DNA from: Patescibacteria group bacterium | GTDB lineage: Bacteria > Patescibacteriota > Patescibacteriia > JAHIZJ01 | Direction: 5' to 3' | Length of the DNA stretch: 62,560 nt | Assembly: GCA_018814765.1 (NCBI GenBank) | Contig: JAHIZJ010000085.1 | Coordinates: 1 to 62,560 of the forward strand | Shown here: piece by piece, positions 1-62,560 of the stretch | Layout of the letters: every line of letters begins with the position of its first letter | How positions within the stretch are numbered: position 1 is the stretch's first letter | Position numbers and translations under genes: made by a program | The notes under the pieces: generated by a model | Databases searched by the model: none | What the model was told of the DNA's origin: nothing | Seen by the model: only the letters and a program-made list of their open reading frames with translations

Positions 1-251
1 ACTGAGAAGGTAACAATCCTATAACTATGGATTGTAAAGTTTTGCTTTACTAAGTTGGTTTTTGATTTTATGATAAAGTATCTGGTATCTCCAGAGTAAG
101 TAGGTCCTTGAATAACCCGCTATTCGCTTTGCAAGAGTAATGATATGGGTTAAATAGTGGCTACAGTGGGATTCTTTACATTGGCTAAAGAAAGTGTTTA
201 TTCCTTTTATTTATTTTCACATACAGACCTTAAGAATTATTCTCTGTAAAG

Positions 252-281
252 AAAAAGACGAGACCTTGGTGGAATCTCGTC
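252..281 (-). terminator. Rho-independent terminator of the 296..850 gene
   Basis: 7-bp stem GACGAGA (257-263) / TCTCGTC (275-281). The preceding + strand A-run gives a U-run on the minus transcript. Lies directly 3' of the TGA stop at 296-298. Confidence 0.6.
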
Positions 282-295
282 CGTATTTGTTACTC

Positions 296-850
296 TCAAT
301 CATCATCTTCGTAATACCGATCACTCGTAGCGGCACCTCCAACCAAGGCGGCATACAGAGTATTGCCTCTAACACCCAGCTGAAGATCAGCTGGTGGGAA
401 CGGAATAGATGGGATGAAGCCAGGTGTTAGTTCATTGATTATCTGAACTAGGCCACACTGTATGCCTCGATCAATTTCTCCCTTGAATCCACTGGAGAGT
501 TCTCCGCCCATACCCCCGTAGATTCCCAGGCGCCTAATGACACGGTAGTATCCGTAGACACCAATTTGCCCCTCGGTTTGATCAGCCCTGCTCCCGGTGG
601 CTAGATATGGTCCAACTTCGATGTGTTGTAAAGAGATTGGACCAATTCTAATGTGGGGTAATAACAACAGAAAATGACCCTGGCCAACGATCATGATGGC
701 ATCGTCGCCGAATTGGTCTTCCGACACCCCAAACAAACCTCTGACACCGACATTCTTTGGTGCTTTTGAGGTACCCGCCTCGGCACAAACTAATATCGGT
801 GTCAGGAGTAAAAGAAGCGCTACAATACCTAGAATGATCGACCTTTTCAC
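296..850 (-). CDS. Secreted hypothetical protein (signal peptide, Gly/beta-rich)
   Basis: GTG start preceded by AGGAGG with a 5-nt spacer. N-terminus MKRSIILGIVALLLLLTPILVCAEA looks like a signal peptide. No family recognised. Visibly GC-richer than its neighbours. Confidence 0.6.
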   Translation of the reverse strand: MKRSIILGIVALLLLLTPILVCAEAGTSKAPKNVGVRGLFGVSEDQFGDDAIMIVGQGHFLLLLPHIRIGPISLQHIEVGPYLATGSRADQTEGQIGVYGYYRVIRRLGIYGGMGGELSSGFKGEIDRGIQCGLVQIINELTPGFIPSIPFPPADLQLGVRGNTLYAALVGGAATSDRYYEDDD

Positions 851-981
851 GACATCCTCCTATTTTTCGTGTGAAAAGAATATCTAAAGGACAGCAGGTT
901 ATCGTAGCATACGATTTTATTTAATGTAAAGCTGGAAATGGTGTTGTTTTCGATAATATATTGTGATACAATAATTAAGAT

Positions 982-2655
982 ATGACAACACGGAATAAAG
1001 TCTGGATTGCGTTTATATTTATCATTATCCTAGCTGGATTGGCTGGGATTGTTGATTATCCAAAGGGTCCTGATCTAAAAATTGGAGACTGGACAAAAGA
1101 ACTAAAAGTACGACTCGGACTTGATTTACAGGGCGGAACACACCTAGTCTATGAGGCAGATGTGGCCAGTATACCTGTAGCTGATCGCACCTCTTCACTC
1201 GAAGGTGTACGTGACGTGATAGAACGTCGAGTAAATGCCTTTGGTATTTCCGAACCAGTTGTTCAAACAAGCAAGGTAGGCGATAGTTGGCGAGTAATCG
1301 TCGAGTTGGCTGGTGTTTTTGATATCAACGAAGCGATTCAGCAGATTGGCGAAACACCATTGCTAGAATTTCGGGAGCAAGCAGAGCCTGAGCCTTATAC
1401 TGATGAACAGCTCAGCGCTATCCGAGCACTCAATGAAGAATCAAAGAATAAAGCTAATGCTGTATTAGAAGAAGCATTATTACCTGAAGCAGATTTTACA
1501 GCATTAGCTAACCAATACTCTGAAGATCCATCAAATGTTAGTAATCAAAACGGTGGAGATTTGAACTTCTTTTTTATAGGTCAGATGGTTCCTGAATTTG
1601 AAGAGGTAGTCTTTAATCAAATGCAGGTAGGAGAGACGTATCCCGAGCTGGTAGAGACGCAATTTGGTTATCATATTATAAGAAAAACCGATGAGAGAAC
1701 AACCGGCGAAGGCGAAGAAGCAGTTGTCGAAGCCAGGGCCAGCCATATATTATTCCGCAAGCAATCAGAAGAGCCAACCGCTGCACCTGAATTTGTTAAT
1801 ACTGATTTATCAGGAAAACAGCTAGAGCGCGCTGAAGTACAATTTGATCCTAATACCGGTTCTCCTCAGGTGGCTTTAAAGTTCGATAGCGAGGGTAAAG
1901 ATTTATTCGCTGAAATAACAAAAAGAAACTTAGGGCAGGTTGTTGGTATCTACCTTGATGGTTCACCGATTAGTCAGCCAGTTGTTCAGAACGAGATTAC
2001 TTCGGGAGAAGCAGTTATCACTGGATCATTTACGTTACAGGAGTCCAAGACCTTAGCTCAGCGTCTAAATTCTGGTGCATTGCCAGTACCGGTTGAGCTG
2101 ATTAACCAACAGAACATTGGTGCATCTCTGGGCAAGGTGTCAGTGGAACGGAGCCTCTTGGCTGGGCTTATTGGATTGGCCTTTGTGGCGTTATTTATGG
2201 TTGTATATTATCGCCTACCTGGATTATTAGCTGTTATTGCTTTGGTTATCTATTCAATGATTGTTCTAGCTATATTCAAACTTTGGTCAGTGACTTTGAC
2301 ATTAGCCGGTGTGGCTGGATTTATACTTTCTATTGGTATGGCTGTGGACGCAAACGTGCTGATATTTGAACGTATTAAAGAAGAATTAAAGCTGGGCAAG
2401 CCATTGGGGAGCGCTATTGAAGAGGGCTTCAAACGTGCTTGGCTATCAATCCGTGATTCAAATATTTCCAGCTTGATTACTTGTTTTATTCTAATGTGGT
2501 TTGGCTCCAGCTTGATAAAAGGTTTTGCCGTTACATTGTCGCTTGGAATAGTTGTGAGTATGTTTTCAGCCATTACAATAACCAGAACATTTTTGCGATT
2601 GATAGCAAGTGATTGGTTAGCTAGGCATAAGGGATTATTAGGAGTAAAAAAATAA
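982..2655 (+). CDS. secD: Protein translocase subunit SecD with an inserted parvulin-like PPIase segment
   Basis: N-terminal TM segment, a P1-loop segment (LGLDLQGGTHLVYEAD) and a C-terminal 5-TM SecD/F block (GFILSIGMAVDANVLIFERIKEE). Residues about 169-236 read GGDLNFFFIGQMVPEFE...FGYHIIRK, a rotamase signature. Confidence 0.9.
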   Translation: MTTRNKVWIAFIFIIILAGLAGIVDYPKGPDLKIGDWTKELKVRLGLDLQGGTHLVYEADVASIPVADRTSSLEGVRDVIERRVNAFGISEPVVQTSKVGDSWRVIVELAGVFDINEAIQQIGETPLLEFREQAEPEPYTDEQLSAIRALNEESKNKANAVLEEALLPEADFTALANQYSEDPSNVSNQNGGDLNFFFIGQMVPEFEEVVFNQMQVGETYPELVETQFGYHIIRKTDERTTGEGEEAVVEARASHILFRKQSEEPTAAPEFVNTDLSGKQLERAEVQFDPNTGSPQVALKFDSEGKDLFAEITKRNLGQVVGIYLDGSPISQPVVQNEITSGEAVITGSFTLQESKTLAQRLNSGALPVPVELINQQNIGASLGKVSVERSLLAGLIGLAFVALFMVVYYRLPGLLAVIALVIYSMIVLAIFKLWSVTLTLAGVAGFILSIGMAVDANVLIFERIKEELKLGKPLGSAIEEGFKRAWLSIRDSNISSLITCFILMWFGSSLIKGFAVTLSLGIVVSMFSAITITRTFLRLIASDWLARHKGLLGVKK

Positions 2656-3548
2656 TGTACCAAATAATAAAAAAAAGCAAAATCTGGTATATCATTTCAG
2701 CGGTGTTTATAGTCCCTGGAATTGTATTTATTTTACTGGGTGGCCTAAAGCTTAACATTGATTTCACAGGAGGTACGCTCTGGAAGTTAAATTTTGATAC
2801 AAACAGATCAACAGCACAGGATGTTAGTGTTTATCTTGAAGAGTATGATCTGGGCGAAACAACAATACAGCCAACAAGTGACTCCAGCCTGGCAATACGT
2901 ATGAAGCCCATTGATAATGAAACTCGTCAGACCATTTTAACCTCTTTAAATGAAAAGTATGAAGGAGTTGAAGAGGAGAGCTTTGAGTCAATTGGTCCAA
3001 CTATCGGGGATGAATTAAAACGACGTGCTATGGTGGCAATCATTATAGTTTTGATATTTATTATTTTATACATTAATTGGGCATTTCGTAAAATATCAAA
3101 ATCTTCAGCTATACCAAGCTGGGCGATGGGCTTGTCTGCTATAGCGGCACTGGCACATGATATATTATTTGTGGTTGGTGCGTTTGCTTTTATGGGCCAT
3201 TTCTTTGGTATCGAGGTGGGTGCTCTTTTTGTCACAGCCCTTCTAACTATTTTAGGGTTTTCTGTTCATGATACTATTGTGGTCTATGATCGGGTTAGAG
3301 AAAACGTTATCTATGGGACCGATAGTAGCTTTGAAGAAACAGTAAACCGCAGTGTTAATCAAACGATCGTGCGATCTCTTAATACATCTTTTACCACATT
3401 ATTTGTTCTACTGGCCCTGTATCTCTTTGGAGGGGAGTCTATTAGGATGTTTGTTTTTGCAATGATATTGGGAATTGTTACAGGAACCTATTCATCAATA
3501 TTTATTGCCAGTCCATTATTAGTAATATGGCAGAAACTTAGAAAGTAG
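2655..3548 (+). CDS. secF: Protein translocase subunit SecF
   Basis: ATG overlaps the secD stop (TAATG). Motifs LNIDFTGGT and HDTIVVYDRVREN, six predicted TM segments, typical SecF length. Confidence 0.9.
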   Translation: MYQIIKKSKIWYIISAVFIVPGIVFILLGGLKLNIDFTGGTLWKLNFDTNRSTAQDVSVYLEEYDLGETTIQPTSDSSLAIRMKPIDNETRQTILTSLNEKYEGVEEESFESIGPTIGDELKRRAMVAIIIVLIFIILYINWAFRKISKSSAIPSWAMGLSAIAALAHDILFVVGAFAFMGHFFGIEVGALFVTALLTILGFSVHDTIVVYDRVRENVIYGTDSSFEETVNRSVNQTIVRSLNTSFTTLFVLLALYLFGGESIRMFVFAMILGIVTGTYSSIFIASPLLVIWQKLRK

Positions 3549-3630
3549 CAATTAACAAACTGTTTAAATGCCCAGTTATCTGTTTTATTGTTTGTTACTT
3601 GTTATTTATTAATTATTAATTAATCCGGGC

Positions 3631-3652
3631 TTGCCAATATGGCAGTTTTTTT
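3631..3652 (+). terminator. Weak Rho-independent terminator after secF
   Basis: Stem TTGCCA/TGGCAG with a 3-nt loop, followed by a T7 run. Confidence 0.45.
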
Positions 3653-3667
3653 GTTAAATAATAATGC

Positions 3668-3696
3668 TTGACACATTATGTTACTTATGCTATACT
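3668..3696 (+). promoter_or_regulatory. Sigma-70-type promoter P1 upstream of 3805 operon
   Basis: TTGACA (3668-3673), 17-nt spacer, TATACT (3691-3696). Confidence 0.55.
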
Positions 3697-3718
3697 AAAA
3701 ATATCAATAAAGAGAAGC

Positions 3719-3761
3719 TTGACGAAATATCGATAATGTATTAATATCATTCGTTCGTCAA
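3719..3761 (+). promoter_or_regulatory. Second promoter-like element P2 enclosed by an 8-bp inverted repeat
   Basis: TTGACG (3719-3724), 17-nt spacer, TAATAT (3742-3747). The inverted repeat TTGACGAA (3719-3726) / TTCGTCAA (3754-3761) brackets it and may be an operator. Confidence 0.4.
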
Positions 3762-3804
3762 TTTTAGCCAGTAAATTGCTTTATTACATCTAATATTAAG
3801 AAAA

Positions 3805-4962
3805 ATGGAAGATTCTATACTCGACAAAGTAATATCGAGCAAACAAAGCCAAGAATTAAGAGAGTTTAATCCCCCAGAGACTGTGGCTGCTTTATTGAAG
3901 CAATTAACCGATAAAGAAGAGGACATTTTAAGACGCCGATACGGATTAAATGGTAAGCATAAGCAAACCCTAGAGGAAATTGGAAAATTCTATAATTTAA
4001 CTCGTGAACGTATTAGGCAGGTTGAAAGTACAGCCATAAAGAAGCTCAAGGCTTTGAAAAACTTCTCTGACTTAATTGAGGGAATTGATCATACAATAAA
4101 ATCAGTCTTAGAGCAGAATGGTGGCGCTATTTCAAAAGAGCATTTAGTTGAACAATTATTTGAATTTACAACAGATACACCAGTTAGTCGTCAGTCGGTT
4201 ACATTTATTATTTCAAAGCTACTAAGTGACAGGTTTTTAAATCAACCCGCTACAAGCTATTTTCGTTCATCGTGGCGTTTGCCCAGTGTCTCTATAGACA
4301 GTATTCGTAAGGTGATTGACAACATGATTGTTATAATCAGTGAAAAAAATCATCCTATGACTGAACAGGAAATAACCAAAGCTTATTGGCAAAGGTATCC
4401 TAATGATGGCGCTAACGTGGATTCAAGTTTGGATGACCATGCTTTGATTGGCTACATAACCATGAGCCAAAAAATTGATCGCAACCCATTTAATGATTAT
4501 GGTTTAACTGGCTGGGGTACTATTGTTCCGCGTAGAATGAACGATAAAATATATTTGGTTTTGAAGAAAGAGGGAAAGCCTATGCATTTTATTAAAATTG
4601 CTGAGCGTATTAATAAGATTAACTTTGATAAACGTAGAGCTTACCCACCGACAGTTCACAATGAATTAATATTAAATGATCGCTATGTTCTAGTCGGTCG
4701 TGGAATATATGCTCTAAAAGAGTGGGGCTATAAGCCTGGTGTTGTGGCAGATGTGATTACACAGATACTAAAGAAAAATGGCGAACCTATGAAGCGTAAA
4801 GATATTGTTGAAGAAGTGTTAGGCCAACGTATGGTAAAAAATAATACTATCCATTTAGCTTTAACTGATACAAGTAAATTTAAACGTTTACCAGACGGAC
4901 GATATGGCTTAGTTGATGAGGCCATTGTTGAAACATCTGATTCTGCAAAAACAAACACATAA
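3805..4962 (+). CDS. Sigma-70 region-4 domain protein with C-terminal HARE-HTH-like repeats
   Basis: Residues about 25-85 (LTDKEEDILRRRYGLNGKHKQTLEEIGKFYNLTRERIRQVESTAIKKLK) match the RpoD region 4.2 consensus. I see no region 2. Two or three C-terminal segments resemble the RNAP-delta/HARE-HTH winged helix (KKEGKPMHFIKIAERI...GRGIYALKEWGY; LKKNGEPMKRKDIVEEVL...DGRYGL). Confidence 0.7.
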   Translation: MEDSILDKVISSKQSQELREFNPPETVAALLKQLTDKEEDILRRRYGLNGKHKQTLEEIGKFYNLTRERIRQVESTAIKKLKALKNFSDLIEGIDHTIKSVLEQNGGAISKEHLVEQLFEFTTDTPVSRQSVTFIISKLLSDRFLNQPATSYFRSSWRLPSVSIDSIRKVIDNMIVIISEKNHPMTEQEITKAYWQRYPNDGANVDSSLDDHALIGYITMSQKIDRNPFNDYGLTGWGTIVPRRMNDKIYLVLKKEGKPMHFIKIAERINKINFDKRRAYPPTVHNELILNDRYVLVGRGIYALKEWGYKPGVVADVITQILKKNGEPMKRKDIVEEVLGQRMVKNNTIHLALTDTSKFKRLPDGRYGLVDEAIVETSDSAKTNT

Positions 4963-4977
4963 AGTACAAATAATATT

Positions 4978-6477
4978 ATGCCATTCGAAATAGGTTTCAG
5001 CGGATCTTCGGTCACTGAAAATATACTGCCATTTACTTACTTTTGGCGTTTTTTTATTGAGGGCGGATGGATATTTTTCGGTATAGCTCTTATAATAATT
5101 GGTTATAGATTTTGGCTACTCAGAAAGCGTGAGGCCTTTATTAGATCAAAGAATTTTATATTGTTAGCCATTGATGTGCCACGCGAGATTGAACCAAATC
5201 TAAAAGCGATCGAACATATTTATTCACAGTTTGCAGGTATCTATTCCGAACCAAACCATGTTGAAAAATATCTTAAAGGAAAAGTACAACTTTATCTAAG
5301 TCTAGAGCTGGTAAGTATCGGCGGCTACATACAATTTATCATTCGTACGCCGGATAAATACCGTGATTTGGTTGAAGCTGCTTTTTATGCGCAGTATCCC
5401 GAAGCTGTCATAACTGAGGTGGAGGACTATACTGATGGAGCGGTAGAGAAGTTCCCCAATGATAAATATGAACTCTATGGTTCGGGGATAGCTTTTAATA
5501 AACCAAGTCCCTATCCGATAAAAACATACATTGCATTTGAACACAGCCTGTCGCAGGCACTGGCTGATCCAATGGCTTCTTTGTTGGAAATTCTGAGTAA
5601 AATAAAACAAGGGGAGCAGATTTGGATACAACTAGTTATCCGTCCGAAAGAAAAGAAAGATTGGCTAGATGAAGCCCAAAGGATTGTTAATAAAATTGTC
5701 GGAGAAAAAGTAGAAGCAAAAAATGCATTTGGACCACTTGGTGCCATAACGCGTGGCGCATTTCAAACCGTTACAGCCTCTCTTGTAGAATCGAACGTGG
5801 AAGAACAAAAGCAGAAAGATGGTCCAAAAAATTGGTTGATGCAGCTGACACCGGGTGAAAGATCCGTTGTGGAGGCGATTCAACTAAAGATCGCAAAAAA
5901 AGCCTATGAAACCAAATTTCGCTATATCTACCTGGCTGAAAAAGAGGTGGTTAACAAGGGTATTGGTATAAATGCTATGTTTGGCGCGTTACATCAGTTT
6001 AGTGCAATGGACCTGAATAGTTTTAGGCCGGACAAACGGACTTTTACCAAAACTAATTTCATATTCTTCTCAAAGAGTCGTTTAGCCAGAAGACAAAGGC
6101 AATTGATGAAAAATTTTAAAATGCGACAGCCGGGTCATGGTATTATCTTGAATACGGAAGAGCTGGCCAGTATTTTTCATTTCCCGACAGAAAATGTTAA
6201 AGCTCCATTGGTTAAAAAAATAGATAGCAAGCGTGGTGAACCGCCTGTCGGCTTACCCATGGAAGCCGGATACTCTCCGTTAAAATCGGTGGCTAGTGTC
6301 CCACAAGCAGAACCGGCTCCACCAGCACATACCCCTGCGCCTATGGCTCCACAGAGTGAGTCAATACCAGCACCTAGAGAACAATCGGATATTCCTACTG
6401 ACATACCTACAAAAAGAGAAACTCCACCTAGTCGTGCGGGAACAAATCAACCGCCACCTAACCTTCCTTTTGAATAA
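4978..6477 (+). CDS. Membrane-anchored uncharacterised protein, N-terminal partner of the VirD4/TraG-like ATPase
   Basis: One or two N-terminal TM segments. Clearly homologous to the N-terminal half of the 28535..31087 protein (YAQYPEAVITEVEDY vs QAQYPDAEVQQVEDY; DPMASLLEILSKIK...IQLVIRP vs DPMNALTNVLSQIK...IQILIRP; NTEELASIFHFP vs NTEELTSIFHLP). Pro-rich tail of about 60 aa. Confidence 0.8.
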   Translation: MPFEIGFSGSSVTENILPFTYFWRFFIEGGWIFFGIALIIIGYRFWLLRKREAFIRSKNFILLAIDVPREIEPNLKAIEHIYSQFAGIYSEPNHVEKYLKGKVQLYLSLELVSIGGYIQFIIRTPDKYRDLVEAAFYAQYPEAVITEVEDYTDGAVEKFPNDKYELYGSGIAFNKPSPYPIKTYIAFEHSLSQALADPMASLLEILSKIKQGEQIWIQLVIRPKEKKDWLDEAQRIVNKIVGEKVEAKNAFGPLGAITRGAFQTVTASLVESNVEEQKQKDGPKNWLMQLTPGERSVVEAIQLKIAKKAYETKFRYIYLAEKEVVNKGIGINAMFGALHQFSAMDLNSFRPDKRTFTKTNFIFFSKSRLARRQRQLMKNFKMRQPGHGIILNTEELASIFHFPTENVKAPLVKKIDSKRGEPPVGLPMEAGYSPLKSVASVPQAEPAPPAHTPAPMAPQSESIPAPREQSDIPTDIPTKRETPPSRAGTNQPPPNLPFE

Positions 6478-6479
6478 TT

Positions 6480-8138
6480 ATGGCAGAAGCTAACGTTCCA
6501 AATGATAATGTAACACTCTTCGCTGAAACAAATTATAGAAACCAGCGCAGAAGTTTTGGTATTAAGCTAGACGACCGCCGCCGCCACATGTATGTAATCG
6601 GAAAAACTGGCATGGGGAAAACAACCATGCTGGAAAATATGATAATCTCTGATATCAGGGCTGGGCATGGTGTTGCCGTGGTTGACCCCCATGGTGACTT
6701 GGTAGAGGAAATTATTGACTACATACCTCCAAGGCGAATAAATGATATAGTCTACTTTAATCCTTCGGACATTGATTATCCGATCGCTTTTAATGTTCTA
6801 GAGTCAGTTAATCCCGTACACAGGCATTTGGTGGCGTCGGGTTTATTAGGTGTGTTCAAAAAAATATGGGCTGATTCTTGGGGTCCTCGGCTGGAGTATG
6901 TATTGCGTAATACTATACTTACATTACTGGAATATCCCGGTTCCACTCTGCTTGGGATTACCCGTTTATTGGTAGATGACAAATATCGAAAAAAAGTTCT
7001 GGAAAATTTAAATGACCCCATTCTAAAAGCTTTTTGGATAGATGAATATGGTGCTTACAGCAATCAGTTTAGAACTGAAGCGATTTCTCCTATTCAGAAT
7101 AAGGTTGGTCAGTTTTTATCAAGCTCAATAATCCGTAATATTGTCGGTCAAACAAAAAGCTCCATAGACATGAGAGATATTATGGATTCAAAAAAAATAC
7201 TCTTGCTTAATCTATCAAAAGGACGCATAGGTGAAGACAATTCGGCTCTATTGGGCGCAATGATGATTACAAAGCTCCAGTTGGCAGCTATGAGCCGTGT
7301 TGATATTGAAGAGGACGAAAGAAAAGACTTTTTTCTATATGTTGATGAATTTCAGAACTTTGCCACTGAAAGTTTTGCCAATATTCTATCTGAAGCCAGA
7401 AAATACAGACTTAATCTTATAATTGCCCACCAGTATATTGAACAGATTGATGAAATAGTCAGAGCTGCAGTCTTTGGTAATGTAGGTACGCTGGTGAGCT
7501 TCCGTATAGGTGCGGCTGATGCTGAGTTTTTAGAAAAGGAATTTGAGCCTGTTTTCACTATGAACGATCTGGTGAATTTAACAAAATATGAAGTATACCT
7601 GAAGCTTATGATTGATGGTATGGCATCTGAGCCATTTTCAGCAAAAGGACTGCCACCACTCTTGGGAGACAAACCAGAGGATAATCGCGGCAAGGTAATA
7701 AATATTTCGCGTGAGCGGTATGCTAACCAACGTAGTGTTGTTGAAGATAAAATAATGCGCTGGACAGGAATGCATGAGGACCAGCAACCAGAGAAAAACA
7801 GCCAAGTAAGTGGTACGGACAAAAAAAATAACAGAAAACCCGAAAGACGAAATAATTTTTCCAACAATCAGAAAGGCCGATTTTCTAAAAATGATTCACC
7901 AAGACGCCCAGCACCAAGTTATACAAATACCAAGAAGGAAGAAGTGCGGGTTATTGAAGAGAAAGTCACTACACAGCCAGCCATAAGCCTACAAGAGGCG
8001 GTTACTCGTGAGCCGGTTTCGTTTAAGAATAGACGTAAGCCATCTCAGAATAGGCCTGATAATCGCAAGGAAAATCCAAGAGGACCTAGCGGGAATACAC
8101 AAAAGAGTATACGGCCCGACGAGGTAGTACGTTTTTAG
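6480..8138 (+). CDS. VirD4/TraG/TraD-like P-loop NTPase (type IV coupling-protein family), soluble form
   Basis: Walker A GKTGMGKTT (nt 6600-6626), DPHGDL motif, Walker B-like LYVDEFQNF, SEARKYRLNLIIAHQY. Lys/Arg-rich disordered C-terminal tail of about 110 aa. The start lies 2 nt after the upstream stop. Confidence 0.75.
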   Translation: MAEANVPNDNVTLFAETNYRNQRRSFGIKLDDRRRHMYVIGKTGMGKTTMLENMIISDIRAGHGVAVVDPHGDLVEEIIDYIPPRRINDIVYFNPSDIDYPIAFNVLESVNPVHRHLVASGLLGVFKKIWADSWGPRLEYVLRNTILTLLEYPGSTLLGITRLLVDDKYRKKVLENLNDPILKAFWIDEYGAYSNQFRTEAISPIQNKVGQFLSSSIIRNIVGQTKSSIDMRDIMDSKKILLLNLSKGRIGEDNSALLGAMMITKLQLAAMSRVDIEEDERKDFFLYVDEFQNFATESFANILSEARKYRLNLIIAHQYIEQIDEIVRAAVFGNVGTLVSFRIGAADAEFLEKEFEPVFTMNDLVNLTKYEVYLKLMIDGMASEPFSAKGLPPLLGDKPEDNRGKVINISRERYANQRSVVEDKIMRWTGMHEDQQPEKNSQVSGTDKKNNRKPERRNNFSNNQKGRFSKNDSPRRPAPSYTNTKKEEVRVIEEKVTTQPAISLQEAVTREPVSFKNRRKPSQNRPDNRKENPRGPSGNTQKSIRPDEVVRF

Positions 8139-8147
8139 ATACCAAAA

Positions 8148-8681
8148 ATGAAAAATTATATCCTAATCAGTACATTAGTAATATTTCTTTTTTTACCTCG
8201 AGTAGTTAAGGCCGAAACGCCTGTCGAGTTGTATTATTTTTATGAAAATGATTGTTCTGCCTGCTCTGACATGAGTGATACTCTGGAGTTTCTCAGGAAC
8301 AAATATACTGGGACCATGATTAGTAGATTTGATGTTACTGATGACTTGGTCAAGCGAACAATTTTTAATGACTTGTTGGATATTTATCGTGAACCACAGA
8401 CCTCAGTGCCGACAGTATTTGTGGGTAGTGATGTGTTTGTCGGTTACACAGCTCTATCAACAAATGAGATTGAGACAGCTATACAATACTGCCAATTGAA
8501 TAACTGCCCTTCACCCAGCGAATTACTAAAAGACTATTACGCCAGTCTTTCAGGGGAAGAGACAGACAATACCAGCAAGATAGTATTCTGGACAATTTTT
8601 ATAGTAGCTTGGCCATTATTGGGAGCAGTTGCCGTGATTATCGTTTTAAGGAAATATAAAGATAAGGATATACAAGGATAG
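8148..8681 (+). CDS. Exported thioredoxin/glutaredoxin-like CxxC protein with C-terminal TM anchor
   Basis: Signal peptide MKNYILISTLVIFLFLPRVVKA, CSAC motif in a YYFYENDCSACSD context, C-terminal hydrophobic helix IVFWTIFIVAWPLLGAVAVIIVL. Confidence 0.6.
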   Translation: MKNYILISTLVIFLFLPRVVKAETPVELYYFYENDCSACSDMSDTLEFLRNKYTGTMISRFDVTDDLVKRTIFNDLLDIYREPQTSVPTVFVGSDVFVGYTALSTNEIETAIQYCQLNNCPSPSELLKDYYASLSGEETDNTSKIVFWTIFIVAWPLLGAVAVIIVLRKYKDKDIQG

Positions 8682-8718
8682 CACAATATTTATTTGTGTC
8701 TGTAGGGTTAGTATTAAT

Positions 8719-8776
8719 AAAAAAACAGGCGAGGATGGCCCTTCTTCGCTTAAGTTACGAAGGGCAGGTTATCCTC
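8719..8776 (-). other. GC-rich interrupted hairpin with minus-strand terminator geometry
   Basis: GAGGAT (8731-8736) / ATCCTC (8771-8776) enclose GCCCTTC (8738-8744) / GAAGGGC (8759-8765). An A7 run on the + strand lies directly upstream, giving a U-run after the hairpin on the minus strand. Confidence 0.4.
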
Positions 8777-8832
8777 TCTTAGGTGAAAATAGAAGAAAAC
8801 TTCCTACCGTTAAATAAGCGGTTTTTTATTAC

Positions 8833-8860
8833 TTGAAAATATAACGTAATGTATTATACT
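8833..8860 (+). promoter_or_regulatory. Promoter of the 8911 gene
   Basis: TTGAAA (8833-8838), 16-nt spacer, TATACT (8855-8860). Confidence 0.5.
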
Positions 8861-8910
8861 AAGGTTATCATGGTTCATTTGTAAACCAATTTCGGGAGGA
8901 GGGCAGGAAG

Positions 8911-9171
8911 ATGGCCTATATGTCGATTAGAAGTTTGAGGTGGCTACGAGACAGCATTGACGCAGGTTCGATTGAAGAGATGACAGATATGGGCATCAGG
9001 TACATCTGTAGAGGAGATTTTATTCTTCGGCGAGGCGCCTATGCCAAGGTTGTCAGAAAGAGTGATCGTAACCTAACAATCCGCTGGGTGGCGGAAGGTT
9101 TTAGGGGCTTTGTTGGGCTCCCTGTGATTATCCGCGTTTTTAGGGCTACATTATTAACCCGCCCCTGCTAG
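8911..9171 (+). CDS. Small basic hypothetical protein (86 aa)
   Basis: ATG preceded by GGGAGGAGGG. Has its own promoter and a downstream terminator. Arg-rich, GC-richer than its surroundings, no family recognised. Confidence 0.55.
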   Translation: MAYMSIRSLRWLRDSIDAGSIEEMTDMGIRYICRGDFILRRGAYAKVVRKSDRNLTIRWVAEGFRGFVGLPVIIRVFRATLLTRPC

Positions 9172-9189
9172 ATGTACATTGGTATTAGG

Positions 9190-9224
9190 ACCGCCTTTAA
9201 AAAAAATAGGCGGTTTCTTTTTTT
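9190..9224 (+). terminator. Rho-independent terminator of 8911 gene
   Basis: Stem ACCGCC (9190-9195) / GGCGGT (9209-9214) followed by TTCTTTTTTT. Confidence 0.65.
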
Positions 9225-9264
9225 AGTATTACCTTTGGCCACTTTTCTTTTAGCTCCACCGAAT

Positions 9265-9326
9265 CTGTCATGCCGTACTCGTTTCGGCATCTCAAAAGCT
9301 ACAGTCTTTCTAGAGACTCCGGATCT
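9265..9326. repeat. Hairpin-repeat element (one complete and one truncated unit), same family as 18383-18463 and 18676-18753
   Basis: CTGTCA-TGCCG-loop-CGGCA-TCTC (9265-9293), a 19-nt spacer, then GAGACTCCGGATC (truncated inverted unit). Shares the GTCA...TCTC / GAGA...TGAC flanks and the ATGCCG/CGGCAT stem with the copies beside the GIY-YIG gene. Confidence 0.6.
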
Positions 9327-9346
9327 AATTTATGATATTTATTGTA

Positions 9347-9685
9347 CTATCTGCGAAAGCGTTTCATTCGTCTCATTTTACCACCCTGACCTTTGGGAAA
9401 TTGAATATTGCCACCCTCAATCTTAATCGCTTTGCCATTGATAAGAGCATCAGCGATTTTTTTATTAGCTGAGACCAGCACTCTCTGATAGGTGCTTTGT
9501 GAGATCTTCATTTTTTTTGCACTTTCAGTCTGATCTAGTTCTTCCAGATGCTTTAGGCGCATAGCCTCGGATTCATCAAGAGACAAACAGACTTCTTCCA
9601 GCTGTCTCATGGGAACGCCTTGGGGTTTAAAATAAGTTACCCCGGGCTGAAAATGTATGTGGCGTAATTTGTGAGGTCTGACCAT
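9347..9685 (-). CDS. DUF134/UPF0251-family putative DNA-binding protein
   Basis: The N-terminus MVRPHKLRHIHFQPGVTYFKPQGVP...LEEVCLSLDESEAMRL and the HTH-like SQSTYQRVLVSANKKIADALINGKAIKIEGG match the DUF134 pattern as I recall it. Confidence 0.7.
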   Translation of the reverse strand: MVRPHKLRHIHFQPGVTYFKPQGVPMRQLEEVCLSLDESEAMRLKHLEELDQTESAKKMKISQSTYQRVLVSANKKIADALINGKAIKIEGGNIQFPKGQGGKMRRMKRFRR

Positions 9686-9686
9686 G

Positions 9687-9971
9687 TTAGTGTAGTGATA
9701 CTATATAATAATATTTTAAAATTGTATTGGCTTGGTTTTTTATATTATGAACAGTATTATTTGGTATATAGCAACAATCCTTTTCTTCCAATATTTTAGC
9801 TTCATCTTTTATTACAGCAGTAGCGGTGCCCTCAAGTACAACAATAATTTCTTCACGGTTTGTTGTTATATGTTCACCTACATCTTGGCCAGGCTGGAGA
9901 ACGACTAGGCCAGCTTTGATCTTGGTTGAATTAGGTGGCTTAATTATTGATTCTGACTGATTCGGTAGCAT
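9687..9971 (-). CDS. Cupin-domain protein
   Basis: 94 aa with G-EH...EE..VVLEG and YIPNNTVHNIKN motifs (cupin_2-like). Its stop lies 1 nt from the DUF134 start. Confidence 0.6.
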   Translation of the reverse strand: MLPNQSESIIKPPNSTKIKAGLVVLQPGQDVGEHITTNREEIIVVLEGTATAVIKDEAKILEEKDCCYIPNNTVHNIKNQANTILKYYYIVSLH

Positions 9972-11112
9972 GTTTTTTAGAATAAAAGTATGCGGCTAGA
10001 AACGTAGATATGGGTACCGCTAGGGCGATACCAATACTACCGACCATGGTCCGAACAATTTCAGTGGCTATTAACTCGTTATTTATTACCTGACTAAAGG
10101 ACAGGAAGGGGGGCTGATTTAAGCTAAAGAGTATTAAAAGCGGTAGGGATGCTCCGGCGTAGGCCAGAAAAAGCGTATTTACCATGGAGGCTAAATGACT
10201 TTTTCCTACTTCAAAAGTCATAGAAAACACCTTACCTCTGGATAAGCTAGGGTTGGCTTTAATAATCTGTCTAGCTGATGTGACCTGACTGATAACCACA
10301 TCGTCCAAAACGCCTAGAGTACCGATGATTATAGCAGTAAGTAGTAGGCCCTTGAAATTTATTGTGCCATGTCCAATTCCTACAAGATACATTATTTCCT
10401 CTTGCGCCATGCCAGTTAAGTGTGTTACGGATGTGAAAATTATGGATAATATATATGTAAAAAACAAGCAGATAAAAATACTTAAAACAGAAATGTGTGA
10501 TTTTAGATTAAAACCTTCAGTGATATAGATAACAAATACCAATATTGCTAGCGTACCTATTAATCCTATTATCAGAGGGCTGTGGCCATTTAGAATATTT
10601 GGGATGATAAACCCCATGATGATTGTGAAGCTGCCAATGAGACTGATCAGGGCTTTTAGTCCTTTCCACTTACCAATAGCTATAACAATAATGGCAAATA
10701 CAAGCGCTAAAAGATAGAGATTACTGCGACGAATATAGTCAACGATGTAATAGACGCTTTGCCCGTCCGAATTTTCTAAATGATTTACCAATACGTGATC
10801 TCCTACCTTATATACATTTGAATTTATTACATCAAGCTCACCAATGCCATTAAAATTAAATTCTTTACCCTGCCAACGTTCAGTCAGGCCTAGGAGCTTT
10901 AGGTTTTGTTGAATATTTTCTGATCCATCTTCACGTACTAATACTTTTTCTTCTATAATCCCAACAACCTTAGCCTCAAAAATATCATCTGTATTTTCTG
11001 TTTGAGCATGTCCATATAGAGGAAGTAATAAAAAAACACTGATAATTGGAACAGTTATAAATAGCAAAACTTTTATTATACGATTATTTATCACAGAATT
11101 ATTATAGGTCAA
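9940..11112 (-). CDS. YibE/F-like polytopic membrane protein
   Basis: Signal/TM segment, an extracytoplasmic domain of about 110 aa, then about 7 TM segments with an LDDVVISQ motif. The start is TTG with no obvious SD, so the start is uncertain. The 3' end overlaps the cupin gene by 32 nt. Confidence 0.5.
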   Translation of the reverse strand: MTYNNSVINNRIIKVLLFITVPIISVFLLLPLYGHAQTENTDDIFEAKVVGIIEEKVLVREDGSENIQQNLKLLGLTERWQGKEFNFNGIGELDVINSNVYKVGDHVLVNHLENSDGQSVYYIVDYIRRSNLYLLALVFAIIVIAIGKWKGLKALISLIGSFTIIMGFIIPNILNGHSPLIIGLIGTLAILVFVIYITEGFNLKSHISVLSIFICLFFTYILSIIFTSVTHLTGMAQEEIMYLVGIGHGTINFKGLLLTAIIIGTLGVLDDVVISQVTSARQIIKANPSLSRGKVFSMTFEVGKSHLASMVNTLFLAYAGASLPLLILFSLNQPPFLSFSQVINNELIATEIVRTMVGSIGIALAVPISTFLAAYFYSKKHATESVRINN

Positions 11113-11136
11113 TATGAGTTTAATTTAAAGAAGGGA

Positions 11137-11192
11137 CCACCCCCCACCCTTCCTTATTAGAACGTTACATAATCAGGAAGGGTGGGGGGTGG
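11137..11192. other. Perfect 17-bp GC-rich stem-loop between DUF5320 and YibE/F genes
   Basis: CCACCCCCCACCCTTCC (11137-11153) and GGAAGGGTGGGGGGTGG (11176-11192) are exact reverse complements separated by a 22-nt loop. Confidence 0.8.
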
Positions 11193-11197
11193 GTGGG

Positions 11198-11509
11198 TTA
11201 CTTGCGACCCTTGATTTCGGTCAGCCTTTGCTTGATCTCTTTTAGCTCTTGTTCAAGCGTTTGAGATTCCTCTTTGAGCCAGTCTGACTCCTCTTTTGCG
11301 CTCATTGAAGTTTGAGCAGGTGAGGCAGGACCAGCTTGTCGCCAGACCTGGCAACGACCGTAGCCCCTACCAAAGCCATAACCGGATCGGACACCTTGTC
11401 GCCAGCCAGTGCCAGCGCCCAGTCCTGTCGGAGGGCCGGCACAAGGGCCCATACCTCTGCCGGTACCAGCGCCTTGTCCTTGGGGGCCTGTTCCATCTAA
11501 TCTAGGCAT
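11198..11509 (-). CDS. DUF5320-family protein (Gly/Pro-rich N-terminus, C-terminal coiled coil)
   Basis: MPRLDGTGPQGQGAGTGRGMGPCAG... matches the MPRGDGTGP-type DUF5320 N-terminus, with a C-terminal EESQTLEQELKEIKQRLTEIK. AAGGAG lies 7 nt upstream of the ATG. Confidence 0.7.
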   Translation of the reverse strand: MPRLDGTGPQGQGAGTGRGMGPCAGPPTGLGAGTGWRQGVRSGYGFGRGYGRCQVWRQAGPASPAQTSMSAKEESDWLKEESQTLEQELKEIKQRLTEIKGRK

Positions 11510-11548
11510 TTTAATATCTCCTTGTCTTAATAATTAGTACCTGTTATG

Positions 11549-11577
11549 AGTATATACCCATAACTATACTGTGTCAA
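11549..11577 (-). promoter_or_regulatory. Promoter of the DUF5320-YibE/F-cupin-DUF134 operon
   Basis: On the minus strand: TTGACA (11577-11572), 17-nt spacer, TATACT (11554-11549). An imperfect palindrome GTTATG..CATAAC overlaps the -10. Confidence 0.55.
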
Positions 11578-11665
11578 GGGTGGGCCTGTGGATAACTAAA
11601 GTTAAGTTTACTAAAACTGGTTAATCTTGTAGTATTATAAGCAACTGGTTTTTTTATTTACTTAT

Positions 11666-12820
11666 ATGAAGGTAGCAATTGTTTCACAGGCTTATTTTCC
11701 TATTCATGGTGGAGTATCAGAGCATGTACATCACACAGCTTTAGAGTTGGAAAAGCTGGATCATGAAGTAACAATCATCACGGCCAATTTTAATAAGAAT
11801 GATAAAAAATACGATAATCATATGGTGAGGCGTGTTGGTTTTGATTTGACGCTACCTAGTAATGGAGCTTTCTGTAATGTTACAATCGGCACTAAGTTAC
11901 CTGAACAGCTACGAGCCATAGAAAAAGAAAAGCAGTTTGACATTATCCATATACATTCTCCCATTGATCCTGTTTTGCCATTAGTGGCCAATCAGGTATT
12001 ACAGGCGCCTAAAGTAGGCACGTTTCATACATTCAAAGAGGCATCAAGGGGATTAGAACTATTTCGAGGACCACTAATGAAATATTTTGATGGGCTGTCA
12101 GGTAGAATCGCAGTCTCTGTTGTGGCCAAAGAATTTACTAGTAAATATTTCCCAGGTCAATACAGGATTATACCTAATGGTGTTGATACAGAGCGTTTTA
12201 GTCCTACACATGATCCGATAGAGGAATATGATGATGATTATAATAATTTACTGTTTGTCGGTCGCTTGGACCCGAGAAAAGGATTAAAATACTTATTACA
12301 GGCAATGCCCATTATAATTGCTACAATCCCAAAAACACGATTAATCATAGTTGGTGGAGGCGCGTTACAGGAATATTATCGTTCGTATGTTATCGATGAA
12401 ATTAAAGACAAGGTAATATTTACAGGTTTTGTTCCGGGTGAAATATTGCCGAGATATTTTACTACGGCTGATATCTTTATTTCACCAGCTACCCAAGGGG
12501 AAAGCTTTGGCATTGTTCTGCTAGAAGCCATGGCTTCCGGAGTACCGATTGTTGCTTCTGACATACATGGTTATAACACAGTTGTGGAGGATGGAAGTGA
12601 AGGCTTCCTGATTCCCAAAGAGCGCCCTCTGAAAATTGCTGAGAAAATCATCGAACTGCTAAAACAAAAAAGAGTTCGTCAGGCGATGGCAAAGAACGGC
12701 AGAATAAAAGCCCTGAACTATTCTTGGCCCAAGGTAACCAAAGAGATTGAAAAATATTATAGAGAAATATTAGATCGGACTACTAAGCAGAGGAAAAAGG
12801 GCAATAATAAGCAGAAATAA
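11666..12820 (+). CDS. GT4-family glycosyltransferase
   Basis: GT-B fold signature: N-terminal GG.s.hv motif and a C-terminal E(x7)E region (ESFGIVLLEAMASGVPIVASD). Confidence 0.75.
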   Translation: MKVAIVSQAYFPIHGGVSEHVHHTALELEKLDHEVTIITANFNKNDKKYDNHMVRRVGFDLTLPSNGAFCNVTIGTKLPEQLRAIEKEKQFDIIHIHSPIDPVLPLVANQVLQAPKVGTFHTFKEASRGLELFRGPLMKYFDGLSGRIAVSVVAKEFTSKYFPGQYRIIPNGVDTERFSPTHDPIEEYDDDYNNLLFVGRLDPRKGLKYLLQAMPIIIATIPKTRLIIVGGGALQEYYRSYVIDEIKDKVIFTGFVPGEILPRYFTTADIFISPATQGESFGIVLLEAMASGVPIVASDIHGYNTVVEDGSEGFLIPKERPLKIAEKIIELLKQKRVRQAMAKNGRIKALNYSWPKVTKEIEKYYREILDRTTKQRKKGNNKQK

Positions 12821-12883
12821 CCATATAAAAAACTGTAGCCAATATTAATTATTTTGCGGGTTAAATGGGTTCATCTTTGAGTG

Positions 12884-12912
12884 TTGACACCATTTTTTTT
12901 ACATAGTATCAT
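12884..12912 (+). promoter_or_regulatory. hrcA operon promoter
   Basis: TTGACA (12884-12889), 17-nt spacer, TATCAT (12907-12912). Confidence 0.65.
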
Positions 12913-12916
12913 GAAA

Positions 12917-12943
12917 TTAGCACTCAAATATTAAGAGTGCTAA
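12917..12943 (+). promoter_or_regulatory. CIRCE operator (HrcA binding site)
   Basis: Perfect consensus TTAGCACTC-N9-GAGTGCTAA, located 4 nt after the -10 and 18 nt before the hrcA start. Confidence 0.95.
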
Positions 12944-12961
12944 TAAGTCTAATCGTCTGAT

Positions 12962-13666
12962 ATGACTATAACAGAGAGAGAAAAAGCATTATTACTAGCG
13001 ATTATCAATGAACATATAAAAACGTCCCGACCGGTCGGGTCAAATGTTATTGTGGAAAAGCACTTAAAAGGTGTTAGTTCAGCCACGGTCAGAAATGAAA
13101 TGGTCAAACTGGAAGTATTGGGCATGATTGAACAGCCTCACACCTCAGCCGGACGCATACCCACCACTAGGGCTTATCAATACTATGTCGACAAGTTTCT
13201 CAATAAAAGGGGATTACCTAAGATTGAACAAAGTAAGCTGACTAGGGTTAATCAAAAACACAAAGGAGACAACAACTCATTGATTCGAGAGATAGCCAAA
13301 GAGGTTGCTGACATGTCTTCAGGCGCTGTTATTGTGGGATTTGCACCTAGAGACTTGTATTATACGGGCATTTCCAATCTTTTTCGTCAGCCCGAGTTTG
13401 AGACTATTGACTTGGTACACAATTTTTCAGAGATCATAGATCATCTGGATGATGTGATGGAGGAACTATTTCCCAAAATTGGCTCTGATATCGAGATAAT
13501 GGTGGGTAGTAATAACCCCTTTGGAGTGAATTGTGGAGCCTTAGTGACAAAGTATGATCTAGGTGGATCCCGCTGTGGGACATTTGGGATACTGGGCCCT
13601 GTACGCATGCCTTATGAAAGAAATCGCGCTTTACTTGAATATGCTCGTCAATTAATAAGTAAATAA
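12962..13666 (+). CDS. hrcA: Heat-inducible transcription repressor HrcA (short form, 234 aa)
   Basis: N-terminal wHTH (VGSNVIVEKH..VSSATVRNEMVKLEVLGMIEQPHTSAGRIPT), a CIRCE element upstream and grpE downstream. Confidence 0.85.
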   Translation: MTITEREKALLLAIINEHIKTSRPVGSNVIVEKHLKGVSSATVRNEMVKLEVLGMIEQPHTSAGRIPTTRAYQYYVDKFLNKRGLPKIEQSKLTRVNQKHKGDNNSLIREIAKEVADMSSGAVIVGFAPRDLYYTGISNLFRQPEFETIDLVHNFSEIIDHLDDVMEELFPKIGSDIEIMVGSNNPFGVNCGALVTKYDLGGSRCGTFGILGPVRMPYERNRALLEYARQLISK

Positions 13667-13670
13667 TTTT

Positions 13671-14174
13671 ATGTGTGACAAGAATACACCAAAAAATGAA
13701 CCTGATAAAAGAACCCCAGAAAAACCTATAAGTGAATTGGATGAATTAAAGAAAAAGGCTGAGGAATACTTAGACGGATGGAAAAGAGCTAAGGCTGATT
13801 ATGCCAATTTGGAAAAAGATGTTCAGAAAAGGCAGATGGAGTTTGTGCAGTTTGCAAATGAAGAAATTATCAGAGAGCTACTTCCGTTAGTAGATAATTT
13901 CAAGCAAGCTTTTAAGCATATACCCGAGGACCTGAAGGGGCAGGATTGGGTTGAAGGCATTAGACATATTAGCTCAAACCTGGACAAACTATTGGCTTTT
14001 CGAGGAATAAAGGAAATAGAAACTGTAGGCGAAAAGTTTAATCCTGAGCTTCATGAGGCTATCGAGCAAATTGCCAGCGATAAGCCATCAGGAACAATTA
14101 TTGAAGAGTTAAAATTAGGATTTGTTCTAAATGGCAAAGTGATTCAGCCGGCTCGAGTTAAAGTAGCCAAATAA
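13671..14174 (+). CDS. grpE: Nucleotide exchange factor GrpE
   Basis: Coiled-coil N-terminus, LLPLVDNF motif, C-terminal beta domain, in hrcA-grpE-dnaK context. Confidence 0.9.
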   Translation: MCDKNTPKNEPDKRTPEKPISELDELKKKAEEYLDGWKRAKADYANLEKDVQKRQMEFVQFANEEIIRELLPLVDNFKQAFKHIPEDLKGQDWVEGIRHISSNLDKLLAFRGIKEIETVGEKFNPELHEAIEQIASDKPSGTIIEELKLGFVLNGKVIQPARVKVAK

Positions 14175-14215
14175 TTCAGAATTCAAAATTAATAATTAAC
14201 GAGGAGAATAAAACA

Positions 14216-14650
14216 ATGAGAATGATTAAATGGCAACCATCCATGCAACCTTGGGAAGACATGGACAGAATGATGGAAGAATTTATGCCTACTGAAAAAC
14301 ACAGCTTTGTTCCGGCCATTGATGTCTATCAAACCAAGGAAGCGGTAGTGGTTGAAACAACTCTAGCAGGAATAAAACCGGAAGACGTTAACATTTCTAT
14401 TGAGAATGACGTGCTGACAATTGAAGGAAGATCTGAAAAAAAGAGCGAGGTTGACGACAAAGAGTATTATCGCAAAGAGATTCGCAGTGGCTCTTTTCAT
14501 CGAGCAATTGCTCTACCTACTGCGGTAAAAGGTGATAATGCTAAGGCAATTTTTGATAACGGAGTATTAAAGATTATGGTTCCAAAAGAAGAGCGTGTTA
14601 TGCCAAAAACGATTAAGGTCCAAGTAAAATCATCAAAGGGTAAGAAATAG
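14216..14650 (+). CDS. Hsp20/alpha-crystallin small heat-shock protein
   Basis: Alpha-crystallin domain PAIDVYQTKEAVVVETTLAGIKPEDVNISIENDVLTIEG...GSFHRAIALP...GVLKIMVPK. GAGGAG SD upstream. Confidence 0.9.
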   Translation: MRMIKWQPSMQPWEDMDRMMEEFMPTEKHSFVPAIDVYQTKEAVVVETTLAGIKPEDVNISIENDVLTIEGRSEKKSEVDDKEYYRKEIRSGSFHRAIALPTAVKGDNAKAIFDNGVLKIMVPKEERVMPKTIKVQVKSSKGKK

Positions 14651-14764
14651 TCGTTCGATATACCCGTCTTAACTATGACTTGAGGCGGGGAATGGGATGG
14701 TTAAGATAGTTAATTAGTTGAATAGTTAATTTGGTAAATAATAATTATAAAAGGAGATAAAAAA

Positions 14765-16657
14765 ATGTCGAAGATTTTAGGAATTGACTTAGGTACGACT
14801 AACTCCGCCATGGCGGTAATCGAGGGGGGAAAGCCTAAAGTATTAGAAAACAAGGAAGGAGCTAGAACCACTCCCTCAGTGGTAGCAATTTCCAAGAATG
14901 GTGAACGACTGGTTGGCACTACAGCCAAGAGGCAAGCCGTTACTAATCCCGAGAATACAATATTCTCTATCAAACGATTGATAGGCCGTCGTCATGAAGA
15001 TGAACAGGTTCAGGATGATACAAAAACCCTACCCTATAAAATAAAAAAGTCAGGTGAGGGTATAGCGGTAGCAATGAATGATAAAGACCACACGCCACAG
15101 GAGATTTCAGCTATGATTTTACAGAAGCTAAAGGCCGATGCAGAAGAAAAGCTTGGTGAGACAATCACAGACGCGGTTATAACAGTTCCAGCATACTTTG
15201 ATGATTCTCAACGACAGGCTACTAAGGATGCAGGTAAAATTGCCGGTTTAAACGTTATGCGAATTATCAATGAACCAACGGCCGCTGCTTTAGCCTATGG
15301 GTTTGAAAAGAAAAAGGGTGAACAGATCGCCGTTTATGATTTAGGAGGTGGTACGTTTGATATATCGATTTTAGATGTATCGGCTGACACTGTTGAAGTT
15401 AAATCAACCAATGGCGACACTCATTTGGGCGGTGATGATTTTGATAAAAAGATTATTGATTGGATTATTGAAGAGTACAAAAAAGACCAAGGGGTTGATC
15501 TATCAAATGATGTTCTAGCACTGCAACGACTGAAGGAAGCTGCGGAAAAGGCAAAAATTGAACTATCAACCTCTTCAGAGACTGAAATTAACCAACCGTT
15601 TATTACTCAAGACTCATCTGGGCCGAAGCACTTGGTTCTCAAGATGACTCGGGCAAAGCTGGAGGAGCTGGTTGGTGATTTGGTTGAAGCTACGTTGGAG
15701 CCGGTTAAAAAAGCGCTAGATGACGCCAAACTAAAAACAGAAGATATCGAAGAGGTTATATTGGTTGGCGGACAAACACGTATGCCTTTGGTTCAGGCAA
15801 CTGTGGAAAAATTCTTTGGGAAGAGGCCCCACTTAGGTGTTAATCCTGATGAAGTAGTGGCAATTGGTGCTGCTGTCCAAGCTGGAGTGCTTCAAGGCGA
15901 TGTAAAAGATGTCCTCTTGCTGGATGTAACGCCATTGACATTTGGTCTGGAAACATTGGGCGGTGTTCGTACTCCATTGATTGATCGTAATACAACAATC
16001 CCAACCTCAAAAAGCCAGGTGTTCTCAACCGCAGCCGATAATCAGTCAACAGTAGAAATACACGTTCTTCAGGGGGAGAGAGACATGGCTCAGGACAATA
16101 AAACTCTGGGTCGATTTATCCTTGATGGGATTCCACCGGCTCCTAGGGGGGTTCCACAGGTTGAGGTTACGTTTGATATAGATGCCAACGGTATTCTCAA
16201 GGTCACAGCCAAAGATAAGGCTACTAACAAATCTCAACATATAACAATCCAAGCTTCAACGGGTCTATCCAAAGACGAAGTAGAGAAAATGAAGAAAGAC
16301 GCTGAGGCCCATGCGGGAGAGGATAAAAAGAAGAAAGAACTAATCGAAGCTCGAAATATGGCTGACACTTTAGTTTACACTGCCGAGAAAGCTGTACGTG
16401 AAGCTAAAGATAAAGTAAAAGATGATGACAAAAAAGACATTGAATCCAAGATAGAAGCCCTTAAAAAGGTTAAAGACAATGATGACTTAGAAGCCATCAA
16501 GAAAGCCACCGAAGAACTAAGCCAAGCGGCTCAAAAAATAGGTCAGGCAATGTATGGTCAGCCGGGACAGCCAGGACAACAGACACCGCCTCCAGGATCC
16601 GCCACGGGCGGAAAAGACGAAGGTCCGGTTGAAGGCGAAGTAGAGGATAGTAAATAA
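14765..16657 (+). CDS. dnaK: Chaperone DnaK (Hsp70)
   Basis: [18 protein letters not shown] and [11 protein letters not shown] signatures; 630 aa. Confidence 0.98.
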
Positions 16658-16701
16658 TTGGTTAATTGGATGATTAGTTGATTTGTTGACTGGAGAGATT
16701 G

Positions 16702-16912
16702 AAAAAAGGCCCGGTCAGACAAGGTCCAACCGGGCTAGCGAAACGGAGAATCAGGGATCACAGCAAGGTCGATAGGATCAATAGCTACGTAGAGCCGTGG
16801 CGTACTCCAACGAAGAAACGTTAGCTGGGGACCGAACGAGTCTTCGCGGTAACTAGTGACCCAGCAGCTAGCCTATCTGGTCACCCCATTCCTCCTTGTC
16901 CTGAGGAAGGAC
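16702..16912 (-). ncRNA. Candidate sRNA, array unit 1 (about 210 nt)
   Basis: Minus-strand promoter TTTACA (16947-16942), N17, TATTAT (16924-16919). The terminator has a 12-bp stem (16709-16735) with G:U pairs only in the minus-strand reading, followed by U6. 5' GGAGGAAUGGGG is imperfectly complementary to 3' CCCUGAUUCUCC. Confidence 0.7.
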
Positions 16913-16953
16913 AAGTATATAATAGTTGAATATAATAACTGTGTAAAGTGAAT

Positions 16954-17181
16954 AAAAAAAGAACCCCCCCACCCATGATACATGAATGCATATGGGTGAG
17001 GGGCGAGTGCGGAGAAACGGGAAGCTGATGAACAGATGCAGAGCCGATGGCTATTAAAGAGCGCCTAAGACGCCCCAACCCCAGGAAACTCCGATCCCCC
17101 TTTTTATCTTTGTTCCCCAGTAATAGCTAAAGCTCTGCAAAGCCCATAGCTCCAGTCTCTCCAGCGGGGCGACAGAACGTC
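16954..17181 (-). ncRNA. Candidate sRNA, array unit 2 (about 228 nt)
   Basis: Promoter TTGACA (17216-17211), N17, TATTAT (17193-17188). Terminator stem CCCCUCACCCAU/AUGGGUGGGGGGG followed by UUCUUUUUUU. 5' GC(U)GGAGAGAC pairs with 3' GUUUCUCCGC. Confidence 0.7.
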
Positions 17182-17222
17182 CTAAATATAATAAAATATT
17201 AGATATTATTTGTCAAATTAAT

Positions 17223-17454
17223 AAAAAAAGAACCTGGCCAGACAAATGCCTAACCGGGCTAGCGGAGGAATAGAGGTCCCGGCGTACCGACAAAAAGTGA
17301 CAGGAACGCTGAAGTAATCTCGTGCCACAAGCCCTTGCGTTATCCCCGAGGAGTCTGCCGGAGCAGTTGGGGAAAAGGAAGGATTCGCGACCAACAGCAT
17401 CCGCAGTCATAGTCGGTCGCTATTCTAGATTCCTCCAGTATACGGGTGGTATGC
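17223..17454 (-). ncRNA. Candidate sRNA, array unit 3 (about 232 nt)
   Basis: Promoter TTTACA (17489-17484), N17, TGATAT (17466-17461). The terminator hairpin is homologous to those of units 1 and 5 (one mismatch) and is followed by U7. 5' GGAGGAAU (17436-17429) is exactly complementary to 3' AUUCCUCC (17271-17264). Confidence 0.65.
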
Positions 17455-17495
17455 ATCCACATATCAAACGATAATAGATATTTTGTAAAGAGAGA

Positions 17496-17687
17496 TAAAA
17501 TCCCGGTAGAACTGTTGTCCTACCGGGTCGGAGAAACAGGCATGGGTAAACTGAAACTACTGGCATGAATGGGGCCCCATCACTAGATAGACGGATTAGT
17601 ACCTTTGCAGGCCGGGAAGCCCATCTACACGAGTAACGGCATCCATCGTACGTATCAGCTACCGAACTGTTTCTCCTCGAACGTGGT
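17496..17687 (-). ncRNA. Candidate sRNA, array unit 4 (about 192 nt)
   Basis: Promoter TTTACA (17722-17717), N17, TAAAAT (17699-17694). 8-bp terminator stem CCCGGUAG/CUACCGGG followed by a U-rich tail. 5' GGAGAAACAG (17676-17667) is exactly complementary to 3' CUGUUUCUCC (17539-17530). Confidence 0.7.
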
Positions 17688-17744
17688 ATGTACATTTTAT
17701 ATAAATAACGCTATTTTGTAAAGTTGCAGGATGGTTCAGGATAG

Positions 17745-17954
17745 AAAAAGGCCCGGCCAGACAGAGTCTAACCGAGCCGAAGTGGAGAAACGGGAGTCAC
17801 AGAAGGTCATAGAGCTAGGTGTTACGAGGGGTGCCAGGAAACACCCAAGATAGGAAAAAGTCCGCTTGCCAAAGAGCTAATTCCCAATGTAACCACCACG
17901 CTTGACTCATCAGTTATCCTTGTCTCTCCGTGCATCATAGGAGGTTCTATGACA
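17745..17954 (-). ncRNA. Candidate sRNA, array unit 5 (about 210 nt)
   Basis: Promoter TTGACA (17989-17984), N17, TAACAT (17966-17961). 13-bp terminator stem GGCUCGGUUAGAC/GUCUGGCCGGGCC followed by U5. 5' GGAGAGAC is complementary to 3' GUUUCUCC. Confidence 0.7.
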
Positions 17955-18055
17955 AGATTCATGTTACAATTATAGAAGTTGATTGTCAATAATAAAGAAT
18001 TGGCAGGCGAGGATAGTCATAAAAAATGACAGCAGGGAGTGATTTTGGAGCTGTT

Positions 18056-18361
18056 ATGTCAGGTAAAACGTATTATGTTTACATAGTGAGCAATCGGTTA
18101 GTTACGACGCTGTACATTGGTATTACAAATGACTTACTAAGTAGGGTGTATCAGCACAAGACAGGAATGAACAAAGGGTTTAGTAAACGATATAATTTAA
18201 AGTATTTACTCTACTTTGAAGAAACGGATGATGTTGCAACAGCGATTTCTAGGGAGAAGAAGTTAAAGCGCTGGCGTAATAAATGGAAGATAGAGCTAAT
18301 TCAAAAGCAGAACTCGAAGCTCGAAGATTTAGCCAAAGACTGGTATGATGATATTGCATAA
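18056..18361 (+). CDS. Small GIY-YIG (URI-domain, UPF0213-like) nuclease
   Basis: YYVYIVSN..LYIGITNDLLSRVYQHK...REKKLKRW matches the GIY-YIG core. I prefer the start at 18056 (GGAG 5 nt upstream); the ORF track's upstream ATG at 18026 is an alternative. Confidence 0.8.
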   Translation: MSGKTYYVYIVSNRLVTTLYIGITNDLLSRVYQHKTGMNKGFSKRYNLKYLLYFEETDDVATAISREKKLKRWRNKWKIELIQKQNSKLEDLAKDWYDDIA

Positions 18362-18382
18362 GGCGATTAACGTCTCTCTATA

Positions 18383-18463
18383 CTGTCACACCGGACGGCG
18401 ATCCGGTGTCTCCAATTGTATGACCGTGGCTCTTGAGATGCCGGATCAAGTCCGGCATGACAG
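18383..18463. repeat. Inverted hairpin doublet (REPIN-like), copy a
   Basis: CTGTCA-CACCGGA-cggcg-ATCCGGTG-TCTCC, a 25-nt spacer, then GAGA-TGCCGGA-tcaag-TCCGGCA-TGACAG. The two 8-bp hairpins are flanked by mutually inverted GTCA..TCTC / GAGA..TGAC motifs. Confidence 0.75.
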
Positions 18464-18675
18464 TTTTGGGGGGGCTGGTTGGAGGGGAAGTGGAGGATGA
18501 TATCTCTCCATTCACCCCCTGCCCTTTTACGAAAGAGTGGGGGTTCAGTCGAGAAATAATTAAGATATTCCTCGACCTTGTGTAGAGGGGTATAATAAAA
18601 AGTGCTAATTAGATATCTAAAAACATTGGCGGATAAGTGCTTGTCCGCCTGAGTAGCAGTGAACCTCCACCCAAA

Positions 18676-18753
18676 TTGTCACCCTGAATTTATTTCAGGG
18701 TCTCCAAAGCTAAAGTGGTTAATGGAGATGCCGAACTAAATTCGGCATGACAG
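18676..18753. repeat. Inverted hairpin doublet (REPIN-like), copy b
   Basis: TTGTCA-CCCTGAA-tttat-TTCAGGG-TCTCC, a 19-nt spacer, then GAGA-TGCCGAA-ctaaa-TTCGGCA-TGACAG. Same architecture as copy a, with compensatory changes in the stem sequence. Confidence 0.75.
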
Positions 18754-18803
18754 CTTGGGTAGAAAGATAATTAAGCTAATAAATAATAAATGAACAAAAC
18801 ACC

Positions 18804-18968
18804 ATGAATAGTAAATTACAATGTCCAAATTGTGAGAAGAATACCAGTGGTAAGAATTATAACCACGGTAAGCATGAAATTATTTGTGAACACTGTTTAT
18901 TCTCTATTCCAGTAAGAGAAAGAAGTCTAGGTGATGGCAAAGGTGGGGTGATTGAGATTAATTCATAA
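18804..18968 (+). CDS. Small zinc-ribbon protein (54 aa; below the ORF-track cutoff)
   Basis: My own translation is MNSKLQCPNCEKNTSGKNYNHGKHEIICEHCLFSIPVRERSLGDGKGGVIEINS, with two CxxC pairs. Its TAA stop overlaps the next ATG (TAATG). No clear SD. Confidence 0.4.
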   Translation: MNSKLQCPNCEKNTSGKNYNHGKHEIICEHCLFSIPVRERSLGDGKGGVIEINS

Positions 18969-19531
18969 TGATGGATAACCAAAATTGGTATTATGCATTA
19001 AGTGCAATAGCTCAAACTAGCGGAGCGTTATTGGCTCTAGGTGGTGCTTTCATAATATTTAAATTGGACAAAGCATACACAGCGATTCTTAATTACAAAG
19101 ACAGATTAATTAAGATTATTATCCTACCTCATTTTCATGATAGAGAAATAAACTATCTTACTATTCCAAATATAGATATTTATGACAAGGTAAACAATAA
19201 TAAAGTATCTATGTCAGAGAATCCTGTAGTCCATTCTTCGATTACACGGTTTGATAACATGAGTTGTAGCACCAGTCAGCAAGCATTGTATTGGATAGAT
19301 AAACATTTATACTGTTTAGATATAAACATAGATGCGGAAGTGCAAATAAAACGATATTTTAAAATAGTGTTTATTATATTATCTATTATATTTTCAAGTA
19401 ATTTATTTTTTCTAGCTTTTGAGAGATTACCACATTATCTTTATTTAGCCCTTATTATTTTTTCGGTAGCTTTCATGGTTTATAATTCAATAATATTTTG
19501 GAGAATATTAAATATTAAATATTTTACCTAA
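18968..19531 (+). CDS. AT-rich hypothetical membrane protein (3 TM)
   Basis: One TM near the N-terminus and two at the C-terminus. Very low GC. No family recognised. Confidence 0.55.
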   Translation: MMDNQNWYYALSAIAQTSGALLALGGAFIIFKLDKAYTAILNYKDRLIKIIILPHFHDREINYLTIPNIDIYDKVNNNKVSMSENPVVHSSITRFDNMSCSTSQQALYWIDKHLYCLDINIDAEVQIKRYFKIVFIILSIIFSSNLFFLAFERLPHYLYLALIIFSVAFMVYNSIIFWRILNIKYFT

Positions 19532-19535
19532 TTTT

Positions 19536-19850
19536 ATGCAAAACCAACCACAACCAAACCCAAATCAGCAGGGTAAGCAGATTCAGATCAAGGTATCTGA
19601 TGATGTAATGAAAGGCACTTACGCGAATGCCATGTCTATTGTTCATTCCAAAGAGGAATTCACCTTGGACTTTATGAACATCTATCCCCATCAAGGGGCC
19701 GGCATCGTCGGTGCTAGGATTATCACTTCACCCGGACACATGAAGCGCATTATCACAGCCCTACAGGACAATCTCAAGAAATATGAGAACCAGCATGGTA
19801 AGATTGAAGAAGCCAAAGCACCGGATCCAATCGGCTTTAAAACTGCCTAG
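19536..19850 (+). CDS. DUF3467-like small protein
   Basis: GTYANAMSIVHSKEEFTLDFMN resembles the DUF3467 core as I recall it; 104 aa. Confidence 0.55.
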   Translation: MQNQPQPNPNQQGKQIQIKVSDDVMKGTYANAMSIVHSKEEFTLDFMNIYPHQGAGIVGARIITSPGHMKRIITALQDNLKKYENQHGKIEEAKAPDPIGFKTA

Positions 19851-19874
19851 GAATAATTCATTTTTCAAACATCT

Positions 19875-21002
19875 ATGAAACAAAAAGAGATCATCAAGCT
19901 TAGTAGTTTAGCTGTACTGCCCGTTGTAACATTGATTATAGGCTGGATATTTTTGAATCAGTCATTTCAACAGCTTCAGTTTGAGCTGGCCTTACCGAAT
20001 TTTGGTACTTTGTGGAGCTTTATAGCCAGTTTACTCTTTTTGTTTTTGGGAATTGCCAGCTATGGAGTATTAGCCGCGTTGGAGCCCAAGTTTAGGATAT
20101 CCCAAGCTCTGAGCTATATATTACCGTTTACCATGTTAGTCGTTTTAGGCTTTAATGTTTATACGATGATTGGTGCGGTACTATTTGCGATTGGTTTAAT
20201 GCAGTTTTCGCTAAAAGTTCAGGAAGAAAGAAATGAGAGGCTGAAAGTGTCGATTAACAAATACATGAGATATGGTTTGGGCCTAGCTATAAGCTCAATA
20301 CTTTTAACCATATCAATCAGTTTTTATGGTACTGCTGTAGCCAGAGGTACGGAAGACATGGATCCCATAGATGTCCTATCTCGTGTTGCCTCAAATGGTG
20401 TTAACCAAGCATTAACTATCCAAGTGCCCGGCTATGATCCGAATATGTCTCTGGATGAATTTATGTTACTATTATTTGCCACTAAGGTTGAAGTAGCTGG
20501 TGCAGCTGAAAATAATGATTATCGTAGTGAAGCCTTTTTTGGAGTGAACGTGTCAGATCTGGTTGGTGATGCGGAGGGTGTTTCAATAGAAGACCTGCAG
20601 GGATTACTACCTCCCGATTTTGAGCAACAGGTAAAGAAAGACCCGGAATATATTACTGAGTTTTATCAGCAGATACAACATGAATTAGTTATCACGCAAT
20701 TAGCCGAAGCGCGTGATAAAATGCTAGACTCATTGGATATCGAAGCTGAGGGCACAGATCCGGTTGGTAGTGTAGTGGAAGAAGCTCTAAATTATCAGCT
20801 GGAAGGTATTTTTGCGCCATTCAAGTATGTTATTCCACCTATACTGGCTTTGACGTTATACTTTGCACTACAGATACTAGGGTTTTTATATGGTTGGGTT
20901 ACACGACTATTTGCCATAATAATGTTTGGAATATTGAAGATGACAAAGTTTTTCAAGATTGAAGATGAAGTCAAAAAGACTGAGATAATAAAATTGAATT
21001 GA
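19875..21002 (+). CDS. Hypothetical polytopic membrane protein
   Basis: About 4 N-terminal TM segments, an acidic central domain and 2 C-terminal TM segments. No family recognised. Confidence 0.6.
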   Translation: MKQKEIIKLSSLAVLPVVTLIIGWIFLNQSFQQLQFELALPNFGTLWSFIASLLFLFLGIASYGVLAALEPKFRISQALSYILPFTMLVVLGFNVYTMIGAVLFAIGLMQFSLKVQEERNERLKVSINKYMRYGLGLAISSILLTISISFYGTAVARGTEDMDPIDVLSRVASNGVNQALTIQVPGYDPNMSLDEFMLLLFATKVEVAGAAENNDYRSEAFFGVNVSDLVGDAEGVSIEDLQGLLPPDFEQQVKKDPEYITEFYQQIQHELVITQLAEARDKMLDSLDIEAEGTDPVGSVVEEALNYQLEGIFAPFKYVIPPILALTLYFALQILGFLYGWVTRLFAIIMFGILKMTKFFKIEDEVKKTEIIKLN

Positions 21003-21005
21003 AAG

Positions 21006-22100
21006 ATGTCAAAAGATTATTATGAAATATTAGGGGTTTCTCGTGACGTATCGGATGCGGAGCTTAAATCTGCCTTTAGAAAGTTGGCTCATCAGCATCA
21101 CCCGGATAAAAAAGGTGGCGATGAGGCAAAATTCAAAGAGATCAATGAAGCCTATCAGGTGTTGTCCAATAAGGATAAGCGAGCTCAATATGATCAGTTT
21201 GGTCAGAACTTTGATGGTTCACAAGGCATTAACTGGCAGGACTTTGCTCGGCAAACTGGTGGTTCAAACGGTTTTCGCACTAATATAAATTATGAGGATA
21301 TGGGTTTTGGTGATTTAGGAGATATGGTTGGAGATTTGTTTGGCATGGGGCGACGCCGAAGCCAACGCGGTCAGCACGGTAATGATGTTCAGGTCGAATT
21401 ACCCCTAGAGTTCCGTGAAGCGGTCTTTGGTGTCACAAAACCAATGAATTTGTATAAAACCATTAAGTGTCCCAGCTGTTCAGGAAATGGAGCAGAGCCT
21501 GGTACAAAGATAGAAACATGTTCAGCCTGTAGTGGCACAGGACAAGTCCAGCGAATACAGAATACGATTTTAGGTCAGATGAGAACGATGGGAGTTTGCT
21601 CTGATTGTAACGGTGAAGGAAAGAAAGTCAGTCAAAAGTGTAAAAAGTGTAAGGGTCAGGGCACCGTTAAGGATTATGATGATTTGGATGTGAAAATACC
21701 GGCCGGAATTGCCGATGGTCAGACAATACGTATAATGGGCCGTGGAGAAGCGGGCAGTCAGGGTGGTTCAGCTGGAGATTTATATATACGAGTAAAAGTA
21801 AAAGAAGATCCTGAGTTTAAACGAGAGGGCGATGATATAATCCTAGATATTGAAATACCCTATAGCGTGGCTGTGTTAGGCGGAAAAGCTGATATTAATA
21901 CTTTAGATGGCAGTGTCAAACTAAAAATACCCTCCGGTACTCCTTCGGGTAAGGTGTTTAAAATACGTGACAGGGGAATTCCGCATTTGAAGGCTGGGGG
22001 ACGAGGCGATCAGCTGGTAACCGTGAAGGTAAAAGTTCCTTCTAAGCCCTCAAAAAAGATAAAGAAGATATTGGAAGAATTAGCGGACGAAGGAGAATAA
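21006..22100 (+). CDS. dnaJ: Co-chaperone DnaJ
   Basis: J domain with HPD (HHPDKKGG), a G/F region and four CxxCxGxG zinc-finger repeats. Confidence 0.95.
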   Translation: MSKDYYEILGVSRDVSDAELKSAFRKLAHQHHPDKKGGDEAKFKEINEAYQVLSNKDKRAQYDQFGQNFDGSQGINWQDFARQTGGSNGFRTNINYEDMGFGDLGDMVGDLFGMGRRRSQRGQHGNDVQVELPLEFREAVFGVTKPMNLYKTIKCPSCSGNGAEPGTKIETCSACSGTGQVQRIQNTILGQMRTMGVCSDCNGEGKKVSQKCKKCKGQGTVKDYDDLDVKIPAGIADGQTIRIMGRGEAGSQGGSAGDLYIRVKVKEDPEFKREGDDIILDIEIPYSVAVLGGKADINTLDGSVKLKIPSGTPSGKVFKIRDRGIPHLKAGGRGDQLVTVKVKVPSKPSKKIKKILEELADEGE

Positions 22101-22174
22101 TAAACAATTTTCAATAGGTGGAAATGATTTATTTCAACATTTAACGAAATGTTGAACTATGTTAACCTCAGCCC

Positions 22175-22204
22175 TTGACAAATATTGAATAATCTATCTA
22201 TAAT
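22175..22204 (+). promoter_or_regulatory. Promoter giving a probable leaderless mRNA for 22211 gene
   Basis: TTGACA (22175-22180), 18-nt spacer, TATAAT (22199-22204). The ATG at 22211 lies 7 nt after the -10. Confidence 0.5.
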
Positions 22205-22210
22205 GTATTG

Positions 22211-22663
22211 ATGGCTAAATCAACAGCTAAAACTAAGCAACAGAACTGGTATCAACGCTGGAAGAAGTTTCCTTATCACGGTCAGGTTCACTGGCTTGGT
22301 GTTGTATTTATGGCTTGGGTTGTCGGATTAGTCTTTTTAGGAAACTATTCCAATGACATACAAGATACCAATACTCAGTCAGCCCAGGTTTTTGGAGTTA
22401 GAGCTAAACGAAATATTGTGCCATTTGCTGTTGAGCCAACAAACACAAATACTGGAATAGTTATGGGAGAGACAACGGGACCCCCGACATCTCCATCAGT
22501 TTTGGAACAGCAGGGGATTGAAGCAAACCGCAACTCTATCAATAGTAAGCAGGAGCCCAATATGGAGGAGGGCGAGGTCTTAGGCACGACTACTGAGGAA
22601 GTATTATCACCCTCTCAGTTGGAGAAGCTTGGCATCGAACGTGCTAAGACAATAAACAAATAA
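22211..22663 (+). CDS. Hypothetical membrane-anchored protein
   Basis: Basic N-terminus, one TM segment (HWLGVVFMAWVVGLVFLG) and a low-complexity exterior domain. The ORF-track start at 22208 is TTG; the adjacent ATG is preferred. Confidence 0.55.
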   Translation: MAKSTAKTKQQNWYQRWKKFPYHGQVHWLGVVFMAWVVGLVFLGNYSNDIQDTNTQSAQVFGVRAKRNIVPFAVEPTNTNTGIVMGETTGPPTSPSVLEQQGIEANRNSINSKQEPNMEEGEVLGTTTEEVLSPSQLEKLGIERAKTINK

Positions 22664-22769
22664 TCAAACACTTATCTATAAATAGAGGACTATGGTCATT
22701 TGCTCCTTTTTTGTTTTTGTGCTATAATAAACATGATTAGTTAAAAGTAGTCAAATAACAAAATAAACA

Positions 22770-23339
22770 ATGTTTTTAGCTGCTACAGCGGGTATTGAGA
22801 ACTCGTTTATCGCAAATATCGACTGGTCGCAACCAACCTGGGACCTTTTTATTATCCTTTTCTTTGTTATTGCTTCTTTCCTATATGGGATTTCACTGGG
22901 ACGTGATCGGATTCTGGTGATCTTGGTAAGTATTTATATGGCTTTAGCGGTTGTAAATACAGCTCCATATATTGGTGATATGTCCACTACTGAAGTTGGT
23001 GTAAATCAATTCTTTGTAGTGAGAATCTCATTGTTCTTGGGAGTGTTTATTCTCTTGTTTTTCCTGTTATCTCGTTCAGCTCTGCTTCAGACAATTGCCT
23101 CAAACTCTGAAAAAAGAGGGAATTTCTGGCAGATAATGATTTTTAGCATCCTTCATGTTGGTTTATTGATAAGTATTACATTGTCATTTCTACCGGATAC
23201 TTCGAGTGAGTCGCTTTCACCGTTGACTCAGACTATTTTTACCAGTGAGCTGGGTCGTTTCTTATGGATCGTTGTGCCGATTATATTAATGATAATGTTT
23301 AAAGGTTCTAACGATAAGAAATTCAAATATGATGTTTAA
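22770..23339 (+). CDS. Hypothetical polytopic membrane protein
   Basis: Five or six hydrophobic helices. No family recognised. Confidence 0.6.
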   Translation: MFLAATAGIENSFIANIDWSQPTWDLFIILFFVIASFLYGISLGRDRILVILVSIYMALAVVNTAPYIGDMSTTEVGVNQFFVVRISLFLGVFILLFFLLSRSALLQTIASNSEKRGNFWQIMIFSILHVGLLISITLSFLPDTSSESLSPLTQTIFTSELGRFLWIVVPIILMIMFKGSNDKKFKYDV

Positions 23340-23395
23340 AGGATAGTTGATTGTAGGACTATAAGTAATTAACCTATTAGTTAAAAGGTTAATAC

Positions 23396-23425
23396 AAAAA
23401 GACACTCAGAGGCGAGGTCTTTTTT
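23396..23425. terminator. Bidirectional terminator between convergent genes
   Basis: An A5 run, the hairpin GAC(A)CTC-agaggc-GAGGTC (23401-23419), then a T6 run. Confidence 0.6.
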
Positions 23426-23434
23426 GTTGAGTTA

Positions 23435-23734
23435 CTATCTCTCAGTGTCTGTTGAATGATCAAGATATACTTTATCTGTCAGTAGTAGTCGTTCTACTGC
23501 ATCACGTATTCCGTATGTTCTTGGAATAGTATTTATTGCTCTTTGCCTAGTGCGTACAAGCTCAATTTTTTGAATAATCTGATCAGCCGTATATAATTTT
23601 TTTGAACCAGCTATTTCCCCTTTGGATCTGATAAGGTCATAAAGCTCTTCAAGTGAGGTGACTTTCTCAGCTCCTATAGATTCACTTTCCATAGATTCTG
23701 ATGGGACTGGTTGTTCTCGTGGTGTTTCGTTCAT
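23435..23734 (-). CDS. Hypothetical protein (99 aa) downstream of cysS
   Basis: ATG start 12 nt after the cysS stop. Acidic N-terminus. No family recognised. Confidence 0.5.
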   Translation of the reverse strand: MNETPREQPVPSESMESESIGAEKVTSLEELYDLIRSKGEIAGSKKLYTADQIIQKIELVRTRQRAINTIPRTYGIRDAVERLLLTDKVYLDHSTDTER

Positions 23735-23745
23735 AAAAAAAGTTA

Positions 23746-25119
23746 TTAATACTTTTTAATAATTGTATCTTTTTTAGAATCTTCCACTTTATAGTTTAGT
23801 TTTTCAAGTTCTCCTCTCAATTTGTCTGCCAAAGCCCAATCCTTATTTTGGCGGGCTTGTTCACGTTGCTTGATAATTTCTTGTACGTTTTTTGGTACTG
23901 CTTGATCTTTTTTTGATGTTCTAAGGCCCAACCCCAATACCTGATCGAATTTTTGTAGTGTACCTTGTATTGCAGGGGCTGGTTCTTTTGATTTGATTAG
24001 ATCCCAAACGATAGCTAGGGCCTGTGGAGTATTTAGATCATCATTGATAGCTTCGATAAAGCGTTTTTCATACTGTGGACAGCTACCTTTAGCCGGACCA
24101 AGTCTATATACACGTTCACGGAGTTTATCCAGAGCAACCTGTGCTGCGGTTAAGGCTTTCCAGGAAAAGTTAATTCTTGATCGGTAGTGAGCCATAAGCA
24201 GCATATAGCGGAATGCCAACGGACTATACTTTTTTTCTTTCAACGTATCCAGTGTAATGAAATTTTCTTTTGATTTACTCATACGGTCATCACGGATAAG
24301 TAAAAATTCACCATGCACCCAAAACCTAACAAATTGCTGACCGGTAGCTGCTTCTGATTGAGCAATTTCATTTGTATGGTGCACGGGAAGGTGGTCTATG
24401 CCTCCAGCGTGGATATCGATTGTATTACCCAGATGTTTCATGCTCATAGCTGAACACTCTATATGCCATCCGGGGAAGCCGATACCCCAGGGTGAATCCC
24501 ATTCCATCTGCCTTTTCTTACCTTTTGGTGAAAACTTCCAGAGAGCAAAATCAGTAATATTTTTCTTCTCTTTGTTTTCCTGGACCCGTGCGCCTTCTTT
24601 GAGTCCTTGGATATCCAGTTTTGCTAAAATCTCATAGCCTTTGAATTTCGAACTGTCGAAGTATATGCCATCGGACGTTTTGTAGGTGTAGCCATTTTTC
24701 TCTAACTTTGTAACTAAGTCAATTTGTTCTTTGATGTGCTCTGAGGCTTTTGGCCAGAGATCGGGGGGCAGTATATTGAGATCTTTTAAATTCTTTTTAA
24801 ACTCATTAGTATAATAATCAGCAATCTCTTTAGCTGTTTTACCTTCGCGCTTAGCTCCCAGCTCCACCTTGTCATCGCCTTCATCCGCGTCAGATGTAAG
24901 ATGTCCAACATCGGTGATATTCATTACATGCTTTACTTTAAGATTGTTAAATAATAAAACACGTTTTAAAATATCCTCAAAAATGTAAGTCCTAAGATTG
25001 CCGATATGAGCATAATTATAAACAGTCGGCCCACAAGCATAATAACTTACCGATGTTTTATTCAACGGATTGAACTCTTCTTTTTTTCGAGTAAGTGTAT
25101 TGTAAATTTCTAGTTTCAT
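23746..25119 (-). CDS. cysS: Cysteinyl-tRNA synthetase
   Basis: HIGH-type motif (AHIGNLRT), KMSKS-type motif (RMSKSK), the zinc-binding CGPTVY context and a WHIECS motif. Confidence 0.95.
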
Positions 25120-25150
25120 AACACATGTAGTGTATCAGTTTTTGAGCAAT

Positions 25151-25182
25151 AAAAAAAGAGCTTATTGCAAGCTCTTTTTTTT
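25151..25182 (-). terminator. Terminator after the Clp-like ATPase gene (bidirectional geometry)
   Basis: An A7 run, the stem AGAGCTT/AAGCTCT with a 5-nt loop, then a T8 run. Confidence 0.7.
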
Positions 25183-25197
25183 CATCGTACTGTATAT

Positions 25198-26232
25198 TTA
25201 TTCCTGTTTTGATTGGTTGTGTTCTGTCTTAGTTTTACAGTCACCTTGCTCATTATTCTTAAGTTTCAGCTTATAGGCATCAACTGCATCAGAGTCGTCC
25301 TTCCACTCTGCAACTACATTACGAATATCCTCTTTAGTCACTTGAGGATAAAGCCCTCCCTTGTACTTATCGGGGTTGCTAATTGATTCTAGGCGCACTT
25401 TTGCAGCCGCCTCGTCAATAATATCTATGGCCTTATCGGGGAAGGTTCTGGTTGGCATGGTATGTTTAGCCAATTCTACCGCAATATCAATCGCTTCGTT
25501 TGTAATGCCAACTTGATGATGCTGTTCGTAACGATAGCGGATGCCTTTTAGTATATCGATGGTTTGTTGGGCGGTTGCTTCGTCGACATGTACGGGCTGG
25601 AAACGCCTTTCTAGTGTTTGGTCGTGTTCAATATATTTATTGTAATCTTCATGGGTAGAGGCTCCGACCACCTGGAGATCACCGCGAGCTAAGGCCGGCT
25701 TGAGAATATCAGCTGCGTTTATTGCTCCTGTGGCCTCACCTGCCTCCGCTAAAGTATGAAGCTCATCAATGAAAAGTATAATGTTCCTTTTTGATGAGAT
25801 GATTTCATCAAGTATTCCCTTTAAACGTTTTTCAAACTCACCACGATATTTTGTACCTGCTACCAAGCCGGACAAATCCAGCTGTAAAACCCTTTTATTA
25901 ACTATGGGCTGAGGAACATTTCCCGTGGCTACCGCATGGGCTAGTTCTTCTACGATAGCAGTTTTTCCTACCCCTGATTCACCGATTAATACCGGGTTGT
26001 TTTTTGTCCTACGCGAAAGAATTTGAATAACTCGCTGGATTTCATGCTTACGTCCAATGACAGGATCAAGCTTGTCTTCTAGTGCCAGCTGGGTTAGATC
26101 CCGAGCATATAAATTCAATAATGGAGTTTTTGATCTGATCATCCCCGAAGGCCAGCTGGGTCTTTTTACATTTAACCATACCGTAATACCGGCTAGAACA
26201 ATAAATATAAAAATATATATGTAATACGGCAT
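25198..26232 (-). CDS. Membrane-anchored single-module AAA+ ATPase related to ClpA/ClpB D1
   Basis: N-terminal TM segment ([18 protein letters not shown]) followed directly by the Clp D1 signature [40 protein letters not shown], Walker [10 protein letters not shown] and RRFQPV. No N-domain, M-domain or D2 is present. Confidence 0.75.
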
Positions 26233-26236
26233 ATAG

Positions 26237-27163
26237 TTATTTTAGCATACCTTTGCGACTAAAGAACCATATCATTCCAGCGCCAAAAGAACCACAAATC
26301 AAGAGCAGTATCCAGAAATCGTTAGGATTTCCGATGAATGGCATATGTTTAGCATTCATTCCAAAGACTGACGCGACTACGGTGATAGGAAGTGCCAGTA
26401 CTGATATAACAGTCAGAGTTTTAACTATATCATTTATGCGGAATGATATTAGAGACTCGTTTGTAATCTGGATGGTTTCAATTGTCTCTTTAAACCCTTG
26501 GAGAGTGTCCCAAATGTCCTTGGTGTCTTCTATTAGCTCCTCGAAATATATTCTCAGGCCATTAAGCTTATGTTTATTAGCGTTCCTTGTATCGATTAGT
26601 TTTTTGAGAACATTTTTATGGGTCTGCATGATCTTTCTGAAGTTTGTGATGTTACGTCTGATTATCAAGATCTCTTTAACCATTTTCTTTTCCTGTCCTG
26701 CGAATATTTTTTTTTCGATTTGATCAATATCCATACCTATGTGGTCAAGCATCGGGTAGCAATATAAGAAGAGCGAGTTAAGCATAGTATAGAGTAATTG
26801 TTCAATTCCGTCACCAAAGTATTTTTCTCTAGCGTGGTCGTTTACCAAGCAGAGTTCATATAAATCTACAATAGGAGCCAGCTTGTTTTGGTGTACCATA
26901 ACTAAATAATCTTGACCTATAAAAAAATCCACCTCTGAAGGAATAACTTCCCTGTTTTTTTTATCAAAGACAGGGAAAAGGAGGATCATAAATATATAAT
27001 CCGGATATTTATCCAGATTTGGACGTTGGGCAGGTGAGGTGCAATCTTTCAGATCAAGCGGGTGAAATTTATACGTTTTCCGCAAATATTCGATTTCCTC
27101 ATTAGTTGGGTTGTAAACATTGACCCAACTTAGTCCGTTGTGTTTGACGGTTTTAATATTCAT
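26237..27163 (-). CDS. corA: CorA-family magnesium/cobalt transporter
   Basis: Cytoplasmic domain, two C-terminal TM segments and the GMN motif ([10 protein letters not shown]). Confidence 0.9.
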
Positions 27164-27216
27164 TTTTTGTTTTTTCTTTGTGTTTTTAAGAAGAGTGATT
27201 TTAACCTTCTATCTAT

Positions 27217-27245
27217 ATTGTAGCACATTTATTAATATTTTGCAA
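27217..27245 (-). promoter_or_regulatory. corA operon promoter
   Basis: On the minus strand: TTGCAA (27245-27240), 17-nt spacer, TACAAT (27222-27217). Confidence 0.55.
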
Positions 27246-27263
27246 GTACTTGTGATTAAGAGA

Positions 27264-27297
27264 AAGGCGCCGGTGTTTAGATAACACACAGCGCCTT
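27264..27297 (-). terminator. Hairpin terminator candidate after the lipoprotein gene
   Basis: AAGGCGC (27264-27270) / GCGCCTT (27291-27297) with an inner GTGTT/AACAC pairing. Lies 10 nt after the stop at 27307. Confidence 0.45.
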
Positions 27298-27306
27298 GAA
27301 TGTTCT

Positions 27307-27840
27307 TTAGCGAGAAAGCATTTGACCTCGATTCGTACACTTTCTCACAAAAATGAGTAGGCGGTGGATTACCATGTCTTCCGGAGCGTCATCCTCGCTC
27401 CGCCCGAAAGTGAACATGACCTCGATGATGTGGGTTCCATCATCAAGGTTTCCAACTGAGAATTCTCTAGAAATGTTGTTTTTCGAGCACCTTCGAGTGT
27501 TGCGCCAATGGCGTTTGTCGTCGATCCTGTACTTTGTCTCCAGGACCCTCAAACCCATTGGAACATCAGGAGTTAGTCCAATGGTGACCTTTTTGAGATA
27601 GCTCACCATCGAGCTGGTTTGCCAACTTGTAATGTTGTCTTGAGTTCCCAACTTCGTAGTTCCAATTGGAACGAAGCGGTGATCGATACCAGAGCGCAGG
27701 CAGTAAGCTGCCGGCGAACCCTGGAATAGTCCAGAATAGTGGTCCGCATCCAGTTGTACGAAGCCAACTGCGGTCAAACATCCGGGTGTCGTCAGAACGA
27801 AGAGAAGGCCAATCCAAGCAAAGAACGTGTAAGTCCGCAT
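27307..27840 (-). CDS. Putative lipoprotein, GC-rich gene
   Basis: I prefer the internal ATG at 27840, which has GGAGG 6 nt upstream. That start gives MRTYTFFAWIGLLFVLTTPGC (signal peptide plus a lipobox-like Cys). Visibly higher GC than the flanks. No family recognised. Confidence 0.55.
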   Translation of the reverse strand: MRTYTFFAWIGLLFVLTTPGCLTAVGFVQLDADHYSGLFQGSPAAYCLRSGIDHRFVPIGTTKLGTQDNITSWQTSSMVSYLKKVTIGLTPDVPMGLRVLETKYRIDDKRHWRNTRRCSKNNISREFSVGNLDDGTHIIEVMFTFGRSEDDAPEDMVIHRLLIFVRKCTNRGQMLSR

Positions 27841-27999
27841 AGTTTTCCTCCATTCATGAAGAACCTTTGAGTTCTGTAACAAGCCAACAAAGATCAATTG
27901 AACTGAATAGGATAGCATGAAGAGGTATTTCTGTCAATACATAGTTTAAAGAAAGACTTGCTAAAAAGCCTTTTTTATGATATATTTAATCAGACGAGT

Positions 28000-28530
28000 A
28001 TGCAATTTTCACAAGAAGACAAAAAACTAAATGCTGAAAAACAGCATCAGTCCATCAAAGAATCTGAAACCGGAAGGTTAAAACCCGAACCCGGCCGTGT
28101 TGAAGTTGAAAGAGACATTGAGAGAAAAACTGAGCAAGAAGATGTAACTAAAAAAGAAAAAGATCGTTCCTTACAGGATACGAAGGAAACAACAACAGCC
28201 GTCCCACAACCCACTCCTTCAGTCCCAGTAACTCCAAGCAAGACTGCTGTGCGTCAGCAAGTAGAGAATATACTAGAGGAGGATTTACAAGAGATATACC
28301 AACGCATGGACGATAAATCAAAAAAGCGATTCAAAAACGAAGGAGAAAAAACAGCCAGTAAAATAGAAATACTTCTAATTGGCACCCGCGTAAAAGTCAA
28401 TAGTATATTTAAACTTATTAAAAAATGGTTACGCGTTATTCCCGGTGTGAATAAATACTTCCTAGAACAAGAGGCCAAAATAAAAACAGACAAACTCATT
28501 CTGATTAAAAAAGACCAAGACCAAGAATAA
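28000..28530 (+). CDS. Highly charged Lys/Glu-rich hypothetical protein upstream of fused ATPase
   Basis: ORF track start is a TTG at 27958. The first ATG, at 28000, fits a putative TTGCTA-N17-TATATT promoter (27958-27986). The stop lies 4 nt before the 28535 start. Confidence 0.5.
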   Translation: MQFSQEDKKLNAEKQHQSIKESETGRLKPEPGRVEVERDIERKTEQEDVTKKEKDRSLQDTKETTTAVPQPTPSVPVTPSKTAVRQQVENILEEDLQEIYQRMDDKSKKRFKNEGEKTASKIEILLIGTRVKVNSIFKLIKKWLRVIPGVNKYFLEQEAKIKTDKLILIKKDQDQE

Positions 28531-28534
28531 AACT

Positions 28535-31087
28535 ATGATTGGTGTATTAGTAACATTACCCGCAGCTACAGAGACGGACACAACATTTGGAATTGCCTCG
28601 GGAGAATCTTTATTATTTAATATTTTTCTGATTATTGGAGCTGTCATAGTACTGATTGTACTCCTTTTTTTAGTTAGGAAGATATTTATATACAGTGGAC
28701 GAATGCCCAGCGCGTTACGCCGAACAATATTACTTGTTACCGTACCAAAAGAACATATGGAGCTGGAAGAAAAGAGTGATCGTCCTCAAGGAGGCATAAA
28801 AGAATTAATGGGGGTGTCCGAGGCTCTCTATGCAAATTTTGGTGGTGTAGTCAGACAACAAAAGTGGTACTCACGTCTTATCTTTGGTCGGCAGGATCAC
28901 ATATCGTTAGAAATAGTGGCTAATCAGGGATACGTTTCATTTTATTTTGTAACACCCGATAGGTATAAGGAATTTGTTGAACAGCAGATTCAGGCACAAT
29001 ACCCCGACGCTGAAGTACAGCAAGTAGAGGACTACAATATTTTTTCACCCAGCGGTGTAATCCGTTGTAATTACTTGAAGTTAATAAAACGAAGCATGTT
29101 TCCCATTAGGACATATCAGAAACTGGAAACAGACCCTATGAATGCCCTGACAAACGTCTTGAGTCAGATCAAAGAACCGGAAGGAGCTGCTATTCAAATA
29201 TTGATTCGTCCAGCACCCAAGAGATGGCAATCAGGGGCTCTAGAATACTCCCGACGGGTTGTCAAAGGCAAGGGAGAAAAGGGCATACTTGAGGGGGCTA
29301 TGGGGGGGATTTTAAGTTCAGCAGTTTCCAGCAAAGAAGGTGACCAAAAAGAGTTGGAAAAAGAGCGTATGTATAGAATGTCACCGGTTGAGGAAGAGAA
29401 GATAAAAGCCGTAGGAGAAAAGGTCAGCAAGCTGGGATTTGAAACAAATATCAGGGTTATAGTCTCAGCCAGTGATTCCGATCGAGCTCAAGTGTTCACT
29501 GAAAACATTATTAATAGTTTTTCACAATATTCATCACAAGAAGTAGGCAATAGTTTTAGGCGTATACGTGTTTTAAGAAAAGGAAGATTTATTCGGGACT
29601 TTATATATCGTCACTTCAGGTCTAGGTATAGGTATGTACTAAACACCGAAGAGCTTACCAGTATATTTCACCTACCTCTATCTAATACAGAAACACCCAA
29701 TATTCGATGGTCTGTCGCTAAGCATTCTGCTCCACCGGTCGAGCTACCAAATGAAGGAATAATCTTGGGTGTTAGTCATTATCGCGGTAAGGATTTATTG
29801 GTACGTCTTAAGGAAGATGACCGACGTCGCCACCTTTATACTATTGGTAAGTCAGGTACAGGAAAATCAGTTTTTCTGACTAATCTGGCCGTTCAAGATA
29901 TTAAAAATGGCAAAGGTGTTTGTGTTGTTGATCCACATGGTGATTTAATTGAAGATATACTAGGTCAGATTCCTGAAGAAAGGGTTGACGATGTAATTAT
30001 ATTCAATCCATCGGATATGGATCGGCCGGTTGGCTTAAATATGCTTGAAGCCAGTTCACCGGAAGAAAAGGATTTTGCGGTTCAGGAAATGATTGCAATC
30101 TTCTATAAACTCTTCCCGCCGGAGATGATTGGTCCAATGTTTGAACATAATATGAGAAATGTTATGTTGACATTGATGTCTGACCTGGAGCACCCGGGCA
30201 CAATAGTGGAAATTCCTCGCATGTTTACAGATCCAGTTTTCCAAAAAGAAAGATTAAAGAAAGTAACTGATCCGGTTGTTAGAAGTTTTTGGGAAAAAGA
30301 AATGGCCAAAACTACTGATTTTCATAAATCAGAGATGTTGGGATATCTGATCTCCAAGGTAGGGCGCTTCGTTGAAAATGAAATGATGCGAAATATTATT
30401 GGCCAATCCTGTTCTGGTTTTGATTTCAAAGAAATAATGAACAACAAGAAAATACTACTTGTTAACCTATCGAAAGGTAAGACGGGAGAGGTTAATAGCT
30501 CACTTCTGGGGCTCATAATAGTATCAAAGTTACAGATGGCTGCATTATCCAGGGCGGACGTGGCACAAGAAGAAAGGTCTGATTTTTATCTCTATATTGA
30601 CGAGTTCCAAAACTTTATTACTGATAGTATCGCCACAATATTATCTGAAGCTAGAAAATACCGATTGAATTTAACCATTGCACATCAATATATTGGACAA
30701 TTGGTTGAAAATAACGATACTAAGATTCGGGACGCTGTTTTGGGAAATGCCGGAACCATAGTTGCTTTTAAGATAGGTGTTGAAGATTCAGAAATTGTTT
30801 CAAAAATATTTGCCCCGGTTTTCAATGATTATGATGTACTGAATATAGAGAAGTATAATGCTTATATTAAATTATTGGTTGACAATCAACCAACGAGAGC
30901 CTTTAACTTTGCTACTATTCCTCCTATGACAGGCAACAGAGAATTAGCGGAACGAATAAAAGAACTTTCACGAACCAAATATGGTCATGATAAAAAGCAA
31001 GTAGAGTCTGAAATAGCAGAACGTGGGCGCTTGGGTATGGCAGATGCTTCAGCAGTACGTGATTTTGGCTCTGAACCAAAAGTATAA
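28535..31087 (+). CDS. Fused membrane module + VirD4/TraG-like P-loop NTPase (850 aa)
   Basis: The N-terminal half is homologous to 4978..6477 and the C-terminal half to 6480..8138 (RRRHLYTIGKSGTGKS...VVDPHGDLIEDI...FYLYIDEFQNF...SEARKYRLNLTIAHQY). Confidence 0.85.
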   Translation: MIGVLVTLPAATETDTTFGIASGESLLFNIFLIIGAVIVLIVLLFLVRKIFIYSGRMPSALRRTILLVTVPKEHMELEEKSDRPQGGIKELMGVSEALYANFGGVVRQQKWYSRLIFGRQDHISLEIVANQGYVSFYFVTPDRYKEFVEQQIQAQYPDAEVQQVEDYNIFSPSGVIRCNYLKLIKRSMFPIRTYQKLETDPMNALTNVLSQIKEPEGAAIQILIRPAPKRWQSGALEYSRRVVKGKGEKGILEGAMGGILSSAVSSKEGDQKELEKERMYRMSPVEEEKIKAVGEKVSKLGFETNIRVIVSASDSDRAQVFTENIINSFSQYSSQEVGNSFRRIRVLRKGRFIRDFIYRHFRSRYRYVLNTEELTSIFHLPLSNTETPNIRWSVAKHSAPPVELPNEGIILGVSHYRGKDLLVRLKEDDRRRHLYTIGKSGTGKSVFLTNLAVQDIKNGKGVCVVDPHGDLIEDILGQIPEERVDDVIIFNPSDMDRPVGLNMLEASSPEEKDFAVQEMIAIFYKLFPPEMIGPMFEHNMRNVMLTLMSDLEHPGTIVEIPRMFTDPVFQKERLKKVTDPVVRSFWEKEMAKTTDFHKSEMLGYLISKVGRFVENEMMRNIIGQSCSGFDFKEIMNNKKILLVNLSKGKTGEVNSSLLGLIIVSKLQMAALSRADVAQEERSDFYLYIDEFQNFITDSIATILSEARKYRLNLTIAHQYIGQLVENNDTKIRDAVLGNAGTIVAFKIGVEDSEIVSKIFAPVFNDYDVLNIEKYNAYIKLLVDNQPTRAFNFATIPPMTGNRELAERIKELSRTKYGHDKKQVESEIAERGRLGMADASAVRDFGSEPKV

Positions 31088-31184
31088 TAAGTTGTATTAG
31101 ATAGAGAGTATCAACAGTGCCCTTTCTTTAGTAGCTAAAATTGATAGAAACATTGACATCGTGATTCATTGTATATCAGTAAAA

Positions 31185-31213
31185 TTGACGTCTAGGGGGG
31201 TATAAGCTATAAT
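31185..31213 (+). promoter_or_regulatory. Promoter of the 31260 gene
   Basis: TTGACG (31185-31190), 17-nt spacer, TATAAT (31208-31213). Confidence 0.6.
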
Positions 31214-31259
31214 AATTCTAGTCCAAAAAATCAAAAAATAATAAAATAATACAAAGAAA

Positions 31260-31904
31260 ATGTCAGATACAACAAAACTAAAAAAAATAAAAGAAGCCAT
31301 AGAAAACGCTCAAACAAACATCCAAATGGCTAAGCATTTACTTTCGGAAATGGGTATTACTAGCGATGTAGACATTGATGATGAACCAGCCGGAGCAGTA
31401 GAAGGAAAAGTAAGCGAAGGGCCGGAGGGTAAGATTATTGAAGGAATCTTTGATGGTCAGAACATGAATGGGCCGGATGGAAAACAGTACTCAGTCCCAG
31501 CAAACTATGCTTCAAAGTCGAAGCTAGTTGAAGGCGACACGCTCAAGCTCACAATTACTCCGGACGGATCCTTTGTCTATAAGCAGATTGGACCAATAGA
31601 TAGACTGCGGGTTGTAGGCACTCTAACCAAGGATGACCAAACAAGTGAGTTCCGTGTTTTGGCAAAAAATAAAAGCTTCAAAGTACTATTGGCAAGCGTT
31701 ACATATTTCAAAGGAGAATCTGGCGATGAAGTCGTTATTCTTATACCTAAAGATAAAGACACTAAATGGGCAGCTGTAGAGAACATTATTAAGAAGGGTG
31801 AAGAAGTAAAAACAGTTATTGATGAAGACAATGTAAATATAATAGATGATACTGATGACGACCTACTGGACGATAAGCCTGAAGAAAAAGTGGATACTGA
31901 GTAG
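31260..31904 (+). CDS. Hypothetical protein with acidic C-terminal tail
   Basis: N-terminal helix, central beta-rich region and a DDTDDDLLDD tail. No family recognised. Confidence 0.6.
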   Translation: MSDTTKLKKIKEAIENAQTNIQMAKHLLSEMGITSDVDIDDEPAGAVEGKVSEGPEGKIIEGIFDGQNMNGPDGKQYSVPANYASKSKLVEGDTLKLTITPDGSFVYKQIGPIDRLRVVGTLTKDDQTSEFRVLAKNKSFKVLLASVTYFKGESGDEVVILIPKDKDTKWAAVENIIKKGEEVKTVIDEDNVNIIDDTDDDLLDDKPEEKVDTE

Positions 31905-32182
31905 AATTAACTGATATTATTGTCTATTTATTGCTGTTAGTTTGAGACAGGGCACCTTTCTGGACGAGGGGAGTGTTTTAGAACCTCCTTTTGCTTTATA
32001 AGGGTTATGTTGCTAAGATAAGTTATGAGTAAGAATGATAGTAAGTCGTAACAATTACCAATTATTCAATGACCAATTTTCAATGAATTTTCAAGTATTC
32101 AATTTTTTGAACTTGGATTCGTAACTGAAAATTAAGAAATTGATACTTGATTGATAATTGAGAATTGATAATTAGTGTATTT

Positions 32183-33730
32183 ATGTCTAACACAATATAT
32201 AGAAAATACCGCCCCCAATCATTTTCAGATCTTGTTGGGCAAAATCATATTAAGATTACTCTGGAAAACGAAATTATAACCGATAGGATGGCGCACGCTT
32301 ATCTTTTTGCCGGTCCTCGAGGTATTGGTAAGACAACAACTGCGCGTCTTTTTGCAAAAGCAGTAAATTGCCAGAACCGAAAAAAAGACAGCAGTGAGCC
32401 CTGTAATACTTGTGATGCCTGCGTGGAGGTAACTGAAGCAAAATCTCTTGACTTGATCGAGATGGACGCAGCTTCACATACAGGGGTAGAAAATGTCAGA
32501 GATAATATAATTGAAAACGCACGTTTTACGCCAACTCGATGGAAATATAAAGTATTCATTATCGACGAAGCGCATATGTTGTCATTGGCGGCATTCAATG
32601 CTTTGTTAAAGACCCTGGAAGAGCCACCAAGTCATGCTATATTCATTCTCTGTACTACCGAAGTTCACAAGTTTCCCGAGACAATTATCTCACGATGTCA
32701 GCGCTTTGATTTCAAAAAAATAGGACACGCAGACCTGATAAAACGTTTAAAGACTATTACAGAAAAGGAGAAAGTTAAAGTTGATGATGAAGTGTTAGCT
32801 GGCATTACCCATCAATCAGACGGTTCATTGCGCGATGCTGAAAGCTTATTGGGACAAATATTTACGCTAGGTGAAAAAAGAATTACTGCAGAAATGGCCG
32901 AGCTGGTGCTACCCAGATCAAATATCGAAACAATAGCTAGGCTGTTTGATTGCATGGTAGATCGTAAGACAGGTGATGCCTTAGACCTTTTAAATACTTT
33001 GTCCCAGGAGGGAGTAAATTATGTACAGTTTTCCAAAGAGCTGATAGAGTTTCTGCGGAAAATACTACTGATAAAGGTTAACGGAAGGCTTGATATTTTT
33101 TCCTCACTTGAGCTAACCAAGGATATGGAAAAATCAGCTCTTGATCAAGCAGAATCAATCGAGCTCAGTCGGCTGACACATGCGATTAACCTTATTCTTG
33201 ATCGGGAGCGTGATATTAAATACTCAAATATTCCTCAGCTTCCTTTAGAGCTGGCCATTGTAGAGATTTGTGAGGGTAGGATCAATGCAGATGAAAACAG
33301 CCAGCCACATGAGGAACCACCGGTTAGTCCGACAATACCAAAAACAGAGAGCAAGCCAGTAATTACTCCAAAGCCTATTAAAGCCAGTGCAACAAAGAGC
33401 ACCTTAGATGAAATAAAATCTAATTGGGATAAAATAATCAGTCATTTGCAACAGGGCAATCCTTCATTAGCACTCAAGGTTCAATTAGCCCGGCCAATAG
33501 CACTAGAAGGGAACGAACTGACGCTAGACTGTAGCTATGCTTTTCACACTAAACAGCTGAATGAAAGTAGTATACGTTTAAAAATAGAAGAAGCCATAGA
33601 ATATATAATGAAAACCTCGATAAGGATTGGTAGTGTTATTGTTCAAGAAAAGGCACATGAGTCTGAAGAGGACAAAAAGAGCGAAATGAATCCCATCTTG
33701 GAAACATTTGGTGGAAAAGTTGTTGGATAA
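32183..33730 (+). CDS. dnaX: DNA polymerase III subunit gamma/tau
   Basis: YRKYRPQSFSDLVGQ, Walker A GPRGIGKTT, the zinc module CNTCDAC and an SRCQRFDF sensor. I prefer the ATG at 32183 over the TTG at 32165. Confidence 0.93.
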   Translation: MSNTIYRKYRPQSFSDLVGQNHIKITLENEIITDRMAHAYLFAGPRGIGKTTTARLFAKAVNCQNRKKDSSEPCNTCDACVEVTEAKSLDLIEMDAASHTGVENVRDNIIENARFTPTRWKYKVFIIDEAHMLSLAAFNALLKTLEEPPSHAIFILCTTEVHKFPETIISRCQRFDFKKIGHADLIKRLKTITEKEKVKVDDEVLAGITHQSDGSLRDAESLLGQIFTLGEKRITAEMAELVLPRSNIETIARLFDCMVDRKTGDALDLLNTLSQEGVNYVQFSKELIEFLRKILLIKVNGRLDIFSSLELTKDMEKSALDQAESIELSRLTHAINLILDRERDIKYSNIPQLPLELAIVEICEGRINADENSQPHEEPPVSPTIPKTESKPVITPKPIKASATKSTLDEIKSNWDKIISHLQQGNPSLALKVQLARPIALEGNELTLDCSYAFHTKQLNESSIRLKIEEAIEYIMKTSIRIGSVIVQEKAHESEEDKKSEMNPILETFGGKVVG

Positions 33731-33776
33731 AATAATTCAAAATTTAGAATTTAAAATTAAGAAATTGGGTATACCA

Positions 33777-34000
33777 TTCGGGATCGTCTAATGGTAGCGC
33801 GCCTCATCGGCGCGTCCGCCGAGAAGGCGGAGACCCATAAATAGTTTATCAGTTCATATTCTTAGGTTAAATGGTTCATGTTTACAGCTGCGGGATCGTC
33901 TAATGGTAGCGCGCCTCATCGGCGCGTCCGCCGAGAAGGCGGAGACCCATAAATAGTTTATCAGTTCATATTCTTAGGTTAAATGGTTCATGTTTACAGC
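33777..34000 (+). repeat. Two perfect 112-nt tandem units, each starting with the 5' 21 nt of tRNA-Gln followed by two GC-rich hairpins
   Basis: Units at 33777-33888 and 33889-34000 are identical from 33779 onward. Each reads (T)GCGGGATCGTCTAATGGTAG, then CGCGCC-tcatc-GGCGCG, then TCCGCC-gagaa-GGCGGA, then an AT-rich tail. The third iteration is the intact tRNA. Confidence 0.9.
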
Positions 34001-34071
34001 TGCGGGATCGTCTAATGGTAGGACGCCTGACTCTGAATCAGGTAATCCAGGTTCGAGCCCTGGTCCCGCAG
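34001..34071 (+). tRNA. tRNA-Gln (anticodon CTG)
   Basis: Hand-folded cloverleaf. Acceptor TGCGGGA/TCCCGCA (U1:A72 as in bacterial tRNA-Gln), D stem GTCT/GGAC, anticodon stem CCTGA/TCAGG with loop CTCTGAA (anticodon 34033-34035), T arm CCAGG-TTCGAGC-CCTGG. No encoded CCA. Confidence 0.9.
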
Positions 34072-34120
34072 CTGTTGACGGGAACATAAAGTATGGCAAG
34101 GGAGATAAAAGGGTGAAAAT

Positions 34121-34381
34121 ATGTGGTGGTATGTATACGTACTATTTAATCCAAAGACAAAAAAGAAATATATTGGTTATACCAATAACATTAATAGGCG
34201 CGTAAAGGAACATTATCAAGGGAGAGGGGGAAAGTATACCAGTAAGTTTGGACACTTTAAGCTTGTCTATTATGAGACATATCGTGATGAAAAGGATGCT
34301 CGAGCTTCAGAGCATTTTTATAAATCAGGATATGGAAGAGAAGTTCTTGTGGGTAAGTTGAGGCATTTTCTCAATCAATAA
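34121..34381 (+). CDS. Small GIY-YIG (URI-domain) nuclease, second copy
   Basis: WYVYVLFNPKTKKKYIGYTNNINRRVKEH...YYETYRDEKDARASE matches the GIY-YIG core. Starts 50 nt after tRNA-Gln. Confidence 0.8.
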   Translation: MWWYVYVLFNPKTKKKYIGYTNNINRRVKEHYQGRGGKYTSKFGHFKLVYYETYRDEKDARASEHFYKSGYGREVLVGKLRHFLNQ

Positions 34382-34438
34382 CTGGGATATTCACTCACTA
34401 TCATATTCTATATTTAAGGAGAAGTGCTTGTTTGTATT

Positions 34439-34467
34439 ACAGGAGTTACCTGAGGCCTGTTTTTTTG
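34439..34467 (+). terminator. Rho-independent terminator after GIY-YIG gene
   Basis: Stem ACAGG/CCTGT with a 12-nt loop, followed by a T7 run. Confidence 0.5.
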
Positions 34468-34548
34468 TTACAATATTGCCACTTTTCATATTTTAAATAA
34501 ACGATTTATTTGCTATAATGAGCAGGTTAATCAATTAACGAAAGCAAT

Positions 34549-35463
34549 ATGTTGGATCTAATTATAATCGGTGGCTCTGCTACCGGAACCGCAGCAGCAG
34601 TTTATGCCTCAAGGGCTCAAATAAACTTTAAGGTCATCGCTAAAGATTTAGGTGGCGAAGTTGCAAATTCTGGTGAAGTAGGTAATTATCCGGGCTTTAA
34701 TGAAACTAATGGCATAGAGCTATCACAGAAATTTAATGACCAACTTAAATATAACAAGGTTGAGCCTGAAGTTGGCGTAGAAGTCGAAAACATTACTAAA
34801 GAAGGAGGCGTTTTTAAAGTTCAAGCCAAGGAAGGAAAAAGCTACGAAGCCAAAACTATTATTCTAGCAACCGGGGTTCGTCCACGACACTTAAAAGTAC
34901 CGGGCGAAGAAGAGCTCTATCAAAAGGGATTGTCATATTGCTCTACTTGTGATGGCCCTCTTTTTAAAAATAAGATTGTAACAACGATAGGTGGCGGTAA
35001 TGCCGCACTTGAATCAATACTTATGATGTCCGGACTGGCCGAAAAGGTTTATGCCATCAACAAAAATCCGGAGTTTCAGGGTGAACAAGTTTATATCAAA
35101 AAACTTGAGACACTTGATAATGTCGAATTAATCTACAATGCATCAACAACTAAAATATTGGGTGATCAGGTGGTTAGTGGAGTGGAGTACAAAGCCACCA
35201 GCTCGGGCGAAACAAAGACAATAGAAACGAATGGTGTATTCGTTCATGTCGGGATTATACCTAATACTGAGATGGTCAAAGACTTAAACGTATTAGACAA
35301 AGGTGGCTTTGTTGAAGTAAACAATCTGATGGAGACGAAACTATCCGGCTTTTTTGCTGCCGGGGATGTGGTAAATCTGCCCTACAATCAGATAGCGATT
35401 TCTACAGGACAGGGTGTAACAGCTTTTCTGACAGTACAAAGCTATTTGAATAAGTTGGGGTAA
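34549..35463 (+). CDS. trxB: Thioredoxin reductase-like FAD/NAD(P) oxidoreductase
   Basis: N-terminal dinucleotide fold (LIIIGGSATGTAAAVYA), redox-active CSTCDG, a second GGGNAALE fold and a C-terminal FAAGDV. Confidence 0.8.
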   Translation: MLDLIIIGGSATGTAAAVYASRAQINFKVIAKDLGGEVANSGEVGNYPGFNETNGIELSQKFNDQLKYNKVEPEVGVEVENITKEGGVFKVQAKEGKSYEAKTIILATGVRPRHLKVPGEEELYQKGLSYCSTCDGPLFKNKIVTTIGGGNAALESILMMSGLAEKVYAINKNPEFQGEQVYIKKLETLDNVELIYNASTTKILGDQVVSGVEYKATSSGETKTIETNGVFVHVGIIPNTEMVKDLNVLDKGGFVEVNNLMETKLSGFFAAGDVVNLPYNQIAISTGQGVTAFLTVQSYLNKLG

Positions 35464-35488
35464 AGGGATCATAACACTTCATTAAATA

Positions 35489-35579
35489 AAAACAGCGCAC
35501 CTTTTTCCCGCCACGTTATTTTTCAAAATTAAGGAAGGCGGGACCCCGCCGAATGGCGGTGGCGAAGGTGCGCTGTTTT
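35489..35579. other. 91-nt three-helix structured element closed by a perfect 15-bp stem
   Basis: AAAACAGCGCACCTT (35489-35503) / AAGGTGCGCTGTTTT (35565-35579) enclose TCCCGCC (35506-12) / GGCGGGA (35537-43) and CCGCC-gaat-GGCGG (35546-59). Confidence 0.75.
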
Positions 35580-35681
35580 AAGCACCCCATAACAGAGCAC
35601 ACTTTCTAGTGTGCGATGTGATGTCAGGGTATATTAATATTTGCGGTAATCGCTGAAAAGTGTTAGAATAAATCAGATTAT

Positions 35682-37625
35682 ATGAAAAAGACTATACTAA
35701 AAAGCTTAATATTTATTAGTGCAGTTGGATTGTTTTTTTTGTGGCCTAGTATTGGTCAAGCTAAATCATGGGAAATAACCAGCTGGGATTCACAGATAAG
35801 GGTAAAGGAGGATGGTAGCTTTAGTGTAAGGGAAACTCGGACTTTCGATTTTGAAGGTTCTTTTTCATGGGTAGAAACAGAGGTATATAAAGATCGTGTT
35901 GATGATATTGTGGATTTTAAGGTATACGATGAGTTGAACCAAGAGTTGTTTTCTCCAGACGTAGTTATCACAGATGGTTATAGCTCTGTTCATGCACTAT
36001 TAAACATTTCTGCAACTGATGAACAAAAAACCTGGATATTTGAGTATAAGGTGCTAGGGGGCATTGGTTTTTTTGAAGAACATGATGAACTATACTGGAA
36101 TGTTTTGGCTCAGGATAGAGATGTGCGAGTCGATTTAGTTACGGCTACCGTTTATCTGCCACGAGAAGTAAGAAATTTATCTGAATACGCTCAGACCATT
36201 TATTTAGGACCTTCTGGTTCTACTGAACAATCTGACAATTACGAATTTACAAACAATAGGACAATTGGATTTTGGGGTCAGTCAATTGAGGCTTACGAAG
36301 GCTTTACGATAGTAGCCAGCTGGCCAAAAAAGATTATTGAAGACCCCGGCACTATTAGGATCGAAGCTACAGTTGACTCAAAGTCATTTGAAGGAGCTAA
36401 GATAATTATTGATGGAGAAGAAACAGCCTATACCACGCCTTATGCTTTTCAAATAGGTGACCCATCTAATACAGAAGAAACCTATAACTTTTTAGTGCAG
36501 AAATTTGGTTATGAAACTGAAGCCCAAGAAATAACCATCAGAAAAGGTGAGACTAGTGTATACGTCTTTAATATGATTGAAACATGGTGGCATAAGGCTT
36601 GGGCAATAATTCTGGGAGTTCTTAGTGTGGTGGTGTGGTTACTGCCCTTTTTTGCTTTCTACAAATATTATCATAGATGGAAAATTTATGGCCAAGACCC
36701 AAAGCAAAGAGGTACGGTTGTCGCTCAGTATGAACCGTATAAGGACATCCGTCCGAGTGAAATGGGTGCCATGATGGATGAGAGAGTACAGCTCAAAGAT
36801 ATTACTCCTATGATTGTTGATTTTGCTGTGCGCGGTTTCCTGATAATCAAGGAGGTAAAAAGAGCAATAAGGAAGAAGGACTTTAAGTTAGTTAGAACAA
36901 ATAAATGTCCAAGCGGATTTAGTGAGTGTGAACGGCTGATGTTTGATGGGCTGTTTGGAAGCAAGCAGGAAGTTAAACTTTCTTCTCTGAAAAATAAGTT
37001 TTATAAAAAGATACCCGATATTACTGACTCGCTATATCAAGCAATAGTAAAAAAGGGATACTATCAAGAATCTCCCAAGGATGTCCGTAAGAGATATATA
37101 GCCCTACCGATTGTAATATTTGGGGTGGCTGTTATCTTAACGGTTTTTCTTACCCCTATTAGTCCGCAAGTCGGCTTACTCTTCCCGCCATTTATCTTTA
37201 TTGGAATTATTGGAATAATGTTTTCAATAATTATGCCAAAAGCCACAGTCATTGGAGCCGAAGCCAAGTGGTGGACCAAAGGTTTTAAACTATATCTGTC
37301 AAAAGCTGAAAGGTTTAGGCTTGAACGCATGACGCCTGAGACATTTGAAAAATATTTACCCTATGCCATAGTACTGGGTGTAGAGAAAAAATGGGCTAGT
37401 CGTTTTAAAGACATCTATAAAGAACAGCCCCAATGGTACCAATCAGCCACACCTATGAGAACATTTGCTCTAGCCAGCTTTACACGCCAACTATCGAGCT
37501 TTAATACTAATATGGGAGGCTCAATTAGCTCCTCACCAAAATCTGCTGGAGGCTCCTCAACGTCGGGTTTTTCGGGTGGTTTCTCTGGTGGAGGTGGTGG
37601 TGGGGGTAGTGTTAGTGCGGGATAA
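35682..37625 (+). CDS. DUF2207-family membrane protein
   Basis: Signal peptide, an N-terminal extracellular domain beginning W.I.SWDSQIRVKEDGSFSVRE, central TM segments, and a C-terminal Gly-rich tail GFSGGFSGGGGGGGS typical of DUF2207. Confidence 0.7.
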   Translation: MKKTILKSLIFISAVGLFFLWPSIGQAKSWEITSWDSQIRVKEDGSFSVRETRTFDFEGSFSWVETEVYKDRVDDIVDFKVYDELNQELFSPDVVITDGYSSVHALLNISATDEQKTWIFEYKVLGGIGFFEEHDELYWNVLAQDRDVRVDLVTATVYLPREVRNLSEYAQTIYLGPSGSTEQSDNYEFTNNRTIGFWGQSIEAYEGFTIVASWPKKIIEDPGTIRIEATVDSKSFEGAKIIIDGEETAYTTPYAFQIGDPSNTEETYNFLVQKFGYETEAQEITIRKGETSVYVFNMIETWWHKAWAIILGVLSVVVWLLPFFAFYKYYHRWKIYGQDPKQRGTVVAQYEPYKDIRPSEMGAMMDERVQLKDITPMIVDFAVRGFLIIKEVKRAIRKKDFKLVRTNKCPSGFSECERLMFDGLFGSKQEVKLSSLKNKFYKKIPDITDSLYQAIVKKGYYQESPKDVRKRYIALPIVIFGVAVILTVFLTPISPQVGLLFPPFIFIGIIGIMFSIIMPKATVIGAEAKWWTKGFKLYLSKAERFRLERMTPETFEKYLPYAIVLGVEKKWASRFKDIYKEQPQWYQSATPMRTFALASFTRQLSSFNTNMGGSISSSPKSAGGSSTSGFSGGFSGGGGGGGSVSAG

Positions 37626-37784
37626 AGTATAATTCAAAATTATGAATTTAAAATTGATAATAAGGATGGAGATTAGTTGATTATCAAGCTTGAATCGAGT
37701 ATAGCAAGATGATCTGACAAAGCTGGAGTTGGTTGGCAAGTTAATCATTTTACATTTTACATTAATATTTAATCGTAATTTCCT

Positions 37785-40052
37785 ATGAGCAAAAAAATTA
37801 CGTTAGTAGTTGTTGGTATAGTCGTGGTTATTTTTGTTGCGGCTTTTTTACTCGTTGGTCATCAGGTACCATTTACAAACGCCGTAGTAACAGTACCCTT
37901 GCTTGAGAAAAGCCCCGACAGGGTCCTTTCGTTGAGTAAGGACATGATAGCTGAAATAAACTCAGCTAGTACGGAGATTGATATATCGTTTGATGTAAGA
38001 CAGATTGGTGAAAGTGTCTTTGATACCTTAAGCTCGGAAAGTATTTCCGGTGATATTAACGTTCAGGCGGATACTGACATGGCTACAAATAACACCCAGG
38101 GTGAAGTATTGGTTACGCTTGATCTGGAAGGCGTGTCAGTCAGCGCTGAACTAGAAATGAAATCCATAGATCAAGTGAATTATATTAAGATTAATTCTCT
38201 ACCTGATATACCCGGTTTAAGTGATTATCTCAGTCTAATTGATATATCATTAGATGATTATCTGGATACGTGGTTTAGTTTTGACCAGGCTGGTATAGAG
38301 GACGCAACGTCGGATTTACTTAGCGGTTTCGGAGATCTGGGGCTGGATGAAATGGTCAACAATAACATTAATAGCGCCACAGAAGAAATTAATCAAGAAG
38401 AACTAACCCAGAAAATACTTGATTTAACAAAGGATAGTAGATTTTATTCTTTTGGAAAAAGATTACCTGATGAGTTTGCGGGAGGTGTAAAATGCTATCG
38501 CTACGAACTGCAGTTTAACAGTGAAGAGTTTGGAACCTATATCGAAGAGTTATTTGACCTGACTAGTGACATGTCTTTAGGAGGATTATCGATAACTAGT
38601 ATTCAACCGGCAGATGAGATATCCGAGAGTATAGCCGATCAGTTAGATAATCTTTCTGGAACAATATGGGTTGGTAAAAAAGATTTCTATCCCCGTCAGG
38701 TTACAATTGATTATGACATGTCGGGTCAAGATGAATATAGCGGGAATGTCACAGTCAATGTGGAATTAAGTACTATAAATGAAGAGGTGAGTATTGAAGC
38801 CCCCGACCAGGCTACAAGCTTAATTGATTTGTTGTCAGATCTGATGAGTGCATTTTTCTATACTGATGAGTCCATAAATATGTCAGAATGTACCTGGACA
38901 GATCCGTATTTTTGTACAATAAATAGTTGGCAGTATGTTTTATCTGGTGTCCCAGGCGCTGATGGATCAGCCGGAACGGTTTCTCGTGAAGATTATGTCT
39001 ATGAGGGTCACTATGCCGGTTATGTAAATGACATTAGTGCCACTAGCAGTAATGCTATTATGCAGTTGGTTGAGGTGAACCCGGATAGTACATATACATT
39101 TTCTGGTAAGTATAAGAAAATTGATGGTGATCAGTTTCAACTATTTGTTAAATATTATGATGAGGATTTTACTCTCTCAAGTAATAATTCGAAGGATATA
39201 GAGATGACAGACACTGAATGGCAAGACTTTACTTATAGTACAAACTCTGATGAAACAGCTATGTATGCAATGGTGATTATATATTCTTCTGGGGAAAACC
39301 AGGTTGAGCTGGCAGTCGATAATCCAAAGTTGGTATTGGAAAATTCCGATGATAACCTGTTGTCCGTACCTGGATTTGAATTAGAATGGGGTGATACAAT
39401 GGGCGGTGAAGATTTAGATACGGATGGAGACGGACTAACTAATTACCTAGAAGATTTGTATGGTACAAATAAGACAAAGATTGACACTGACGGTGATACC
39501 TACAGTGACCTGGTAGAAATTGAGGGTGGCTATAATCCACTTGGGGAGGGTAAAATGACGGAGGAGCAGCTTGAGATTACAGAAGAATTATTACAGGCAG
39601 CTTTAGATGAAGAATCGGAATTGCTAAATAGTCCCGAAAGCAGAGATATGACAAGAAAGGCTGACTTGAGAACAATGCAATCCGCCGTTGAGCTCTACGT
39701 AAATGAAAATGGTAGTGTACCATTGAATGATAGTGATCCAAGCTGGGATGAACTTTTTGTGTATTTAAATGACTTTTTTGCTAGTAATAAGTTGATAATA
39801 CCACCGGGATTGTCAGACTGTAATGAATCAGAAGGAGACGTGTTGGGTAATTGCTATGTTTATTGTGAGAATGGTGAAGACTATTTATTAAAAACTAACT
39901 TAGAAAACGCGGATGATATATCAGGAGATTTAGACGGCCAAGAGGTTAGTTATGATAACGAAACTGATTGTGTTACTAGTAGCGACGGTTCATTTGATAC
40001 ATTGCCAAGCATATCATGTGATGACCCCGCTTTTTGTCTAGGAACACTATAA
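37785..40052 (+). CDS. Large N-terminally anchored surface protein with Ca-binding-type Asp repeats and C-terminal pilin-like domain
   Basis: N-terminal TM segment. DTDGDGLTNY...DTDGDTYSDLVEIEGGYNPLG lies at about nt 39412-39550. The C-terminal SRDMTRKADLRTMQSAVELYVNENGSVP...YLLKTNLEN resembles the post-helix part of CPR type IV pilins. Confidence 0.65.
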   Translation: MSKKITLVVVGIVVVIFVAAFLLVGHQVPFTNAVVTVPLLEKSPDRVLSLSKDMIAEINSASTEIDISFDVRQIGESVFDTLSSESISGDINVQADTDMATNNTQGEVLVTLDLEGVSVSAELEMKSIDQVNYIKINSLPDIPGLSDYLSLIDISLDDYLDTWFSFDQAGIEDATSDLLSGFGDLGLDEMVNNNINSATEEINQEELTQKILDLTKDSRFYSFGKRLPDEFAGGVKCYRYELQFNSEEFGTYIEELFDLTSDMSLGGLSITSIQPADEISESIADQLDNLSGTIWVGKKDFYPRQVTIDYDMSGQDEYSGNVTVNVELSTINEEVSIEAPDQATSLIDLLSDLMSAFFYTDESINMSECTWTDPYFCTINSWQYVLSGVPGADGSAGTVSREDYVYEGHYAGYVNDISATSSNAIMQLVEVNPDSTYTFSGKYKKIDGDQFQLFVKYYDEDFTLSSNNSKDIEMTDTEWQDFTYSTNSDETAMYAMVIIYSSGENQVELAVDNPKLVLENSDDNLLSVPGFELEWGDTMGGEDLDTDGDGLTNYLEDLYGTNKTKIDTDGDTYSDLVEIEGGYNPLGEGKMTEEQLEITEELLQAALDEESELLNSPESRDMTRKADLRTMQSAVELYVNENGSVPLNDSDPSWDELFVYLNDFFASNKLIIPPGLSDCNESEGDVLGNCYVYCENGEDYLLKTNLENADDISGDLDGQEVSYDNETDCVTSSDGSFDTLPSISCDDPAFCLGTL

Positions 40053-40070
40053 AAATTCTTAAGGTATAGT

Positions 40071-40910
40071 ATGAAATCAAAAAAATCGCTATTCATTATA
40101 CTTAGTATTATGGTTGTTGTATGGCTGGTAGCTGTGTCATATCTTCTGATAGCTAATAATAGTACTGATACAGACGAAGTAGCTGAAAGTGCTAATCAGA
40201 AAGAGGAGGTAAATGAAAGCATAAACACCAATTCCAACGATGAAACGCCCGCTGGTACGCTAAAGCTAACGCGAAGCAGGTTTGCTGTTGGAGAAAAAAT
40301 AGAATTTACGATAGACAATATTGAAGTGAATTACTGTTCAAATGTATTGCCATATCGAATTACAGACAGTCAGGGAGATGTGCTAAATATCCGACACTCC
40401 TGTGCTGGATTGGCTGGGTATGGGATAGATCAATATTGTGAAGACGGTCAGGTGGTTATTCAGCAAACCGATGACATATGTTCAGACCACATATCCTGTG
40501 AATCACAAAATGTATCAGGCGTATTTACTTGGGATCAAAAAACATATCAAGCAGTATCTGATGTTTGTGGCGATCAGCAAATTTCACGTGAAGAAGCAAT
40601 ACAAGCAGGGGCTGGTATATATCACATACTTATTACTGACACGGACGAAAAAGTGTATAATGAAACATTCACCATATCTGGTAGTCAGGTAGTAACTGAG
40701 TGCAGTGAAAATTCTGAATGTAATACCGGTGGCTGTTCGGGGGAAGTCTGTGGAGTAAAAGGATTGGTAGAAACAATTTCTTCTCCTTGTGTGGCTCGGC
40801 CCTATTATCAATGTTATAGTCTCACTTCATGTGGGTGTATCAACGGCCAATGTAAATGGGAAAGCAACGATAATTTTGATAAATGTTTTGAGGAAAAAAT
40901 GAATGAGTAA
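40071..40910 (+). CDS. N-terminally anchored Cys-rich exoprotein
   Basis: N-terminal TM segment. 16 Cys residues, including a C-terminal cluster CSENSECNTGGCSGEVCG...CVARPYYQCYSLTSCGCINGQCKW. Confidence 0.6.
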   Translation: MKSKKSLFIILSIMVVVWLVAVSYLLIANNSTDTDEVAESANQKEEVNESINTNSNDETPAGTLKLTRSRFAVGEKIEFTIDNIEVNYCSNVLPYRITDSQGDVLNIRHSCAGLAGYGIDQYCEDGQVVIQQTDDICSDHISCESQNVSGVFTWDQKTYQAVSDVCGDQQISREEAIQAGAGIYHILITDTDEKVYNETFTISGSQVVTECSENSECNTGGCSGEVCGVKGLVETISSPCVARPYYQCYSLTSCGCINGQCKWESNDNFDKCFEEKMNE

Positions 40911-41499
40911 ATTAATACATTTAAAAAAGAAAAAATTTGCAGTAGGCAGCAAAATAGAAGTTATATTTTTTTCCTTAGTGGCTATAGCTTTTATACTGGC
41001 GATGGTGTTAGCCTTATTAAATTATGACACGGAGCCGTCTTCAGCTGATCAACCAGCAAGTATCGTAACAACAAATATGAGACAGGCGAACGTTAATGTG
41101 TCGACAGAAAAAGACTATCAGACTGAGATACTAGAGCTACAGTCAGAATATTTATCAGACAATCCTATCATTAGCGACGATGTCTTTACAGGTGAAAATG
41201 AAGTAGCTTTGTATAAGCAAAGACAGGTTGTGCTTAATAAGACTCATCAAAAAGTTCTTAATCTCTCTGTACCAAAAGAGTATCAATCATTGCATTTAAG
41301 TATTGCCCAAATATATTCTCAGCTATCTGCCATCACTGATAGCATGATAGAGTCGCTAAAATACCAGAACGGTTTAGACGGGTATAGCTTAGATGAAGCA
41401 AAAGCTATAGAATATAGATTAGCTGCTGAGGAACAGACGGTAGCGACCGATCTTAGGATTGAGAGTCTGGTGAGTGAGTATAGTTGGTTAAAGTTTTAA
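40903..41499 (+). CDS. N-terminally anchored hypothetical protein
   Basis: The ATG overlaps the upstream stop by 8 nt. One TM segment followed by a helical domain. Confidence 0.6.
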   Translation: MSKLIHLKKKKFAVGSKIEVIFFSLVAIAFILAMVLALLNYDTEPSSADQPASIVTTNMRQANVNVSTEKDYQTEILELQSEYLSDNPIISDDVFTGENEVALYKQRQVVLNKTHQKVLNLSVPKEYQSLHLSIAQIYSQLSAITDSMIESLKYQNGLDGYSLDEAKAIEYRLAAEEQTVATDLRIESLVSEYSWLKF

Positions 41500-41504
41500 T
41501 AAGT

Positions 41505-42572
41505 ATGAAAAAGAGTCTATTCATTCTAATGTTGTCACTTGTATGTTTGGGGGGTCTGGTTTATTGGTGGCAAACTGATACTCAGCAGGCAGATAGAGAA
41601 GTTAAAGGCAGAGTAACAAAACCTTCCGATGAAGCGCACATTGTATCAGACTGGGAGAGGCCTTTTATTACCGATAGAAATGATTCTTGGAAAATTATGT
41701 CTTATGAGACAACAGCAGAGCAGGTCAATGAGCTGATACCAGGTGAAGACAAACAGCTTTTACCTGTGCTAATTGATAATGATGAACTAATATATTTCAC
41801 TGCCACAGAAGGTTTTTATAAGCTCTGGAGGTACTCTTTACTAGAAAAAAGTAACATCTTCGTTATTGGAATTAGACAGGCACCAATTGAGCTAGAGGTA
41901 GCGGCCAATGGAAGATTTGCGGTATACACAGTTTTGGATACTTCCAGATCTAACCTCGGGAATCGTTGTTTCCTCGTAAACTTAGAAACTAGGCAAATCA
42001 AAGAAATTGGTTCAGGTATTCGAGACATTGAAATATCACCAGACAATAGACATATTGCGTATACAATGGACCATGGTCTGTACTTTATTGAAGTACTTCA
42101 TTCAAAAGATCCGACTAGTCCAATTATGATTCAGGAAGGAGACATAGAAGCACCGGTATTTTCAAAGTCGGGAGAGAGGATATATTTTATTAAACAATTA
42201 GACGACGTTGCATCCATAGTCAGTACGGACTTGCGTGGTGCTGAAGATAAAGAAATATTAGCTTTAGAGGTATCGGGCGGAAACGCCGAATGGACAATGG
42301 AGCTCTCACAAGATGGTGAAAAATTATTATATACTGATATTATTGACAGTGAAGCCCTTAGGGGAAACATAGGTTGGATACGGACTGATGGCACTGATCA
42401 ACATTATTATGTTAACCAGGGTATATCTGCTCACTGGTCAAAAACAGGCCATGAGATATGGTACAATCGGCTGGAGATAAAAAACGGGCAAGTCAGCAGG
42501 CAAATTTGGAAGATGAATGATCAGGGGAACTATAGAGAAGCAGTTACTCAAGAGGGTAATAATTGGTTTTAG
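41505..42572 (+). CDS. N-terminally anchored beta-propeller (TolB/PD40-like) protein
   Basis: Repeated ...SPDN/G..IAYT... strands (ISPDNRHIAYTMDHGLYFIE; FSKSGERIYFI; LSQDGEKLLYT). I prefer the ATG at 41505 over the TTG at 41484. Confidence 0.6.
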   Translation: MKKSLFILMLSLVCLGGLVYWWQTDTQQADREVKGRVTKPSDEAHIVSDWERPFITDRNDSWKIMSYETTAEQVNELIPGEDKQLLPVLIDNDELIYFTATEGFYKLWRYSLLEKSNIFVIGIRQAPIELEVAANGRFAVYTVLDTSRSNLGNRCFLVNLETRQIKEIGSGIRDIEISPDNRHIAYTMDHGLYFIEVLHSKDPTSPIMIQEGDIEAPVFSKSGERIYFIKQLDDVASIVSTDLRGAEDKEILALEVSGGNAEWTMELSQDGEKLLYTDIIDSEALRGNIGWIRTDGTDQHYYVNQGISAHWSKTGHEIWYNRLEIKNGQVSRQIWKMNDQGNYREAVTQEGNNWF

Positions 42573-42590
42573 TGCGTAAAATAAAAACGT

Positions 42591-43310
42591 ATGGCTCGGA
42601 TAGAAAATAATCCGACTGATAAAAAGGTAGAACCAAGAAAAGACAAGAGGCGTTGGTGGGGTCGTTTTTTTAAAAATGGTATTGTCCCAAATAATTGTCT
42701 GGGGCGGATACTTTTATCTCTGGTGATTGTCATATGCTTACTTTTGTCCTTTGTGGCCTATTTGGGAATAGTTGACATACCGGTATTCTCAGATCTGTTC
42801 TTTCGTCCAATCCAACCAATTAGAATAGTCGAAATATCTCCGGATAAAATAAATACCATCGGATTAGACATTACACAAAAGATGGTAATGTATGCTCAGA
42901 GGCCTGATTCAGAATTATCTATTGGTGAAGAAGAGTTAACAGCACTAATACGCAAAGCCCTGGATAGTAATCCTGAATTATCTTTTAGAAACGTACAGGC
43001 AGTTGTCGAGCATGAAGGGATTGAATTGTTTGGTGAAGTATTACTTGGGGATCACCCATATCATTTCACTATTATAGCAATGCCGTTTATAAACCAGGGT
43101 GATGTTGATATAGAAATCAAAAAAGCCAACCTGGAGCATTTACCCATATCAGCTTCGTTAGTTGATGCTTTGCTTGGACAGATGCTGAAAAAACCATTAG
43201 ATAATTTAAACGAAAACATGATAAACTATTTCAATATAACTCAACTAAAGCCCCAGAGAAAAAATGTACTATTAAAGGGGCAAGTATTAAACACTCAATT
43301 GCCTTTCTAA
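42591..43310 (+). CDS. N-terminally anchored hypothetical protein
   Basis: Basic N-terminus, one TM segment, then a globular domain. No family recognised. Confidence 0.6.
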   Translation: MARIENNPTDKKVEPRKDKRRWWGRFFKNGIVPNNCLGRILLSLVIVICLLLSFVAYLGIVDIPVFSDLFFRPIQPIRIVEISPDKINTIGLDITQKMVMYAQRPDSELSIGEEELTALIRKALDSNPELSFRNVQAVVEHEGIELFGEVLLGDHPYHFTIIAMPFINQGDVDIEIKKANLEHLPISASLVDALLGQMLKKPLDNLNENMINYFNITQLKPQRKNVLLKGQVLNTQLPF

Positions 43311-43314
43311 ATTC

Positions 43315-44070
43315 ATGCTGAGAAGAACAGTTCCAACGTTATCAACTTTATTGTTTGGGTTATTGTATGAAGCACTATTAAGATACCCTTCGAGCGTAAT
43401 ATATTTCTGGGGCGGATTAATATTACTGATAATCCTTTCATTGTTGGCTATATCAAAAATGAAGCCTTGGTCAACCAGGATTATTATAGCTATCAGCGCT
43501 ATATTGTTTCATACGGGGGCTTATTATTTTATATTCTTTATTTCAGGCCAGGCGATTAAACAGACGATAATCATCCTAGCCTTGATTATTAACATAATAT
43601 TTTTAACTCATATTTACTACTATTATTACCGTACAGAAAGGTATCAAGTTAATGCACTCCAAAATATTTCCAGCTACATGAACCTTTTATCGGTATTTAC
43701 ATTAGTAAGTGTATGTTACGGACTAATATTGTATTTAGCCTGGCCCGGGTGGCTACTCAGCATATTTGTCTTTATTATTATTGCGCTCTTAACATTTCAA
43801 ACTAGTTGGGCTAGTAAGGTGCTATTTAGAAGAGCTTCTCGTTTTGGAATAATCTGTGGCTTAATAGGTGCAGAAATATTTTGGGCGGTGTATTTTTTAC
43901 CTTCCAGTTTTTTAGTGAATGCCATGATATTAACCGTTGCTTATTACGTCATCCTAAATCTAGGTAGATATTATTTACAGGATCAGCTAAAAAAAATTGT
44001 TATTATGCGCTATTTGTTTATTGGCTTTGCTGTGCTATTATTAACAGTAGTTTCAGCAAGATGGACATAA
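43315..44070 (+). CDS. Hypothetical polytopic membrane protein (about 7 TM)
   Basis: Hydrophobic throughout. No family recognised. Confidence 0.6.
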   Translation: MLRRTVPTLSTLLFGLLYEALLRYPSSVIYFWGGLILLIILSLLAISKMKPWSTRIIIAISAILFHTGAYYFIFFISGQAIKQTIIILALIINIIFLTHIYYYYYRTERYQVNALQNISSYMNLLSVFTLVSVCYGLILYLAWPGWLLSIFVFIIIALLTFQTSWASKVLFRRASRFGIICGLIGAEIFWAVYFLPSSFLVNAMILTVAYYVILNLGRYYLQDQLKKIVIMRYLFIGFAVLLLTVVSARWT

Positions 44071-44071
44071 T

Positions 44072-45316
44072 TTGAGTAAACAGAATATGAAAGTTCAACC
44101 AACCCCTACTTCGCCAAAAGTTCGAAAAATGAAAGACATCGAGAATCTATATAATGATAAAGGATTAAGAGAGATTCACAAACCAGCCAGACGGAATGGA
44201 AAAGTATTTACAATTGTTTTGGCAATAATAATAGGAATATTTTCCGGCTTTTTCGGTGGCCTCTTTTTCTATTACTTTTTTGATGATAGTAACTCTGTTA
44301 ATGAGGATTTGCCGATCCAAATAAGCCGTCAATCACAGATTCAACCTGAGAAGCTTGAAGATTTATCAGAAAAGTATCAGCAGACATTGGTTGGCATTTA
44401 TCAGGAAAAAACAGATGTTTCTAGTACGAATCCCATAGCAGGGTTGTATTATCCCTGGGAACAGCTGACTACGGGACTCATTGTAACCAGCGATGGGTGG
44501 ATTGTTGTTCCAAAGTGGTCAATGACTGACTTGTCACAAGATTATTTAGCAGTAACCTCTGATGGAGACACGCATCCAATAGAAAAAATAATGGCTGATC
44601 CCGCTTTGCCTGTTTACTATCTAAAGATTGAAGACGCAAACTTGTCGGTTATTAAGTTTGCCAATTTAGATGATACAACCGTTGGTGAAGAAATATTTGT
44701 TATGCACAGAAATGCTGAGCTAAAAATGGTTGTTCTATCTTCATTCTTGGCTCAAAAAAATTATTTGGAAAAAACAAAAACCGCTGACTATATTGAATCA
44801 AGTGATGTCTATTCGTTAAAATATTTAATAAAAGATTCGCTCGCTCAAGATACGCAAGGAGCCATAGCAGTCAATACAAAAGGGGAGATAATCGGCCTAG
44901 TTTGTTCAGATGGCTGGCCCACTAACCAAATAATACCAGCAAATCAGATTGATACCGGATTAACCAGTCTTTTGAAAAACAGCGAAATAGTCCGTCCTAA
45001 GCTCGGTATACACTATATCGATCTGAGTCAGACTGTAAATATGTCTATACTGTTTTCTCAAGGCAAAGAGTCAGGTGCTTTGATACATGGTGACCGTGAA
45101 ATAAATCGCCCGGCGATTATATCAAACAGTATTGCAGAAACAGCGGGCCTTCTTAAAGGCGATATAATAAAAAAAGTAGATAATGTTAGTTTGGATAGAA
45201 ACACTCCATTCTCTGATTTATTATTAGCCTATGACTCAGGTGAAGAAATATCATTAGAAGTTCTTCGCGAAGGTAAGACAATTACAGTGGAACTAAAGCT
45301 GGACATAAATAAGTAA
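44072..45316 (+). CDS. HtrA-like trypsin-fold + PDZ protein, apparently lacking the catalytic triad
   Basis: TM anchor, trypsin-like core and a C-terminal PDZ domain (AETAGLLKGDIIKKVDNVSL). DTQGAIAVNTKGEIIGLV occupies the position where GNSGGPL is expected. The start is TTG; an alternative ATG lies at 44087. Confidence 0.55.
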   Translation: MSKQNMKVQPTPTSPKVRKMKDIENLYNDKGLREIHKPARRNGKVFTIVLAIIIGIFSGFFGGLFFYYFFDDSNSVNEDLPIQISRQSQIQPEKLEDLSEKYQQTLVGIYQEKTDVSSTNPIAGLYYPWEQLTTGLIVTSDGWIVVPKWSMTDLSQDYLAVTSDGDTHPIEKIMADPALPVYYLKIEDANLSVIKFANLDDTTVGEEIFVMHRNAELKMVVLSSFLAQKNYLEKTKTADYIESSDVYSLKYLIKDSLAQDTQGAIAVNTKGEIIGLVCSDGWPTNQIIPANQIDTGLTSLLKNSEIVRPKLGIHYIDLSQTVNMSILFSQGKESGALIHGDREINRPAIISNSIAETAGLLKGDIIKKVDNVSLDRNTPFSDLLLAYDSGEEISLEVLREGKTITVELKLDINK

Positions 45317-45326
45317 TCAAGCTTCT

Positions 45327-46049
45327 ATGTTGCTATCGTTAATAATTCCAGCCTATAATGAGTCGAAGCGTATCAGGAAGACACTGGAAGCGTATGTAAA
45401 AAAAACGTTCCCGGGAAAAAAAGAAATAATTGTCGTTTTAAATGGTTGTACTGATAATAGTCGAGAGGTTGTGGAGCAAGCGATAAAGGAGCTGGGTAAT
45501 GAGATAGTCCTTTATGAGATCAAAGAGGGTAGCAAGGGCAAGGCGGTTCGTTATGGATTTGAGCGAGCCCAGGGAGACATAGTTGGTTTTCTAGACGCTG
45601 ACGGTGCTACCAGCCCGGAAGAATTTGATAAGTTAGTCGATCAAATAGTCAAACATGGCGTTGACGGAGCCATTGCATCGCGTTGGTGCAAGGGTTCAAA
45701 GGTGATCGGCCGAACCTCAGTATTTCGTACAATTGCTAGTCAGGGATTTTATATTTTAACCAAAGCTTTATTTTGGATGCCTTTCCGTGATAGTCAATGT
45801 GGAGCTAAGTTATTTAAAAAAGAAGTTATCAAACGAATACTACCGAAACTTAAGGTTGAGAATATGGCGTTTGATGTTGAAATTCTTTATTTGATACATA
45901 GTGCTGGATTTAAAATTAGAGAAGTGCCAACTGTTTGGGTTGATCAAGCAAGTTCAGAGCAGTTCGCTTCTATGACAAAATTAGCCAGAGTTAGTTTAAG
46001 GATGTTTTTAACAATTATTGCATTAAGATTTAAACATTTATTTAAATAA
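45327..46049 (+). CDS. GT2 polyprenyl-phosphate glycosyltransferase-like (DPM/DPG synthase type)
   Basis: IIPAYNES, VLNGCTDNS and FLDADGAT (DxD) motifs. No TM tail. Confidence 0.7.
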   Translation: MLLSLIIPAYNESKRIRKTLEAYVKKTFPGKKEIIVVLNGCTDNSREVVEQAIKELGNEIVLYEIKEGSKGKAVRYGFERAQGDIVGFLDADGATSPEEFDKLVDQIVKHGVDGAIASRWCKGSKVIGRTSVFRTIASQGFYILTKALFWMPFRDSQCGAKLFKKEVIKRILPKLKVENMAFDVEILYLIHSAGFKIREVPTVWVDQASSEQFASMTKLARVSLRMFLTIIALRFKHLFK

Positions 46050-46050
46050 T

Positions 46051-47076
46051 ATGTCCGTTGCAGATCTCGTACAAAAGAAAAATATATTAATTACAGGAGG
46101 CGCTGGTTTTATTGGCAGCCACCTCTGTGATGTTTTAGTAAAAGAGGGAAATGTTATTTGTCTCGATAATTTTATCAGTAGTGATATAAGTAATATCCAG
46201 CATTTATTACAGCTACCAAATTTTGAGTTTATTAAGCATGATATTATCGAACCAGTTGATTTGGAGGCCTTACCAGGCCTGAAAAAGTTCAAGATTCCCT
46301 TTCATGGCATACATGAAATTTATCATTTAGCCTGTCCCACATCTCATTATGAAAAGCACGAACATCAAGTAGCCACAATATTAACGAGTGGTTTGGGTAC
46401 AAAGAATATACTGGACTTAGCTGTGAAGTATCGTTCACGCTTACTTTTTACATCCAGTTCGGCTGTCTATGGTTGGCCATCAGACAAAGAGGGTAAGGTA
46501 TATAAGGAGGGTGATTTAGGGGTCGTTGATCATTTGGGAGAGCGTAGCTGTTATGATGAAGGAAAAAGATATTCTGAGACATTGTTAAAGATATATCGTG
46601 ATCAACATGATATTGATGCACGCACAATGAGATTATTTCAGACTTATGGTCCGCGTATGAGCTTGGCAGACAATCGAATGATTCCTAGGCTAATTAATAA
46701 AGCGGTTACCGGTGAAAAAATGGTAGTCTATGCACAGCCTGATGACCAGACGTCTATTTGCTATATTTCTGATATTATTGAAGCCATTGATCGTATGATG
46801 AAGTCGAATCTTGTGGGGCCAATCAATATTGGTAACCCTTCGCCAGTCAGGCTTAGTGAGATCGCTGAAAAAATAAAGAAAGAATCAGGGACCCGGTCGG
46901 AGATTAGCTATGAAGAAGAGTCACCCTATACGCATCATCGGGGTGTACCGGATATAAATTTGGCAAAAAGTAAATTAGGCTGGTTTCCGGTTATTCCACT
47001 GGATGAAGGACTGAAAATGACTATTGATGATATGCGAGGTAGCCGTGTAATTGGTTTTGAAGATATTAAAATATAA
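46051..47076 (+). CDS. UDP-glucuronate decarboxylase (UDP-xylose synthase)-like SDR
   Basis: ITGGAGFIGSHLCD, LDNFISS, YHLACP, SSSAVYG, RSCYDEGKRYSE and FQTYGPRM follow the UXS/ArnA-C pattern. Confidence 0.75.
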   Translation: MSVADLVQKKNILITGGAGFIGSHLCDVLVKEGNVICLDNFISSDISNIQHLLQLPNFEFIKHDIIEPVDLEALPGLKKFKIPFHGIHEIYHLACPTSHYEKHEHQVATILTSGLGTKNILDLAVKYRSRLLFTSSSAVYGWPSDKEGKVYKEGDLGVVDHLGERSCYDEGKRYSETLLKIYRDQHDIDARTMRLFQTYGPRMSLADNRMIPRLINKAVTGEKMVVYAQPDDQTSICYISDIIEAIDRMMKSNLVGPINIGNPSPVRLSEIAEKIKKESGTRSEISYEEESPYTHHRGVPDINLAKSKLGWFPVIPLDEGLKMTIDDMRGSRVIGFEDIKI

Positions 47077-47094
47077 ATAATTAACAAAGAGAAC

Positions 47095-48282
47095 ATGGTG
47101 TTAAAAAACAAAGAAGAGCGTTTTATTTTTACGTCCGAGTCAGTGACTGAGGGACACCCTGATAAAGTGTGCGACCAGATATCAGATGCCATCTTAGACG
47201 AACTTATAAGGCAAGACCCTAACAGTCGGAGTGGCTGTGAAACTCTAGTTACGACTGGATTGGTCGTTGTGGCAGGAGAAATAAGGACAAAAGGATACGT
47301 GGATGTACAAAAAGTAGTAAGAAATACCATTCGTGAGATTGGATACAATGATCACTCTTACGGATTTCATTGGGAGGACTGTGGTGTAGTTGTTGCTATT
47401 GATGAGCAAAGCCCGGATATTGCCCAAGGTGTTGATTCAGGAAAGGGAAAATTCAAAGCCCAGGGGGCAGGGGACCAAGGACTGATGTTTGGTTATGCAA
47501 CCGATGAGACGCCTGAATACATGCCATTACCAATTATTATGGCACATAAAATGGCACGAAAGCTGGCCCAGGTTCGGAAGAGTGGTAAGTTGCCCTATCT
47601 TAGGCCGGATGGAAAAACTGAAGTAGCGATTGAATATGTTGATGGTAAGCCGAAACATTTAAATACTGTAGTTGTAGCAACACAGCACGATGAACAAGTG
47701 TCCCTGAAAAGGATTGAACGCGATATTCTCAAAACGGTTATCAGGCCGGTAGCGGGTAAATATATGAACAAGAAAACAAAAGTATTTGTTAACGCAACCG
47801 GAAAGTTTGTCAAAGGCGGACCCCCGGCCGATGCGGGATTGACGGGGCGTAAGATAATTGTTGATACATATGGTGGTCATGGTAGTCACGGAGGTGGTTG
47901 TTTTTCCGGTAAAGACCCTTCAAAAGTTGACCGCTCTGCCTCATATATGGCAAGATATATTGCTAAAAATGTTGTTGCGGCCGGATTAGCCAAAAAATGT
48001 GAGGTTCAGCTGGCTTATGTTATCGGTTTTGCAAATCCGATTAGTGTCATGGTTGATACAAAAGGCACTGGCCAGGTATCGAATAAACAGCTTGTCCAAG
48101 TAATCAGAAAGCATTTTAATCTGACTCCAGCCGGGATTATAAAGCACTTGAAACTGAAACGACCAATCTATAAAAAAACAGCTGCCTATGGTCATTTCGG
48201 TCGCAATGATTCCGACTTTACTTGGGAAAAAACCGATAAGGTCAAAGCCTTACGTACTTATCTAAAAACAAACAAAAATTAA
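47095..48282 (+). CDS. metK: S-adenosylmethionine synthetase
   Basis: [26 protein letters not shown] and the [16 protein letters not shown]-type signature. Confidence 0.95.
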
Positions 48283-48320
48283 TATCTTAAAAAAGACTTA
48301 ATAATTAATTAGTATTAGAA

Positions 48321-49604
48321 ATGAAGATATCGGTTATTGGAACCGGTTATGTCGGTTTAGTTACAGGTACCTGTTTATCTGAAATTGGCTATCAGGTTAT
48401 ATGCCTTGATATTGACGAGGAAAAAATAACGAGGCTCAAAGAAGGCATTATACCAATCTACGAACCACAGCTAAAAGAGCTGGTGATTAAAAACCAAGAA
48501 GCTGGACGATTAAGCTTTACCACTAGTTACGCGGAAGCAATTAATGACAGCGCTGTGGTTTTTATTGCCGTAGGTACTCCCGCGCGTGAAGATGGTCATG
48601 CAGATCTAAGCTATGTTTTTCAAGCTGCTGAGTCGATTGCTCAAGAGATGAAAGACTACAAGGTTATTGTTGATAAAAGCACAGTACCTGTTGGTACGGG
48701 AGAAAAAGTTAAGAGCATAATTCAGAAACATTATTCTGGTTCATTTGATGTGGTTTCCTGTCCCGAGTTTTTACGCGAGGGTTCCGCGATTGAGGACTTT
48801 ATGAAACCTGATCGTATAGTTGTCGGGGCACAATCAACCAAGGCAGTAGATATAATGTTTGACATTTTCAAACCGATTGAAACTGAAAAGATTTCTACTA
48901 ACCTGGCCAGCGCTGAATTGATAAAATATGCTTCAAATGCATTTTTGGCAACCAAAATAAGTTTTATCAATGAAATCTCAAACATCTGTGATTTGGTTGG
49001 TGCCAATGTTGGTGAAGTTGCTTATGGTATGGGTCTGGACCAAAGGATTGGCTCCAGCTTTTTACGTGCAGGCGTGGGTTACGGAGGAAGCTGTTTTCCA
49101 AAGGATGTCAGTGCTCTTAAACAGATGGCTGGCCACAATGGCTATGATTTTAAGCTGTTAAAAGCGGTTATTGAAGTAAACAATGATCAGAGGGCAGTAG
49201 TGATAAAGAAGGCCAAAGAAGCCCTTAAATCGTTGAAAGGAAAAAACATAGGAATACTAGGGTTGGCTTTTAAAGACAATACAGATGATGTGAGAGAATC
49301 AGCAGCTATAGACATCATCAACTTACTTCAGAAAGAGAAAGCGCAAATTACAGCTTATGATCCTATTGCAACAAAAAATGCGGAGAAGCTTATCTCGGGT
49401 ATTGAGTTTTCTGATTCGGCTTATGCAGCATGCCATGATAAAGACTTAGTAATAATTGCTACAGAATGGCCTGATTTTAAGGAGCTTGATTGGGAGAAAA
49501 TCAAGGATAAAATGCGTAATCCTTGTGTGGTTGACGGACGCAATCTTTTAGACCAGAATAAGATGAGGGAAATAGGCTTCCAGTATCTAAGCATTGGGCG
49601 ATAA
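48321..49604 (+). CDS. ugd: UDP-glucose 6-dehydrogenase
   Basis: VIGTGYVGLVTG Rossmann fold, catalytic GGSCFPKD and a C-terminal UDP-binding domain. Confidence 0.92.
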   Translation: MKISVIGTGYVGLVTGTCLSEIGYQVICLDIDEEKITRLKEGIIPIYEPQLKELVIKNQEAGRLSFTTSYAEAINDSAVVFIAVGTPAREDGHADLSYVFQAAESIAQEMKDYKVIVDKSTVPVGTGEKVKSIIQKHYSGSFDVVSCPEFLREGSAIEDFMKPDRIVVGAQSTKAVDIMFDIFKPIETEKISTNLASAELIKYASNAFLATKISFINEISNICDLVGANVGEVAYGMGLDQRIGSSFLRAGVGYGGSCFPKDVSALKQMAGHNGYDFKLLKAVIEVNNDQRAVVIKKAKEALKSLKGKNIGILGLAFKDNTDDVRESAAIDIINLLQKEKAQITAYDPIATKNAEKLISGIEFSDSAYAACHDKDLVIIATEWPDFKELDWEKIKDKMRNPCVVDGRNLLDQNKMREIGFQYLSIGR

Positions 49605-49620
49605 TAGGCTAATATTAGTT

Positions 49621-50568
49621 ATGAAACTATTTGTAACAATACCAGCCTTCAATGAGGCGGAAAATATTGAACGGGTAATTAGGGAAATACCCAGAAATAT
49701 ACCGGGTGTTGAAAGTGTATCTGTGTTGGTTGTGGACGACGGATCCTCGGACCAAACTGTCGAATGCGCTAGGTCGGCCGGGGCTGATTTTGTTATTTCA
49801 AACGGAACAAACAAAGGGTTGGCATATACCTTTCAAAGACTAATTCGTGAATCCTTGATCAGAGGCGCAGACATTATTGTTAACACTGATGGTGACAATC
49901 ATTATAATCAGTCTCGTATCCCAGACCTGATACAACCAATCCTAGAGAGTAAGGCCGATATTGTCATTGGTGATCGTGAGGTTAGGCAATTAGAATATAT
50001 GCCAGCCGCAAATAAGTACTTAAATCTGCTAGGTAGTTTTTTTGTATCTAGAATGATTGGACTAAAAAAAACGCTAGATGTTTCATCGGGCTTTCGAGCC
50101 TATACTCGTGAAGCGGCTCTTAGAATTTCTATCTTATCAAAACACACATATACTCATGAGACTTTAATTCAGGCGCTTGATCATAATCTCACGATAGCAT
50201 CGGTTCCGATAAAAGCACGCAAAGTAAACAGAAAATCACGACTGATTTCCAACATACCGAAACATTTAGTTAAGTCTTTAGTTGTAATTTTTAGAGTCTT
50301 TACCATTTATAAACCATTAAGAGTGATGTCGGGCTTAGGGCTGCTAATATTTTTACCGGGACTAGTGCTGATTTTCCGCTTTTTGTATTTCTACTTTTTC
50401 ACAGCTCGTGGCGGTGAGGGACATATCCAATCATTGATAATAGCAGCGATATTGATTCTACTTGGATTCCAAATATTTGTTTTGGGATTAATTGCCTCAG
50501 CTATTGGCTGGAACAGGAAGATGCAGGAAGAAATTTTGTATCACCAAAAGAAGGAATTATTGAAATAA
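49621..50568 (+). CDS. GT2 glycosyltransferase with C-terminal TM hairpin (GtrB/ArnC-like)
   Basis: TIPAFNEAENI, VVDDGSSD and NTDGDNHY (DxD-type) motifs plus two C-terminal TM segments. I prefer the ATG at 49621 over the TTG at 49594. Confidence 0.75.
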   Translation: MKLFVTIPAFNEAENIERVIREIPRNIPGVESVSVLVVDDGSSDQTVECARSAGADFVISNGTNKGLAYTFQRLIRESLIRGADIIVNTDGDNHYNQSRIPDLIQPILESKADIVIGDREVRQLEYMPAANKYLNLLGSFFVSRMIGLKKTLDVSSGFRAYTREAALRISILSKHTYTHETLIQALDHNLTIASVPIKARKVNRKSRLISNIPKHLVKSLVVIFRVFTIYKPLRVMSGLGLLIFLPGLVLIFRFLYFYFFTARGGEGHIQSLIIAAILILLGFQIFVLGLIASAIGWNRKMQEEILYHQKKELLK

Positions 50569-51632
50569 TGACTGTTCTGTTTATTACCAGAAAATATCCG
50601 CCTCAGGTAGGTGGGATGGAAAGATTTAGCTTTGAGCTCTTCCGTCATCTTAATATCGATAAACGGTTAGTGGCTCACTCACAAGGGTCTCGTTTAGCAA
50701 TTATTTGGATTGCGCCATCTCTTCTGATTCGTGGATTACTACAAGCTCCAGGCAGTGACATAATATATATTGCAGATGGAGTATTGGCTCCAATTGGCTG
50801 GTTGATTGGGCTAATTACTCGGAAGCCGGTGGTTGTAACAATCCATGGCTTAGAGTTAACATACCAGATGCCCCTATTTAAGAAGGTTATGGTTTATTTT
50901 TATCGAAACCTAAATCATATTATTACTGTAAGCGAAAATAGTCGCCAGCTAGCCGTTAAGCTGGGAATACAACCTAATCGTGTGAGTGTGATACCTAATG
51001 GGGTGTCAATTTCAGAGAATACAAAGAAGTTTGAGCGTAGCGACCTTACAAATAGAATTGGTCTAAATACTGATAATCAATTTGTTTTATTATCGATGGG
51101 AAGATTAGTAAAACGAAAAGGAATTAAATGGTTTATAAATGAGGTATGTCCTCAAATGAAAAATAACTGGCTATATGTTATCGCTGGAGCAGGGCCCGAA
51201 GAAGAACAGATTAAGAAGGCTATTTCTGAAACTGATTTGGGCGATAGAATAATTATGCTGGGTAGAGTATCTGAGGAGGATAAAGAGTTGCTACTTCAAA
51301 CCTCTGACTGTTTTGTTATGCCAAACATTCCGGTTTCTGGTGATGTCGAAGGCTTTGGTATAACTGCGATTGAAGCAGCAGCTCATGGTTTACCTGTAGT
51401 TGCATCACGTTTAGAAGGTTTAAATGATGCTATTATTGATAGCTATAATGGATACTTAGTTAAGCATGGTAAACCGGAAGCGTTTATGAAAAAAATATCA
51501 GATTTAGCGGATTGTAAAAATTTACATACCATTTCTGACAAGATTGCCACCTATACAAAAAAATATTACAATTGGAAATACATCAGCCACCTTTATATAG
51601 AAGAGTTTAAAAAGCTTCTACCGCATGTATAG
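50568..51632 (+). CDS. GT4-family glycosyltransferase
   Basis: The N-terminal PPQVGGMERF motif and a C-terminal EGFGITAIEAAAHGLPVVAS. The start overlaps the upstream stop (TAATG). Confidence 0.75.
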   Translation: MTVLFITRKYPPQVGGMERFSFELFRHLNIDKRLVAHSQGSRLAIIWIAPSLLIRGLLQAPGSDIIYIADGVLAPIGWLIGLITRKPVVVTIHGLELTYQMPLFKKVMVYFYRNLNHIITVSENSRQLAVKLGIQPNRVSVIPNGVSISENTKKFERSDLTNRIGLNTDNQFVLLSMGRLVKRKGIKWFINEVCPQMKNNWLYVIAGAGPEEEQIKKAISETDLGDRIIMLGRVSEEDKELLLQTSDCFVMPNIPVSGDVEGFGITAIEAAAHGLPVVASRLEGLNDAIIDSYNGYLVKHGKPEAFMKKISDLADCKNLHTISDKIATYTKKYYNWKYISHLYIEEFKKLLPHV

Positions 51633-53604
51633 GATAACGATTGAGTCAATACTATTAGTTTTAGGAGTAATAACGGCAATCTTAATTGCCCTTTTTGTAG
51701 GACTAGGATTGTTTGGCCAATTTAGCAATAACATCATGCTTACAATTTGGGTCATAATAGTCATTTTATTGCTTTATTGGTTGGTGGCAAATCGAAAAAA
51801 GCTTATATTCGATATTCGAAGACAAGGTGTCGCAATTTTAGTATTGGTTATTCTCTTTTGTGTTTTTAGTGGCTATTTCCATCATGATATACCGCGGGGT
51901 CGTGATGATATGGCCTATATTTCAGCAGCCGCTAAAATATCTGAATCAGGCTCGCTATCTTTTGAAGATATTATTTCCCGTCCATACCACCCTTTCAGAT
52001 CAATTGAAGGAGACGAATTCACCTCCCAATTTTTACCGGGTTATAGTGTATTTTTAGCATCGTTTTATAGTTTTGGGGGTTTGACTGGTTTGCAGGTCGG
52101 AAATACATTGCTTTTATTTCTGACTTTAATTTCTATATATTTTATCGTAAAAAACCTGACTAATAATAAAACCGCTTTTATAACGGTTGTCTTATACTCG
52201 ACTCTTTATACGACACTTTGGTTCTCCCGGCGGACAAACTCGGAAAATCTCCTTATTGCGCTACTATTGTTAAGTGGTTGGTTGATAATCCGAGGTTTGA
52301 AAAAAAAGCAAGCTGGATACTTTGCTATCAGCGCTTTTGTCGCAAGCCTAACAATACTGGTGCGGGGCGAGGGATTGGTTTATGCTGGTCTAGGTTTACT
52401 GTTGAATCTATTTTTTACTTTGAAATATTGGCCACGGACTTGGAGGATGGCATTGGCGACAATAATATTTTTTATCGCAGCGGTTATCAGTGGACTCTTG
52501 CTACTGCAATATGGACGTATATTCGGAGGCGATTATATCGAGTATGCGCTTGTTAACATGACCAGTGCACTTAGCTATCTTTGGCGATTCAAGTTAGTTT
52601 TTCTTGGAATTGCCGTTTTTACCATTGCTGGCTTGTGGTTGCGTCGCGCCTTCCGTCTTGCCCAAAAACCAATTTTACTCCGGCCGTATATAATCAGCGG
52701 AGTGGTTGCAATATTCTTATTAGCTGAACTGGCCGTTTGGCTCTATTCTCAAAATAACGATATCGTTCGGTGGCGATATTATAAGATTCAATATGTCATC
52801 AATAATCTATGGGCCTACATGCTGTTTCCATATTTTGCCGTGATATGCTGGGGCTTTTTAAAAAATGCTTTTCGTAAGGAAATATTCATTATCACCTTAT
52901 TGTTTATTCCCTCGTTTATTTTTCTGATCGAGCCGTCTATTGCTGTCGATCAGCCGTGGTTTATGAGACGATTTTATGGAGGGTTCATACCAATTATGAT
53001 AATATTCGCTGGCATAGCAATTGGTAAGATTATTGAAGGGAAAAAATATGCATTTAATTTGATTATCCTATTGTTAGTTTTGAATATGTCGGTTTCCTTG
53101 CCATTGCTATTCTTCAAAGATAATAATGGCGTGGGAAAAGACTTAGATGAGTTTGCGCAAAAATATACGAAAGATGATCTGATAATTTTAGAACCAGGTT
53201 GGCATTGGCAGCAATGGGGTTACGCCTGGCATTATTTAAACGATTTGACTGTTTTGCCAAATGTCGACGGCTTTACAGTCGAGGAATTCACGAAGCTGGT
53301 TAACGATTATCAAAACGTCTACATTGTCAGCTCGCAGAAAGATGATCCTTATATACTATTCGATCAGTCAGATCTTGAGTATTTATATGATTATTCTTTG
53401 CGCTACCAAAAGTTAATACCAACCGCCTGGGCAAATGATTATGTTGAAGATAATAAGGATGATTTATCATTAGCCACCTTGAAGCGTGCTTGGTCCGGCA
53501 CACCACCGAGAACCTTTGAAGACGTTAGGCAGACGCTGTATGTGTTTCGTTTAAAGCAGAAGAATATTCTTACGGATCGTTTTTCACAAATTCCAAATTA
53601 TTAA
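51625..53604 (+). CDS. GT-C-type (ArnT/PMT-like) polytopic membrane glycosyltransferase
   Basis: At least 12 TM segments, a first-loop acidic motif (PRGRDDMAYISAA) and a C-terminal soluble domain. Confidence 0.6.
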   Translation: MYRITIESILLVLGVITAILIALFVGLGLFGQFSNNIMLTIWVIIVILLLYWLVANRKKLIFDIRRQGVAILVLVILFCVFSGYFHHDIPRGRDDMAYISAAAKISESGSLSFEDIISRPYHPFRSIEGDEFTSQFLPGYSVFLASFYSFGGLTGLQVGNTLLLFLTLISIYFIVKNLTNNKTAFITVVLYSTLYTTLWFSRRTNSENLLIALLLLSGWLIIRGLKKKQAGYFAISAFVASLTILVRGEGLVYAGLGLLLNLFFTLKYWPRTWRMALATIIFFIAAVISGLLLLQYGRIFGGDYIEYALVNMTSALSYLWRFKLVFLGIAVFTIAGLWLRRAFRLAQKPILLRPYIISGVVAIFLLAELAVWLYSQNNDIVRWRYYKIQYVINNLWAYMLFPYFAVICWGFLKNAFRKEIFIITLLFIPSFIFLIEPSIAVDQPWFMRRFYGGFIPIMIIFAGIAIGKIIEGKKYAFNLIILLLVLNMSVSLPLLFFKDNNGVGKDLDEFAQKYTKDDLIILEPGWHWQQWGYAWHYLNDLTVLPNVDGFTVEEFTKLVNDYQNVYIVSSQKDDPYILFDQSDLEYLYDYSLRYQKLIPTAWANDYVEDNKDDLSLATLKRAWSGTPPRTFEDVRQTLYVFRLKQKNILTDRFSQIPNY

Positions 53605-53612
53605 ATATTGCT

Positions 53613-54710
53613 ATGCGCATAGCCGTTATTAATGAACTCTATGGTACGAAACGCCAAGGCGGTGAGCAGGAGGCGATTCACGAGCTAACCATTCGGCTGC
53701 GAGAGGAAAGCAGGACCTATGTGGATGTGTTTACTTATTGTGGTGTTCGGGATACAAAAAAGATCAAATCGGCCTGGCCGATGTATTTTCGATTATTGCC
53801 ATTTTTTCGGGAGTTATTTGTTATGCCAGGTATCGGAAAAAGTCTTACGGCCCAGCTGGCTGGTAATTATGATATCGTTATCACCTCATCGCCAATACTA
53901 TTCTATCGCTCAGCGCCTGAAATACCACTCGTTTTTGTATGTCACGCTATCCGTTCCCAAAAAGCTGAAAAACTATCACAACAGTCAATAATTTATAAAC
54001 TACTTTTTAACTATTATGTAAGGAAAAGACTTCGAGACTTAGAGGCCAAAGCGTTTGTTGGGGCAAAAAAAATTGTTGTATTACATAAACGAGCTAAGGA
54101 TTATCTTGTTGAAAAACTTTTGGTATCAGAAGAAAAAATAGCCATACTGCCGAACGCTGTCGATGCCGATCTGTTTCGTCCTCAATTAAAGAAAAAGGAT
54201 TACGTGCTGTTTGTCGGACGCGCCACTTTCATGAAGGGGTTTGATAGGTTGACTGTATTGGCACCAAAAATCAAAGCACCTATTGTGGTTGTGACAAAGA
54301 TTATATCTTCGAAGACAAGAAAAGCAGCTGAAACGGTTGGCATCGAAATAAGAAATGACATTCCCCACGACCAAATCAATACTCTCTATAATCAAGCTAT
54401 TTGTTTTGTCCTACCAAGCAGAGATGAAGAGATGCCATTGACAGTATTAGAGGCGATGTCTTCTGGCTTACCGGTCGTTGCTACAGAGGAGGGCGGCGCA
54501 GGACTGATAAAGCATAATGAAAATGGTTATTTGTTTAAAGGTGATAGCCCAGATGAACTGGCGAAATACGTAAACAGAATTATCGACAACCCGAATTTAA
54601 TTACGAAGCTTGGTCAAAAAGGTCGATCTGAAGTAATACAAAAACACTCCCGAGGAGCATATATGAGCAGTCTCAAGAAAATATTATTAATAGCGACCAG
54701 TCAGAGATAG
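53613..54710 (+). CDS. GT4-family glycosyltransferase
   Basis: C-terminal EEMPLTVLEAMSSGLPVVATEEGG motif; GT-B length. Confidence 0.75.
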   Translation: MRIAVINELYGTKRQGGEQEAIHELTIRLREESRTYVDVFTYCGVRDTKKIKSAWPMYFRLLPFFRELFVMPGIGKSLTAQLAGNYDIVITSSPILFYRSAPEIPLVFVCHAIRSQKAEKLSQQSIIYKLLFNYYVRKRLRDLEAKAFVGAKKIVVLHKRAKDYLVEKLLVSEEKIAILPNAVDADLFRPQLKKKDYVLFVGRATFMKGFDRLTVLAPKIKAPIVVVTKIISSKTRKAAETVGIEIRNDIPHDQINTLYNQAICFVLPSRDEEMPLTVLEAMSSGLPVVATEEGGAGLIKHNENGYLFKGDSPDELAKYVNRIIDNPNLITKLGQKGRSEVIQKHSRGAYMSSLKKILLIATSQR

Positions 54711-55832
54711 GTATTCGGGTACCAATTTATCATTAACTATTGTGTCCCAGCTAAACCGATTTATATCCGAACGGGTGTTTTTTCTGAGGGAGTCTTTTGT
54801 TGCAATGATTTTTGTAATACCCCGAAGAATTTCTTCAGGCGTGTCATTGATTATTACTCCATTCCACCCGTCCTTGATGAATACTTTATTACCAGAAGTG
54901 TTTGTAGCTAAAACAGGTAGACCTGTAGCTAGATATTCTGGTGTCTTGAGAGGAGGCTGATACTCATAGTAGGATTTTTGTGGGATGTAAGACAAAGCCA
55001 CATCAGCCATTTGCAAAAACTCAGGCATTTTTTGATATGGTATCTGACCGGAAAATTCTATATATCCAGGTAGTTTTTTCTGCGCGTATTTTTTAAGATC
55101 AACTCGGTCGTTTCCATCTCCAATCATTAACAGCTTTATATGATGAAAATTATTTGAGGCAAGAATAAACCCTTGAATTAGTGCTTTTAATGCCCTTCTT
55201 CTGTCCATACTACCAGAGTATATAAAAACAAAATCGCTCTCTCTAAAGCCCAATTTATGCCTCTGGGAGGCTCTTGTCTCGGGTTTAGGTGTAAATAACA
55301 TCTGATTAACGCCCAGTGGTAAAACAACAGTGTTTTTATCTCCAAAAATATGCTGAGCTAGCGACCTATCTAATACGGTTGTCCTGTCGGCAAAGAAGCT
55401 AGCTAGGCGCATTAGGGATCTTGATAGCCACTTTCTATAACCGCGACGAATAGGACCAGTTCGGACATCAAATATAGTTTTAATTTTTTCTTTATGAAAA
55501 AGGTTTCTAAGCCAAATAAGCTTGAGACAAATAAAAGCTAAGAAAAAAGGATTTAATATATGTACAACATCAACCGGACTTGATCTGTGAATCGCCACGA
55601 TTTGTTTATAAAAAGCAAAAGCATATTTCCAAGACACGGTCAGGGACTCTTGTAGTGGTAAATTTAGGCTAATCACCTTGAGGTTATCTTGAGAGCTTTG
55701 GTTATCGTTTTTTTGACCACAGATGAGGTAGACGCTATGTCCGAGTTTTAATAAAGACTGAGCATATTCAAAAATATCGGTTTTTCCAATCTCAGGCGGG
55801 TATGAACAAATTTGAGCTAAAATTATTCTCAT
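54687..55832 (-). CDS. GT4-family glycosyltransferase
   Basis: GT-B architecture. C-terminal region YEYQPPLKTPEYLATGLPVLATNTSG. Convergent with, and overlapping, the end of the 53613 gene. Confidence 0.65.
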   Translation of the reverse strand: MRIILAQICSYPPEIGKTDIFEYAQSLLKLGHSVYLICGQKNDNQSSQDNLKVISLNLPLQESLTVSWKYAFAFYKQIVAIHRSSPVDVVHILNPFFLAFICLKLIWLRNLFHKEKIKTIFDVRTGPIRRGYRKWLSRSLMRLASFFADRTTVLDRSLAQHIFGDKNTVVLPLGVNQMLFTPKPETRASQRHKLGFRESDFVFIYSGSMDRRRALKALIQGFILASNNFHHIKLLMIGDGNDRVDLKKYAQKKLPGYIEFSGQIPYQKMPEFLQMADVALSYIPQKSYYEYQPPLKTPEYLATGLPVLATNTSGNKVFIKDGWNGVIINDTPEEILRGITKIIATKDSLRKNTRSDINRFSWDTIVNDKLVPEYLSLTGRY

Positions 55833-56599
55833 GGTTTAAGAAAAGAAAATAGATATTTATAATAATTGTATAATATTGCCATGCGATAATTAGGATACTT
55901 GTTGCGGTATTTTTTTACTAGGTCAATGTTTGACCTGAGTATTTCGTGGGCGAATTTTTTACTGTAGTTATTGTCAGTTTTTCGGTAGGCCACACAAATA
56001 TCAGGTAGGTTGTGCATTTTACCAATTTGACCAAGACGAAGAACTAAATCATAATCATCATTACCAAAGATTAGACCCTTGTCATAAAGTCCTATCTGAT
56101 CTAGGGCTGATTTACGATATAGTACGGTCGCATTTGTGAAACGGTTAGAAAAAAGCAAACGCTGGTATATCTTGTCGTTGTGCTGTGTCCTGACTAACTC
56201 TCCGGTTTTTTCTCCATGTTCATTGACAACCCTGACGCCTGTTCCTACAAGTACGTAGTCTGGGTGGCTGTCTAGAAAGGCTACTTGTTTTTTTAGCTTG
56301 TATCGATCAATCCAAAAGTCATCATCATCAAGTCGGGCAATGTATTTACCGCTAGCAGTAGTTAGAGCCTTGTTTACTGAAGCAGAAATTCCTAGATTTT
56401 TGTCATTGGTTATGATGGTTACTCGGGGGTCTTTTGCCTTGATTTCTTCCAGCACCTTGGGTGTTTCGTCGCGTGCGCCATCGTTAACGATAATAAGCTC
56501 CAGGCTTACATCTTTCTGGGACAATACGCTTTCTACCGCTACCTTCACTAGTTTCGGTCGTGCCATTGTATTTATATTGATACTAACTATTGGAGGCAT
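55829..56599 (-). CDS. GT2-family glycosyltransferase
   Basis: SININTMARP..., LIIVNDGARDET and ARLDDDD (DxD) motifs. Confidence 0.75.
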   Translation of the reverse strand: MPPIVSININTMARPKLVKVAVESVLSQKDVSLELIIVNDGARDETPKVLEEIKAKDPRVTIITNDKNLGISASVNKALTTASGKYIARLDDDDFWIDRYKLKKQVAFLDSHPDYVLVGTGVRVVNEHGEKTGELVRTQHNDKIYQRLLFSNRFTNATVLYRKSALDQIGLYDKGLIFGNDDYDLVLRLGQIGKMHNLPDICVAYRKTDNNYSKKFAHEILRSNIDLVKKYRNKYPNYRMAILYNYYKYLFSFLKP

Positions 56600-57899
56600 A
56601 TTTTCTATATATTTGATGATAAGTTAACCAAAGAATGAGAACAAATGCAAACAGATTGAAAATCAAGGCCGAGATAGCTGGCCCCTTAATACCATATTCG
56701 GGGATCAGAACGAGGTTAAGGCAAATCCCAATGATAACCTGGCCCAGATTGATTAGCGCAATTACCCTGGCTTTTTTCAATCTATAGAAAATAATAAACA
56801 ATGGATTAGTGATTAAAACAAGACCGCCACTAATAAATAATATTTGTAGTGCACTGACTGAATCTATGTATCTATCACCGTAAACAAATAATAGGATATA
56901 TTTTGCTAGCCATACAAGAATGGCAACACCGACTACTACAAGAGGTAGAAGCTTAAAAAGGTTTAGGTATAATCGCTTTACTCGTTCTAAATCAAAACCA
57001 GAGACATAGGGAAGTAAAGCGGTTCCAAGGGCAGCAGCTGAGATATGAAAAAACATGGAGAAATTGTAAGCAGCATTAAATAGGCCTACCTCAGCTAGGC
57101 TAACTAACCTGGTTAAAAGAAATGTATCCACACGCAGTAGGATTAATCCAGCAATAGTGGAAACCAATATCCATTTACTAAAATGAAATATCTCACGTCG
57201 TATTTTTAAGTATTCTTTCGTATCGATTTGTTTTTTTAGCGGGAATTTTGGCATTAATATATATCCAATTGCCAAGCCAATCAGCGTTGAAGCTATTATC
57301 ACCCAGACAGCATATATGGGAGTAATTGATTGTTGAAGCAGGTAGATAAAACCGGCCAATATAGAAATCTTTAGTCCACTGATTATAATGTTGTAGGATA
57401 CTTTTTTTACAAACTGACGATGTGAAAGAAAAACTGAAGAAATAAAGTTTTGTAGATTAATAAAAAATACTGCGATAAATGCTATTTGTATTGTGGCCGA
57501 TACCTCGGGTTTTGAAAAAACAAAGTCAGCTAGCCAGGGAGCGAATGCAATGCCCAACAATGACATAACTAGAGCTACTAAAATTCTATAGCGCAGAGTA
57601 AGTAGGAATATTGCGTGAGCTAGGCCTCTCTTGCCCGCTGCTATGTATTGAGAGGCGAAACGCACCACTGCTGTTGTTAGGCCGGAGTCGGATAGTTCTA
57701 TAACAACCGTTAATATAGCCAGAGCAAAAGAAAATATACCGAAGTTTTCAATGTCCATGTTACGGGAAACCACAACTGTATAGCCAAAGACTAATAGGGC
57801 GTTTACTAGGTTACCGCTAAAAGTAATTATTGTATCTTTAGAAATCTTAGACTTTCTAAATCCTATTACATCGGTAATGTATTTATTCATCTGTAGCAT
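56583..57899 (-). CDS. Wzx-like MOP-family polysaccharide flippase
   Basis: About 12-14 TM segments; the length and hydrophobicity pattern of O-unit flippases. Embedded among GT genes. Confidence 0.6.
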   Translation of the reverse strand: MLQMNKYITDVIGFRKSKISKDTIITFSGNLVNALLVFGYTVVVSRNMDIENFGIFSFALAILTVVIELSDSGLTTAVVRFASQYIAAGKRGLAHAIFLLTLRYRILVALVMSLLGIAFAPWLADFVFSKPEVSATIQIAFIAVFFINLQNFISSVFLSHRQFVKKVSYNIIISGLKISILAGFIYLLQQSITPIYAVWVIIASTLIGLAIGYILMPKFPLKKQIDTKEYLKIRREIFHFSKWILVSTIAGLILLRVDTFLLTRLVSLAEVGLFNAAYNFSMFFHISAAALGTALLPYVSGFDLERVKRLYLNLFKLLPLVVVGVAILVWLAKYILLFVYGDRYIDSVSALQILFISGGLVLITNPLFIIFYRLKKARVIALINLGQVIIGICLNLVLIPEYGIKGPAISALIFNLFAFVLILWLTYHQIYRKYASNS

Positions 57900-60800
57900 A
57901 GTCTAGCTCAATGTTAAATATTTTAGTACAACGTTCTCCGTCTGGAGGATAATTACCATTTTCATCAATAAGGTTAAAAGTAATCTGATTATTACCTGGC
58001 GCTATATTATTGATTGCGATCTCGGTTAATTGGTGGTTTCTTTTAGCCCAGCTACTACCTATAAATGAACTGTTGTTATAAGCCACGATTTTATAATTTT
58101 TGTCTTCAGAACAAGTAAAGTTCCAAAAACGAAGAACGACACTTTGTGGAATTGAGCTTGGATTAATAAGATCCAAGGTGGCTCCGTTATTCATCCATCT
58201 TTTTAGGTGTTCCTCTCGGGGGTCTGTAATGGGGCCCCAGTTTTCACCTAAGATCGCGTAAGGTTGGTTGTCAGGCTCTGCCCCATTGTAATAAAGAACT
58301 ATATCTTCATTGTCATAAATTGTGCTTACATTGGGATTAAAATTCTCAATCAATTGGCGAACATAACCAAGCTGATCATTGGTCAAGTAACTCTTATGTA
58401 TCACAAAGTATCTGATGTTAAAAGAATCTAGTATGTTTTTTGTCATTCTGGATACGTAATTTGAAGCATAGATATCACGGCTACGTAAAAGCTGGGAAGC
58501 GTTCCATGCTTCTTTTTCCATAAAATAGAGATCTCGTATTAATGGTATTGACTCGTTGAAAAAAAGTTTTTCTTTCTCATTATTAGTAACCACGGAAGAG
58601 AAATCTGTATAGTCAATAATATGATGGCTGCCTATTGAGCTTTCTGTACCATTATTATAGTTTACCTGAAGCGGTATTTGAGCCACAGCATAATTATCAG
58701 GTTGCTGTTCTAACCAAGTGTAGGGAGCGGGTTTGATTATGTTGTCGGTTTCTTGGTATGTTATTTCATTAAAAAATATTTGAACATTTTTATCATTTGC
58801 TATTCTATTTCCATTTATATCATAAGTTTTTATTTTTAGCATACTCTCCCCAGGAATAATATTTTTTAAGAAAAACCCTATCTTATTACCGTAGGGGCTG
58901 ATAATTTCACTCGTTATAACTTCATTGTTATAAATAATTTCAATTATACGATAACTATTTTTGGCATAAAGCGAAAGATTAACTTCAAGATTTTTATTTT
59001 CCTGAGCAAGGTTTATGAGATTTATTTCCGCAGATTGACGTATGTTTCTTTGAGGGATATCTTCCTGATTATATTCAACATTACTCCAATTGTTGCCTAT
59101 GGTTAAATAGACGATGTCATCTAGGTGTCCAGTTTGTAACTCATAGGATTTTATATTATCTAGTTCAGTAATATTCTGGATTGGAATATATTTCTCAATA
59201 AATTCTATTATCTTAGTGTAGTACTCCTGACTTATATACTGCTTCTTGTCACCAACATAGTTTTTGTCAATTACGATATATTTTACATCCCATTCGTCTA
59301 ATATGGAATTACTTATCTTTCCATAGTCGTGATATATGATATCTGGATATAAATGGCCATTTGGCAGGTGGAACAATAAATTGTTTATCACTGGTGTATG
59401 TATCTCTTTCTTCCACTTAGTCCAGTCTTTTCTAGCAAAATCAAAACCGCCAATAACTTTTTTATTGTGAAGCTTATTATAGTAACCTGCTTTTGAAGCA
59501 TATTCATAGTTAGATGTTAAGGGTATTTCAATTATTGAGTAATTTCCAGGTTCGCTCTTTAAACTTTCATAGAATTGCGTTTTCTCTATCACTTGAGTAG
59601 TGACTAATGGCCAGAAATCTAAAAGTAAAAGCAGGGTTACTAGGGAGAATATTAAAACTTTATATTTCTTTGTAGCTTTGATATTAATAAGATAGTGCAG
59701 TCCGATAGTAGCCACAATTGATATTGAAATCATTGATATTATAAAGAGTCTTCCCACAGATCTCATGTTATCGATGAAGGGTAGCCAATGATATAGAAAT
59801 AGATATGGTAGTGGAATCATTGGTTTGACGGTACCAAGATAATGTATAAAAGGCCCCAGGGATAAAACAAAGAAAACAATAAAGATACTACCCCATAATT
59901 TTACGCTTGAATAGAATCTTTTATTACGCAAGGAAAATAAGGCCAATAAAGCAACTATAACACCTATATATATTGTGTATTCTGCTGGATTACCGGTAAA
60001 GTTTACGGCTACGGTTCTGGAAAAGAAATTGCCCCAAAGTATGTGTTGGTACGAAGGAGTCAGTAATGCTACAACATCATTTGAATAGTTGATCACCTGG
60101 TCTAATCCTGGGTCGAGAGTATCACTTTCTACTGTAGCCTGAATCATATATAAATAATTGGTAAATAAAATGAGTACACCCAAGATTAAGGCAATGATAC
60201 TATAGTAAAGAATTTTTTTGTTATTGAATGATATTCTAGATGTTAATAAATAATAAAAATAAATGATAACCGAAAAAATAAGTATAGCTATTGTAAAATG
60301 GGGTTCATTGATTATTGTCAATGCAAAAAAGAATACGCTTAATATGAAATATTTAAAGCGCGCTAAGTCTAAAAACTTTAGATAAAAAAGTATAAAGAAA
60401 GGAATAAATTCTATGTGAGTGGCGCCAATAAAGCCCATACTGTAAGCAACGTGTATCGGAGAAAATCCGTATATGAAACCACCGATAAATGAAGGCCAGC
60501 GACTTTTTATCAAATAATTGATTAATAAAAAAGCGCCAAAGGATGCTAACACGAAAGAGAGCAACCAGATAATATTATTCGCCAGAACGTCATTAAAAAT
60601 AATTACCGTAAGAGCTCGATAGGTAGAAACACGAAAAATATATTCTGGGTTGTGTGAGAAATATGACATTAAGCTTGAGAAATCAAATTGATCATTAGTC
60701 TGAAGCCCATTGGCAATCTCTCGGCTCTGCCCCAATATTTGCCATGAATCAGTGTCACCAATCAAGTCAGTATAAATATTGGACATAGCTGGTAAGAAAA

Positions 60801-60927
60801 CGACTAATGCTAAAAATAAAAAAGCGGTTGGCGGAAGAATAATGGATAAAACTTTTTTTCGACTGTTAATACTCATGAATCTAGGTGCTTTTATGTACGA
60901 AATTATTGAATACACATTAGGAATCAT
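57883..60927 (-). CDS. Very large polytopic membrane protein with big extracytoplasmic C-terminal domain (GT-C/YfhO-like candidate)
   Basis: 1014 aa with about 13 TM segments in the first 450 aa or so, then a non-hydrophobic, Asn/Tyr-rich domain of about 560 aa. An alternative start at the internal MSINSRKK is possible. Confidence 0.5.
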   Translation of the reverse strand: MIPNVYSIISYIKAPRFMSINSRKKVLSIILPPTAFLFLALVVFLPAMSNIYTDLIGDTDSWQILGQSREIANGLQTNDQFDFSSLMSYFSHNPEYIFRVSTYRALTVIIFNDVLANNIIWLLSFVLASFGAFLLINYLIKSRWPSFIGGFIYGFSPIHVAYSMGFIGATHIEFIPFFILFYLKFLDLARFKYFILSVFFFALTIINEPHFTIAILIFSVIIYFYYLLTSRISFNNKKILYYSIIALILGVLILFTNYLYMIQATVESDTLDPGLDQVINYSNDVVALLTPSYQHILWGNFFSRTVAVNFTGNPAEYTIYIGVIVALLALFSLRNKRFYSSVKLWGSIFIVFFVLSLGPFIHYLGTVKPMIPLPYLFLYHWLPFIDNMRSVGRLFIISMISISIVATIGLHYLINIKATKKYKVLIFSLVTLLLLLDFWPLVTTQVIEKTQFYESLKSEPGNYSIIEIPLTSNYEYASKAGYYNKLHNKKVIGGFDFARKDWTKWKKEIHTPVINNLLFHLPNGHLYPDIIYHDYGKISNSILDEWDVKYIVIDKNYVGDKKQYISQEYYTKIIEFIEKYIPIQNITELDNIKSYELQTGHLDDIVYLTIGNNWSNVEYNQEDIPQRNIRQSAEINLINLAQENKNLEVNLSLYAKNSYRIIEIIYNNEVITSEIISPYGNKIGFFLKNIIPGESMLKIKTYDINGNRIANDKNVQIFFNEITYQETDNIIKPAPYTWLEQQPDNYAVAQIPLQVNYNNGTESSIGSHHIIDYTDFSSVVTNNEKEKLFFNESIPLIRDLYFMEKEAWNASQLLRSRDIYASNYVSRMTKNILDSFNIRYFVIHKSYLTNDQLGYVRQLIENFNPNVSTIYDNEDIVLYYNGAEPDNQPYAILGENWGPITDPREEHLKRWMNNGATLDLINPSSIPQSVVLRFWNFTCSEDKNYKIVAYNNSSFIGSSWAKRNHQLTEIAINNIAPGNNQITFNLIDENGNYPPDGERCTKIFNIELDYATDE

Positions 60928-61027
60928 ATCATATTATAATAGTTTAACAAGATTTGTAGTATAGGCATATTTTTGATATATTAAATCCTATATAGTGTTC
61001 TAGTTGTGAAAATAATTATCATTGGGA

Positions 61028-62560
61028 ATGATTGTAAATTTTGCAGAAAACGATAATAAGGAAGGTGGGACTATTTGCACTACCAGGAGATCTGTTAAAC
61101 CAATTTATAGCCATCTATGTTGGCTTGGCGTTATATTATCATTGGGTACCTTGATACTGAGAATGACAGTAGACATGGGGAATGCGTGGCCGAGTGAAAT
61201 AAATAATTCCGTAATAATATTTGGATTCGTTTTTTTTATTATTACAAAGCATGTTATCAGCTGTCAGACAATAAAACACGAAAAAACGCTGTTGTGGTTT
61301 TTGCTTATATTACTTGGGTTTAATTTTCTTTGGTCATTCAGTAAAGTAGAATACCAGGATTATGGTTTATACGAATTCAGGATTTATATTCAATATATCA
61401 TTATCTTTGGTACAATATTGATTGTACCAAAGATAAAAAATATAATATATGGATATTTTGTCGCACTGAAAAAAATAGCTGATGACCTATTTAGTGAAAA
61501 GAAGGAAGCATCAGAAATACGAAAAATTAATAATAAAAAGTACACCAAAAGCAAATCAAAACTATTTACATGGTTCGTGGGAAAGAAAAGCAAACTATTA
61601 TATTTGCTCCTGTTAGTTTTTATCCTAGGCCTAGGATTACGTTTGATAAACCTCGGTGAGCTAGACCCGGCGGGAGATGAATATAGACATCTATTGGCTG
61701 CTAAACATTTTCTTGCAGATGGATTCTACGATTATCCTAATTCTCATTTGACAACCAATTTGGTTATCTTGACCCAAAAAATAAGCAACAGTAATAATAT
61801 GTTCTTTCTACGTTCCCCATTCGCGATTATTGGATCTTTATCAGTGCTGTTGCTTTTTTTCTTGGGTAGAAAAATACACACCAAGGTAGGATTAATAGCT
61901 GCTTATTTGTATGCCTGTTTACCCCTTGCAGTTGGTATGTCCCGTTATATCAGGGGTTATGAGATAACCGTATTTGTTTTACTATTTTTAACACTACTTC
62001 TGTTACAAAGAAGGTTCATTAAAAATCTAATATTGCGTAGCGCCATTCTTATTATTGTATTCAAAATATTTGCTTTTTTTGATGAAGATTTACGCACTGA
62101 CTCTACTTTTTTATTGTTTGTAATGTTTACGGGAATATACCTTGTCTTGCATTATATTAATCGCTTCAGCGAAAAGAGTTGGTATAAGTATGTTTTTCTT
62201 GGAATTGCATTTGTTGGCGGTTTGATGGTACTTCCTTATTTTACAGATTTTCAATGGCAAACCACTCCGGAACTGCAATATATGTTTATCTTCAATTATA
62301 TTACGATTAACGTGATGTGGTTTTTACCCTTCATTCCATTTCTATTTATACTTATTGTCACCGTAATACCTTTTATCGTATCGCATAAGAATAATTTTAT
62401 TCTCGCAACATCATTTATTGTCCTGTTTACTGTCTTTGTGTACATCTACTTTTTCGAAGCTCCAAGAAGGTTCCAAGTCAGGTATTTATACAGCTTAATA
62501 CCATACTATATCCTTTTATTGTCTGCTGGTATTCATCTAATCTTTAATCTGATAAAAAAA
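61028..62560 (+). CDS. GT-C-type (ArnT/PMT-like) membrane glycosyltransferase, 3'-truncated by window end
   Basis: My own translation is open from the ATG at 61028 to the window end (511 codons). It is polytopic, with a loop motif LGELDPAGDEYRHLLAAKHFLADG typical of GT-C first loops. It is missing from the ORF track, probably because there is no stop within the window. Confidence 0.6.
   Translation, partial: MIVNFAENDNKEGGTICTTRRSVKPIYSHLCWLGVILSLGTLILRMTVDMGNAWPSEINNSVIIFGFVFFIITKHVISCQTIKHEKTLLWFLLILLGFNFLWSFSKVEYQDYGLYEFRIYIQYIIIFGTILIVPKIKNIIYGYFVALKKIADDLFSEKKEASEIRKINNKKYTKSKSKLFTWFVGKKSKLLYLLLLVFILGLGLRLINLGELDPAGDEYRHLLAAKHFLADGFYDYPNSHLTTNLVILTQKISNSNNMFFLRSPFAIIGSLSVLLLFFLGRKIHTKVGLIAAYLYACLPLAVGMSRYIRGYEITVFVLLFLTLLLLQRRFIKNLILRSAILIIVFKIFAFFDEDLRTDSTFLLFVMFTGIYLVLHYINRFSEKSWYKYVFLGIAFVGGLMVLPYFTDFQWQTTPELQYMFIFNYITINVMWFLPFIPFLFILIVTVIPFIVSHKNNFILATSFIVLFTVFVYIYFFEAPRRFQVRYLYSLIPYYILLLSAGIHLIFNLIKK

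Follow-up and report, generated by a model that had tools for sequence, protein, structure and literature searches.

The canonical coupling proteins (T4CPs) TrwB and VirD4 have two N-terminal transmembrane (TM) helices directly before the ATPase domain, and no DUF8128 domain. The ultra-small Patescibacteria account for a large share of bacterial diversity, are unable to make nucleotides and live on other cells. 

A 2025 survey of this group (Microb Genom 2025; PMC12102498) reports, in its passages on T4CPs, about two T4CP homologues per genome, without relaxases, and suggests that they were exapted, leaving them otherwise unexplained. Homologues are present in 2918 of 3035 genomes (96%) and VirB4 in 2417 of 3035 (80%); 148 of the 5713 homologues lie near virB4, and relaxases occur in 103 genomes. 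In S. epibionticum the T4CP homologue is not essential for epibiotic growth, whereas the T4SS genes are. The homologues counted there are almost certainly the same genes as those discussed here.

The window is the whole stretch of DNA analysed, 62,560 nt in length. It contains a cluster of four ORFs, all on the + strand and with intergenic gaps of 15, 2 and 9 nt, much as the initial annotation had described. The cluster and its flanks are made up as follows.

982-2655, + strand: secD, upstream neighbour of the cluster
2655-3548, + strand: secF, upstream neighbour of the cluster
3631-3645: terminator-like hairpin after secF, ahead of the promoter-like site
3668..3696, + strand: promoter-like site ahead of gene 1, TTGACA and TATACT at a spacing of 17 nt, with TG; consensus match 11/12
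3805..4962, + strand: gene 1, 385 aa, soluble; Sigma70_r4 at aa 30-82, two HARE-HTH winged helices at aa ~245-369
4978..6477, + strand: gene 2, 499 aa; TM helix at aa ~25-48, DUF8128 (PF26449) alpha/beta domain, Pro-rich linker, C-terminal PPxNLP
6480..8138, + strand: gene 3, 552 aa; TrwB/VirD4-type P-loop ATPase, C-terminal half of a split T4CP
8148..8681, + strand: gene 4, 177 aa; exported or membrane-tethered CxxC thioredoxin-like protein
8806..8822, + strand: terminator-like hairpin with T-run, 3′ of gene 4

The promoter-like site and the terminator-like hairpins on both sides fit a single transcription unit of genes 1 to 4 with its own predicted start and stop signals, and secD and secF form a separate unit in this window. 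An operon of four genes, as first proposed, is plausible at the level of transcription, but gene 4 lies outside the conserved unit. Its product has a hydrophobic leader at the N-terminus and a TM segment at the C-terminus, and contains the motif CSAC, in keeping with the exported CxxC thioredoxin-like protein that had been suggested, although the thioredoxin-type family models all remain under cut-off (TraF-like 18.4, cut-off 232; YruB glutaredoxin-like 15.6, cut-off 88.6; Pfam likewise), their matches being confined to the CxxC stretch. No tblastn match to gene 4 was obtained in 84 related loci. The close relatives L090 and L091 have a counterpart that is 41% identical, with two DsbA genes then downstream. 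The gene is a clade-specific passenger, confined to close relatives, that would be co-transcribed here.

The translation of gene 3 contains Walker A (GKTGMGKT) and Walker B (VDEFQNF) motifs together with all the other coupling-protein motifs quoted in the initial annotation. Three Pfam models score above their cut-offs, namely TrwB_AAD_bind (43.0; cut-off 20.5), DUF87 (30.4; 23.2), which also matches bona fide T4CPs and VirB4, and TraG-D_C (23.8; 22); HerA_C remains below its own (14.9; 22). The best PDB sequence matches are TrwB and DotL. The ATPase domain gives 141-234 bits against the T4CPs of Bacillus and Embleya conjugation clusters, versus 20-34 bits against two VirB4 ATPase domains on the same plasmids. 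By these comparisons the ATPase groups with the T4CPs (TrwB, DotL and those of monoderm conjugative plasmids) and not with FtsK or VirB4. The earlier assignment to the VirD4/TrwB type has held up, HerA proper being the less likely alternative, and the grouping with FtsK that would have spoken against it did not occur.

Two other identities for gene 3 were considered and rejected. The FtsK_SpoIIIE model scores 16.1 against a cut-off of 24 and covers the P-loop only, and the gamma domain of FtsK was not found with Pfam. VirB4 was rejected for gene 3 and for its fused paralog (see below), neither of which has a Pfam match to AAA_10 or CagE_TrbE_VirB.

Gene 3 ends in a disordered tail of 123 aa (aa 430-552) with 23% Lys+Arg and a net charge of +12, which agrees with the long basic tail noted at the outset. 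Of 118 homologues, 106 have a tail with a net positive charge, and the tail terminates in the conserved motif xP(G/D)(Q/E)V(V/I)(K/R/H)(F/L). Hydrophobic or TM segments are absent from the gene 3 product, the membrane anchor being located on gene 2; the N-terminal anchor on the same chain that is a hallmark of T4CPs is found instead in a second gene of the window, approximately 20 kb from the cluster, which together with its neighbours is arranged as follows.

27958..28530, + strand: small gene, 190 aa, directly upstream of the unsplit paralog; 42-47% identity to same-position genes in L085 and L086
28535..31087, + strand: unsplit T4CP paralog, 850 aa; TM at aa 29-47, DUF8128 at aa ~60-408, T4CP ATPase at aa ~404-830
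31260..31904, + strand: small gene, 214 aa, directly downstream of the unsplit paralog; 62-74% identity to same-position genes in L085 and L086

Neither small gene is matched by a family model of Pfam, NCBIfam or PADLOC. The paralog itself matches T4SS-DNA_transf (46.1; cut-off 20.1), TrwB_AAD_bind (31.5) and TraG-D_C (29), and is colinear with gene 2 (29% identity, E = 2e-38) and with gene 3 (44% identity, E = 6e-130). It is a single-chain fusion of the two, from which we conclude that genes 2 and 3 represent one T4CP split in two. In all 120 of the fused-form relatives listed, a single chain combines PF26449 with ATPase domains of the T4CP or DUF87 type. The Walker residues do not vary among 39 fused homologues, and 65 sequences reveal the fission point and the duplication of the PPxxLP motif. 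The model of the fused protein is all-helical from aa 509 to 622, an insert that separates the strands of Walker A and Walker B, and the gene 3 alignment, at 44% identity, runs through this modelled insertion. In a fold search the full model matched full-length VirB4 best (>900 columns, E = 1e-12), followed by DotL and TrwB (target-normalised TM-score, TMt, 0.56-0.59) and then Cagbeta; HerA structures ranked lower than the T4CPs.

The product of gene 2 has one hydrophobic segment (aa ~25-48) and 18 Pro within its last 70 aa, as expected of the membrane-anchored protein with a Pro-rich tail that had been described. Its Pro-rich linker is variable and the C-terminal PPxNLP peptide is conserved. 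The DUF8128 assignment comes from precomputed PF26449.1 matches, for an identical protein (P0121) as well as for almost every homologue, our own Pfam scan having given no match. The model of this domain has a pLDDT of 77, with a core mostly >90, and its significant Foldseek matches in the PDB are nine TrwK/VirB4 chains only (E = 2e-4 to 8e-3; probability 0.96-1.0), at a low TM-score of ~0.33; TrwB, HerA and FtsK are not among them. No sequence or profile similarity of DUF8128 to the VirB4 N-terminus was found. As modelled, the DUF8128 fold may resemble the N-terminal domain of VirB4. The initial annotation had taken gene 2 for a membrane adaptor; it is indeed the partner of the ATPase, but the fused paralog, and a Bacillus plasmid T4CP with the same module, identify it as the N-terminal half of the T4CP itself and not a separate kind of protein.

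VirB4, VirB6/8/9/10, relaxases and pilus ATPases were not found in the 62 kb window (Pfam and NCBIfam, ORFs ≥120 aa), nor was a pilin, and the related Patescibacteria loci examined contain no relaxase, VirB4 or other mating-pair-formation genes. The description of the locus as an orphan is correct in this respect, but the window does hold a second T4CP gene at 28535-31087. Homologues of both forms are 55-75% identical across Patescibacteria groups, with matches in at least 575 species and 3415 clusters at 50% identity. The DUF8128 gene adjoins the ATPase gene in at least 50 of 66 species, and gene 1 immediately precedes the DUF8128 gene in 43 of 74 species loci, making it a frequent neighbour of the split T4CP genes across Patescibacteria; gene 4 accompanies them in 0 of the 84 related loci. 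In 38 of 66 loci the region up to 3 kb upstream encodes SecF. The neighbourhoods, secDF and corA/dnaX, are conserved and of a housekeeping nature, and the same gene order with secDF recurs in distant Patescibacteria. A search of 2.9 million viral contigs for the DUF8128 module gave one marginal match, so that it is essentially absent there. Both T4CP forms are vertically inherited core genes of the Patescibacteria and not parts of mobile elements.

Gene 1 matches Sigma70_r4 (54 bits) and, in two stretches, HARE-HTH (42 bits), which confirms the sigma-r4/HARE-HTH protein of the initial annotation. Region 4 is the only sigma region found with Pfam and NCBIfam, region 2 not being detected, and likely we are dealing with a DNA- or RNA polymerase-binding accessory protein. 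A sigma-70 family sigma factor was rejected on account of the missing region 2 and of sigma-factor models far under cut-off. The RNA polymerase delta subunit (RpoE) was rejected as well: TIGR04567, at 41.9, just misses its cut-off of 42, and the C-terminal third has a net charge of +10, which is not the acidic tail of RpoE.

Our preferred reading, to which we give roughly an even chance, is that genes 2 and 3 encode one T4CP of the monoderm kind, split in two and reassembled at the membrane, with a VirB4-type T4SS as its more likely partner. The machine is most likely a membrane-anchored hexameric substrate receptor or translocase. Gene 2 supplies the membrane helix and the DUF8128 domain and gene 3 the ATPase with its all-alpha insertion, and the halves would come together as a T4CP-like hexamer. 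The PPxNLP peptide at the end of the gene 2 linker may dock on the ATPase N-terminus and so re-form the junction that the fused protein has as a covalent link. Powered by ATP hydrolysis, the machine would then recruit or thread its substrate, which is probably a nucleic acid or nucleoprotein, with the basic tail, the terminal docking peptide and the gene 1 protein as putative substrate- or partner-binding accessories. The VirB4-type T4SS encoded elsewhere in most Patescibacteria is the more likely partner, by a small margin over a role independent of the T4SS: in the survey's T4CP passages, homologues that outnumber VirB4, are rarely near virB4 and are non-essential in S. epibionticum argue against an obligatory T4SS link. 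The self-contained DNA translocation device of the initial annotation was not borne out; by the same source, a VirB4 T4SS is encoded elsewhere in 80% of the Patescibacteria genomes.

More doubtful, though still to be taken seriously, is that the same split machine works without a VirB4 T4SS, as a stand-alone membrane-anchored nucleic-acid translocase, possibly importing host-derived or environmental RNA or DNA, or exporting it, with another envelope channel. The survey's figures for T4CPs, VirB4 and relaxases, and its essentiality data, point in this direction, as do the very high sequence conservation, the housekeeping neighbourhoods, and the basic tail with a co-transcribed DNA-binding protein (gene 1). 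In a 2026 preprint, a cultured member of a metabolically reduced lineage of ectoparasites is reported to import host RNA, the route of uptake being left open. However, the excess of T4CPs over VirB4 may reflect incomplete MAGs and two gene copies, a channel-forming partner is absent from both conserved neighbourhoods, and the single TM helix of gene 2 is too little for a pore unless the protein is oligomeric; moreover, all T4CPs that have been characterised act together with a secretion machine, be it a T4SS or another (review PMC12857230). A stand-alone translocase comes close to the self-contained device first suggested.

It is unlikely, but would be of some consequence, that the split and fused ATPases are not coupling proteins of a VirB4 system at all but the cytoplasmic-membrane motors with which Patescibacteria acquire host-derived nucleic acids or pass them on. 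In that case the polymer would be handled by the sigma-r4/HARE-HTH protein together with the basic tail. The ATPases would then also be extant T4CPs that retain the VirB4-type N-terminal domain, with a bearing on the divergence of VirB4 and T4CPs.

We consider a housekeeping chromosome-handling motor, for instance an FtsK/SftA-like septal DNA pump for which gene 1 reads the DNA, to be quite improbable. The ATPase does belong to the FtsK-HerA superfamily, behaves as a core gene, adjoins dnaX or secDF and has a DNA-binding protein adjacent, but the FtsK results given above and the conjugative T4CPs as nearest relatives speak against it, and TM7x, a Patescibacterium, is annotated with its own ftsK (PMC10768705). 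Least probable is the leftover of a mobile element, integrated conjugative or otherwise, or a HerA-like ATPase at work in an anti-phage defence module. Plasmid-borne closest relatives outside the Patescibacteria, a PADLOC mad8 match (56.6 bits) with weak HerA matches for the ATPase, and a resemblance of gene 1 to MzaA in sigma region 4 speak for it. Against it are the lack of an integrase or relaxase, of repeat boundaries and of any shift in composition around the cluster, the secDF gene order shared with distant Patescibacteria, the near absence from viral contigs, and the failure of PADLOC to find other MADS, MZA or HerA system components in the seven proteins scanned from both clusters.

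Returning to the split T4CP of our preferred reading, the locus may bear on how material crosses the Patescibacteria membrane, and its natural gene fission reveals where two domains of a T4CP meet, together with a putative docking peptide. The function is uncharacterised, as the initial annotation held, but orphan T4CPs of Patescibacteria had been reported before, in the survey. To its T4CP passages, which do not describe these points, we add that the homologues form a split and fused pair in which the "unknown" upstream gene is half the motor, that the N-terminal module is common to conjugative-plasmid T4CPs and, at the level of the predicted fold, to VirB4, that both forms have fixed housekeeping neighbourhoods, and that there are conserved tail motifs.

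Like TrwB (R388), VirD4, DotL and Cagbeta, the proteins have a P-loop domain with an all-alpha insertion and matches to TrwB_AAD_bind and TraG-D_C, the structural matches to canonical T4CPs having TMt values of 0.43-0.59. Unlike them, they have one TM helix and a domain of ~350 aa, on a separate polypeptide in the split form, and a basic C-terminal tail. With VirB4 (TrwK of R388) they share an N-terminal alpha/beta domain followed by an FtsK/HerA-type ATPase, but the ATPase sequence is not VirB4-like and has the insert typical of T4CPs. The nearest counterparts are T4CPs of the monoderm MPF-FATA type on a Bacillus subtilis plasmid (NZ_CP154917; 885 aa) and an Embleya plasmid (NZ_CP108778; 812 aa), the ATPase domains of which share 30-31% identity with gene 3 and 28-31% with the corresponding domain of the fused paralog. 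The DUF8128 profile matches aa 52-295 of the Bacillus protein (hhalign 97.5%, E = 8.6e-12), placing a DUF8128-like module N-terminal to the ATPase in the layout of the fused paralog; its matches to the N-terminal parts of the T4CPs from Embleya and Haladaptatus are no more than weak (E = 3e-3 and 6e-3). On the plasmids the T4CP genes are accompanied by genes for VirB4, PrgI/VirB3, a Replic_Relax relaxase and a cell-wall hydrolase, with the relaxase and a VirB4 next to the Bacillus gene. In contrast, the Patescibacteria genes are chromosomal, have no relaxase, lie among housekeeping genes, are far more conserved, and occur in two forms, one of which is split.

Two type IV secretion coupling protein genes (T4CP, VirD4/TrwB type) were found in the window. 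One is split between genes 2 and 3 of a forward-strand cluster of four genes, whose ORFs and gaps of 15, 2 and 9 nt were confirmed by ORF calls, and the other, the fused paralog, is unsplit. The features are as follows:

3631-3645: terminator-like hairpin between secF and gene 1
3668-3696: strong promoter-like site between secF and gene 1
3805-4962, forward strand: gene 1, sigma-70 region 4 (54 bits) and two HARE-HTH stretches (42 bits)
4978-6477, forward strand: gene 2, one hydrophobic segment at residues ~25-48, then RKREAFIRSK; Pro-rich tail at the end
6480-8138, forward strand: gene 3, ATPase of the T4CP family without a hydrophobic segment
8148-8681, forward strand: gene 4, leader, CSAC motif and C-terminal transmembrane (TM) segment
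8806-8822: terminator-like site 3′ of gene 4
28535-31087: fused paralog, 850 aa, with T4SS-DNA_transf (46 bits), TrwB_AAD_bind (31.5) and TraG-D_C (29), all in the C-terminal half

Residues 23-408 of the fused paralog are colinear with gene 2 (29% identity, E 2e-38) and residues 404-827 with gene 3 (44% identity, E 6e-130). On sequence grounds, the same machine is thus encoded twice in the window, in two polypeptides and again in a single chain. We count the fused paralog as direct evidence, at the sequence level, of genes 2 and 3 making up a single functional protein. The initial annotation had described the cluster as an orphan with no other T4SS genes in the window, which the second T4CP gene contradicts. 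Its statement that VirB4, VirB6/8/9/10, a relaxase and pilus ATPases are missing from the window agrees with Pfam and NCBIfam scans of the remaining ORFs of at least 120 aa, in which none of these was found.

Both the membrane anchor and the Pro-rich tail described for gene 2 were seen. The RKREAFIRSK stretch after the hydrophobic segment would, by the positive-inside rule, leave the bulk of the product in the cytoplasm. Gene 3 had been read as a coupling-protein-type ATPase with a basic tail, and it exceeds the curated cut-offs (in brackets) of TrwB_AAD_bind at 43.0 (20.5), DUF87 at 30.4 (23.2) and TraG-D_C at 23.8 (22); Lys+Arg make up 23% of its last 123 residues, and the net charge there is +12. 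A robust grouping with FtsK, named earlier as one of two possible refutations, was not seen: the relatives are T4CPs, and the FtsK_SpoIIIE score of 16.1 bits is under the cut-off of 24.

By sequence, the only solved relatives of the gene 3 ATPase are TrwB (R388) and DotL, both T4CPs. A tblastn search of 72,556 plasmids returned 390 records, the informative ones being conjugation clusters. On a 27.5 kb Bacillus subtilis plasmid an 885-aa homologue adjoins a Replic_Relax relaxase, conjugal transfer genes and VirB4 (AAA_10, 387 bits), and on an Embleya plasmid the homologue has VirB4 on one side and a Replic_Relax relaxase on the other; PrgI/VirB3 and an NlpC/P60 hydrolase are close by. The split and fused ATPase domains score 388 bits against each other, and either scores 207-234 bits against the Embleya T4CP, 141-159 bits against the Bacillus T4CP and 20-34 bits against the ATPase domains of VirB4 from these two plasmids. 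In the model of the fused protein, the Walker A and Walker B strands are separated by an all-helical insert (residues 509-622), the hallmark of T4CPs. Because of the solved relatives, the plasmid T4CP scores and this insert, we conclude that the ATPase is a T4CP of the monoderm kind and not FtsK, HerA proper or VirB4.

The closest relative of gene 3 from outside the Patescibacteria (40% identity, E 6e-93) lies on the alphaproteobacterial Sulfitobacter plasmid NZ_CP081110 (compared locus L087, 7004-8191). It is a 395-aa ATPase-only protein without an adjacent DUF8128 gene, sits between a recombinase and transposases, and is possibly a case of horizontal transfer.

The fission point can be located by conserved motifs. 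Across the junction, fused proteins read ...HFPLPxTETPNIRWxxAKxSAPPVNLPxEG-LILGKNxYRGxE...DRRRHxYxIGKSGxGKS. Gene 2 proteins of the split form retain ...HFPTxTVKAPLVKKxESKRGEPPxGLPxE, followed by a variable Pro-rich linker, and close with the motif a second time, as PPxNLP. At the N-terminus of split ATPases, a short, variable leader precedes (D/E)(I/V)T(L/P)FAxTN(F/Y)R, the counterpart of LILGKNxYRG in the fused proteins. Split ATPases also carry a C-terminal tail that the fused form lacks, with a median of 140 aa, net positive in 106 of 118 homologues and ending in a conserved xPG(Q/E)V(V/I)(K/R/H)(F/L) (IRPDEVVRF in the window protein). The terminal PPxNLP peptide of gene 2 may dock at the site of the former covalent junction. 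Some T4CPs grip partners via conserved terminal peptides on disordered linkers, e.g. TraD-TraM of the F plasmid (PMC12857230).

Gene 2 belongs to DUF8128 (PF26449), of which every named member is "hypothetical"; the module also forms the N-terminal part of the fused paralog. An AlphaFold model of DUF8128 was built from 37 sequences (pLDDT 77, core mostly >90). Its significant PDB fold matches are nine TrwK/VirB4 chains only, all from R388 cryo-EM structures (E 2e-4 to 8e-3, probability 0.96-1.0, low TM of ~0.33). No TrwB, HerA, FtsK or other RecA-like ATPase is in this list, so that the matched part of VirB4 would be the one these ATPases do not have, its N-terminal domain; we infer a resemblance to that domain from matches with low TM-scores and without reported residue ranges. 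For the fused model (pLDDT 76), the top match is full-length VirB4 (>900 columns, E 1e-12), followed by DotL (5e-10), TrwB (2e-8, TMt 0.56-0.59), Cagbeta and HerA. At E up to 10, no PDB sequence matched the DUF8128 profile, and hhalign found no similarity to a Bacillus VirB4, which places the VirB4 link at the fold level only.

Both forms are widely distributed. Proteins identical to the products of genes 2 and 3 and the fused paralog are present in NCBI under "Patescibacteria group bacterium", and gene 3 has thousands of homologues at ~57-77% identity (Kerfeldbacteria, Nomurabacteria and other groups), named [quoted passage not shown] there. A pattern scan with one genome per species gave relatives in at least 575 species, which all appear to be Patescibacteria. 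The fused form is equally widespread: 120 of the 120 homologues listed carry PF26449 and a T4CP or DUF87 ATPase in one chain, and those among the matches listed are 55-70% identical. Several long contigs carry both forms. An exhaustive DUF8128 profile search gave 3415 clusters at 50% identity, the best 150 of the 3415 all being close family, and 2.9 million viral contigs contain almost no trace of the module. In ENA, many records with the title "uncultured Gammaproteobacteria" (loci L007, L014, L016, L083 and others, including the 931-kb "chromosome" OZ246400.1) show the Patescibacteria-specific order secDF-DUF8128-T4CP; these are probably mislabelled Patescibacteria MAGs.

Neighbourhoods were compared by tblastn of six window proteins against 80 species loci. 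The ATPase lies directly downstream of the DUF8128 gene in at least 50 of 66 loci with enough flank (48 by script, plus two with overlapping matches), and secF lies within 3 kb upstream in 38 of 66. The order secD-secF-gene 1-DUF8128-ATPase also occurs in one Nomurabacteria and one Kerfeldbacteria genome. The setting of the fused paralog is fixed as corA-small gene-fused gene-small gene-dnaX. Its small neighbours (27958-28530 and 31260-31904) keep their position in distant Patescibacteria, at 42-47% and 62-74% identity; they have no family match in Pfam, NCBIfam or PADLOC scans and may be partners of the fused T4CP. Base composition is flat across the window. The split and fused T4CP genes belong to the vertically inherited core and not to a mobile element; a phage or mobile origin was rejected, with one marginal viral match, no composition anomaly and no boundaries.

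Other ORFs of the window (hrcA, grpE, dnaK, dnaJ, cysS, corA, dnaX, trxB, metK and many glycosyltransferases) are of housekeeping or cell-envelope type. Between dnaK and a GIY-YIG-like ORF, a 1.3-kb forward-strand stretch (16700-18000) has no ORF >91 aa, and the bin 16001-18000 has the highest GC of the window (0.46). A hairpin-forming motif, AAAAAGGCCCGGYCAGACA..GTCYAACCGRGC, occurs there at 16703, 17226 and 17745 (spacings 523 and 519 nt), with an AT-rich stretch ahead of two of the three copies. Rfam gave no match at E up to 0.1, and the stretch looks like a tandem array of three genes for structured non-coding RNAs, ~520 nt each, of an undescribed family. Six co-directional forward-strand genes at 37785-44070, with almost no family assignment, include a 755-aa protein and an eight-cysteine-cluster domain protein (TIGR04289, 57.7 bits against a cut-off of 50), with a PDZ protein next; they are probably a cell-surface module. 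A 1014-aa reverse-strand ORF (57883-60927) closes a polysaccharide-synthesis cluster and matches neither Pfam nor NCBIfam.

The promoter- and terminator-like sites around genes 1-4 are consensus matches that would fit a four-gene transcription unit. In this genome, a shared operon with secDF was rejected on account of the terminator-like and promoter-like sites that intervene. SecD (982-2655, forward strand) carries an inserted parvulin-type rotamase domain, including a GYHII stretch; PF00639/PF13616 are annotated inside SecD of orthologues, and the protein appears to join a foldase to a Sec accessory protein, in a fusion typical of Patescibacteria.

The family scores uphold the sigma-r4/HARE-HTH identity of gene 1, in which family-model scans did not find sigma-70 region 2. 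It could be a substrate-handling accessory of the T4CP. It may instead be a transcription factor that is a neighbour by synteny alone: both domain types are RNA polymerase-associated in other proteins, and gene 1 lies directly upstream of the DUF8128 gene in only 43 of 74 species loci with enough flank (58%). Of the exported CxxC thioredoxin-like protein proposed for gene 4, the leader and CSAC motif stand, and the thioredoxin-type family scores are all sub-threshold. Gene 4 had a tblastn match in none of 84 loci (the 80 species loci and L001-L004). A 179-aa homologue (41% identity) is present in two close relatives (L090, L091), in both of which two DsbA genes come next downstream; gene 4 is therefore grouped with disulfide-bond functions.

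Building on the domain content, split/fused relationship, family placement and conservation established here, we propose that the gene 2 product would tether that of gene 3 to the membrane in a complex presumably hexameric like other T4CPs, in which ATP hydrolysis would power substrate recruitment or threading. The basic tail, family precedent and a co-transcribed DNA-binding protein point to a nucleic acid or nucleoprotein as the likely substrate.

Such a T4CP could serve a VirB4 system in trans or act as an independent nucleic-acid translocase. A survey of 3035 genomes (PMC12102498) gives VirB4 in 2417, T4CP homologues in 2918 (5713 copies, 148 of them near virB4) and a relaxase in 103. These counts leave at least 501 genomes with a T4CP and no detected VirB4, a difference that draft assemblies, and the better odds of detecting one of two T4CP copies, may inflate. 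The same paper cites Tn-seq data in which the S. epibionticum T4CP homologue is dispensable and the T4SS genes are essential, which also favours independence, but two paralogs could mask each other in single-gene knockouts. Its authors regard exaptation of T4CP homologues as possible. A 2026 preprint describes host-RNA import by a cultivated ectoparasite of a widespread, metabolically reduced lineage, leaving the route unresolved, and this too would suit an independent translocase. Weighing the counts, their caveats and the preprint, we rate the VirB4-coupled reading only slightly above the independent one. TM7x is annotated with an ftsK of its own (PMC10768705), which makes an FtsK-like role in division less likely. 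A defence-system reading (PADLOC mad8, HerA and MzaA matches) was rejected, as no partner genes were found among the seven scanned proteins of the two clusters.

Unexplained T4CP homologues in Patescibacteria have already been published. In the literature searched, of incomplete coverage, we found no paper mentioning DUF8128 and no prior description of the split and fused pair, of DUF8128 as a T4CP's own N-terminal domain, of its VirB4-like fold, or of the fixed neighbourhoods and terminal motifs.

Outside the Patescibacteria, the Bacillus plasmid T4CP aligns over residues 52-295 with the DUF8128 profile in hhalign (97.5%, E 8.6e-12). In two Bacillaceae plasmids, plain tblastn located the module either upstream of the ATPase or in one chain with it. 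The N-termini of the Embleya and Haladaptatus T4CPs gave weak, colinear hhalign matches (E 3e-3 and 6e-3) and were not counted. A Pontibacillus megaplasmid carries a sigma-like protein near a DUF8128-ATPase gene; this protein has no similarity to gene 1, and the idea of a conserved sigma-like partner outside the Patescibacteria was dropped. On Pontibacillus plasmid NZ_CP062975 (locus L094, 8956-12948), and also in Priestia megaterium NZ_CP045273, the fused homologue is in pieces: the frame ends directly after the Walker A GMTGVGK and restarts ~250 nt on and again ~1.5 kb on. Either a pseudogene or the insertion of intervening elements at the P-loop could account for this. From the Bacillus and Bacillaceae matches, the layout TM helix-DUF8128-T4CP ATPase is read in at least some conjugative T4CPs of Bacillota, which thus have it in common with the Patescibacteria, where it occurs in both fused and split form.

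Follow-up and report, generated by a model that had tools for sequence, protein, structure and literature searches.

Five tandem candidate genes for structured non-coding RNAs in a lineage-specific insertion within a Patescibacteria heat-shock operon

What is encoded in 1.3 kb of DNA located inside the hrcA-grpE-hsp20-dnaK-(DUF3467)-(375 aa)-dnaJ operon of a Patescibacteria MAG, if not proteins? Within the window (i.e., the whole 62.5-kb stretch of DNA that was analyzed), positions 16702-17989 carry five co-oriented units (U1 to U5) on the minus strand, convergent with dnaK and arranged head-to-tail, each of which has a GC-rich core and a closing helix between a sigma-70-type promoter, whose spacer is 17 nt long, and an intrinsic terminator (Table 1). 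Three independent assemblies agree exactly on the array sequence, which rules out an assembly artefact; Tandem Repeats Finder did not detect the array because the units are too divergent. Patescibacteria/CPR bacteria have genomes of ~1 Mb and an episymbiotic lifestyle. To our knowledge, no regulatory or structural RNAs have been described from them, our literature search having turned up none, nor did the literature on CPR sRNA arrays yield anything specific. Five strongly signaled, structure-constrained candidate RNA genes inserted in a core heat-shock operon present a concrete, testable case. All of our sequence-level tests agree and support five putative minus-strand, independently transcribed, structured, non-coding RNA genes that are new to Rfam, and each of these mini-genes very probably makes a folded non-coding RNA. 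The explanation that we favor, and hold to be moderately probable, is a lineage-specific cluster of five sibling genes for structured non-coding RNAs of ~190-235 nt under selection for RNA structure.

Table 1. Coordinates (window positions) of the predicted features of the array and of the insertion that contains it
Feature	Position	Strand	Basis or remark
U1 predicted transcript, ~211 nt	16702..16912	-	5' hairpin CUUGUCC/GGACAAG, closed rod with three-way junction, terminator; transcription start inferred from -10 box
U1 promoter, TTTACA (16947-16942), 17-nt spacer, TATTAT (16924-16919)	16919..16947	-	consensus scan
U1 closing helix, 5' strand GGAGGA	16890..16895	-	MFE fold
U1 closing helix, 3' strand UUCUCC	16745..16750	-	MFE fold
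U1 intrinsic terminator, 12-bp stem 16735-16709, then U6	16702..16735	-	terminator scan
U2 predicted transcript, ~229 nt	16953..17181	-	MFE fold and model R1
U2 promoter, TTGACA-17-TATTAT, 11/12	17188..17216	-	consensus scan
U2 closing helix, 5' strand GGAGAGAC	17155..17162	-	MFE fold
U2 closing helix, 3' strand GUUUCUCC	17011..17018	-	MFE fold
U2 terminator, 17-bp long GC hairpin 17003-16965, then U7	16953..17003	-	fold; not homologous to other terminators
U3 predicted transcript, ~234 nt	17222..17455	-	MFE fold and model R1 (partial)
U3 promoter, TTTACA-17-TGATAT, weak -10	17461..17489	-	sequence reading; missed by consensus scan
U3 closing helix, 5' strand GGAGGAAU	17429..17436	-	complementarity and MFE fold
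U3 closing helix, 3' strand AUUCCUCC	17264..17271	-	complementarity and MFE fold
U3 terminator, then U7	17222..17259	-	terminator scan; homologous to U1 and U5 terminators
U4 predicted transcript, ~193 nt	17495..17687	-	MFE fold and model R1 (3' frame)
U4 promoter, TTTACA-17-TAAAAT	17694..17722	-	consensus scan
U4 closing helix, 5' strand GGAGAAACAG	17667..17676	-	10/10 complementary
U4 closing helix, 3' strand CUGUUUCUCC	17530..17539	-	10/10 complementary
U4 terminator, 11-bp stem 17527-17502, weaker tract AUUUUAU	17495..17527	-	terminator scan
U5 predicted transcript, ~213 nt	17742..17954	-	full-length homologue of U1, core ~70% identity
U5 promoter, TTGACA-17-TAACAT	17961..17989	-	consensus scan
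U5 closing helix, 5' strand GGAGAGAC	17922..17929	-	MFE fold
U5 closing helix, 3' strand GUUUCUCC	17784..17791	-	MFE fold
U5 terminator, 13-bp stem 17778-17750, then U5 tract	17742..17778	-	terminator scan
GIY-YIG gene	18026/18056-18361	+	inside insertion
Lineage-specific insertion, ~2.9 kb, between dnaK and DUF3467 gene	16658..19535	.	relatives' syntenic site

An initial annotation, made from the sequence, had described five promoters with 17-nt spacers, and all five are present on the minus strand; that of U3 is the weakest because its -10 box has no A at position 2. By consensus scan, we counted 14 promoter-like sites in the array region, versus 4.2 ± 2.1 in shuffled sequences. A strong terminator had likewise been ascribed to each unit. 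The terminator scan finds those of U1, U3, U4, and U5, which account for four of the five terminator-like sites within 16000-18800, and U2 ends in a GC hairpin followed by U7. As also stated there, U1, U3, and U5 share homologous terminators (alignment z 8.5-12.7), whose stems contain G:U pairs. Pairs of a promoter (at least 10/12) and a terminator 60-330 nt apart occurred in the array only, within the whole window. The weak spots among these signals are the poor -10 box of U3 and the short U-tract of U4.

The array had been said to hold no credible open reading frame (ORF), and we found no peptide common to the units and no conserved ORF, nor did the longest spurious ORFs have a Pfam match. 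These data bear on a reading of the units as type I toxin-like or small-protein mRNAs, in which GGAG would be a real Shine-Dalgarno (SD) sequence sequestered by 5'-3' pairing and several copies would now be pseudogenes. Messenger RNAs of the hok/aapA type are ~200 nt long, occur in tandem copies, and pair a 5' SD-like site with a pre-terminator anti-SD. By its predicted closing helices, the array matches this architecture, as seen in hok and H. pylori aapA1, and U5 contains a 31-codon ORF with AAGGA 6 nt upstream. However, the units have no ORF in common: at the position of the U5 start codon, the homologous U1 reads ATA, and U1 contains no minus-strand ORF of at least 12 codons; other candidate ORFs comprise 6-28 codons or extend into or past the terminator (e.g., a 65-codon ORF in U3 crosses it). 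The peptide that U5 would encode lacks hydrophobic character (GRAVY -0.04), and U1 and U5 differ by compensatory rather than codon-like changes. Unlike hok and aapA1, the array thus lacks a conserved or hydrophobic small ORF, and it has no evident antitoxin; in a check for an antitoxin RNA gene, plus-strand promoter-like matches at 16896-16936 and 17169-17197 fell within AT-rich promoter regions and were not accompanied by a plus-strand terminator. We regard toxin-type or small-protein mRNAs as extremely improbable.

The cores had been called GC-rich and structured, and they proved to be both: their GC content is 0.48-0.55, versus ~0.39 over the whole window, the rise being limited to the cores, and the predicted folds were more stable than shuffles in all five units. 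More specifically, the minimum free energies (MFEs) of U1 to U5 were -82.9, -100.4, -82.0, -75.8, and -80.7 kcal/mol, with z scores versus shuffles of -3.7 (plus strand, -1.5), -5.5, -2.8, -5.1, and -4.4, respectively, and the minus strand was more stable than the plus strand by 6-31 kcal/mol in every unit. Pairing of the GGAG(R)A element with a segment just before the terminator, also previously proposed for each unit, was recovered in all five MFE folds as a closing helix of 6-10 bp (5' GGAGRR with 3' YYCUCC), in which all 10 of 10 positions pair in U4 and the claimed compensatory changes are seen. With this helix at its base, a long imperfect rod is predicted, whose tip in U1, U2, and U5 is a three-way junction with two hairpins. 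A 5' hairpin is predicted clearly in U1, U3, and U5, with 3 bp only in U2, and not in U4; the CUUGUC..GACAAG hairpin and the UGUGAYYCC segment reported for U1 and U5 are both present in the sequence. The combined pattern of a promoter, GGAGRRA, and TYCTCC was found in four array units, versus 0 of 100 shuffles.

GGAG and CUCC are the sole motifs kept in all five units, and the initial annotation took the masked CUCC to suggest translational regulators or protein sponges. If the units were anti-SD sRNAs, UUYCUCC would repress translation by pairing with the SD of targets, and the internal GGAG would be a mask opened under some condition. Sibling sRNAs with C-rich or anti-SD seeds are known (csRNAs, LhrC, and RoxS), and in U5 the closing helix could face competition from an alternative 5' pairing, AUCUUGUC with GACAAGGAU. 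The folds did not bear this proposal out, as every MFE fold places CUCC in the closing helix, as its 3' strand, rather than in an exposed seed, and no k-mer of at least 5 nt is common to the five units. Moreover, the helix with its compensatory changes accounts equally well for the conservation of GGAG and CUCC, and a target search by complementarity returned nothing longer than 13 nt in the rest of the window, i.e., no extended complementarity to its genes. An anti-SD role is, in our estimation, distinctly unlikely.

The units had also been described as paralogous, a claim that stood in part. The frames (promoter, closing helix, and terminator) are paralogous, the 3' frames being homologous at alignment z 4.6-12.7, and so are U1 and U5 over their whole length (core alignment z 5.7) and, by covariance model, U2; the cores of U3 and U4 are not, having no detectable sequence similarity to the other cores. 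In U3, a 3' frame ~80% identical to those of U1 and U5 is joined to an unrelated core. A covariance model built from U1 and U5 alone (R1) recovers the other three units. R1 scores 216.6 bits on U1 and matched U2, which is absent from the model, over its full length with the same junction architecture (E 1e-3); in U3 it matched the closing helix and terminator only (E 8.7e-5), and in U4 the 3' frame (E 0.039). Against 1.42 Mb of related genomes, R1 gave no match besides the array units. Among the pairs shared by U1 and U5, 9 of 43 are changed on both sides, versus 0-1 in slid controls. In a model-fitted alignment that takes in the five units and one weak plus-strand match, 97.7% of cells are paired, and 24 of 43 pairs are double-changed, versus 3-6 in slid controls; none of 500 shuffles reaches that. 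As orthologues are absent, this covariation rests on five paralogues of one genome, and the better statistics are those of the model-fitted alignment. Base pairing kept by compensatory changes points to selection on RNA structure, and these changes, together with strand-specific stability and the lack of a conserved ORF, agree with the original description of the units as structured non-coding RNAs.

No known RNA family had been recognized in the units, and Rfam 15 (covering 6S, Y RNA, SRP, RNase P, tmRNA, riboswitches, T-box, ribozymes, introns, OLE, raiA, HEARO, DUF3800-I to -XI, drum, and skipping-rope) gave no match in the region at the gathering threshold; at E<10, it returned noise of 10-19 bits versus thresholds of 39-76. 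ARAGORN found no tRNA or tmRNA in the array. Two motif readings were dropped, that of CUGAUGAG in U5 as hammerhead-like and that of U1 as containing a tandem-GA/K-turn, the other core elements being missing and Rfam giving no match. Using nhmmer with the five unit profiles, we found nothing in the rest of the window, nor in 80 GTDB Patescibacteria dnaK loci, nine closest-relative loci, and 80 GIY-YIG metagenome loci. Likewise, blastn of the units against the collected loci (2.8 Mb) gave no significant match, and phage and plasmid collections, searched with the array by blastn, yielded nothing real. Searches of 1.42 Mb and 0.39 Mb with R1 returned the window's units plus one further locus (L221), which was rejected as a terminator false positive. 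A custom scan of the relatives' loci (terminator, YYCYCC, and complementary GGRG helix) gave one chance-like match without a promoter, also rejected, and the 3' frame of U1, U3, and U5, used as an exact pattern, had no match in either the JGI metagenomes or IMG/VR. The promoter, GGAGRRA, and TYCTCC pattern occurred at no fewer than 120 loci in viral contigs; among the 125 viral matches listed, the largest two clusters by sequence (42 and 16 matches) reflect conserved regions that recur, and the examples inspected turned out to be a gene for a Cro-like protein with a genuine SD. As it also matches phage genes, the pattern is too unspecific. A promoter plus GGAG is also the look of an ordinary gene start. 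We found no homologues of the array in any collection searched, a point that the initial annotation had missed, and as far as can be seen it is confined to one Patescibacteria lineage.

The closest relatives (DnaK 85-89% identical) have just 130-335 nt and no units at the syntenic site, and the array therefore lies in a lineage-specific insertion, which the initial annotation had not noticed either. Besides the array, this insertion contains the GIY-YIG gene, a zinc-ribbon ORF of 54 aa, and four mini-hairpins of REP-like type. It also encodes an ORFan membrane protein of 187 aa, which matched itself only among 5.8 billion protein cluster representatives. PADLOC gave no match for any insertion or neighboring gene; in PHROGs, the matches of the GIY-YIG protein and the 54-aa protein were only marginal, and the neighboring DUF3467 protein matched one family of unknown function. 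A recent insertion beside mobile-looking elements (GIY-YIG, REP-like hairpins, and ORFan) could carry non-functional DNA. On that view, the array, whether transcribed or not, would play no part in the cell and would be a tandemly duplicated promoter-terminator cassette or what is left of a mobile element that came in together with the GIY-YIG gene. Such an origin would fit the restriction to one lineage, the insertion shared with these elements, the absence of homologues from the collections searched, and the mosaic frames (see U3 above), which suggest recombination. It is harder to reconcile with the retention of near-consensus promoters and strong terminators in all five units, with diverged cores that each keep strand-specific stability beyond shuffles as well as compensatory pair changes, and with the confinement of the raised GC to the cores; moreover, a reduced genome of ~1 Mb would be unlikely to retain 1.3 kb of neutral DNA so organized. 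We consider selfish or non-functional DNA conceivable but unlikely.

Alternatively, the RNAs could be partners of an unrecognized protein, similar to DUF3800, drum, and skipping-rope RNAs, with the divergently transcribed GIY-YIG nuclease or the neighboring ORFans as the partner. As a precedent, DUF3800-linked RNAs are structurally unrelated, several are terminator-ended and lie outside 5' UTRs, and they are tied to one protein family (Weinberg et al. 2017, PMC5737381). RNAs of this type are present in a Candidatus Parcubacteria MAG (L060), where one of two tandem promoter-to-terminator units is DUF3800-V at 79 bits, and in a metagenome contig (L214), which carries DUF3800-IX. In addition, the GIY-YIG gene has a promoter-like site (18000-18027, plus strand) that is back to back with the U5 promoter. 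Nevertheless, the DUF3800, drum, and skipping-rope models did not match the units even at E<10, and no DUF3800 domain was found in the window ORFs scanned with Pfam and NCBIfam (most of those of at least 100 aa, lying outside 23.7-27.2, 32.2-33.7, and 34.5-35.5 kb). Homologues of the GIY-YIG protein (65-67% identity) are encoded elsewhere in the same relatives' genomes without such RNAs, and no such RNAs adjoin GIY-YIG homologues in 80 metagenome loci. We judge a partnership of this kind very unlikely. An equally long shot is a modular cassette, in which the conserved frame (terminator, promoter, and GGAG/CUCC clamp) would present structurally distinct payload RNAs of ~130-160 nt working with an unrecognized partner, as a CPR counterpart of the DUF3800, drum, and skipping-rope systems; if this were true, partners might be, e.g., the GIY-YIG nuclease or the insertion's ORFan membrane or zinc-ribbon proteins, possibly in phage or host conflict.

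For the favored cluster of sibling structured RNA genes, we envisage that the frame (terminator, promoter, and closing helix) was kept or homogenized between units while the cores diverged, those of U3 and U4 past recognition, with base pairing maintained. The closing helix, 5' hairpin, and terminator may clamp both ends, which would yield nuclease-resistant, stable RNAs, and these might serve as structured protein-binding or decoy RNAs; alternatively, they may be individually specialized RNAs on a common expression and stability frame. Since there is no common single-stranded seed and CUCC is buried, we tentatively regard protein-binding, decoy, or specialized RNAs as likelier than redundant anti-SD repressors. 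The protein-binding or stability-frame role was argued by exclusion. Orphan sRNAs restricted to one lineage are common in bacteria. The importance of the array is limited by its occurrence, so far, in one uncultured species, with no orthologues for rigorous covariation and no functional lead.

Compared with known systems, the array resembles sibling sRNA clusters (Listeria LhrC1-4, Vibrio Qrr1-5, Streptococcus csRNA1-5, the Nostoc NsiR1 tandem array, and cyanobacterial Yfr2-5), i.e., adjoining, lineage-restricted paralogous non-coding RNA genes with their own promoter and Rho-independent terminator each. Tandem promoter/terminator units and a non-coding character were found here as well, and an accessible shared seed was not. 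Sibling sRNAs are 60-150 nt long with a conserved exposed seed, whereas the array RNAs are predicted to be closed rods of 190-235 nt with no common single-stranded motif, and their cores range from 70% identical to unalignable; the NsiR1 model gave a 15.8-bit terminator-type match only (threshold 39). As putative structured, terminator-ended, mutually dissimilar RNAs outside 5' UTRs, the units are also similar to DUF3800-associated, drum, and skipping-rope RNAs (PMC5737381), each being followed by the next unit's promoter or the dnaK 3' end, and a conserved frame with a divergent core recalls the unexplained DUF3800-type RNAs. In contrast to 6S RNA, the array folds have no consistent central bubble and no covariance-model match, and in contrast to bacterial Y RNA (Yrl), there is no TROVE/Ro (rsr) domain in the scanned window ORFs and no tRNA-like match. 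Like Y RNA and 6S RNA, however, the array RNAs are predicted to have a conserved 5'-3' closing stem around a variable interior, and Y RNA genes are likewise clustered paralogues, each a separate transcription unit.

The five minus-strand predicted sRNA units between dnaK and the GIY-YIG gene (U1 to U5) carry the promoters and terminators assigned to them by the initial annotation. A consensus scan returned four minus-strand promoters with 17-nt spacers and 10 to 11 of 12 consensus matches, and the fifth, that of U3 (TTTACA-17-TGATAT), is present with a weak -10 box; promoter-like sites in the region numbered 14 (4.2 ± 2.1 expected). Minus-strand terminators were called for U1, U3, U4, and U5, and the 3' end of U2 is a 17-bp GC hairpin followed by U7. 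When the whole 62.5 kb was scanned, strong promoter-to-terminator pairs 60 to 330 nt apart were confined to the array. The pattern promoter+GGAGRRA+TYCTCC matched four units, and it occurred in none of the 100 shuffles. Promoter plus GGAG is by itself not diagnostic of such units, because a looser frame pattern also matches ordinary phage genes that have a promoter and an SD.

The closing helix described for every unit was found in all five MFE folds, where GGAGRR pairs with YYCUCC over 6 to 10 bp and encloses a rod-like core upstream of the terminator. A 5' hairpin precedes this helix in U1, U3, and U5, is reduced to 3 bp in U2, and is absent from U4. Fold z-scores were -3.7, -5.5, -2.8, -5.1, and -4.4 for U1 to U5, respectively; the minus strand was favored over the plus strand by 6 to 31 kcal/mol in every unit, and the closed cores without terminators still scored -1.95 to -4.8. 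Consistent with the earlier claim, the units hold no credible ORF and none common to them: U1 lacks any minus-strand ORF of at least 12 codons, and Pfam gave no match for the longest accidental ORFs. The observation of five structured units is thereby confirmed. A type I toxin mRNA, in which a 3' anti-SD sequesters the SD, does not hold as a reading because there is no conserved or hydrophobic ORF.

U1, U3, U4, and U5 have clearly homologous 3' frames, each made up of CUCC and the terminator (z 4.6 to 12.7); similarity among the 5' frames is moderate. Cores could be aligned for U1/U5 (z 5.7, ~70% identity) and marginally for U2/U3 (z 2.4), and for no other pair; no k-mer of at least 5 nt occurs in every unit. 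Since the 3' frame of U3 shares ~80% identity with the U1 and U5 frames yet its core is unrelated, comparison of the units indicates mosaic evolution, in which frames would have been homogenized or cores replaced. A covariance-model search of the kind proposed, made with a model (R1) trained on U1 and U5 only, recovered U3 (E 8.7e-5), U2 (E 1e-3, full length, with the three-way-junction architecture of U1/U5), and U4 (E 0.039); it had no other match in 1.42 Mb of Patescibacteria DNA. U1 and U5 have 43 predicted pairs in common, 9 of which are changed on both sides (0 to 1 in slid controls). In an alignment fitted to the structure, comprising five paralogues from one genome and one spurious row (a weak plus-strand match), 97.7% of cells are paired and double changes occur in 24 of 43 pairs (3 to 6 in slid controls), a level reached by none of 500 shuffles.

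Scanning with Rfam 15 models, as had also been proposed, matched no family at the gathering threshold, and only noise of 10 to 19 bits appeared at E<10; the array matches no family there or in any other collection searched. No tRNA or tmRNA was found in the array, and the folds lack a 6S-type central bubble. Neither a Ro/TROVE gene nor a DUF3800 gene was present among the scanned window ORFs (most ORFs of at least 100 aa).

Gene order, read from NCBIfam and Pfam, is hrcA, grpE, hsp20, dnaK, the RNA array, GIY-YIG, a hairpin-rich spacer, a 54-aa ORF, a 187-aa protein, DUF3467, a 375-aa protein, and dnaJ. The window DnaK, from an uncultured Patescibacteria (CPR) bacterium, is matched at 100% identity in the NCBI MAG GCA_018824475.1 and two Logan assemblies. 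An assembly artefact is ruled out, because the array and its flanks (16601-18400) are 100% identical in all three; the full shared 9 to 14 kb is 99.99 to 100% identical.

Coordinates of features at the array locus and at comparison loci
Feature	Locus	Position	Strand
dnaK	window	14765-16657	+
RNA array	window	16702-17989	-
Small GIY-YIG nuclease gene	window	18026/18056-18361	+
54-aa zinc-ribbon ORF (CxxC...CxxC)	window	18804-18968	
187-aa membrane protein	window	18968-19531	
Short hrcA	window	12962-13666	
Short hrcA	L084	8076-8771	
Short hrcA	L086	7929-8624	
Short hrcA	L087	4887-5585	
Spacer element	window	~18490-18600	
Spacer element	L084	11960-12060	
Mini-hairpin	window	18385-18412	-
Mini-hairpin	window	18435-18461	+
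Mini-hairpin	window	18678-18704	-
Mini-hairpin	window	18725-18751	+
Mini-hairpins	L088	5811-5837/6317-6343	
Mini-hairpins	L090	5808-5834/6316-6342	
Mini-hairpins	L092	5958-5984/6287-6313	
tRNA	window	34001-34071	
Second small GIY-YIG gene	window	34121-34381	
Region of the ~113-nt copies, tRNA, and second GIY-YIG gene	window	33779-34381	
Adjacent GIY-YIG homologue and tRNA gene (example)	L243	5452-5532	
Unit adjoining GIY-YIG homologue	L258	5425-5645	+
Two tandem sRNA-like units	L060	12658-12950	-
Promoter-to-terminator unit	L009	18360-18607	-

The nearest DnaK proteins in a collection of 5.8 billion clusters are 89, 87, and 85% identical, and on the contigs of those three relatives the order is dnaK-DUF3467-375aa-dnaJ. 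There, dnaK is followed by a gap of only 284, 335, and 130 nt, in which small hairpins but no unit occur. Because dnaK and DUF3467 are 2,878 nt apart in the window versus 130 to 335 nt in the closest relatives, what lies between them (array, GIY-YIG gene, 54-aa ORF, and 187-aa protein) is a lineage-specific insertion. Searches for unit homologues by nhmmer, by a structural pattern scan, by blastn against comparison loci, phages, and plasmids, and by an exact-pattern scan for the U1/U3/U5 3' frame in JGI metagenomes and IMG/VR found nothing, and the sole R1 match on 80 GIY-YIG metagenome loci (L221) was a terminator. The array is a real and strongly signalled feature, and an orphan restricted to a single uncultured species.

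Several neighboring features were also noted. The 187-aa protein, whose start overlaps the stop of the 54-aa ORF, has hydrophobic segments at both termini; it is an ORFan, matching none of the 5.8 billion cluster representatives but itself and having no match in Pfam, NCBIfam, PADLOC, or PHROGs, and the 54-aa ORF has a marginal PHROGs match only (PADLOC and PHROGs scans). HrcA is 231 to 234 aa here and in the relatives versus 338 positions in the TIGR00331 profile, of which only the N-terminal ~125 residues form the best-scoring stretch. The dnaK-DUF3467 spacers of the window and the closest relative (L084) have an ancestral structured element in common (hairpin GTCGAG..N16..CTCGAC, another GC hairpin, and a closing pair of the CUCUCC/GGAGAG type), which may be a cis-regulatory element of the heat-shock operon.

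A REP-like mini-hairpin family of 27 to 28 nt (GAGAYNCYG-loop-CRGNRTGACA) occurs 27 times in 1.43 Mb of Patescibacteria loci versus 2 in a shuffle; the window has four copies, all of them immediately downstream of the GIY-YIG gene that adjoins the array. In the three relatives with the nearest DnaK, GIY-YIG homologues occupy a different site, between His_Phos_1 and EamA genes, with REP-like hairpins on their flanks and no RNA units. In relatives, the small GIY-YIG gene lies between inverted mini-hairpins, an arrangement that suggests a small mobile unit made of this gene and its terminal hairpins. A second small GIY-YIG gene (86 aa) directly follows the sole window tRNA; upstream, two ~113-nt tandem copies each start with the first ~20 nt of the tRNA (GGGATCGTCTAATGGTAG) and continue into GC hairpins, which looks like repeated partial duplication of the tRNA 5' end at a putative insertion site. 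Metagenome GIY-YIG homologues also adjoin tRNA genes. Another homologue (L258) adjoins a ~190-nt non-coding promoter-to-terminator unit that contains the T-box-like GGGUGGAACC and is located upstream of an ORF, with no Rfam call at the gathering threshold.

That the array itself is a non-functional cassette or mobile remnant we regard as unlikely. Best supported is the reading as five predicted sibling sRNA genes that form a lineage-specific cluster and whose RNA structure would be under selection. Tentatively, the GGAG/CUCC helix, 5' hairpin, and terminator would serve as an end-clamping frame for stability and expression, and the divergent structured cores could be the functional payload, probably binding protein or serving as decoys, or each individually specialized. 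The earlier suggestion of translational regulators with a masked anti-SD is weak, because CUCC lies in the closing helix in every predicted fold, the units have no exposed seed in common, and no target complementarity was found within the window.

Other loci yielded sRNA-like units of their own. One Candidatus Parcubacteria MAG (L060) carries two in tandem at ~0.7 kb downstream of dnaK, and both have a consensus promoter and a terminator; the second is Rfam DUF3800-V (79 bits), the first has the motif CUAAAGCCG in common with it, and both are convergent with a gene that is putatively RhuM-like by reading of its translation. Another Patescibacteria dnaK locus (L009) has a ~210-nt GC-rich (0.57) promoter-to-terminator unit, judged non-coding by eye although the scan lists an internal 53-codon ORF, with no Rfam match at the gathering threshold and a sequence unrelated to U1-U5. 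One metagenome contig (L214) carries DUF3800-IX.

The DUF3800, drum, and skipping-rope RNAs, which are terminator-ended and unexplained (Weinberg et al. 2017, PMC5737381), are one of the two closest conceptual relatives of the array; membership in that group is not supported, because none of its models matches and the scanned ORFs include no DUF3800 gene. Classical sibling sRNA clusters are the other, although those RNAs are short and have a common seed, unlike U1-U5. We place the array among tandem sibling sRNA genes, a known kind.

Follow-up and report, generated by a model that had tools for sequence, protein, structure and literature searches.

The small GIY-YIG nuclease gene in the window, together with the hairpin repeats that surround it, most probably constitutes an Ssn-SRM module, in which a nuclease of the Ssn family is encoded next to its cognate hairpins of the form GTCAY-stem-loop-RTCTC, as judged by sequence comparison. 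The window, by which we mean the whole 62,560-nt stretch of DNA that was analyzed, is contig C57 of a 1.38-Mb Patescibacteria genome assembled in 139 contigs with 40% G+C, a placement with which its closest protein relatives agree. An initial inspection of its letters (hereafter the original prediction) had associated the nuclease with the hairpins and raised the possibility of an undescribed system. The association stood, since hairpin units proved to be concentrated near close relatives of the gene within the genome and adjacent to its homologues in other genomes, but the system cannot be called undescribed: a hairpin-nuclease system of this kind was reported in 2025 (Chenal et al., Nat Commun 2025, PMC11893778).

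In that work, Ssn enzymes are defined as single-domain GIY-YIG proteins (CDD cd10448, GIY-YIG_unchar_3) that bind and cut only single-stranded DNA (ssDNA), in one orientation and just upstream of a hairpin repeat, with in vitro cleavage demonstrated for four homologues and double-stranded DNA (dsDNA) left uncut (PMC11893778). The repeat is known in Neisseria as the NTS, CGTCATTCCCGCGMAVGCGGGAATCYRG, and carries the general name SRM; SRMs were found near 71% of Ssn homologue genes, and the NTS-ssnA-NTS arrangement was likened to an insertion sequence, to IS200/IS605 and to the REP/BIME and REP/RAYT systems (PMC11893778). The role of Ssn proteins outside Neisseria was posed as an open question in the discussion of that paper, and Patescibacteria are not named in its main text.

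The probable ssn gene of the window and the hairpins around it

The ssn gene occupies positions 18056..18361 of the forward strand, stop codon included, and is intact, encoding a single-domain GIY-YIG protein of 101 aa that most probably belongs to the Ssn nucleases. Of the two candidate starts, ATG 18056 is more likely than ATG 18026, which would give a longer ORF that is probably not used: a GGAG precedes ATG 18056 by 6 nt, and homologues have their first residue 3-6 positions ahead of the YYVY motif. Pfam assigns the GIY-YIG domain PF01541 to residues 6-79 (E 4e-13), and the AlphaFold2 model of the protein (pLDDT 92) is one compact, bare GIY-YIG fold whose best PDB matches are 1zg2 (UPF0213 BH0048), Slx1 and UvrC-N. 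In neither the Pfam search nor the model did we find a DNA-binding domain besides the ~100-aa catalytic fold. Residues Y9, Y20-I21-G22, R30 and N86 do not vary among 29 homologues, in which conservation of H34 and E67 is at least 90%; the window protein has all of these residues. The conserved Tyr, Arg, Glu and Asn positions presumably play the catalytic roles that they have in GIY-YIG enzymes generally. Searches of NCBIfam and PHROGs returned no family model matching the protein, and a PDB sequence search retrieved nothing beyond two UPF0213 proteins, 1zg2 and 1ywl; no structure of an Ssn enzyme was among its hits.

Two doublets of inverted hairpin units lie downstream of the gene. The first begins with unit 1a (GTCACACCGGAcggcgaTCCGGTGTCTC; forward strand, 18382..18412, with the unit proper at 18385-18412), which starts 24 nt past the ssn stop and reads ACT + GTCAC-ACCGGA-loop-TCCGGT-GTCTC. 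After a 22-nt spacer follows the inverted unit 1b (GAGATGCCGGAtcaagtCCGGCATGAC; reverse strand, 18435..18464, unit 18435-18461), which reads GAGAT-GCCGGA-loop-CCGGC-ATGAC + AGT and is bordered by a G-rich outer flank. Doublet 2 lies 215 nt beyond doublet 1 and combines unit 2a (GTCACCCTGAAtttatTTCAGGGTCTC; forward strand, 18678..18704; GTCAC-CCTGAA-loop-TTCAGG-GTCTC), a 20-nt spacer and the inverted unit 2b (GAGATGCCGAActaaaTTCGGCATGAC; reverse strand, 18725..18753, unit 18725-18751; GAGAT-GCCGAA-loop-TTCGGC-ATGAC + AG). When folded as ssDNA and compared with shuffled sequences, doublet 1 reached a z-score of -4.4 and doublet 2 of -7.0, with none of 200 shuffles folding as well; the predicted structure is one long hairpin for doublet 1 and a three-way structure for doublet 2.

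A third doublet, at 9267..9325 of the forward strand, opens with a complete unit (9267-9293), which a 19-nt spacer, aaaagctacagtctttcta, separates from a truncated partner (9313-9325) that ends at GAGACTCCGGATC; its spacer belongs to the same spacer family as those of doublets on contigs C36, C67 and C91. All coordinates given in the original prediction were correct, including those of this truncated third copy and of the short element at 18016-18032 on the 5' side of the gene.

The window copy of ssn is without a canonical upstream (+) unit. The element at 18016..18032 is a 5-bp mini-palindrome, GTCAT-aaaaa-ATGACAG, composed of the outer termini of a doublet, and it folds weakly (-3.2 kcal/mol). 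It is probably a collapsed or decayed doublet, as suggested by the homologous locus of a same-family genome (G001), where a full (+,-) doublet is found at this place, upstream of ssn. The original prediction had described the gene as bracketed by TGACAG...CTGTCA, and in doing so assumed ATG 18026 as the start. The bracket exists, but we prefer to read it as an ssn gene that sits between a decayed doublet and an intact one; its closest homologue, in G001, shows the matching layout.

Hairpin units across the genome

In the 1.38-Mb genome we counted 32 matches to the strict pattern GTCA-stem-loop-stem-TCTC, compared with a mean of 4.75 in 20 first-order Markov random genomes. Curation yielded a set of 45 GTCAY-stem-loop-RTCTC units, arranged as 11 inverted (+,-) doublets and ~22 singles, many of the singles being located at contig ends. 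The units are mostly intergenic. Their stems vary yet stay paired, as had been claimed from the few copies in the window: across the 45 units, Watson-Crick covariation was seen at 6 of 7 arm positions, with arm position 2, for example, occupied by GC in 20 units, CG in 15, TA in 5 and AT in 3. The consensus footprint is longer than the original prediction had noted, as it includes CCmCCC-N2-ACT on the 5' side of GTCAY and CARA on the 3' side of RTCTC. The spacers of the 11 doublets are 17-26 nt long and group into shared families, and the outer flanks of the doublets are inverted and shared as well (CCCACC..ACT / AGT..GGTGGG). A proposed origin of the spacers as relics of ssn ends (for example, GTGGCTTTTG-GAGA compared with GGTGGTTTG-GAGA in the C55 paralogue) was left unproven, because the likeness spans ~10 nt and is absent from other genera.

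The genome contains 17 GIY-YIG matches, which fall into two groups. Group A comprises the window gene together with close paralogues of it (53-59% identity), with full copies at C57:18056, C55:1120-1431, C114:9803-10114 and C33:4543-4836, and with remnants on three further contigs: the N-terminal 52 aa on C41, the C-terminal 30 aa on C73, and an SRM with the first nine codons on C104. Flanking units were found at all group A loci, full copies and remnants alike. As the original prediction had anticipated for the neighborhood of GIY-YIG genes, units are strongly concentrated here, with 9 of the 45 lying within 150 nt of six group A genes or gene fragments where 0.11 would be expected; random placement of the units brought at most 3 of them near group A genes in 20,000 trials. 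The arrangement (+)unit-gene-(-)unit is seen at C55, C41, C73 and C114, and in the window and on C33 ssn sits between elements. At C55, the ORF runs through the downstream hairpin, which gives the protein the tail ...GDPEMNSG*.

Group B consists of 13 GIY-YIG genes, shorter and distant from those of group A, and none of the 45 units lies within 500 nt of any of them. Nine of the ten group B proteins included in the protein tree form a separate long-branch clade (support 99/98), and the tenth has a very long branch and an uncertain place. We rejected group B as part of the system because it has no units nearby and because identity between a group B protein and the Neisseria ORF described below reaches only 27% over 60 aa.

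This distribution bears on two more ordinary readings, in which the hairpins would be terminators, mRNA stabilizers or generic REP-like sequences, or the gene would be a classical double-strand homing endonuclease. On the first of these, hairpins and GIY-YIG genes would be neighbors only because variable intergenic DNA collects both. The intergenic position of most units fits the former, as does the status of the dnaK-dnaJ region as a hot spot for accessory DNA. However, T-tails and terminator-like sites are absent from the hairpins, Rfam has no family that matches them, units are missing beside the other GIY-YIG subfamily (group B), and in 72 of 80 unrelated loci (see below) units of both orientations keep a constant placement with respect to the gene. 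A homing endonuclease, in turn, is hard to reconcile with a protein that has no DNA-binding domain beyond its 100-aa catalytic fold, and with a family whose tested members leave dsDNA uncut (PMC11893778). Taken together, we regard these ordinary readings as very improbable.

Mobilization by another enzyme has also to be weighed. The original prediction drew a parallel to REPINs, with a GIY-YIG nuclease standing in place of the RAYT transposase, and the two kinds of system do resemble each other. In both, the hairpins are short, have an orientation and begin with a conserved tetranucleotide on the 5' side, they form inverted doublets (here 11 (+,-) doublets with 17-26-nt spacers), and a small nuclease gene lies between its own repeats; the two would also share with IS200/IS605 elements the logic of hairpin recognition in ssDNA. 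The shared doublet architecture is an architectural resemblance only, as the enzyme here is a GIY-YIG and not an HUH/Y1 nuclease, and the head of the hairpin is GTCA and not GTAG. One could nevertheless suppose that the doublets are REPINs moved by the genome's own IS200/RAYT-like Y1 transposases, with the GIY-YIG gene a bystander. The genome does have 13 Y1_Tnp loci (Pfam), one of which, on C73, adjoins an SRM, and the doublets are REPIN-like in architecture; yet at 12 of the 13 loci we found no SRM within 400 nt, and the units track ssn across 80 loci in many phyla. Since the proximity on C73 is explained by the neighboring C-terminal ssn remnant, which has an SRM of its own, we reject mobilization by RAYT-like enzymes and give it next to no credence.

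Homologues in other phyla and the Neisseria system

As a direct test of the Ssn-SRM assignment, we examined 80 homologue loci whose proteins are 45-64% identical to that of the window, drawn from Patescibacteria, Cloacimonadota, Rickettsiales, Bradyrhizobium, Flavobacteriaceae and other groups. A unit was present within ~120 nt of the gene in 72 of them, so that relatives with GIY-YIG orthologues do carry adjacent repeats, in agreement with the original prediction; units were likewise adjacent at most loci from the same family and the same class. The canonical (+)unit-gene-(-)unit order was seen in 48 of the 80 loci, with median gaps to the gene of 24 and 22 nt, and 14 of the 80 have a (+) unit downstream of the gene, as in the window. 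Unit density was 1.85 per near-gene interval and 0.05 per 250 nt at distances beyond 700 nt, a ~37-fold difference. Many of the hairpins flanking these homologues are literal copies of the Neisseria NTS, GTCATTCCCGCGAAAGCGGGAATCCA.

A direct connection to Neisseria came from a tblastn search of the window protein against a plasmid collection that includes two N. gonorrhoeae chromosomes; in one of these, NZ_CP119140.1, it identified a 94-aa ORF (E 2e-18) with a literal NTS on both sides, one of them directly past the stop. The window protein and this ORF are 42% identical over 93 aa (BLASTP, E 2e-28). We used the gonococcal ORF as a stand-in for N. meningitidis SsnA, to which it corresponds in context and in its length, reported as 94 aa (PMC11893778); through this stand-in, the E of 2e-18 falls below the tblastn cutoff of E < 1e-10 by which that paper defines homology to Neisseria SsnA. 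In the protein tree, the Neisseria ORF is placed among the group A proteins, and phyla intermix freely in the tree of ssn homologues.

The likeness to the Neisseria system covers both of its components. Both enzymes are single-domain GIY-YIG proteins of ~95-100 aa; the hairpins of both are oriented, have the GTCAY...RTC frame in common, and occur on both sides of the gene as well as scattered in the genome. The four units next to the window gene fit the general SRM form of a GTCWY head, a stem-loop and an RNC tail. In the window and in N. gonorrhoeae alike, a (+) unit lies right past the stop of the gene, and the flavor of the hairpin co-varies with the protein clade. The differences concern the host, here a Patescibacteria genome of 1.38 Mb, and the form and number of the repeats: window stems are CCGGA, CTGAA or CCGAA with a TCTC 3' flank, whereas the Neisseria stem is TCCCGCG, and there are ~45 units, not hundreds, mostly in inverted doublets whose outer flanks and spacers are conserved. 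A further difference is the presence of two Ssn lineages in one genome. With regard to other repeats of Neisseria, the NTS has dRS3 (ATTCCC-N8-GGGAAT) as its palindromic core, and dRS3 and Correia MITEs, like the units described here, mark variable intergenic DNA; they differ in being defined without an associated nuclease, and Correia elements have other terminal repeats and a TA target.

We also compared the units with the published SRM pattern, HGTCWYN(0-2)YYVSBRHN(0-5)WNVSBRGN(0-2)RNCYNB, which has 11 matches in the whole genome and 0-5 in random genomes. It matches none of the 5 window units and 7-8 of their sister units elsewhere in the genome, seven of which differ from the window units only by compensatory stem changes. 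The core of the pattern matches 46 of 120 units beside homologues of the main clade, and 1 of 11 beside members of the window's clade. As a membership test the pattern was therefore rejected as too narrow, and its failure to match the five window units counts for little, because 62% of the units beside main-clade homologues also escape it.

By homology with the tested enzymes of Neisseria and Wolbachia, the window protein would recognize its hairpin only in the single-stranded state, as may arise during replication, DNA uptake or transfer. Recognition would depend on orientation and proceed from the conserved ACT-GTCAY on the 5' side, as judged from the enzymes studied in vitro, and the cut is predicted to fall a few nucleotides (~3) upstream of ACT-GTCA on the single-stranded strand, as in homologues. 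An inverted doublet would then offer one cleavable hairpin on each strand. The module could serve to restrict or modulate incoming ssDNA, as in Neisseria, and/or to propagate itself.

Ssn lineages and presence or absence between relatives

The genome holds two Ssn lineages, each with its own hairpin flavor, which is new. The window gene, the C55 and C33 paralogues, genes of the same-family genomes G001, G003 and G006 and that of the relative G008 belong to a clade of 14 rows (support 93/92), which also has a few sequences from Elusimicrobiota, Bacteroidia, Vampirovibrio and Clostridia; the units flanking its members have CTGAA, CCGAA or CCGGA stems and tails that are mostly TCTC, TCCC or TCTA. 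The C114 paralogue pairs with its syntenic orthologue in G005 (100/99) inside a large NTS-like clade, and is flanked by TCCA/TCTA units. Across 30 relatives, the number of Ssn copies ranges from 0 to 5.

Several comparisons show the repeats and the gene to be present or absent at corresponding sites. In five same-family genomes, dnaK is followed by 195-264 nt (699 nt in G002), DUF3467, the gene of a 375-aa membrane protein, and dnaJ, and in the window the gap between dnaK and DUF3467 measures 2.9 kb. Positions 18490-18655 of the window are orthologous to the short spacer of G001, so that the segment 16658-~18490, with an sRNA array, ssn and doublet 1, and a cassette at 18804-19531 are extra; G001 is without the insertion that the window carries after dnaK. 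Doublet 2 is found at the dnaK-DUF3467 site in G003 and G006 (~80% identity) and is absent from G001, G005 and G002. The closest homologue of the window gene (support 96/87) lies on contig C4 of G001, at a non-syntenic site where ~625 nt, comprising a unit, a doublet, ssn and a second doublet, face a 45-nt AT-rich spacer on C58 of the genome studied here. Between genera, doublets are 95-97% identical and the flanking genes 71-76%. The reciprocal filled and empty sites relative to the closest relative hint at mobility. In a DNA search of the five same-family genomes, neither a target-site duplication nor the precise limits of an insertion could be established, because these relatives are too diverged, with only the repeats aligning next to flanks of 71-76% identity.

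These observations raise the possibility that SRM-ssn-SRM is an autonomous mobile element of a single-strand, 'peel and paste'-like kind, bounded by inverted SRMs and with Ssn as its transposase or nickase; the gene-less doublets of 75-115 nt might, as part of the same tentative scenario, be non-autonomous MITE/REPIN-like derivatives. Such mobility would extend the Ssn-SRM explanation and does not exclude it. Consistent with it, the 11 doublets keep the (+,-) order and the outer flanks of SRM-ssn-SRM, with a 17-26-nt spacer replacing the gene; full copies (4) coexist with truncated remnants (3), and copy number is patchy among the relatives. The two reciprocal comparisons (G001 filled and C58 empty, the window filled and G001 empty), the presence or absence of doublet 2 at one intergenic site among six same-family genomes, the higher identity of doublets than of flanking genes, and the intermixing of phyla in the protein tree point in the same direction. 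Against these stand the boundaries, which are not definable among the diverged relatives, and the content of the insertion itself: the window insertion also carries a five-gene sRNA array and lacks an SRM on its left border, and since this array is unrelated, ssn does not sit in a clean element. Moreover, strand transfer is known for no GIY-YIG enzyme, the published work being on cleavage only; recombination between repeats or deletion could also yield presence and absence; and the resemblance of the spacers in the doublets to the ends of the gene is too brief to carry weight. On balance, an autonomous element of this type seems possible but rather unlikely to us, and we hold with similar reserve the corollary that Ssn might be the sole protein of a minimal element and the first GIY-YIG enzyme to drive the transposition of a hairpin element. 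If it were true, the pairs of lineage and hairpin flavor within one genome would be independent element families that do not cross-react.

Under the Ssn-SRM assignment, the genome is a compact natural test case, as it combines two Ssn lineages, decayed copies, gene-less doublets, and filled and empty sites. The specificity of nuclease and hairpin pairs can be tested from it, as can the distinction between self-movement and mere maintenance, and each pair of nuclease and cognate hairpin may offer a new specificity for cutting ssDNA at defined sites. The result also has consequences for annotation, as readthrough of the hairpins explains odd protein tails of the form '...GDPExNSG', and the repeats account for many of the breaks between contigs in Candidate Phyla Radiation (CPR) genomes.

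Palindromes and a gene cassette downstream of dnaK

A palindrome family distinct from the SRM hairpins (GTCAY-stem-loop-RTCTC units), with the form (G)TAGGCG-N-CGCCTA(C), was found downstream of dnaK in all six genomes (6/6), occurring at 18628-18652 in the window and in the dnaK-downstream spacers of the same-family relatives G001, G003, G005, G006 and G002. Sample sequences after dnaK are gtaggcgaacaagcgcttgttcgcctac and gtaggcgaggatgattatcctcgcctac, and G005 carries several copies in a tandem run. A half copy, GGCAGGCGAGGAT (window 18005-18015), directly abuts the GTCAT remnant, the mini-palindrome at 18016-18032 upstream of the GIY-YIG nuclease gene ssn. These palindromes could be GTAG-headed REPs.

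The interval between dnaK and DUF3467 also holds a cassette of two genes (window 18804-19531), encoding a 54-aa zinc-ribbon protein and a 187-aa membrane protein, which were not found in this interval in any of the five same-family genomes searched (5/5). This cassette is a second insertion, on the far side of doublet 2, the more distal of the two inverted SRM pairs that follow ssn. In G002 (contig C1, locus L102), a 699-nt GC-rich non-coding stretch separates dnaK from DUF3467, at a position corresponding to that of the window's five-sRNA array.

Inner hairpins and SRM units inside ORFs

Many SRM units of the window's genome, G000, contain a second GC-rich hairpin within their loop (CCTGCCnnGCCGGCAGGCAGG, or CCACCC..GGGTGG), inserted at a single fixed position. 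Units of this kind occur at C36:4887-4934, C100:1323-1370, C103:10910-10957, C103:19847-19893, C130:3500-3566, C131:2421-2468 and C33:4841-4887, as well as on C41 and C76, with the C130 unit being nested, a hairpin inside a hairpin inside the unit. The inner hairpin may reflect repeated insertion or the spread of one variant. SRM units with long loops were also found in other phyla.

Some units are read as part of protein tails. In locus L001 (C55, 1120-1476), the ssn ORF terminates as ...GDPEMNSG* inside its downstream SRM unit, and in locus L003 (C33, 5-1033) an unrelated 342-aa ORF terminates inside the upstream unit there. SRM hairpins read as coding sequence yield spurious conserved C-terminal peptides in databases.

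Y1_Tnp loci and other GIY-YIG genes

The small G000 genome has thirteen loci matching the IS200/RAYT-like Y1_Tnp domain (PF01797), on contigs C68, C73, C9, C20, C38, C85, C114, C42, C58, C120 and C8, and no association of these 13 loci with SRM units was found in this genome. On C73, a Y1 gene lies directly against an ssn gene, which it has apparently cut down.

Thirteen short genes (about 70-90 aa) form a second GIY-YIG subfamily in this 1.38-Mb genome, one at window 34124-34381, adjoining tRNA-Gln (34001-34072), and the remaining 12 elsewhere; no SRM hairpins were found near any of the 13. Ten of them were included in the tree, where 9/10 formed a separate long-branch clade.

The NTS-flanked ssnA-type ORF used for comparison (NTS being the Neisseria counterpart of the SRM unit) was drawn from PLSDB record NZ_CP119140.1; this record and NZ_CP119142.1 are two barely annotated 2.17-Mb Neisseria gonorrhoeae chromosomes listed as plasmids.

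Follow-up and report, generated by a model that had tools for sequence, protein, structure and literature searches.

Fused and split paralogs of a DUF8128-bearing, T4CP-like ATPase in one Patescibacteria genome

The window analyzed here, a 62,560-nt stretch of Patescibacteria DNA, raises the question of whether a single genome encodes the same module twice, once as an 850-aa protein and once as two adjacent genes, and, if so, what this module is and how its two arrangements came about. In pairwise alignments, residues 23-408 of the fused protein matched residues 29-430 of the 499-aa N-protein of the split copy (137 bits, E 1e-38, 29% identity, 426 columns), and residues 404-827 matched residues 6-425 of the 552-aa ATPase (388 bits, E 6e-130, 44% identity, 428 columns). 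The two alignments are colinear on the fused protein and abut at its residues 404-408, and therefore jointly span its full length, as a preliminary description of this DNA had claimed; the N-terminal similarity, on whose significance that claim had been made to depend, is significant at the E-value given above. The three pairs of peptides quoted in support were all found, although with their labels swapped (the split-gene peptides came first), a trivial slip. The Walker A, Walker B, DPHGD, ARKYRL, and AHQY motifs are intact in the fused and split copies (Table 1). The window thus holds a fission/fusion pair within one genome, as had been proposed, and related contigs also carry fused and split forms at separate loci (125-143 kb and 679-697 kb in ERZ13693045 NODE_11; 94-108 kb and 159-173 kb in SCUL01000002.1). 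The two copies are ancient paralogs, not the outcome of a recent duplication, and both are members of a known family, widespread and uncharacterized in function; no new kind of system is involved.

Table 1. Positions of the genes, domains, and motifs of the two copies and of their neighbors within the window
Position (nt)	Strand	Feature	Residues (aa)	Basis
3805..4962	+	DNA-binding protein, 385 aa		Pfam Sigma70_r4 E 9.7e-15, HARE-HTH E 1.3e-10
4978..6477	+	Split copy, N-protein, 499 aa (paralog A)		ORF list
		TM helix of N-protein	28-47	
		DUF8128 alpha/beta domain of N-protein	~58-420	
6241-6258		Junction motif PPVGLP of N-protein; Pro-rich disordered linker downstream	422-427	
6451-6468		Terminal motif PPPNLP of N-protein	492-497	
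6480..8138	+	Split copy, T4CP-type ATPase, 552 aa (paralog A)		ORF list
6600-6623		Walker A GKTGMGKT of split ATPase		
6684-6698		DPHGD of split ATPase		
7332-7355		Walker B FLYVDEFQ of split ATPase		
8148..8681	+	Thioredoxin-fold membrane protein, 177 aa, weakly TraF-like, downstream of split copy		NCBIfam TraF-like E 1e-3
27958..28530	+	Small partner of fused copy, 176-190 aa (TTG 27958 or ATG 28000 start)		
28535..31087	+	Fused copy, 850 aa (paralog B)		ORF list
		TM helix of fused copy	27-47	
		DUF8128 of fused copy	~62-400	
29732-29749		Junction PPVELP of fused copy		
29846-29869		Walker A GKSGTGKS of fused copy		
29930-29944		DPHGD of fused copy		
30587-30610		Walker B YLYIDEFQ of fused copy		
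31260..31904	+	Conserved protein, 214 aa, between fused gene and dnaX; syntenic neighbor		

Judged from its profile matches and predicted fold, the C-terminal half is a T4CP ATPase of the TrwB/VirD4 type. In both copies, T4CP families of Pfam exceeded their gathering cutoffs, namely T4SS-DNA_transf (E 4.4e-12), TrwB_AAD_bind, and TraG-D_C in the fused protein and TrwB_AAD_bind (E 3.6e-11), DUF87, and TraG-D_C in the split ATPase, with PF02534 at 46.1 bits (cutoff 20.1) and PF10412 at 31.5 bits in the fused and 43 bits in the split copy (cutoff 20.5). The TrwB_AAD_bind match covers fused residues 426-747, and the AF2 model of the fused protein (pLDDT 86.9, pTM 0.78) has a helical insertion between the strands of the NBD at approximately residues 509-636; in Foldseek, this model matched TrwK/VirB4 (E 7e-15) and TrwB (TM ~0.65, rmsd ~5 Å, E 3e-12). 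Three marks of a T4CP were found together: a P-loop NTPase with T4CP profiles, an all-alpha insertion in the NBD, and an N-terminal TM anchor. Scores against the NCBIfam T4CP equivalogs (CD1115 family, SXT_TraD, TOL TraD, and F-type TraD) fell short of the cutoffs (44.7 bits against 250, 51.1 against 366), which points to a distant T4CP subclass with no named equivalog. TrwB of R388, VirD4, TraD, and Cag-beta have the same type of ATPase, an FtsK/HerA-superfamily P-loop domain with an all-alpha insertion, behind an N-terminal membrane anchor, but their anchor is a two-helix TMD, whereas the window proteins have one TM helix and a DUF8128 region of ~370 aa. The window genes further differ from these systems in being chromosomal, in lying in housekeeping neighborhoods, in occurring as two paralogs per genome, and in the absence of relaxase and T4SS genes from the window. 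The split ATPase ends in a basic tail of 122 aa (net charge +12). A reading of the proteins as a defense system was rejected, as PADLOC returned generic ATPase matches only (mad8 and HerA).

The N-terminal half had been described as a membrane module, which is right for its single TM helix, a hydrophobic helix followed by a basic stretch at the N-terminus of both copies (on the separate N-protein in the split one), but not for the remainder, which is a soluble alpha/beta region consisting mostly of DUF8128. This domain (PF26449) is annotated in the two proteins of the window, P0001 and P0121, as well as in nearly all of the listed homologues; the assignment is the database's precomputed Pfam annotation, and the Pfam set that we scanned directly, which lacks this model, gave no match to the N-protein, nor did NCBIfam. 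An alignment profile of the N-domain had no match among PDB sequences up to E 10, and a literature search did not find the term DUF8128. The AF2 model of the 499-aa N-protein (pLDDT 84, pTM 0.77) is disordered in its tail.

Relatives of the two-domain protein occur on plasmids and in phages. A 913-aa "DUF87 protein" of the Bacillus subtilis plasmid NZ_OX419581 has the same fused architecture (N-domain hhalign probability 96.6%, obtained with the split-type profile, A1) and adjoins a relaxase, TcpD/E-family genes, and a TcpF-like VirB4, and gp156 of phage G, also fused, adjoins the VirB4-like gp155. Neither protein has the N-terminal TM helix, and both are ~20-26% identical to the window proteins. 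The phage family phrog_5156 was matched at E 1.6e-91, and for this group of Bacillus plasmid and phage proteins tblastn gave E 1e-51, the match extending along 86% of the fused copy. The split layout recurs on the Halalkalicoccus plasmid NZ_CP144124, in which a 447-aa protein, identified as DUF8128 with the fused-type profile, A2 (hhalign probability 98.2%, E 3e-14; 0.7% with A1), precedes a 1023-aa "TraM recognition domain" T4CP ATPase, the two genes overlapping by 4 nt (stop/start ATGA) directly downstream of a VirB4-like gene. Unlike the pair in the window, the Halalkalicoccus pair is archaeal and plasmid-borne and lacks both the TM helix and the PPxNLP terminal motif; its split probably arose by an independent fission.

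On the chromosome, the split copy follows the order SecDF, sigma-r4/HARE-HTH protein, N gene, and ATPase gene, and the fused copy the order CorA, small conserved partner, fused gene, and DnaX, with CysS also in the neighborhood. The proposal that each copy has its own upstream partner was borne out. The sigma-r4/HARE-HTH gene lies directly upstream of the N gene in four related loci (L001, L002, L005, and L006) and a HARE-HTH gene in 42 of the 74 species-representative GTDB loci with enough upstream sequence, so that this link is frequent but not universal; its product, which had been called small, is too long for that term and has a sigma-70 region 4 domain in addition to HARE-HTH. The small partner of the fused copy, whose N-half is variable and rich in Lys, Glu, and Pro and whose C-terminal domain (~95 aa) is conserved, ends 4 nt before the fused gene and has a homologue at the same position in all seven genomes examined (E 1e-29 to 1e-43). 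It had no match in NCBIfam, and a borderline match to DUF2057 (24.7 bits against a cutoff of 24.2) over its Lys/Glu-rich region was discounted as compositional. No virB4, relaxase, or other T4SS gene was found in the window, and ten Pfam-annotated related loci likewise contained no relaxase/Dtr or VirB4-type T4SS gene the sole exception being a gene for a T4SS pilin in L095, two genes downstream of paralog B.

We favor, at a probability of roughly 0.6, the reading that the two copies are ancient, chromosomally fixed T4CP paralogs of monoderm type, each combining one TM helix with a DUF8128 domain in the cytoplasm and an ATPase resembling TrwB/VirD4, A being split and B fused, and that they serve as T4SS-linked motors. 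A published survey counted 5,713 VirD4-type T4CP homologues, only 148 of them near virB4; of 3,035 Patescibacteria genomes, 2,918 had such homologues, more than the 2,417 with VirB4 (PMC12102498). T4CP-like ATPases are by these counts among the most widespread Patescibacteria genes, present in 96% of genomes, at about two copies per genome, and located apart from T4SS genes (PMC12102498), and the published copy number matches two ancient paralogs with different conserved neighbors. Several observations count against a T4SS-linked motor: the lack of virB4, relaxase, and T4SS genes in the window, the 148 of 5,713 near virB4, the greater number of genomes with T4CP homologues than with VirB4, the missed NCBIfam cutoffs, and the reported non-essentiality of a T4CP homologue. 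The last comes from the same survey, which relates second-hand that in Ca. S. epibionticum the T4CP homologue is non-essential for epibiotic growth whereas T4SS genes are essential (PMC12102498); the words VirD4, T4CP, and VirB4 are absent from the main text of the primary paper (Wang et al. 2023).

An alternative with the same architecture and history, which we consider possible, if on the unlikely side, is that both paralogs have been exapted and now act independently of the T4SS as stand-alone motors or translocases in the membrane, in roles such as DNA uptake, segregation, or SecDF-linked protein handling. The conserved housekeeping contexts in distant genomes (SecDF; CorA/CysS/DnaX), the wider spread of T4CP homologues than of VirB4 and their scarcity near virB4, and the N-terminal TM helix of the Patescibacteria proteins, which is missing from the three plasmid, phage, and archaeal homologues checked, would all fit exaptation, and the survey authors themselves left it possible (PMC12102498). 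T4CP genes are, however, often encoded apart from mating-pair-formation genes in any case (PMC12102498), every homologue outside Patescibacteria whose context was inspected adjoins a VirB4-like gene or a relaxase, and the pilin gene near paralog B in one relative also speaks for a link to a T4SS. Far less probably, the two loci are not host genes but what is left of an integrated conjugative element or a prophage, as the occurrence of the family on plasmids and in Bacillus phages and the phrog_5156 match might suggest; no integrase, relaxase, VirB4, or phage gene lies nearby, SecDF or CorA/DnaX synteny is kept down to 38-40% identity, and identity to the plasmid and phage versions is ~20-30%, as against 44% between the paralogs.

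Whichever function applies, the split itself has to be accounted for. The junction reads CCT TTT GAA TAA TT ATG GCA, with the TAA at 6475-6477 followed by 2 nt and an ATG at 6480 in another frame, and the tail of the N-protein past residue 430 is disordered and, as described before, Pro-rich (69 aa, 26% Pro). A stop and a 2-nt shift between halves that are fused in the paralog could be taken for a sequencing or assembly error or for a recent pseudogenizing nonsense or frameshift mutation in a once-fused gene. A survey of fused and split forms in relatives, which the preliminary description had called for, found an ATPase gene following the N gene in 57 of 80 GTDB species-representative genomes, and the best 120 N-protein homologues all stand alone, at 415-551 aa and down to 38% identity. 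Across species the gene pairs occur in all three relative frames (0, 1, and 2), with varying stop codons and spacers of -14 to >200 nt; one apparent fused form in the survey (L022) was rejected on account of an in-frame stop. A split conserved in dozens of species in three relative frames is not an assembly error, and with both ORFs intact and their catalytic motifs complete, a conserved C-terminal motif, and a re-fusion that would need the loss of a stop plus a frameshift, an artefact or recent pseudogene is effectively refuted. Programmed recoding, in which stop read-through and a frameshift would yield a fused protein from the split locus, has nothing but the short 2-nt spacer in its favor and is extremely improbable, because the varying frame, stop, and spacer leave no conserved recoding signal and 16 loci in the GTDB survey have an N gene without any ATPase downstream.

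The fused architecture is the norm among more than 6,000 homologues, and among the best 150 representatives for the split-type ATPase, 64 have the N-domain in the same chain. In a neighbor-joining tree rooted on paralog B, the fused forms of A type branch at the base, and one clade of 70 contains 66 of the 75 split forms; the tree carries no support values, and its sequences, chosen as representatives at 50% identity, may include truncated ORFs. With the fused forms basal in this distance tree, the split is derived, and the direction of change is, on these sequence comparisons, fission at the interdomain linker. Within the terminal motif of the N-protein, P493, N495, L496, and P497 are nearly invariant among the best 120 homologues, and in fused A-type forms an EPPxNLP runs directly into the N-terminus of the ATPase. 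The junction is ordered in the fused model (pLDDT 88-93) as compared with 58-62 in the N-only model. The "Rosetta-stone" argument of the preliminary description, that the two halves act as one unit, is supported by the prevalence of fused homologues and by the alternation of fused Bacillus plasmid and phage G proteins with a split haloarchaeal pair.

The favored reading, T4SS-linked motors, can be laid out as a sequence of events. Paralog B has retained the ancestral single-chain form. The gene for paralog A broke in two exactly at the linker between the domains, in an ancestor shared by a large subclade of Patescibacteria, leaving the PPxNLP junction peptide as the C-terminus of the N-protein and the genes, in the window, still 2 nt apart. 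The split polypeptides may reassemble into a membrane-anchored, probably hexameric motor of the fused type, with DUF8128 and the terminal peptide docking the ATPase at the membrane. Each motor may have its own substrate-recruiting adaptor, the sigma-r4/HARE-HTH protein for A and the small conserved protein for B, and ATP hydrolysis would then power the transfer of that substrate to a translocon, for which the VirB4-type T4SS of Patescibacteria is the likeliest candidate. The substrate of paralog A would most likely be DNA or nucleoprotein, because its neighbor is a DNA-binding protein and its C-terminal tail is basic.

The N-protein also has a possible likeness to VirB4. Full-length TrwK of R388 is the best Foldseek match of both the N-protein and the fused model, which suggests a predicted layout of an NTD plus an ATPase like that of VirB4; for the N-protein alone, the top 11 matches were TrwK chains (E 2e-4 to 3e-3), which amount to a single independent target with a TM of only ~0.3. 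Hhalign comparisons of N-domain and full-length alignments with TrwK and the TcpF-like VirB4 gave probabilities of 0.4-9%, any alignment falling at the P-loop, neither copy matched the CagE_TrbE_VirB or VirB4 models of Pfam, and NCBIfam VirB4_plasma matched at the level of the P-loop only (E 1e-3 to 1e-4). As the hhalign comparisons are not significant, the likeness to the VirB4 NTD comes from Foldseek alone; we treat it as a lead at the level of predicted fold and do not claim homology. The ATPase half is T4CP-like, unlike VirB4's own ATPase. A precedent for a VirB4-NTD-like domain as its own gene is the TrsD/TrsE arrangement, TrsD of pGO1-type monoderm T4SSs being separately encoded, similar to the N-terminal region of VirB4, and common in Patescibacteria (PMC12102498). 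That DUF8128 is TrsD itself was rejected, since TrsD is found close to virB4, with roughly one copy per genome, whereas DUF8128, to judge from the counts, travels with the T4CP homologue. A bolder reading, which we regard as doubtful, is that DUF8128 and the VirB4 NTD are truly homologous and that this T4CP class, by keeping an ancestral VirB4-like layout, is a "missing link" between VirB4 and classical T4CPs; Patescibacteria would then have domesticated it into two near-universal chromosomal motors with their own adaptors, one of them a two-polypeptide machine docked through PPxNLP, moving DNA or protein centrally in the epibiotic lifestyle and possibly independently of the canonical T4SS.

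The two loci present DUF8128 as an integral yet separable machine part, fused in paralog B and split off in paralog A, where the conserved terminal peptide is retained, and the same alternation recurs in the plasmid and phage relatives. An uncharacterized Pfam domain is in this way tied to conjugative coupling proteins in Bacillus, in Bacillus phages, and on a haloarchaeal plasmid, and the paralogs, the peptide, and the putative adaptors yield concrete, testable hypotheses. Among the flanking genes, the thioredoxin-fold gene follows the ATPase gene in L001 and L002 but is absent there in L005 and L006, and is thus confined to close relatives, and homologues of the 214-aa protein occupy the same position in three related loci. 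An Rfam scan of the whole window returned a tRNA-Gln alone.

The genes compared here belong to a known, widespread and uncharacterised family of Patescibacteria type IV coupling protein (T4CP) homologues that carry the Pfam domain DUF8128 (PF26449). In the literature searched, we found no paper using the term "DUF8128" and no description of two ancient paralogs with distinct partners, of a conserved fission with a terminal PPxNLP peptide, of a link between DUF8128 and plasmid, phage and archaeal T4CPs, or of a VirB4-like fold for this domain; searches on related topics brought up a 2025 survey and one review only. Fission of a two-domain protein is in itself an ordinary evolutionary event.

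Open reading frames of the split copy (paralog A) and the fused copy (paralog B)
Feature	Positions	Strand	Basis
Fused protein, 850 aa	28535..31087	+	ORF as placed in the preliminary description
Split N-protein, 499 aa	4978..6477	+	ORF as placed in the preliminary description
Split ATPase, 552 aa	6480..8138	+	ORF as placed in the preliminary description

The preliminary description had aligned the fused protein along its whole length to the two adjacent genes, and pairwise alignment bore this out: the N-protein matches fused residues 23-408 (29% identity, 137 bits, E 1e-38) and the split ATPase residues 404-827 (44% identity, 388 bits, E 6e-130), with the two alignments colinear and meeting at the interdomain linker. 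The junction it had reported, a proline-rich tail followed by a stop, 2 nt and a new ATG, is likewise read in the DNA (...GAA TAA TT ATG..., the start lying in a different frame), and the tail past residue 430 measures 69 aa, 26% of it proline. The N-protein of the window carries the PPxNLP-type motif twice, at aa 422-427 and 492-497, with a proline-rich linker between.

In the fused C-half and the 552-aa protein, TrwB_AAD_bind and TraG-D_C exceeded the Pfam gathering cutoffs, T4SS-DNA_transf did so in the fused copy only, and DUF87/HerA matched more weakly. Walker A, DPHGD, Walker B, ARKYRL and AHQY motifs are all intact in both ATPases, which showed distant similarity, far under the cutoffs, to the named NCBIfam T4CP equivalogs. 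The N-half had no match in the Pfam and NCBIfam copies scanned, and is assigned to PF26449 by the precomputed annotation of a large protein database. Confident AlphaFold2 models (499-aa protein, pLDDT 84, pTM 0.77; fused protein, pLDDT 86.9, pTM 0.78) contain a soluble alpha/beta domain of ~370 aa in the N-half and, in the fused ATPase, a helical insertion at ~residues 509-636. The sole hydrophobic segment lies in one long N-terminal helix (aa 28-47 split, 27-47 fused) with Arg/Lys after each, so by the positive-inside rule we infer an N-out/C-in topology with DUF8128 in the cytoplasm. What had been called a membrane module is thus a single transmembrane (TM) helix joined to a soluble domain.

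The split is conserved across genomes. The best 120 database homologues of the 499-aa protein, with identities down to 38% and from many Patescibacteria lineages, each stand alone at a length of 415-551 aa, 116 of them annotated with PF26449 alone; the fused protein has >6,000 homologues, and almost every one of its top 120 measures 800-890 aa and has both DUF8128 and T4CP domains. We compared the 80 GTDB species-representative loci nearest to the N-protein, from Kerfeld-, Buchanan-, Uhr-, Magasanik-, Falkow-, Moranbacteria and others. In 57 of them an ATPase gene comes after the N gene, in relative frame 0, 1 or 2, with a candidate ATPase start ≤15 nt from the N-gene stop in about 34 of these pairs; none of the 80 has a true fusion. 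The survey of fused and split forms proposed in the preliminary description therefore shows the split to be genuine and old; artefactual origin, pseudogenisation and programmed recoding are effectively excluded by the 57 of 80 split loci, their varying frames and the retained motif. Many of the GTDB loci (e.g., L011, L019, L087) are titled "uncultured Gammaproteobacteria bacterium" despite clear Patescibacteria gene content and synteny, evidently a placeholder or mislabelled MAG taxonomy. In 16 of the 80 loci (among them L018, L039, L043, L044, L046, L053, L055 and L065), no ATPase gene was found within 2 kb downstream of the N gene; it must be encoded elsewhere or lost. The N-proteins of these loci mostly keep an intact C-terminal PPxNLP, and in L043 a glycosyltransferase gene comes next.

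Across homologues and GTDB loci, the N-protein almost always ends in ...PPxNLP[F/I/V]x, and in fused A-type proteins EPPxNLP stands directly before the ATPase N-terminus xxTxFAxTNFR; the break therefore sits precisely at the linker between the two domains. Searching the full database by HMMER with the split ATPase as query gave 23,929 matches. The best 150 representatives all lie nearer to this ATPase than to paralog B, yet 64 of them also hold a DUF8128-like N-terminal region within one chain. When a neighbour-joining tree of the ATPase domains is rooted on the clade of paralog B, these fused A-type forms make up a basal grade and one clade of 70 holds 66 of the 75 split forms, including that of the window. 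We read the pattern as one main fission of a formerly fused gene, although the tree carries no support values and some "split" representatives may be truncated ORFs. Three fused A-type proteins nested in the otherwise split clade (P0254, P0257, P0267) could be re-fusions or merged gene calls.

Homologues extend to plasmids, phages and archaea. The PHROGs family phrog_5156, of unknown function, matches fused residues 113-831 (E 1.6e-91), and each split half matches the corresponding part of its profile. By tblastn, full-architecture homologues occur in 43 phage records, most of them from Bacillus phages (gp156 of phage G aligns across 86% of the query, E 1e-51), and matches in 428 plasmid records, only 16 of which span ≥80% of the query, from Bacillus, Streptomyces, Staphylococcus, Clostridium, haloarchaea and Sulfolobus. 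Three contexts outside Patescibacteria were examined. A 63.6-kb B. subtilis plasmid carries a 913-aa fused homologue (N-domain against the split-N profile, hhalign probability 96.6%, E 6e-10), and the genes after it encode a relaxase of the replication-relaxation family, TcpD/TcpE-family proteins and a TcpF-like VirB4. On a Halalkalicoccus plasmid, a VirB4-like gene precedes a 447-aa stand-alone DUF8128 protein (98.2%, E 3e-14), whose stop overlaps the start of a 1023-aa T4CP ATPase (ATGA), apparently an independent split form. In the jumbo phage G (3231..7373 of locus L090), the VirB4-like ATPase gp155 lies directly upstream of the DUF8128 and T4CP protein gp156; relatives of these phage genes (phrog_5156) are carried by further Bacillus phages, among them SP-10-like and PBC5-like ones. 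The N-terminal TM helix of the Patescibacteria copies is absent from all three homologues. Because the ATPases of paralogs A and B share 44% identity, against ~20-30% between Patescibacteria and any plasmid or phage homologue, we infer that the duplication probably took place within the Patescibacteria lineage.

With the N-protein model alone, the top 11 Foldseek matches were R388 TrwK/VirB4 chains (E 2e-4 to 3e-3, ~430-450 aligned columns), all to one protein and at a global TM of ~0.3. The full fused model matched full-length TrwK best (E 7e-15, ~900 columns), then TrwB (E 3e-12, TM 0.65, rmsd 5 Å), Cag-beta and HerA. Sequence-profile tests of a DUF8128-VirB4 relation were all negative. The models suggest, as a hypothesis, that DUF8128 may resemble the VirB4 N-terminal domain; that a VirB4-like ancestral T4CP was domesticated as two adaptor-specific motors is a tentative reading, to which we give roughly one chance in four.

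Each copy has its own upstream partner, as the preliminary description had noted. Around paralog A the order SecD-SecF-[sigma70 region 4 + HARE-HTH]-DUF8128-ATPase is common to the window and to relatives as distant as 38-40% identity; of the 74 GTDB loci with enough flank, 42 have HARE-HTH directly upstream of the N gene and 44 have SecF upstream (22 adjacent, 19 beyond HARE-HTH, 3 farther). For paralog B, seven genomes show the order CysS/CorA(-)-[small protein]-fused gene-...-[~200-aa protein]-DnaX. Their seven small proteins are homologous (E 1e-29 to 1e-43), with a strongly conserved C-terminal domain of ~95 aa, and lie close upstream of the fused gene, with a gap of 2 to 7 nt at the three loci measured. 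At least two further genomes have A and B on one contig, separated by tens to hundreds of kb.

Each of the two T4CP-class ATPases has its full set of catalytic motifs and is tied to a TM helix and DUF8128, by fusion (B) or as a tightly coupled gene pair (A). This tie favours the earlier proposal that membrane part and ATPase act as one unit, to which the Rosetta-stone argument adds little, the fused form being the norm. The split halves would reassemble into one complex, since the junction is ordered in the fused model (pLDDT 88-93, against 58-62 in the N-only model) and its peptide is kept at the N-protein C-terminus; the complex may be a membrane-anchored ring motor like TrwB. The substrate of paralog A would be DNA or nucleoprotein, given the sigma-r4/HARE-HTH neighbour and the basic ATPase tail (122 aa, net charge +12).

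These motors may feed a Patescibacteria VirB4-type type IV secretion system (T4SS) or may have been exapted away from it. T4CP family membership, the gene surroundings of the homologues outside Patescibacteria and a single T4SS pilin gene close to paralog B speak for a T4SS role. Against it stands the 2025 survey, which itself considered exaptation possible: of 5,713 T4CP homologues in 2,918 of 3,035 genomes (PMC12102498), it placed only 148 near virB4, it found VirB4 itself in no more than 2,417 genomes, and it lists the Ca. S. epibionticum T4CP homologue as non-essential. In the 62,560-nt window, no VirB4, relaxase, integrase or phage gene was found, and the genes around both copies are housekeeping only (SecDF, DnaK/DnaJ, CysS, CorA, DnaX, glycosyltransferases).

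The pilin gene (T4SS_pilin, PF18895; 8389..8742 of locus L095), two genes downstream of the fused paralog in one relative, is the only T4SS-component neighbour among the Patescibacteria loci examined. The gene after the split ATPase (8148..8681, +) encodes a 177-aa thioredoxin-fold protein that has a signal peptide, CxxC and a TM helix at its C-terminus and weakly resembles TraF (NCBIfam E 1e-3); two close relatives, L001 and L002, have this gene at the same place with DsbA-like genes behind it, and distant relatives do not. Following dnaK, ~16,660..18,000 is a stretch of ~1.3 kb in which neither strand has an ORF ≥100 aa and Rfam gave no match at the gathering threshold. A 214-aa protein with no family assignment (31260..31904, +; conserved core GQNMxGPDGKQYSVPANYASKSKLVEGDTLKLTI) is encoded between the fused gene and dnaX, as in L003, L007 and L008. 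Divergent from the small partner gene lies a 203-aa ORF (27307..27918, -) with a lipobox-like LTTPGC, and L003 and L008 have an ORF of comparable length (182 aa) at this position.
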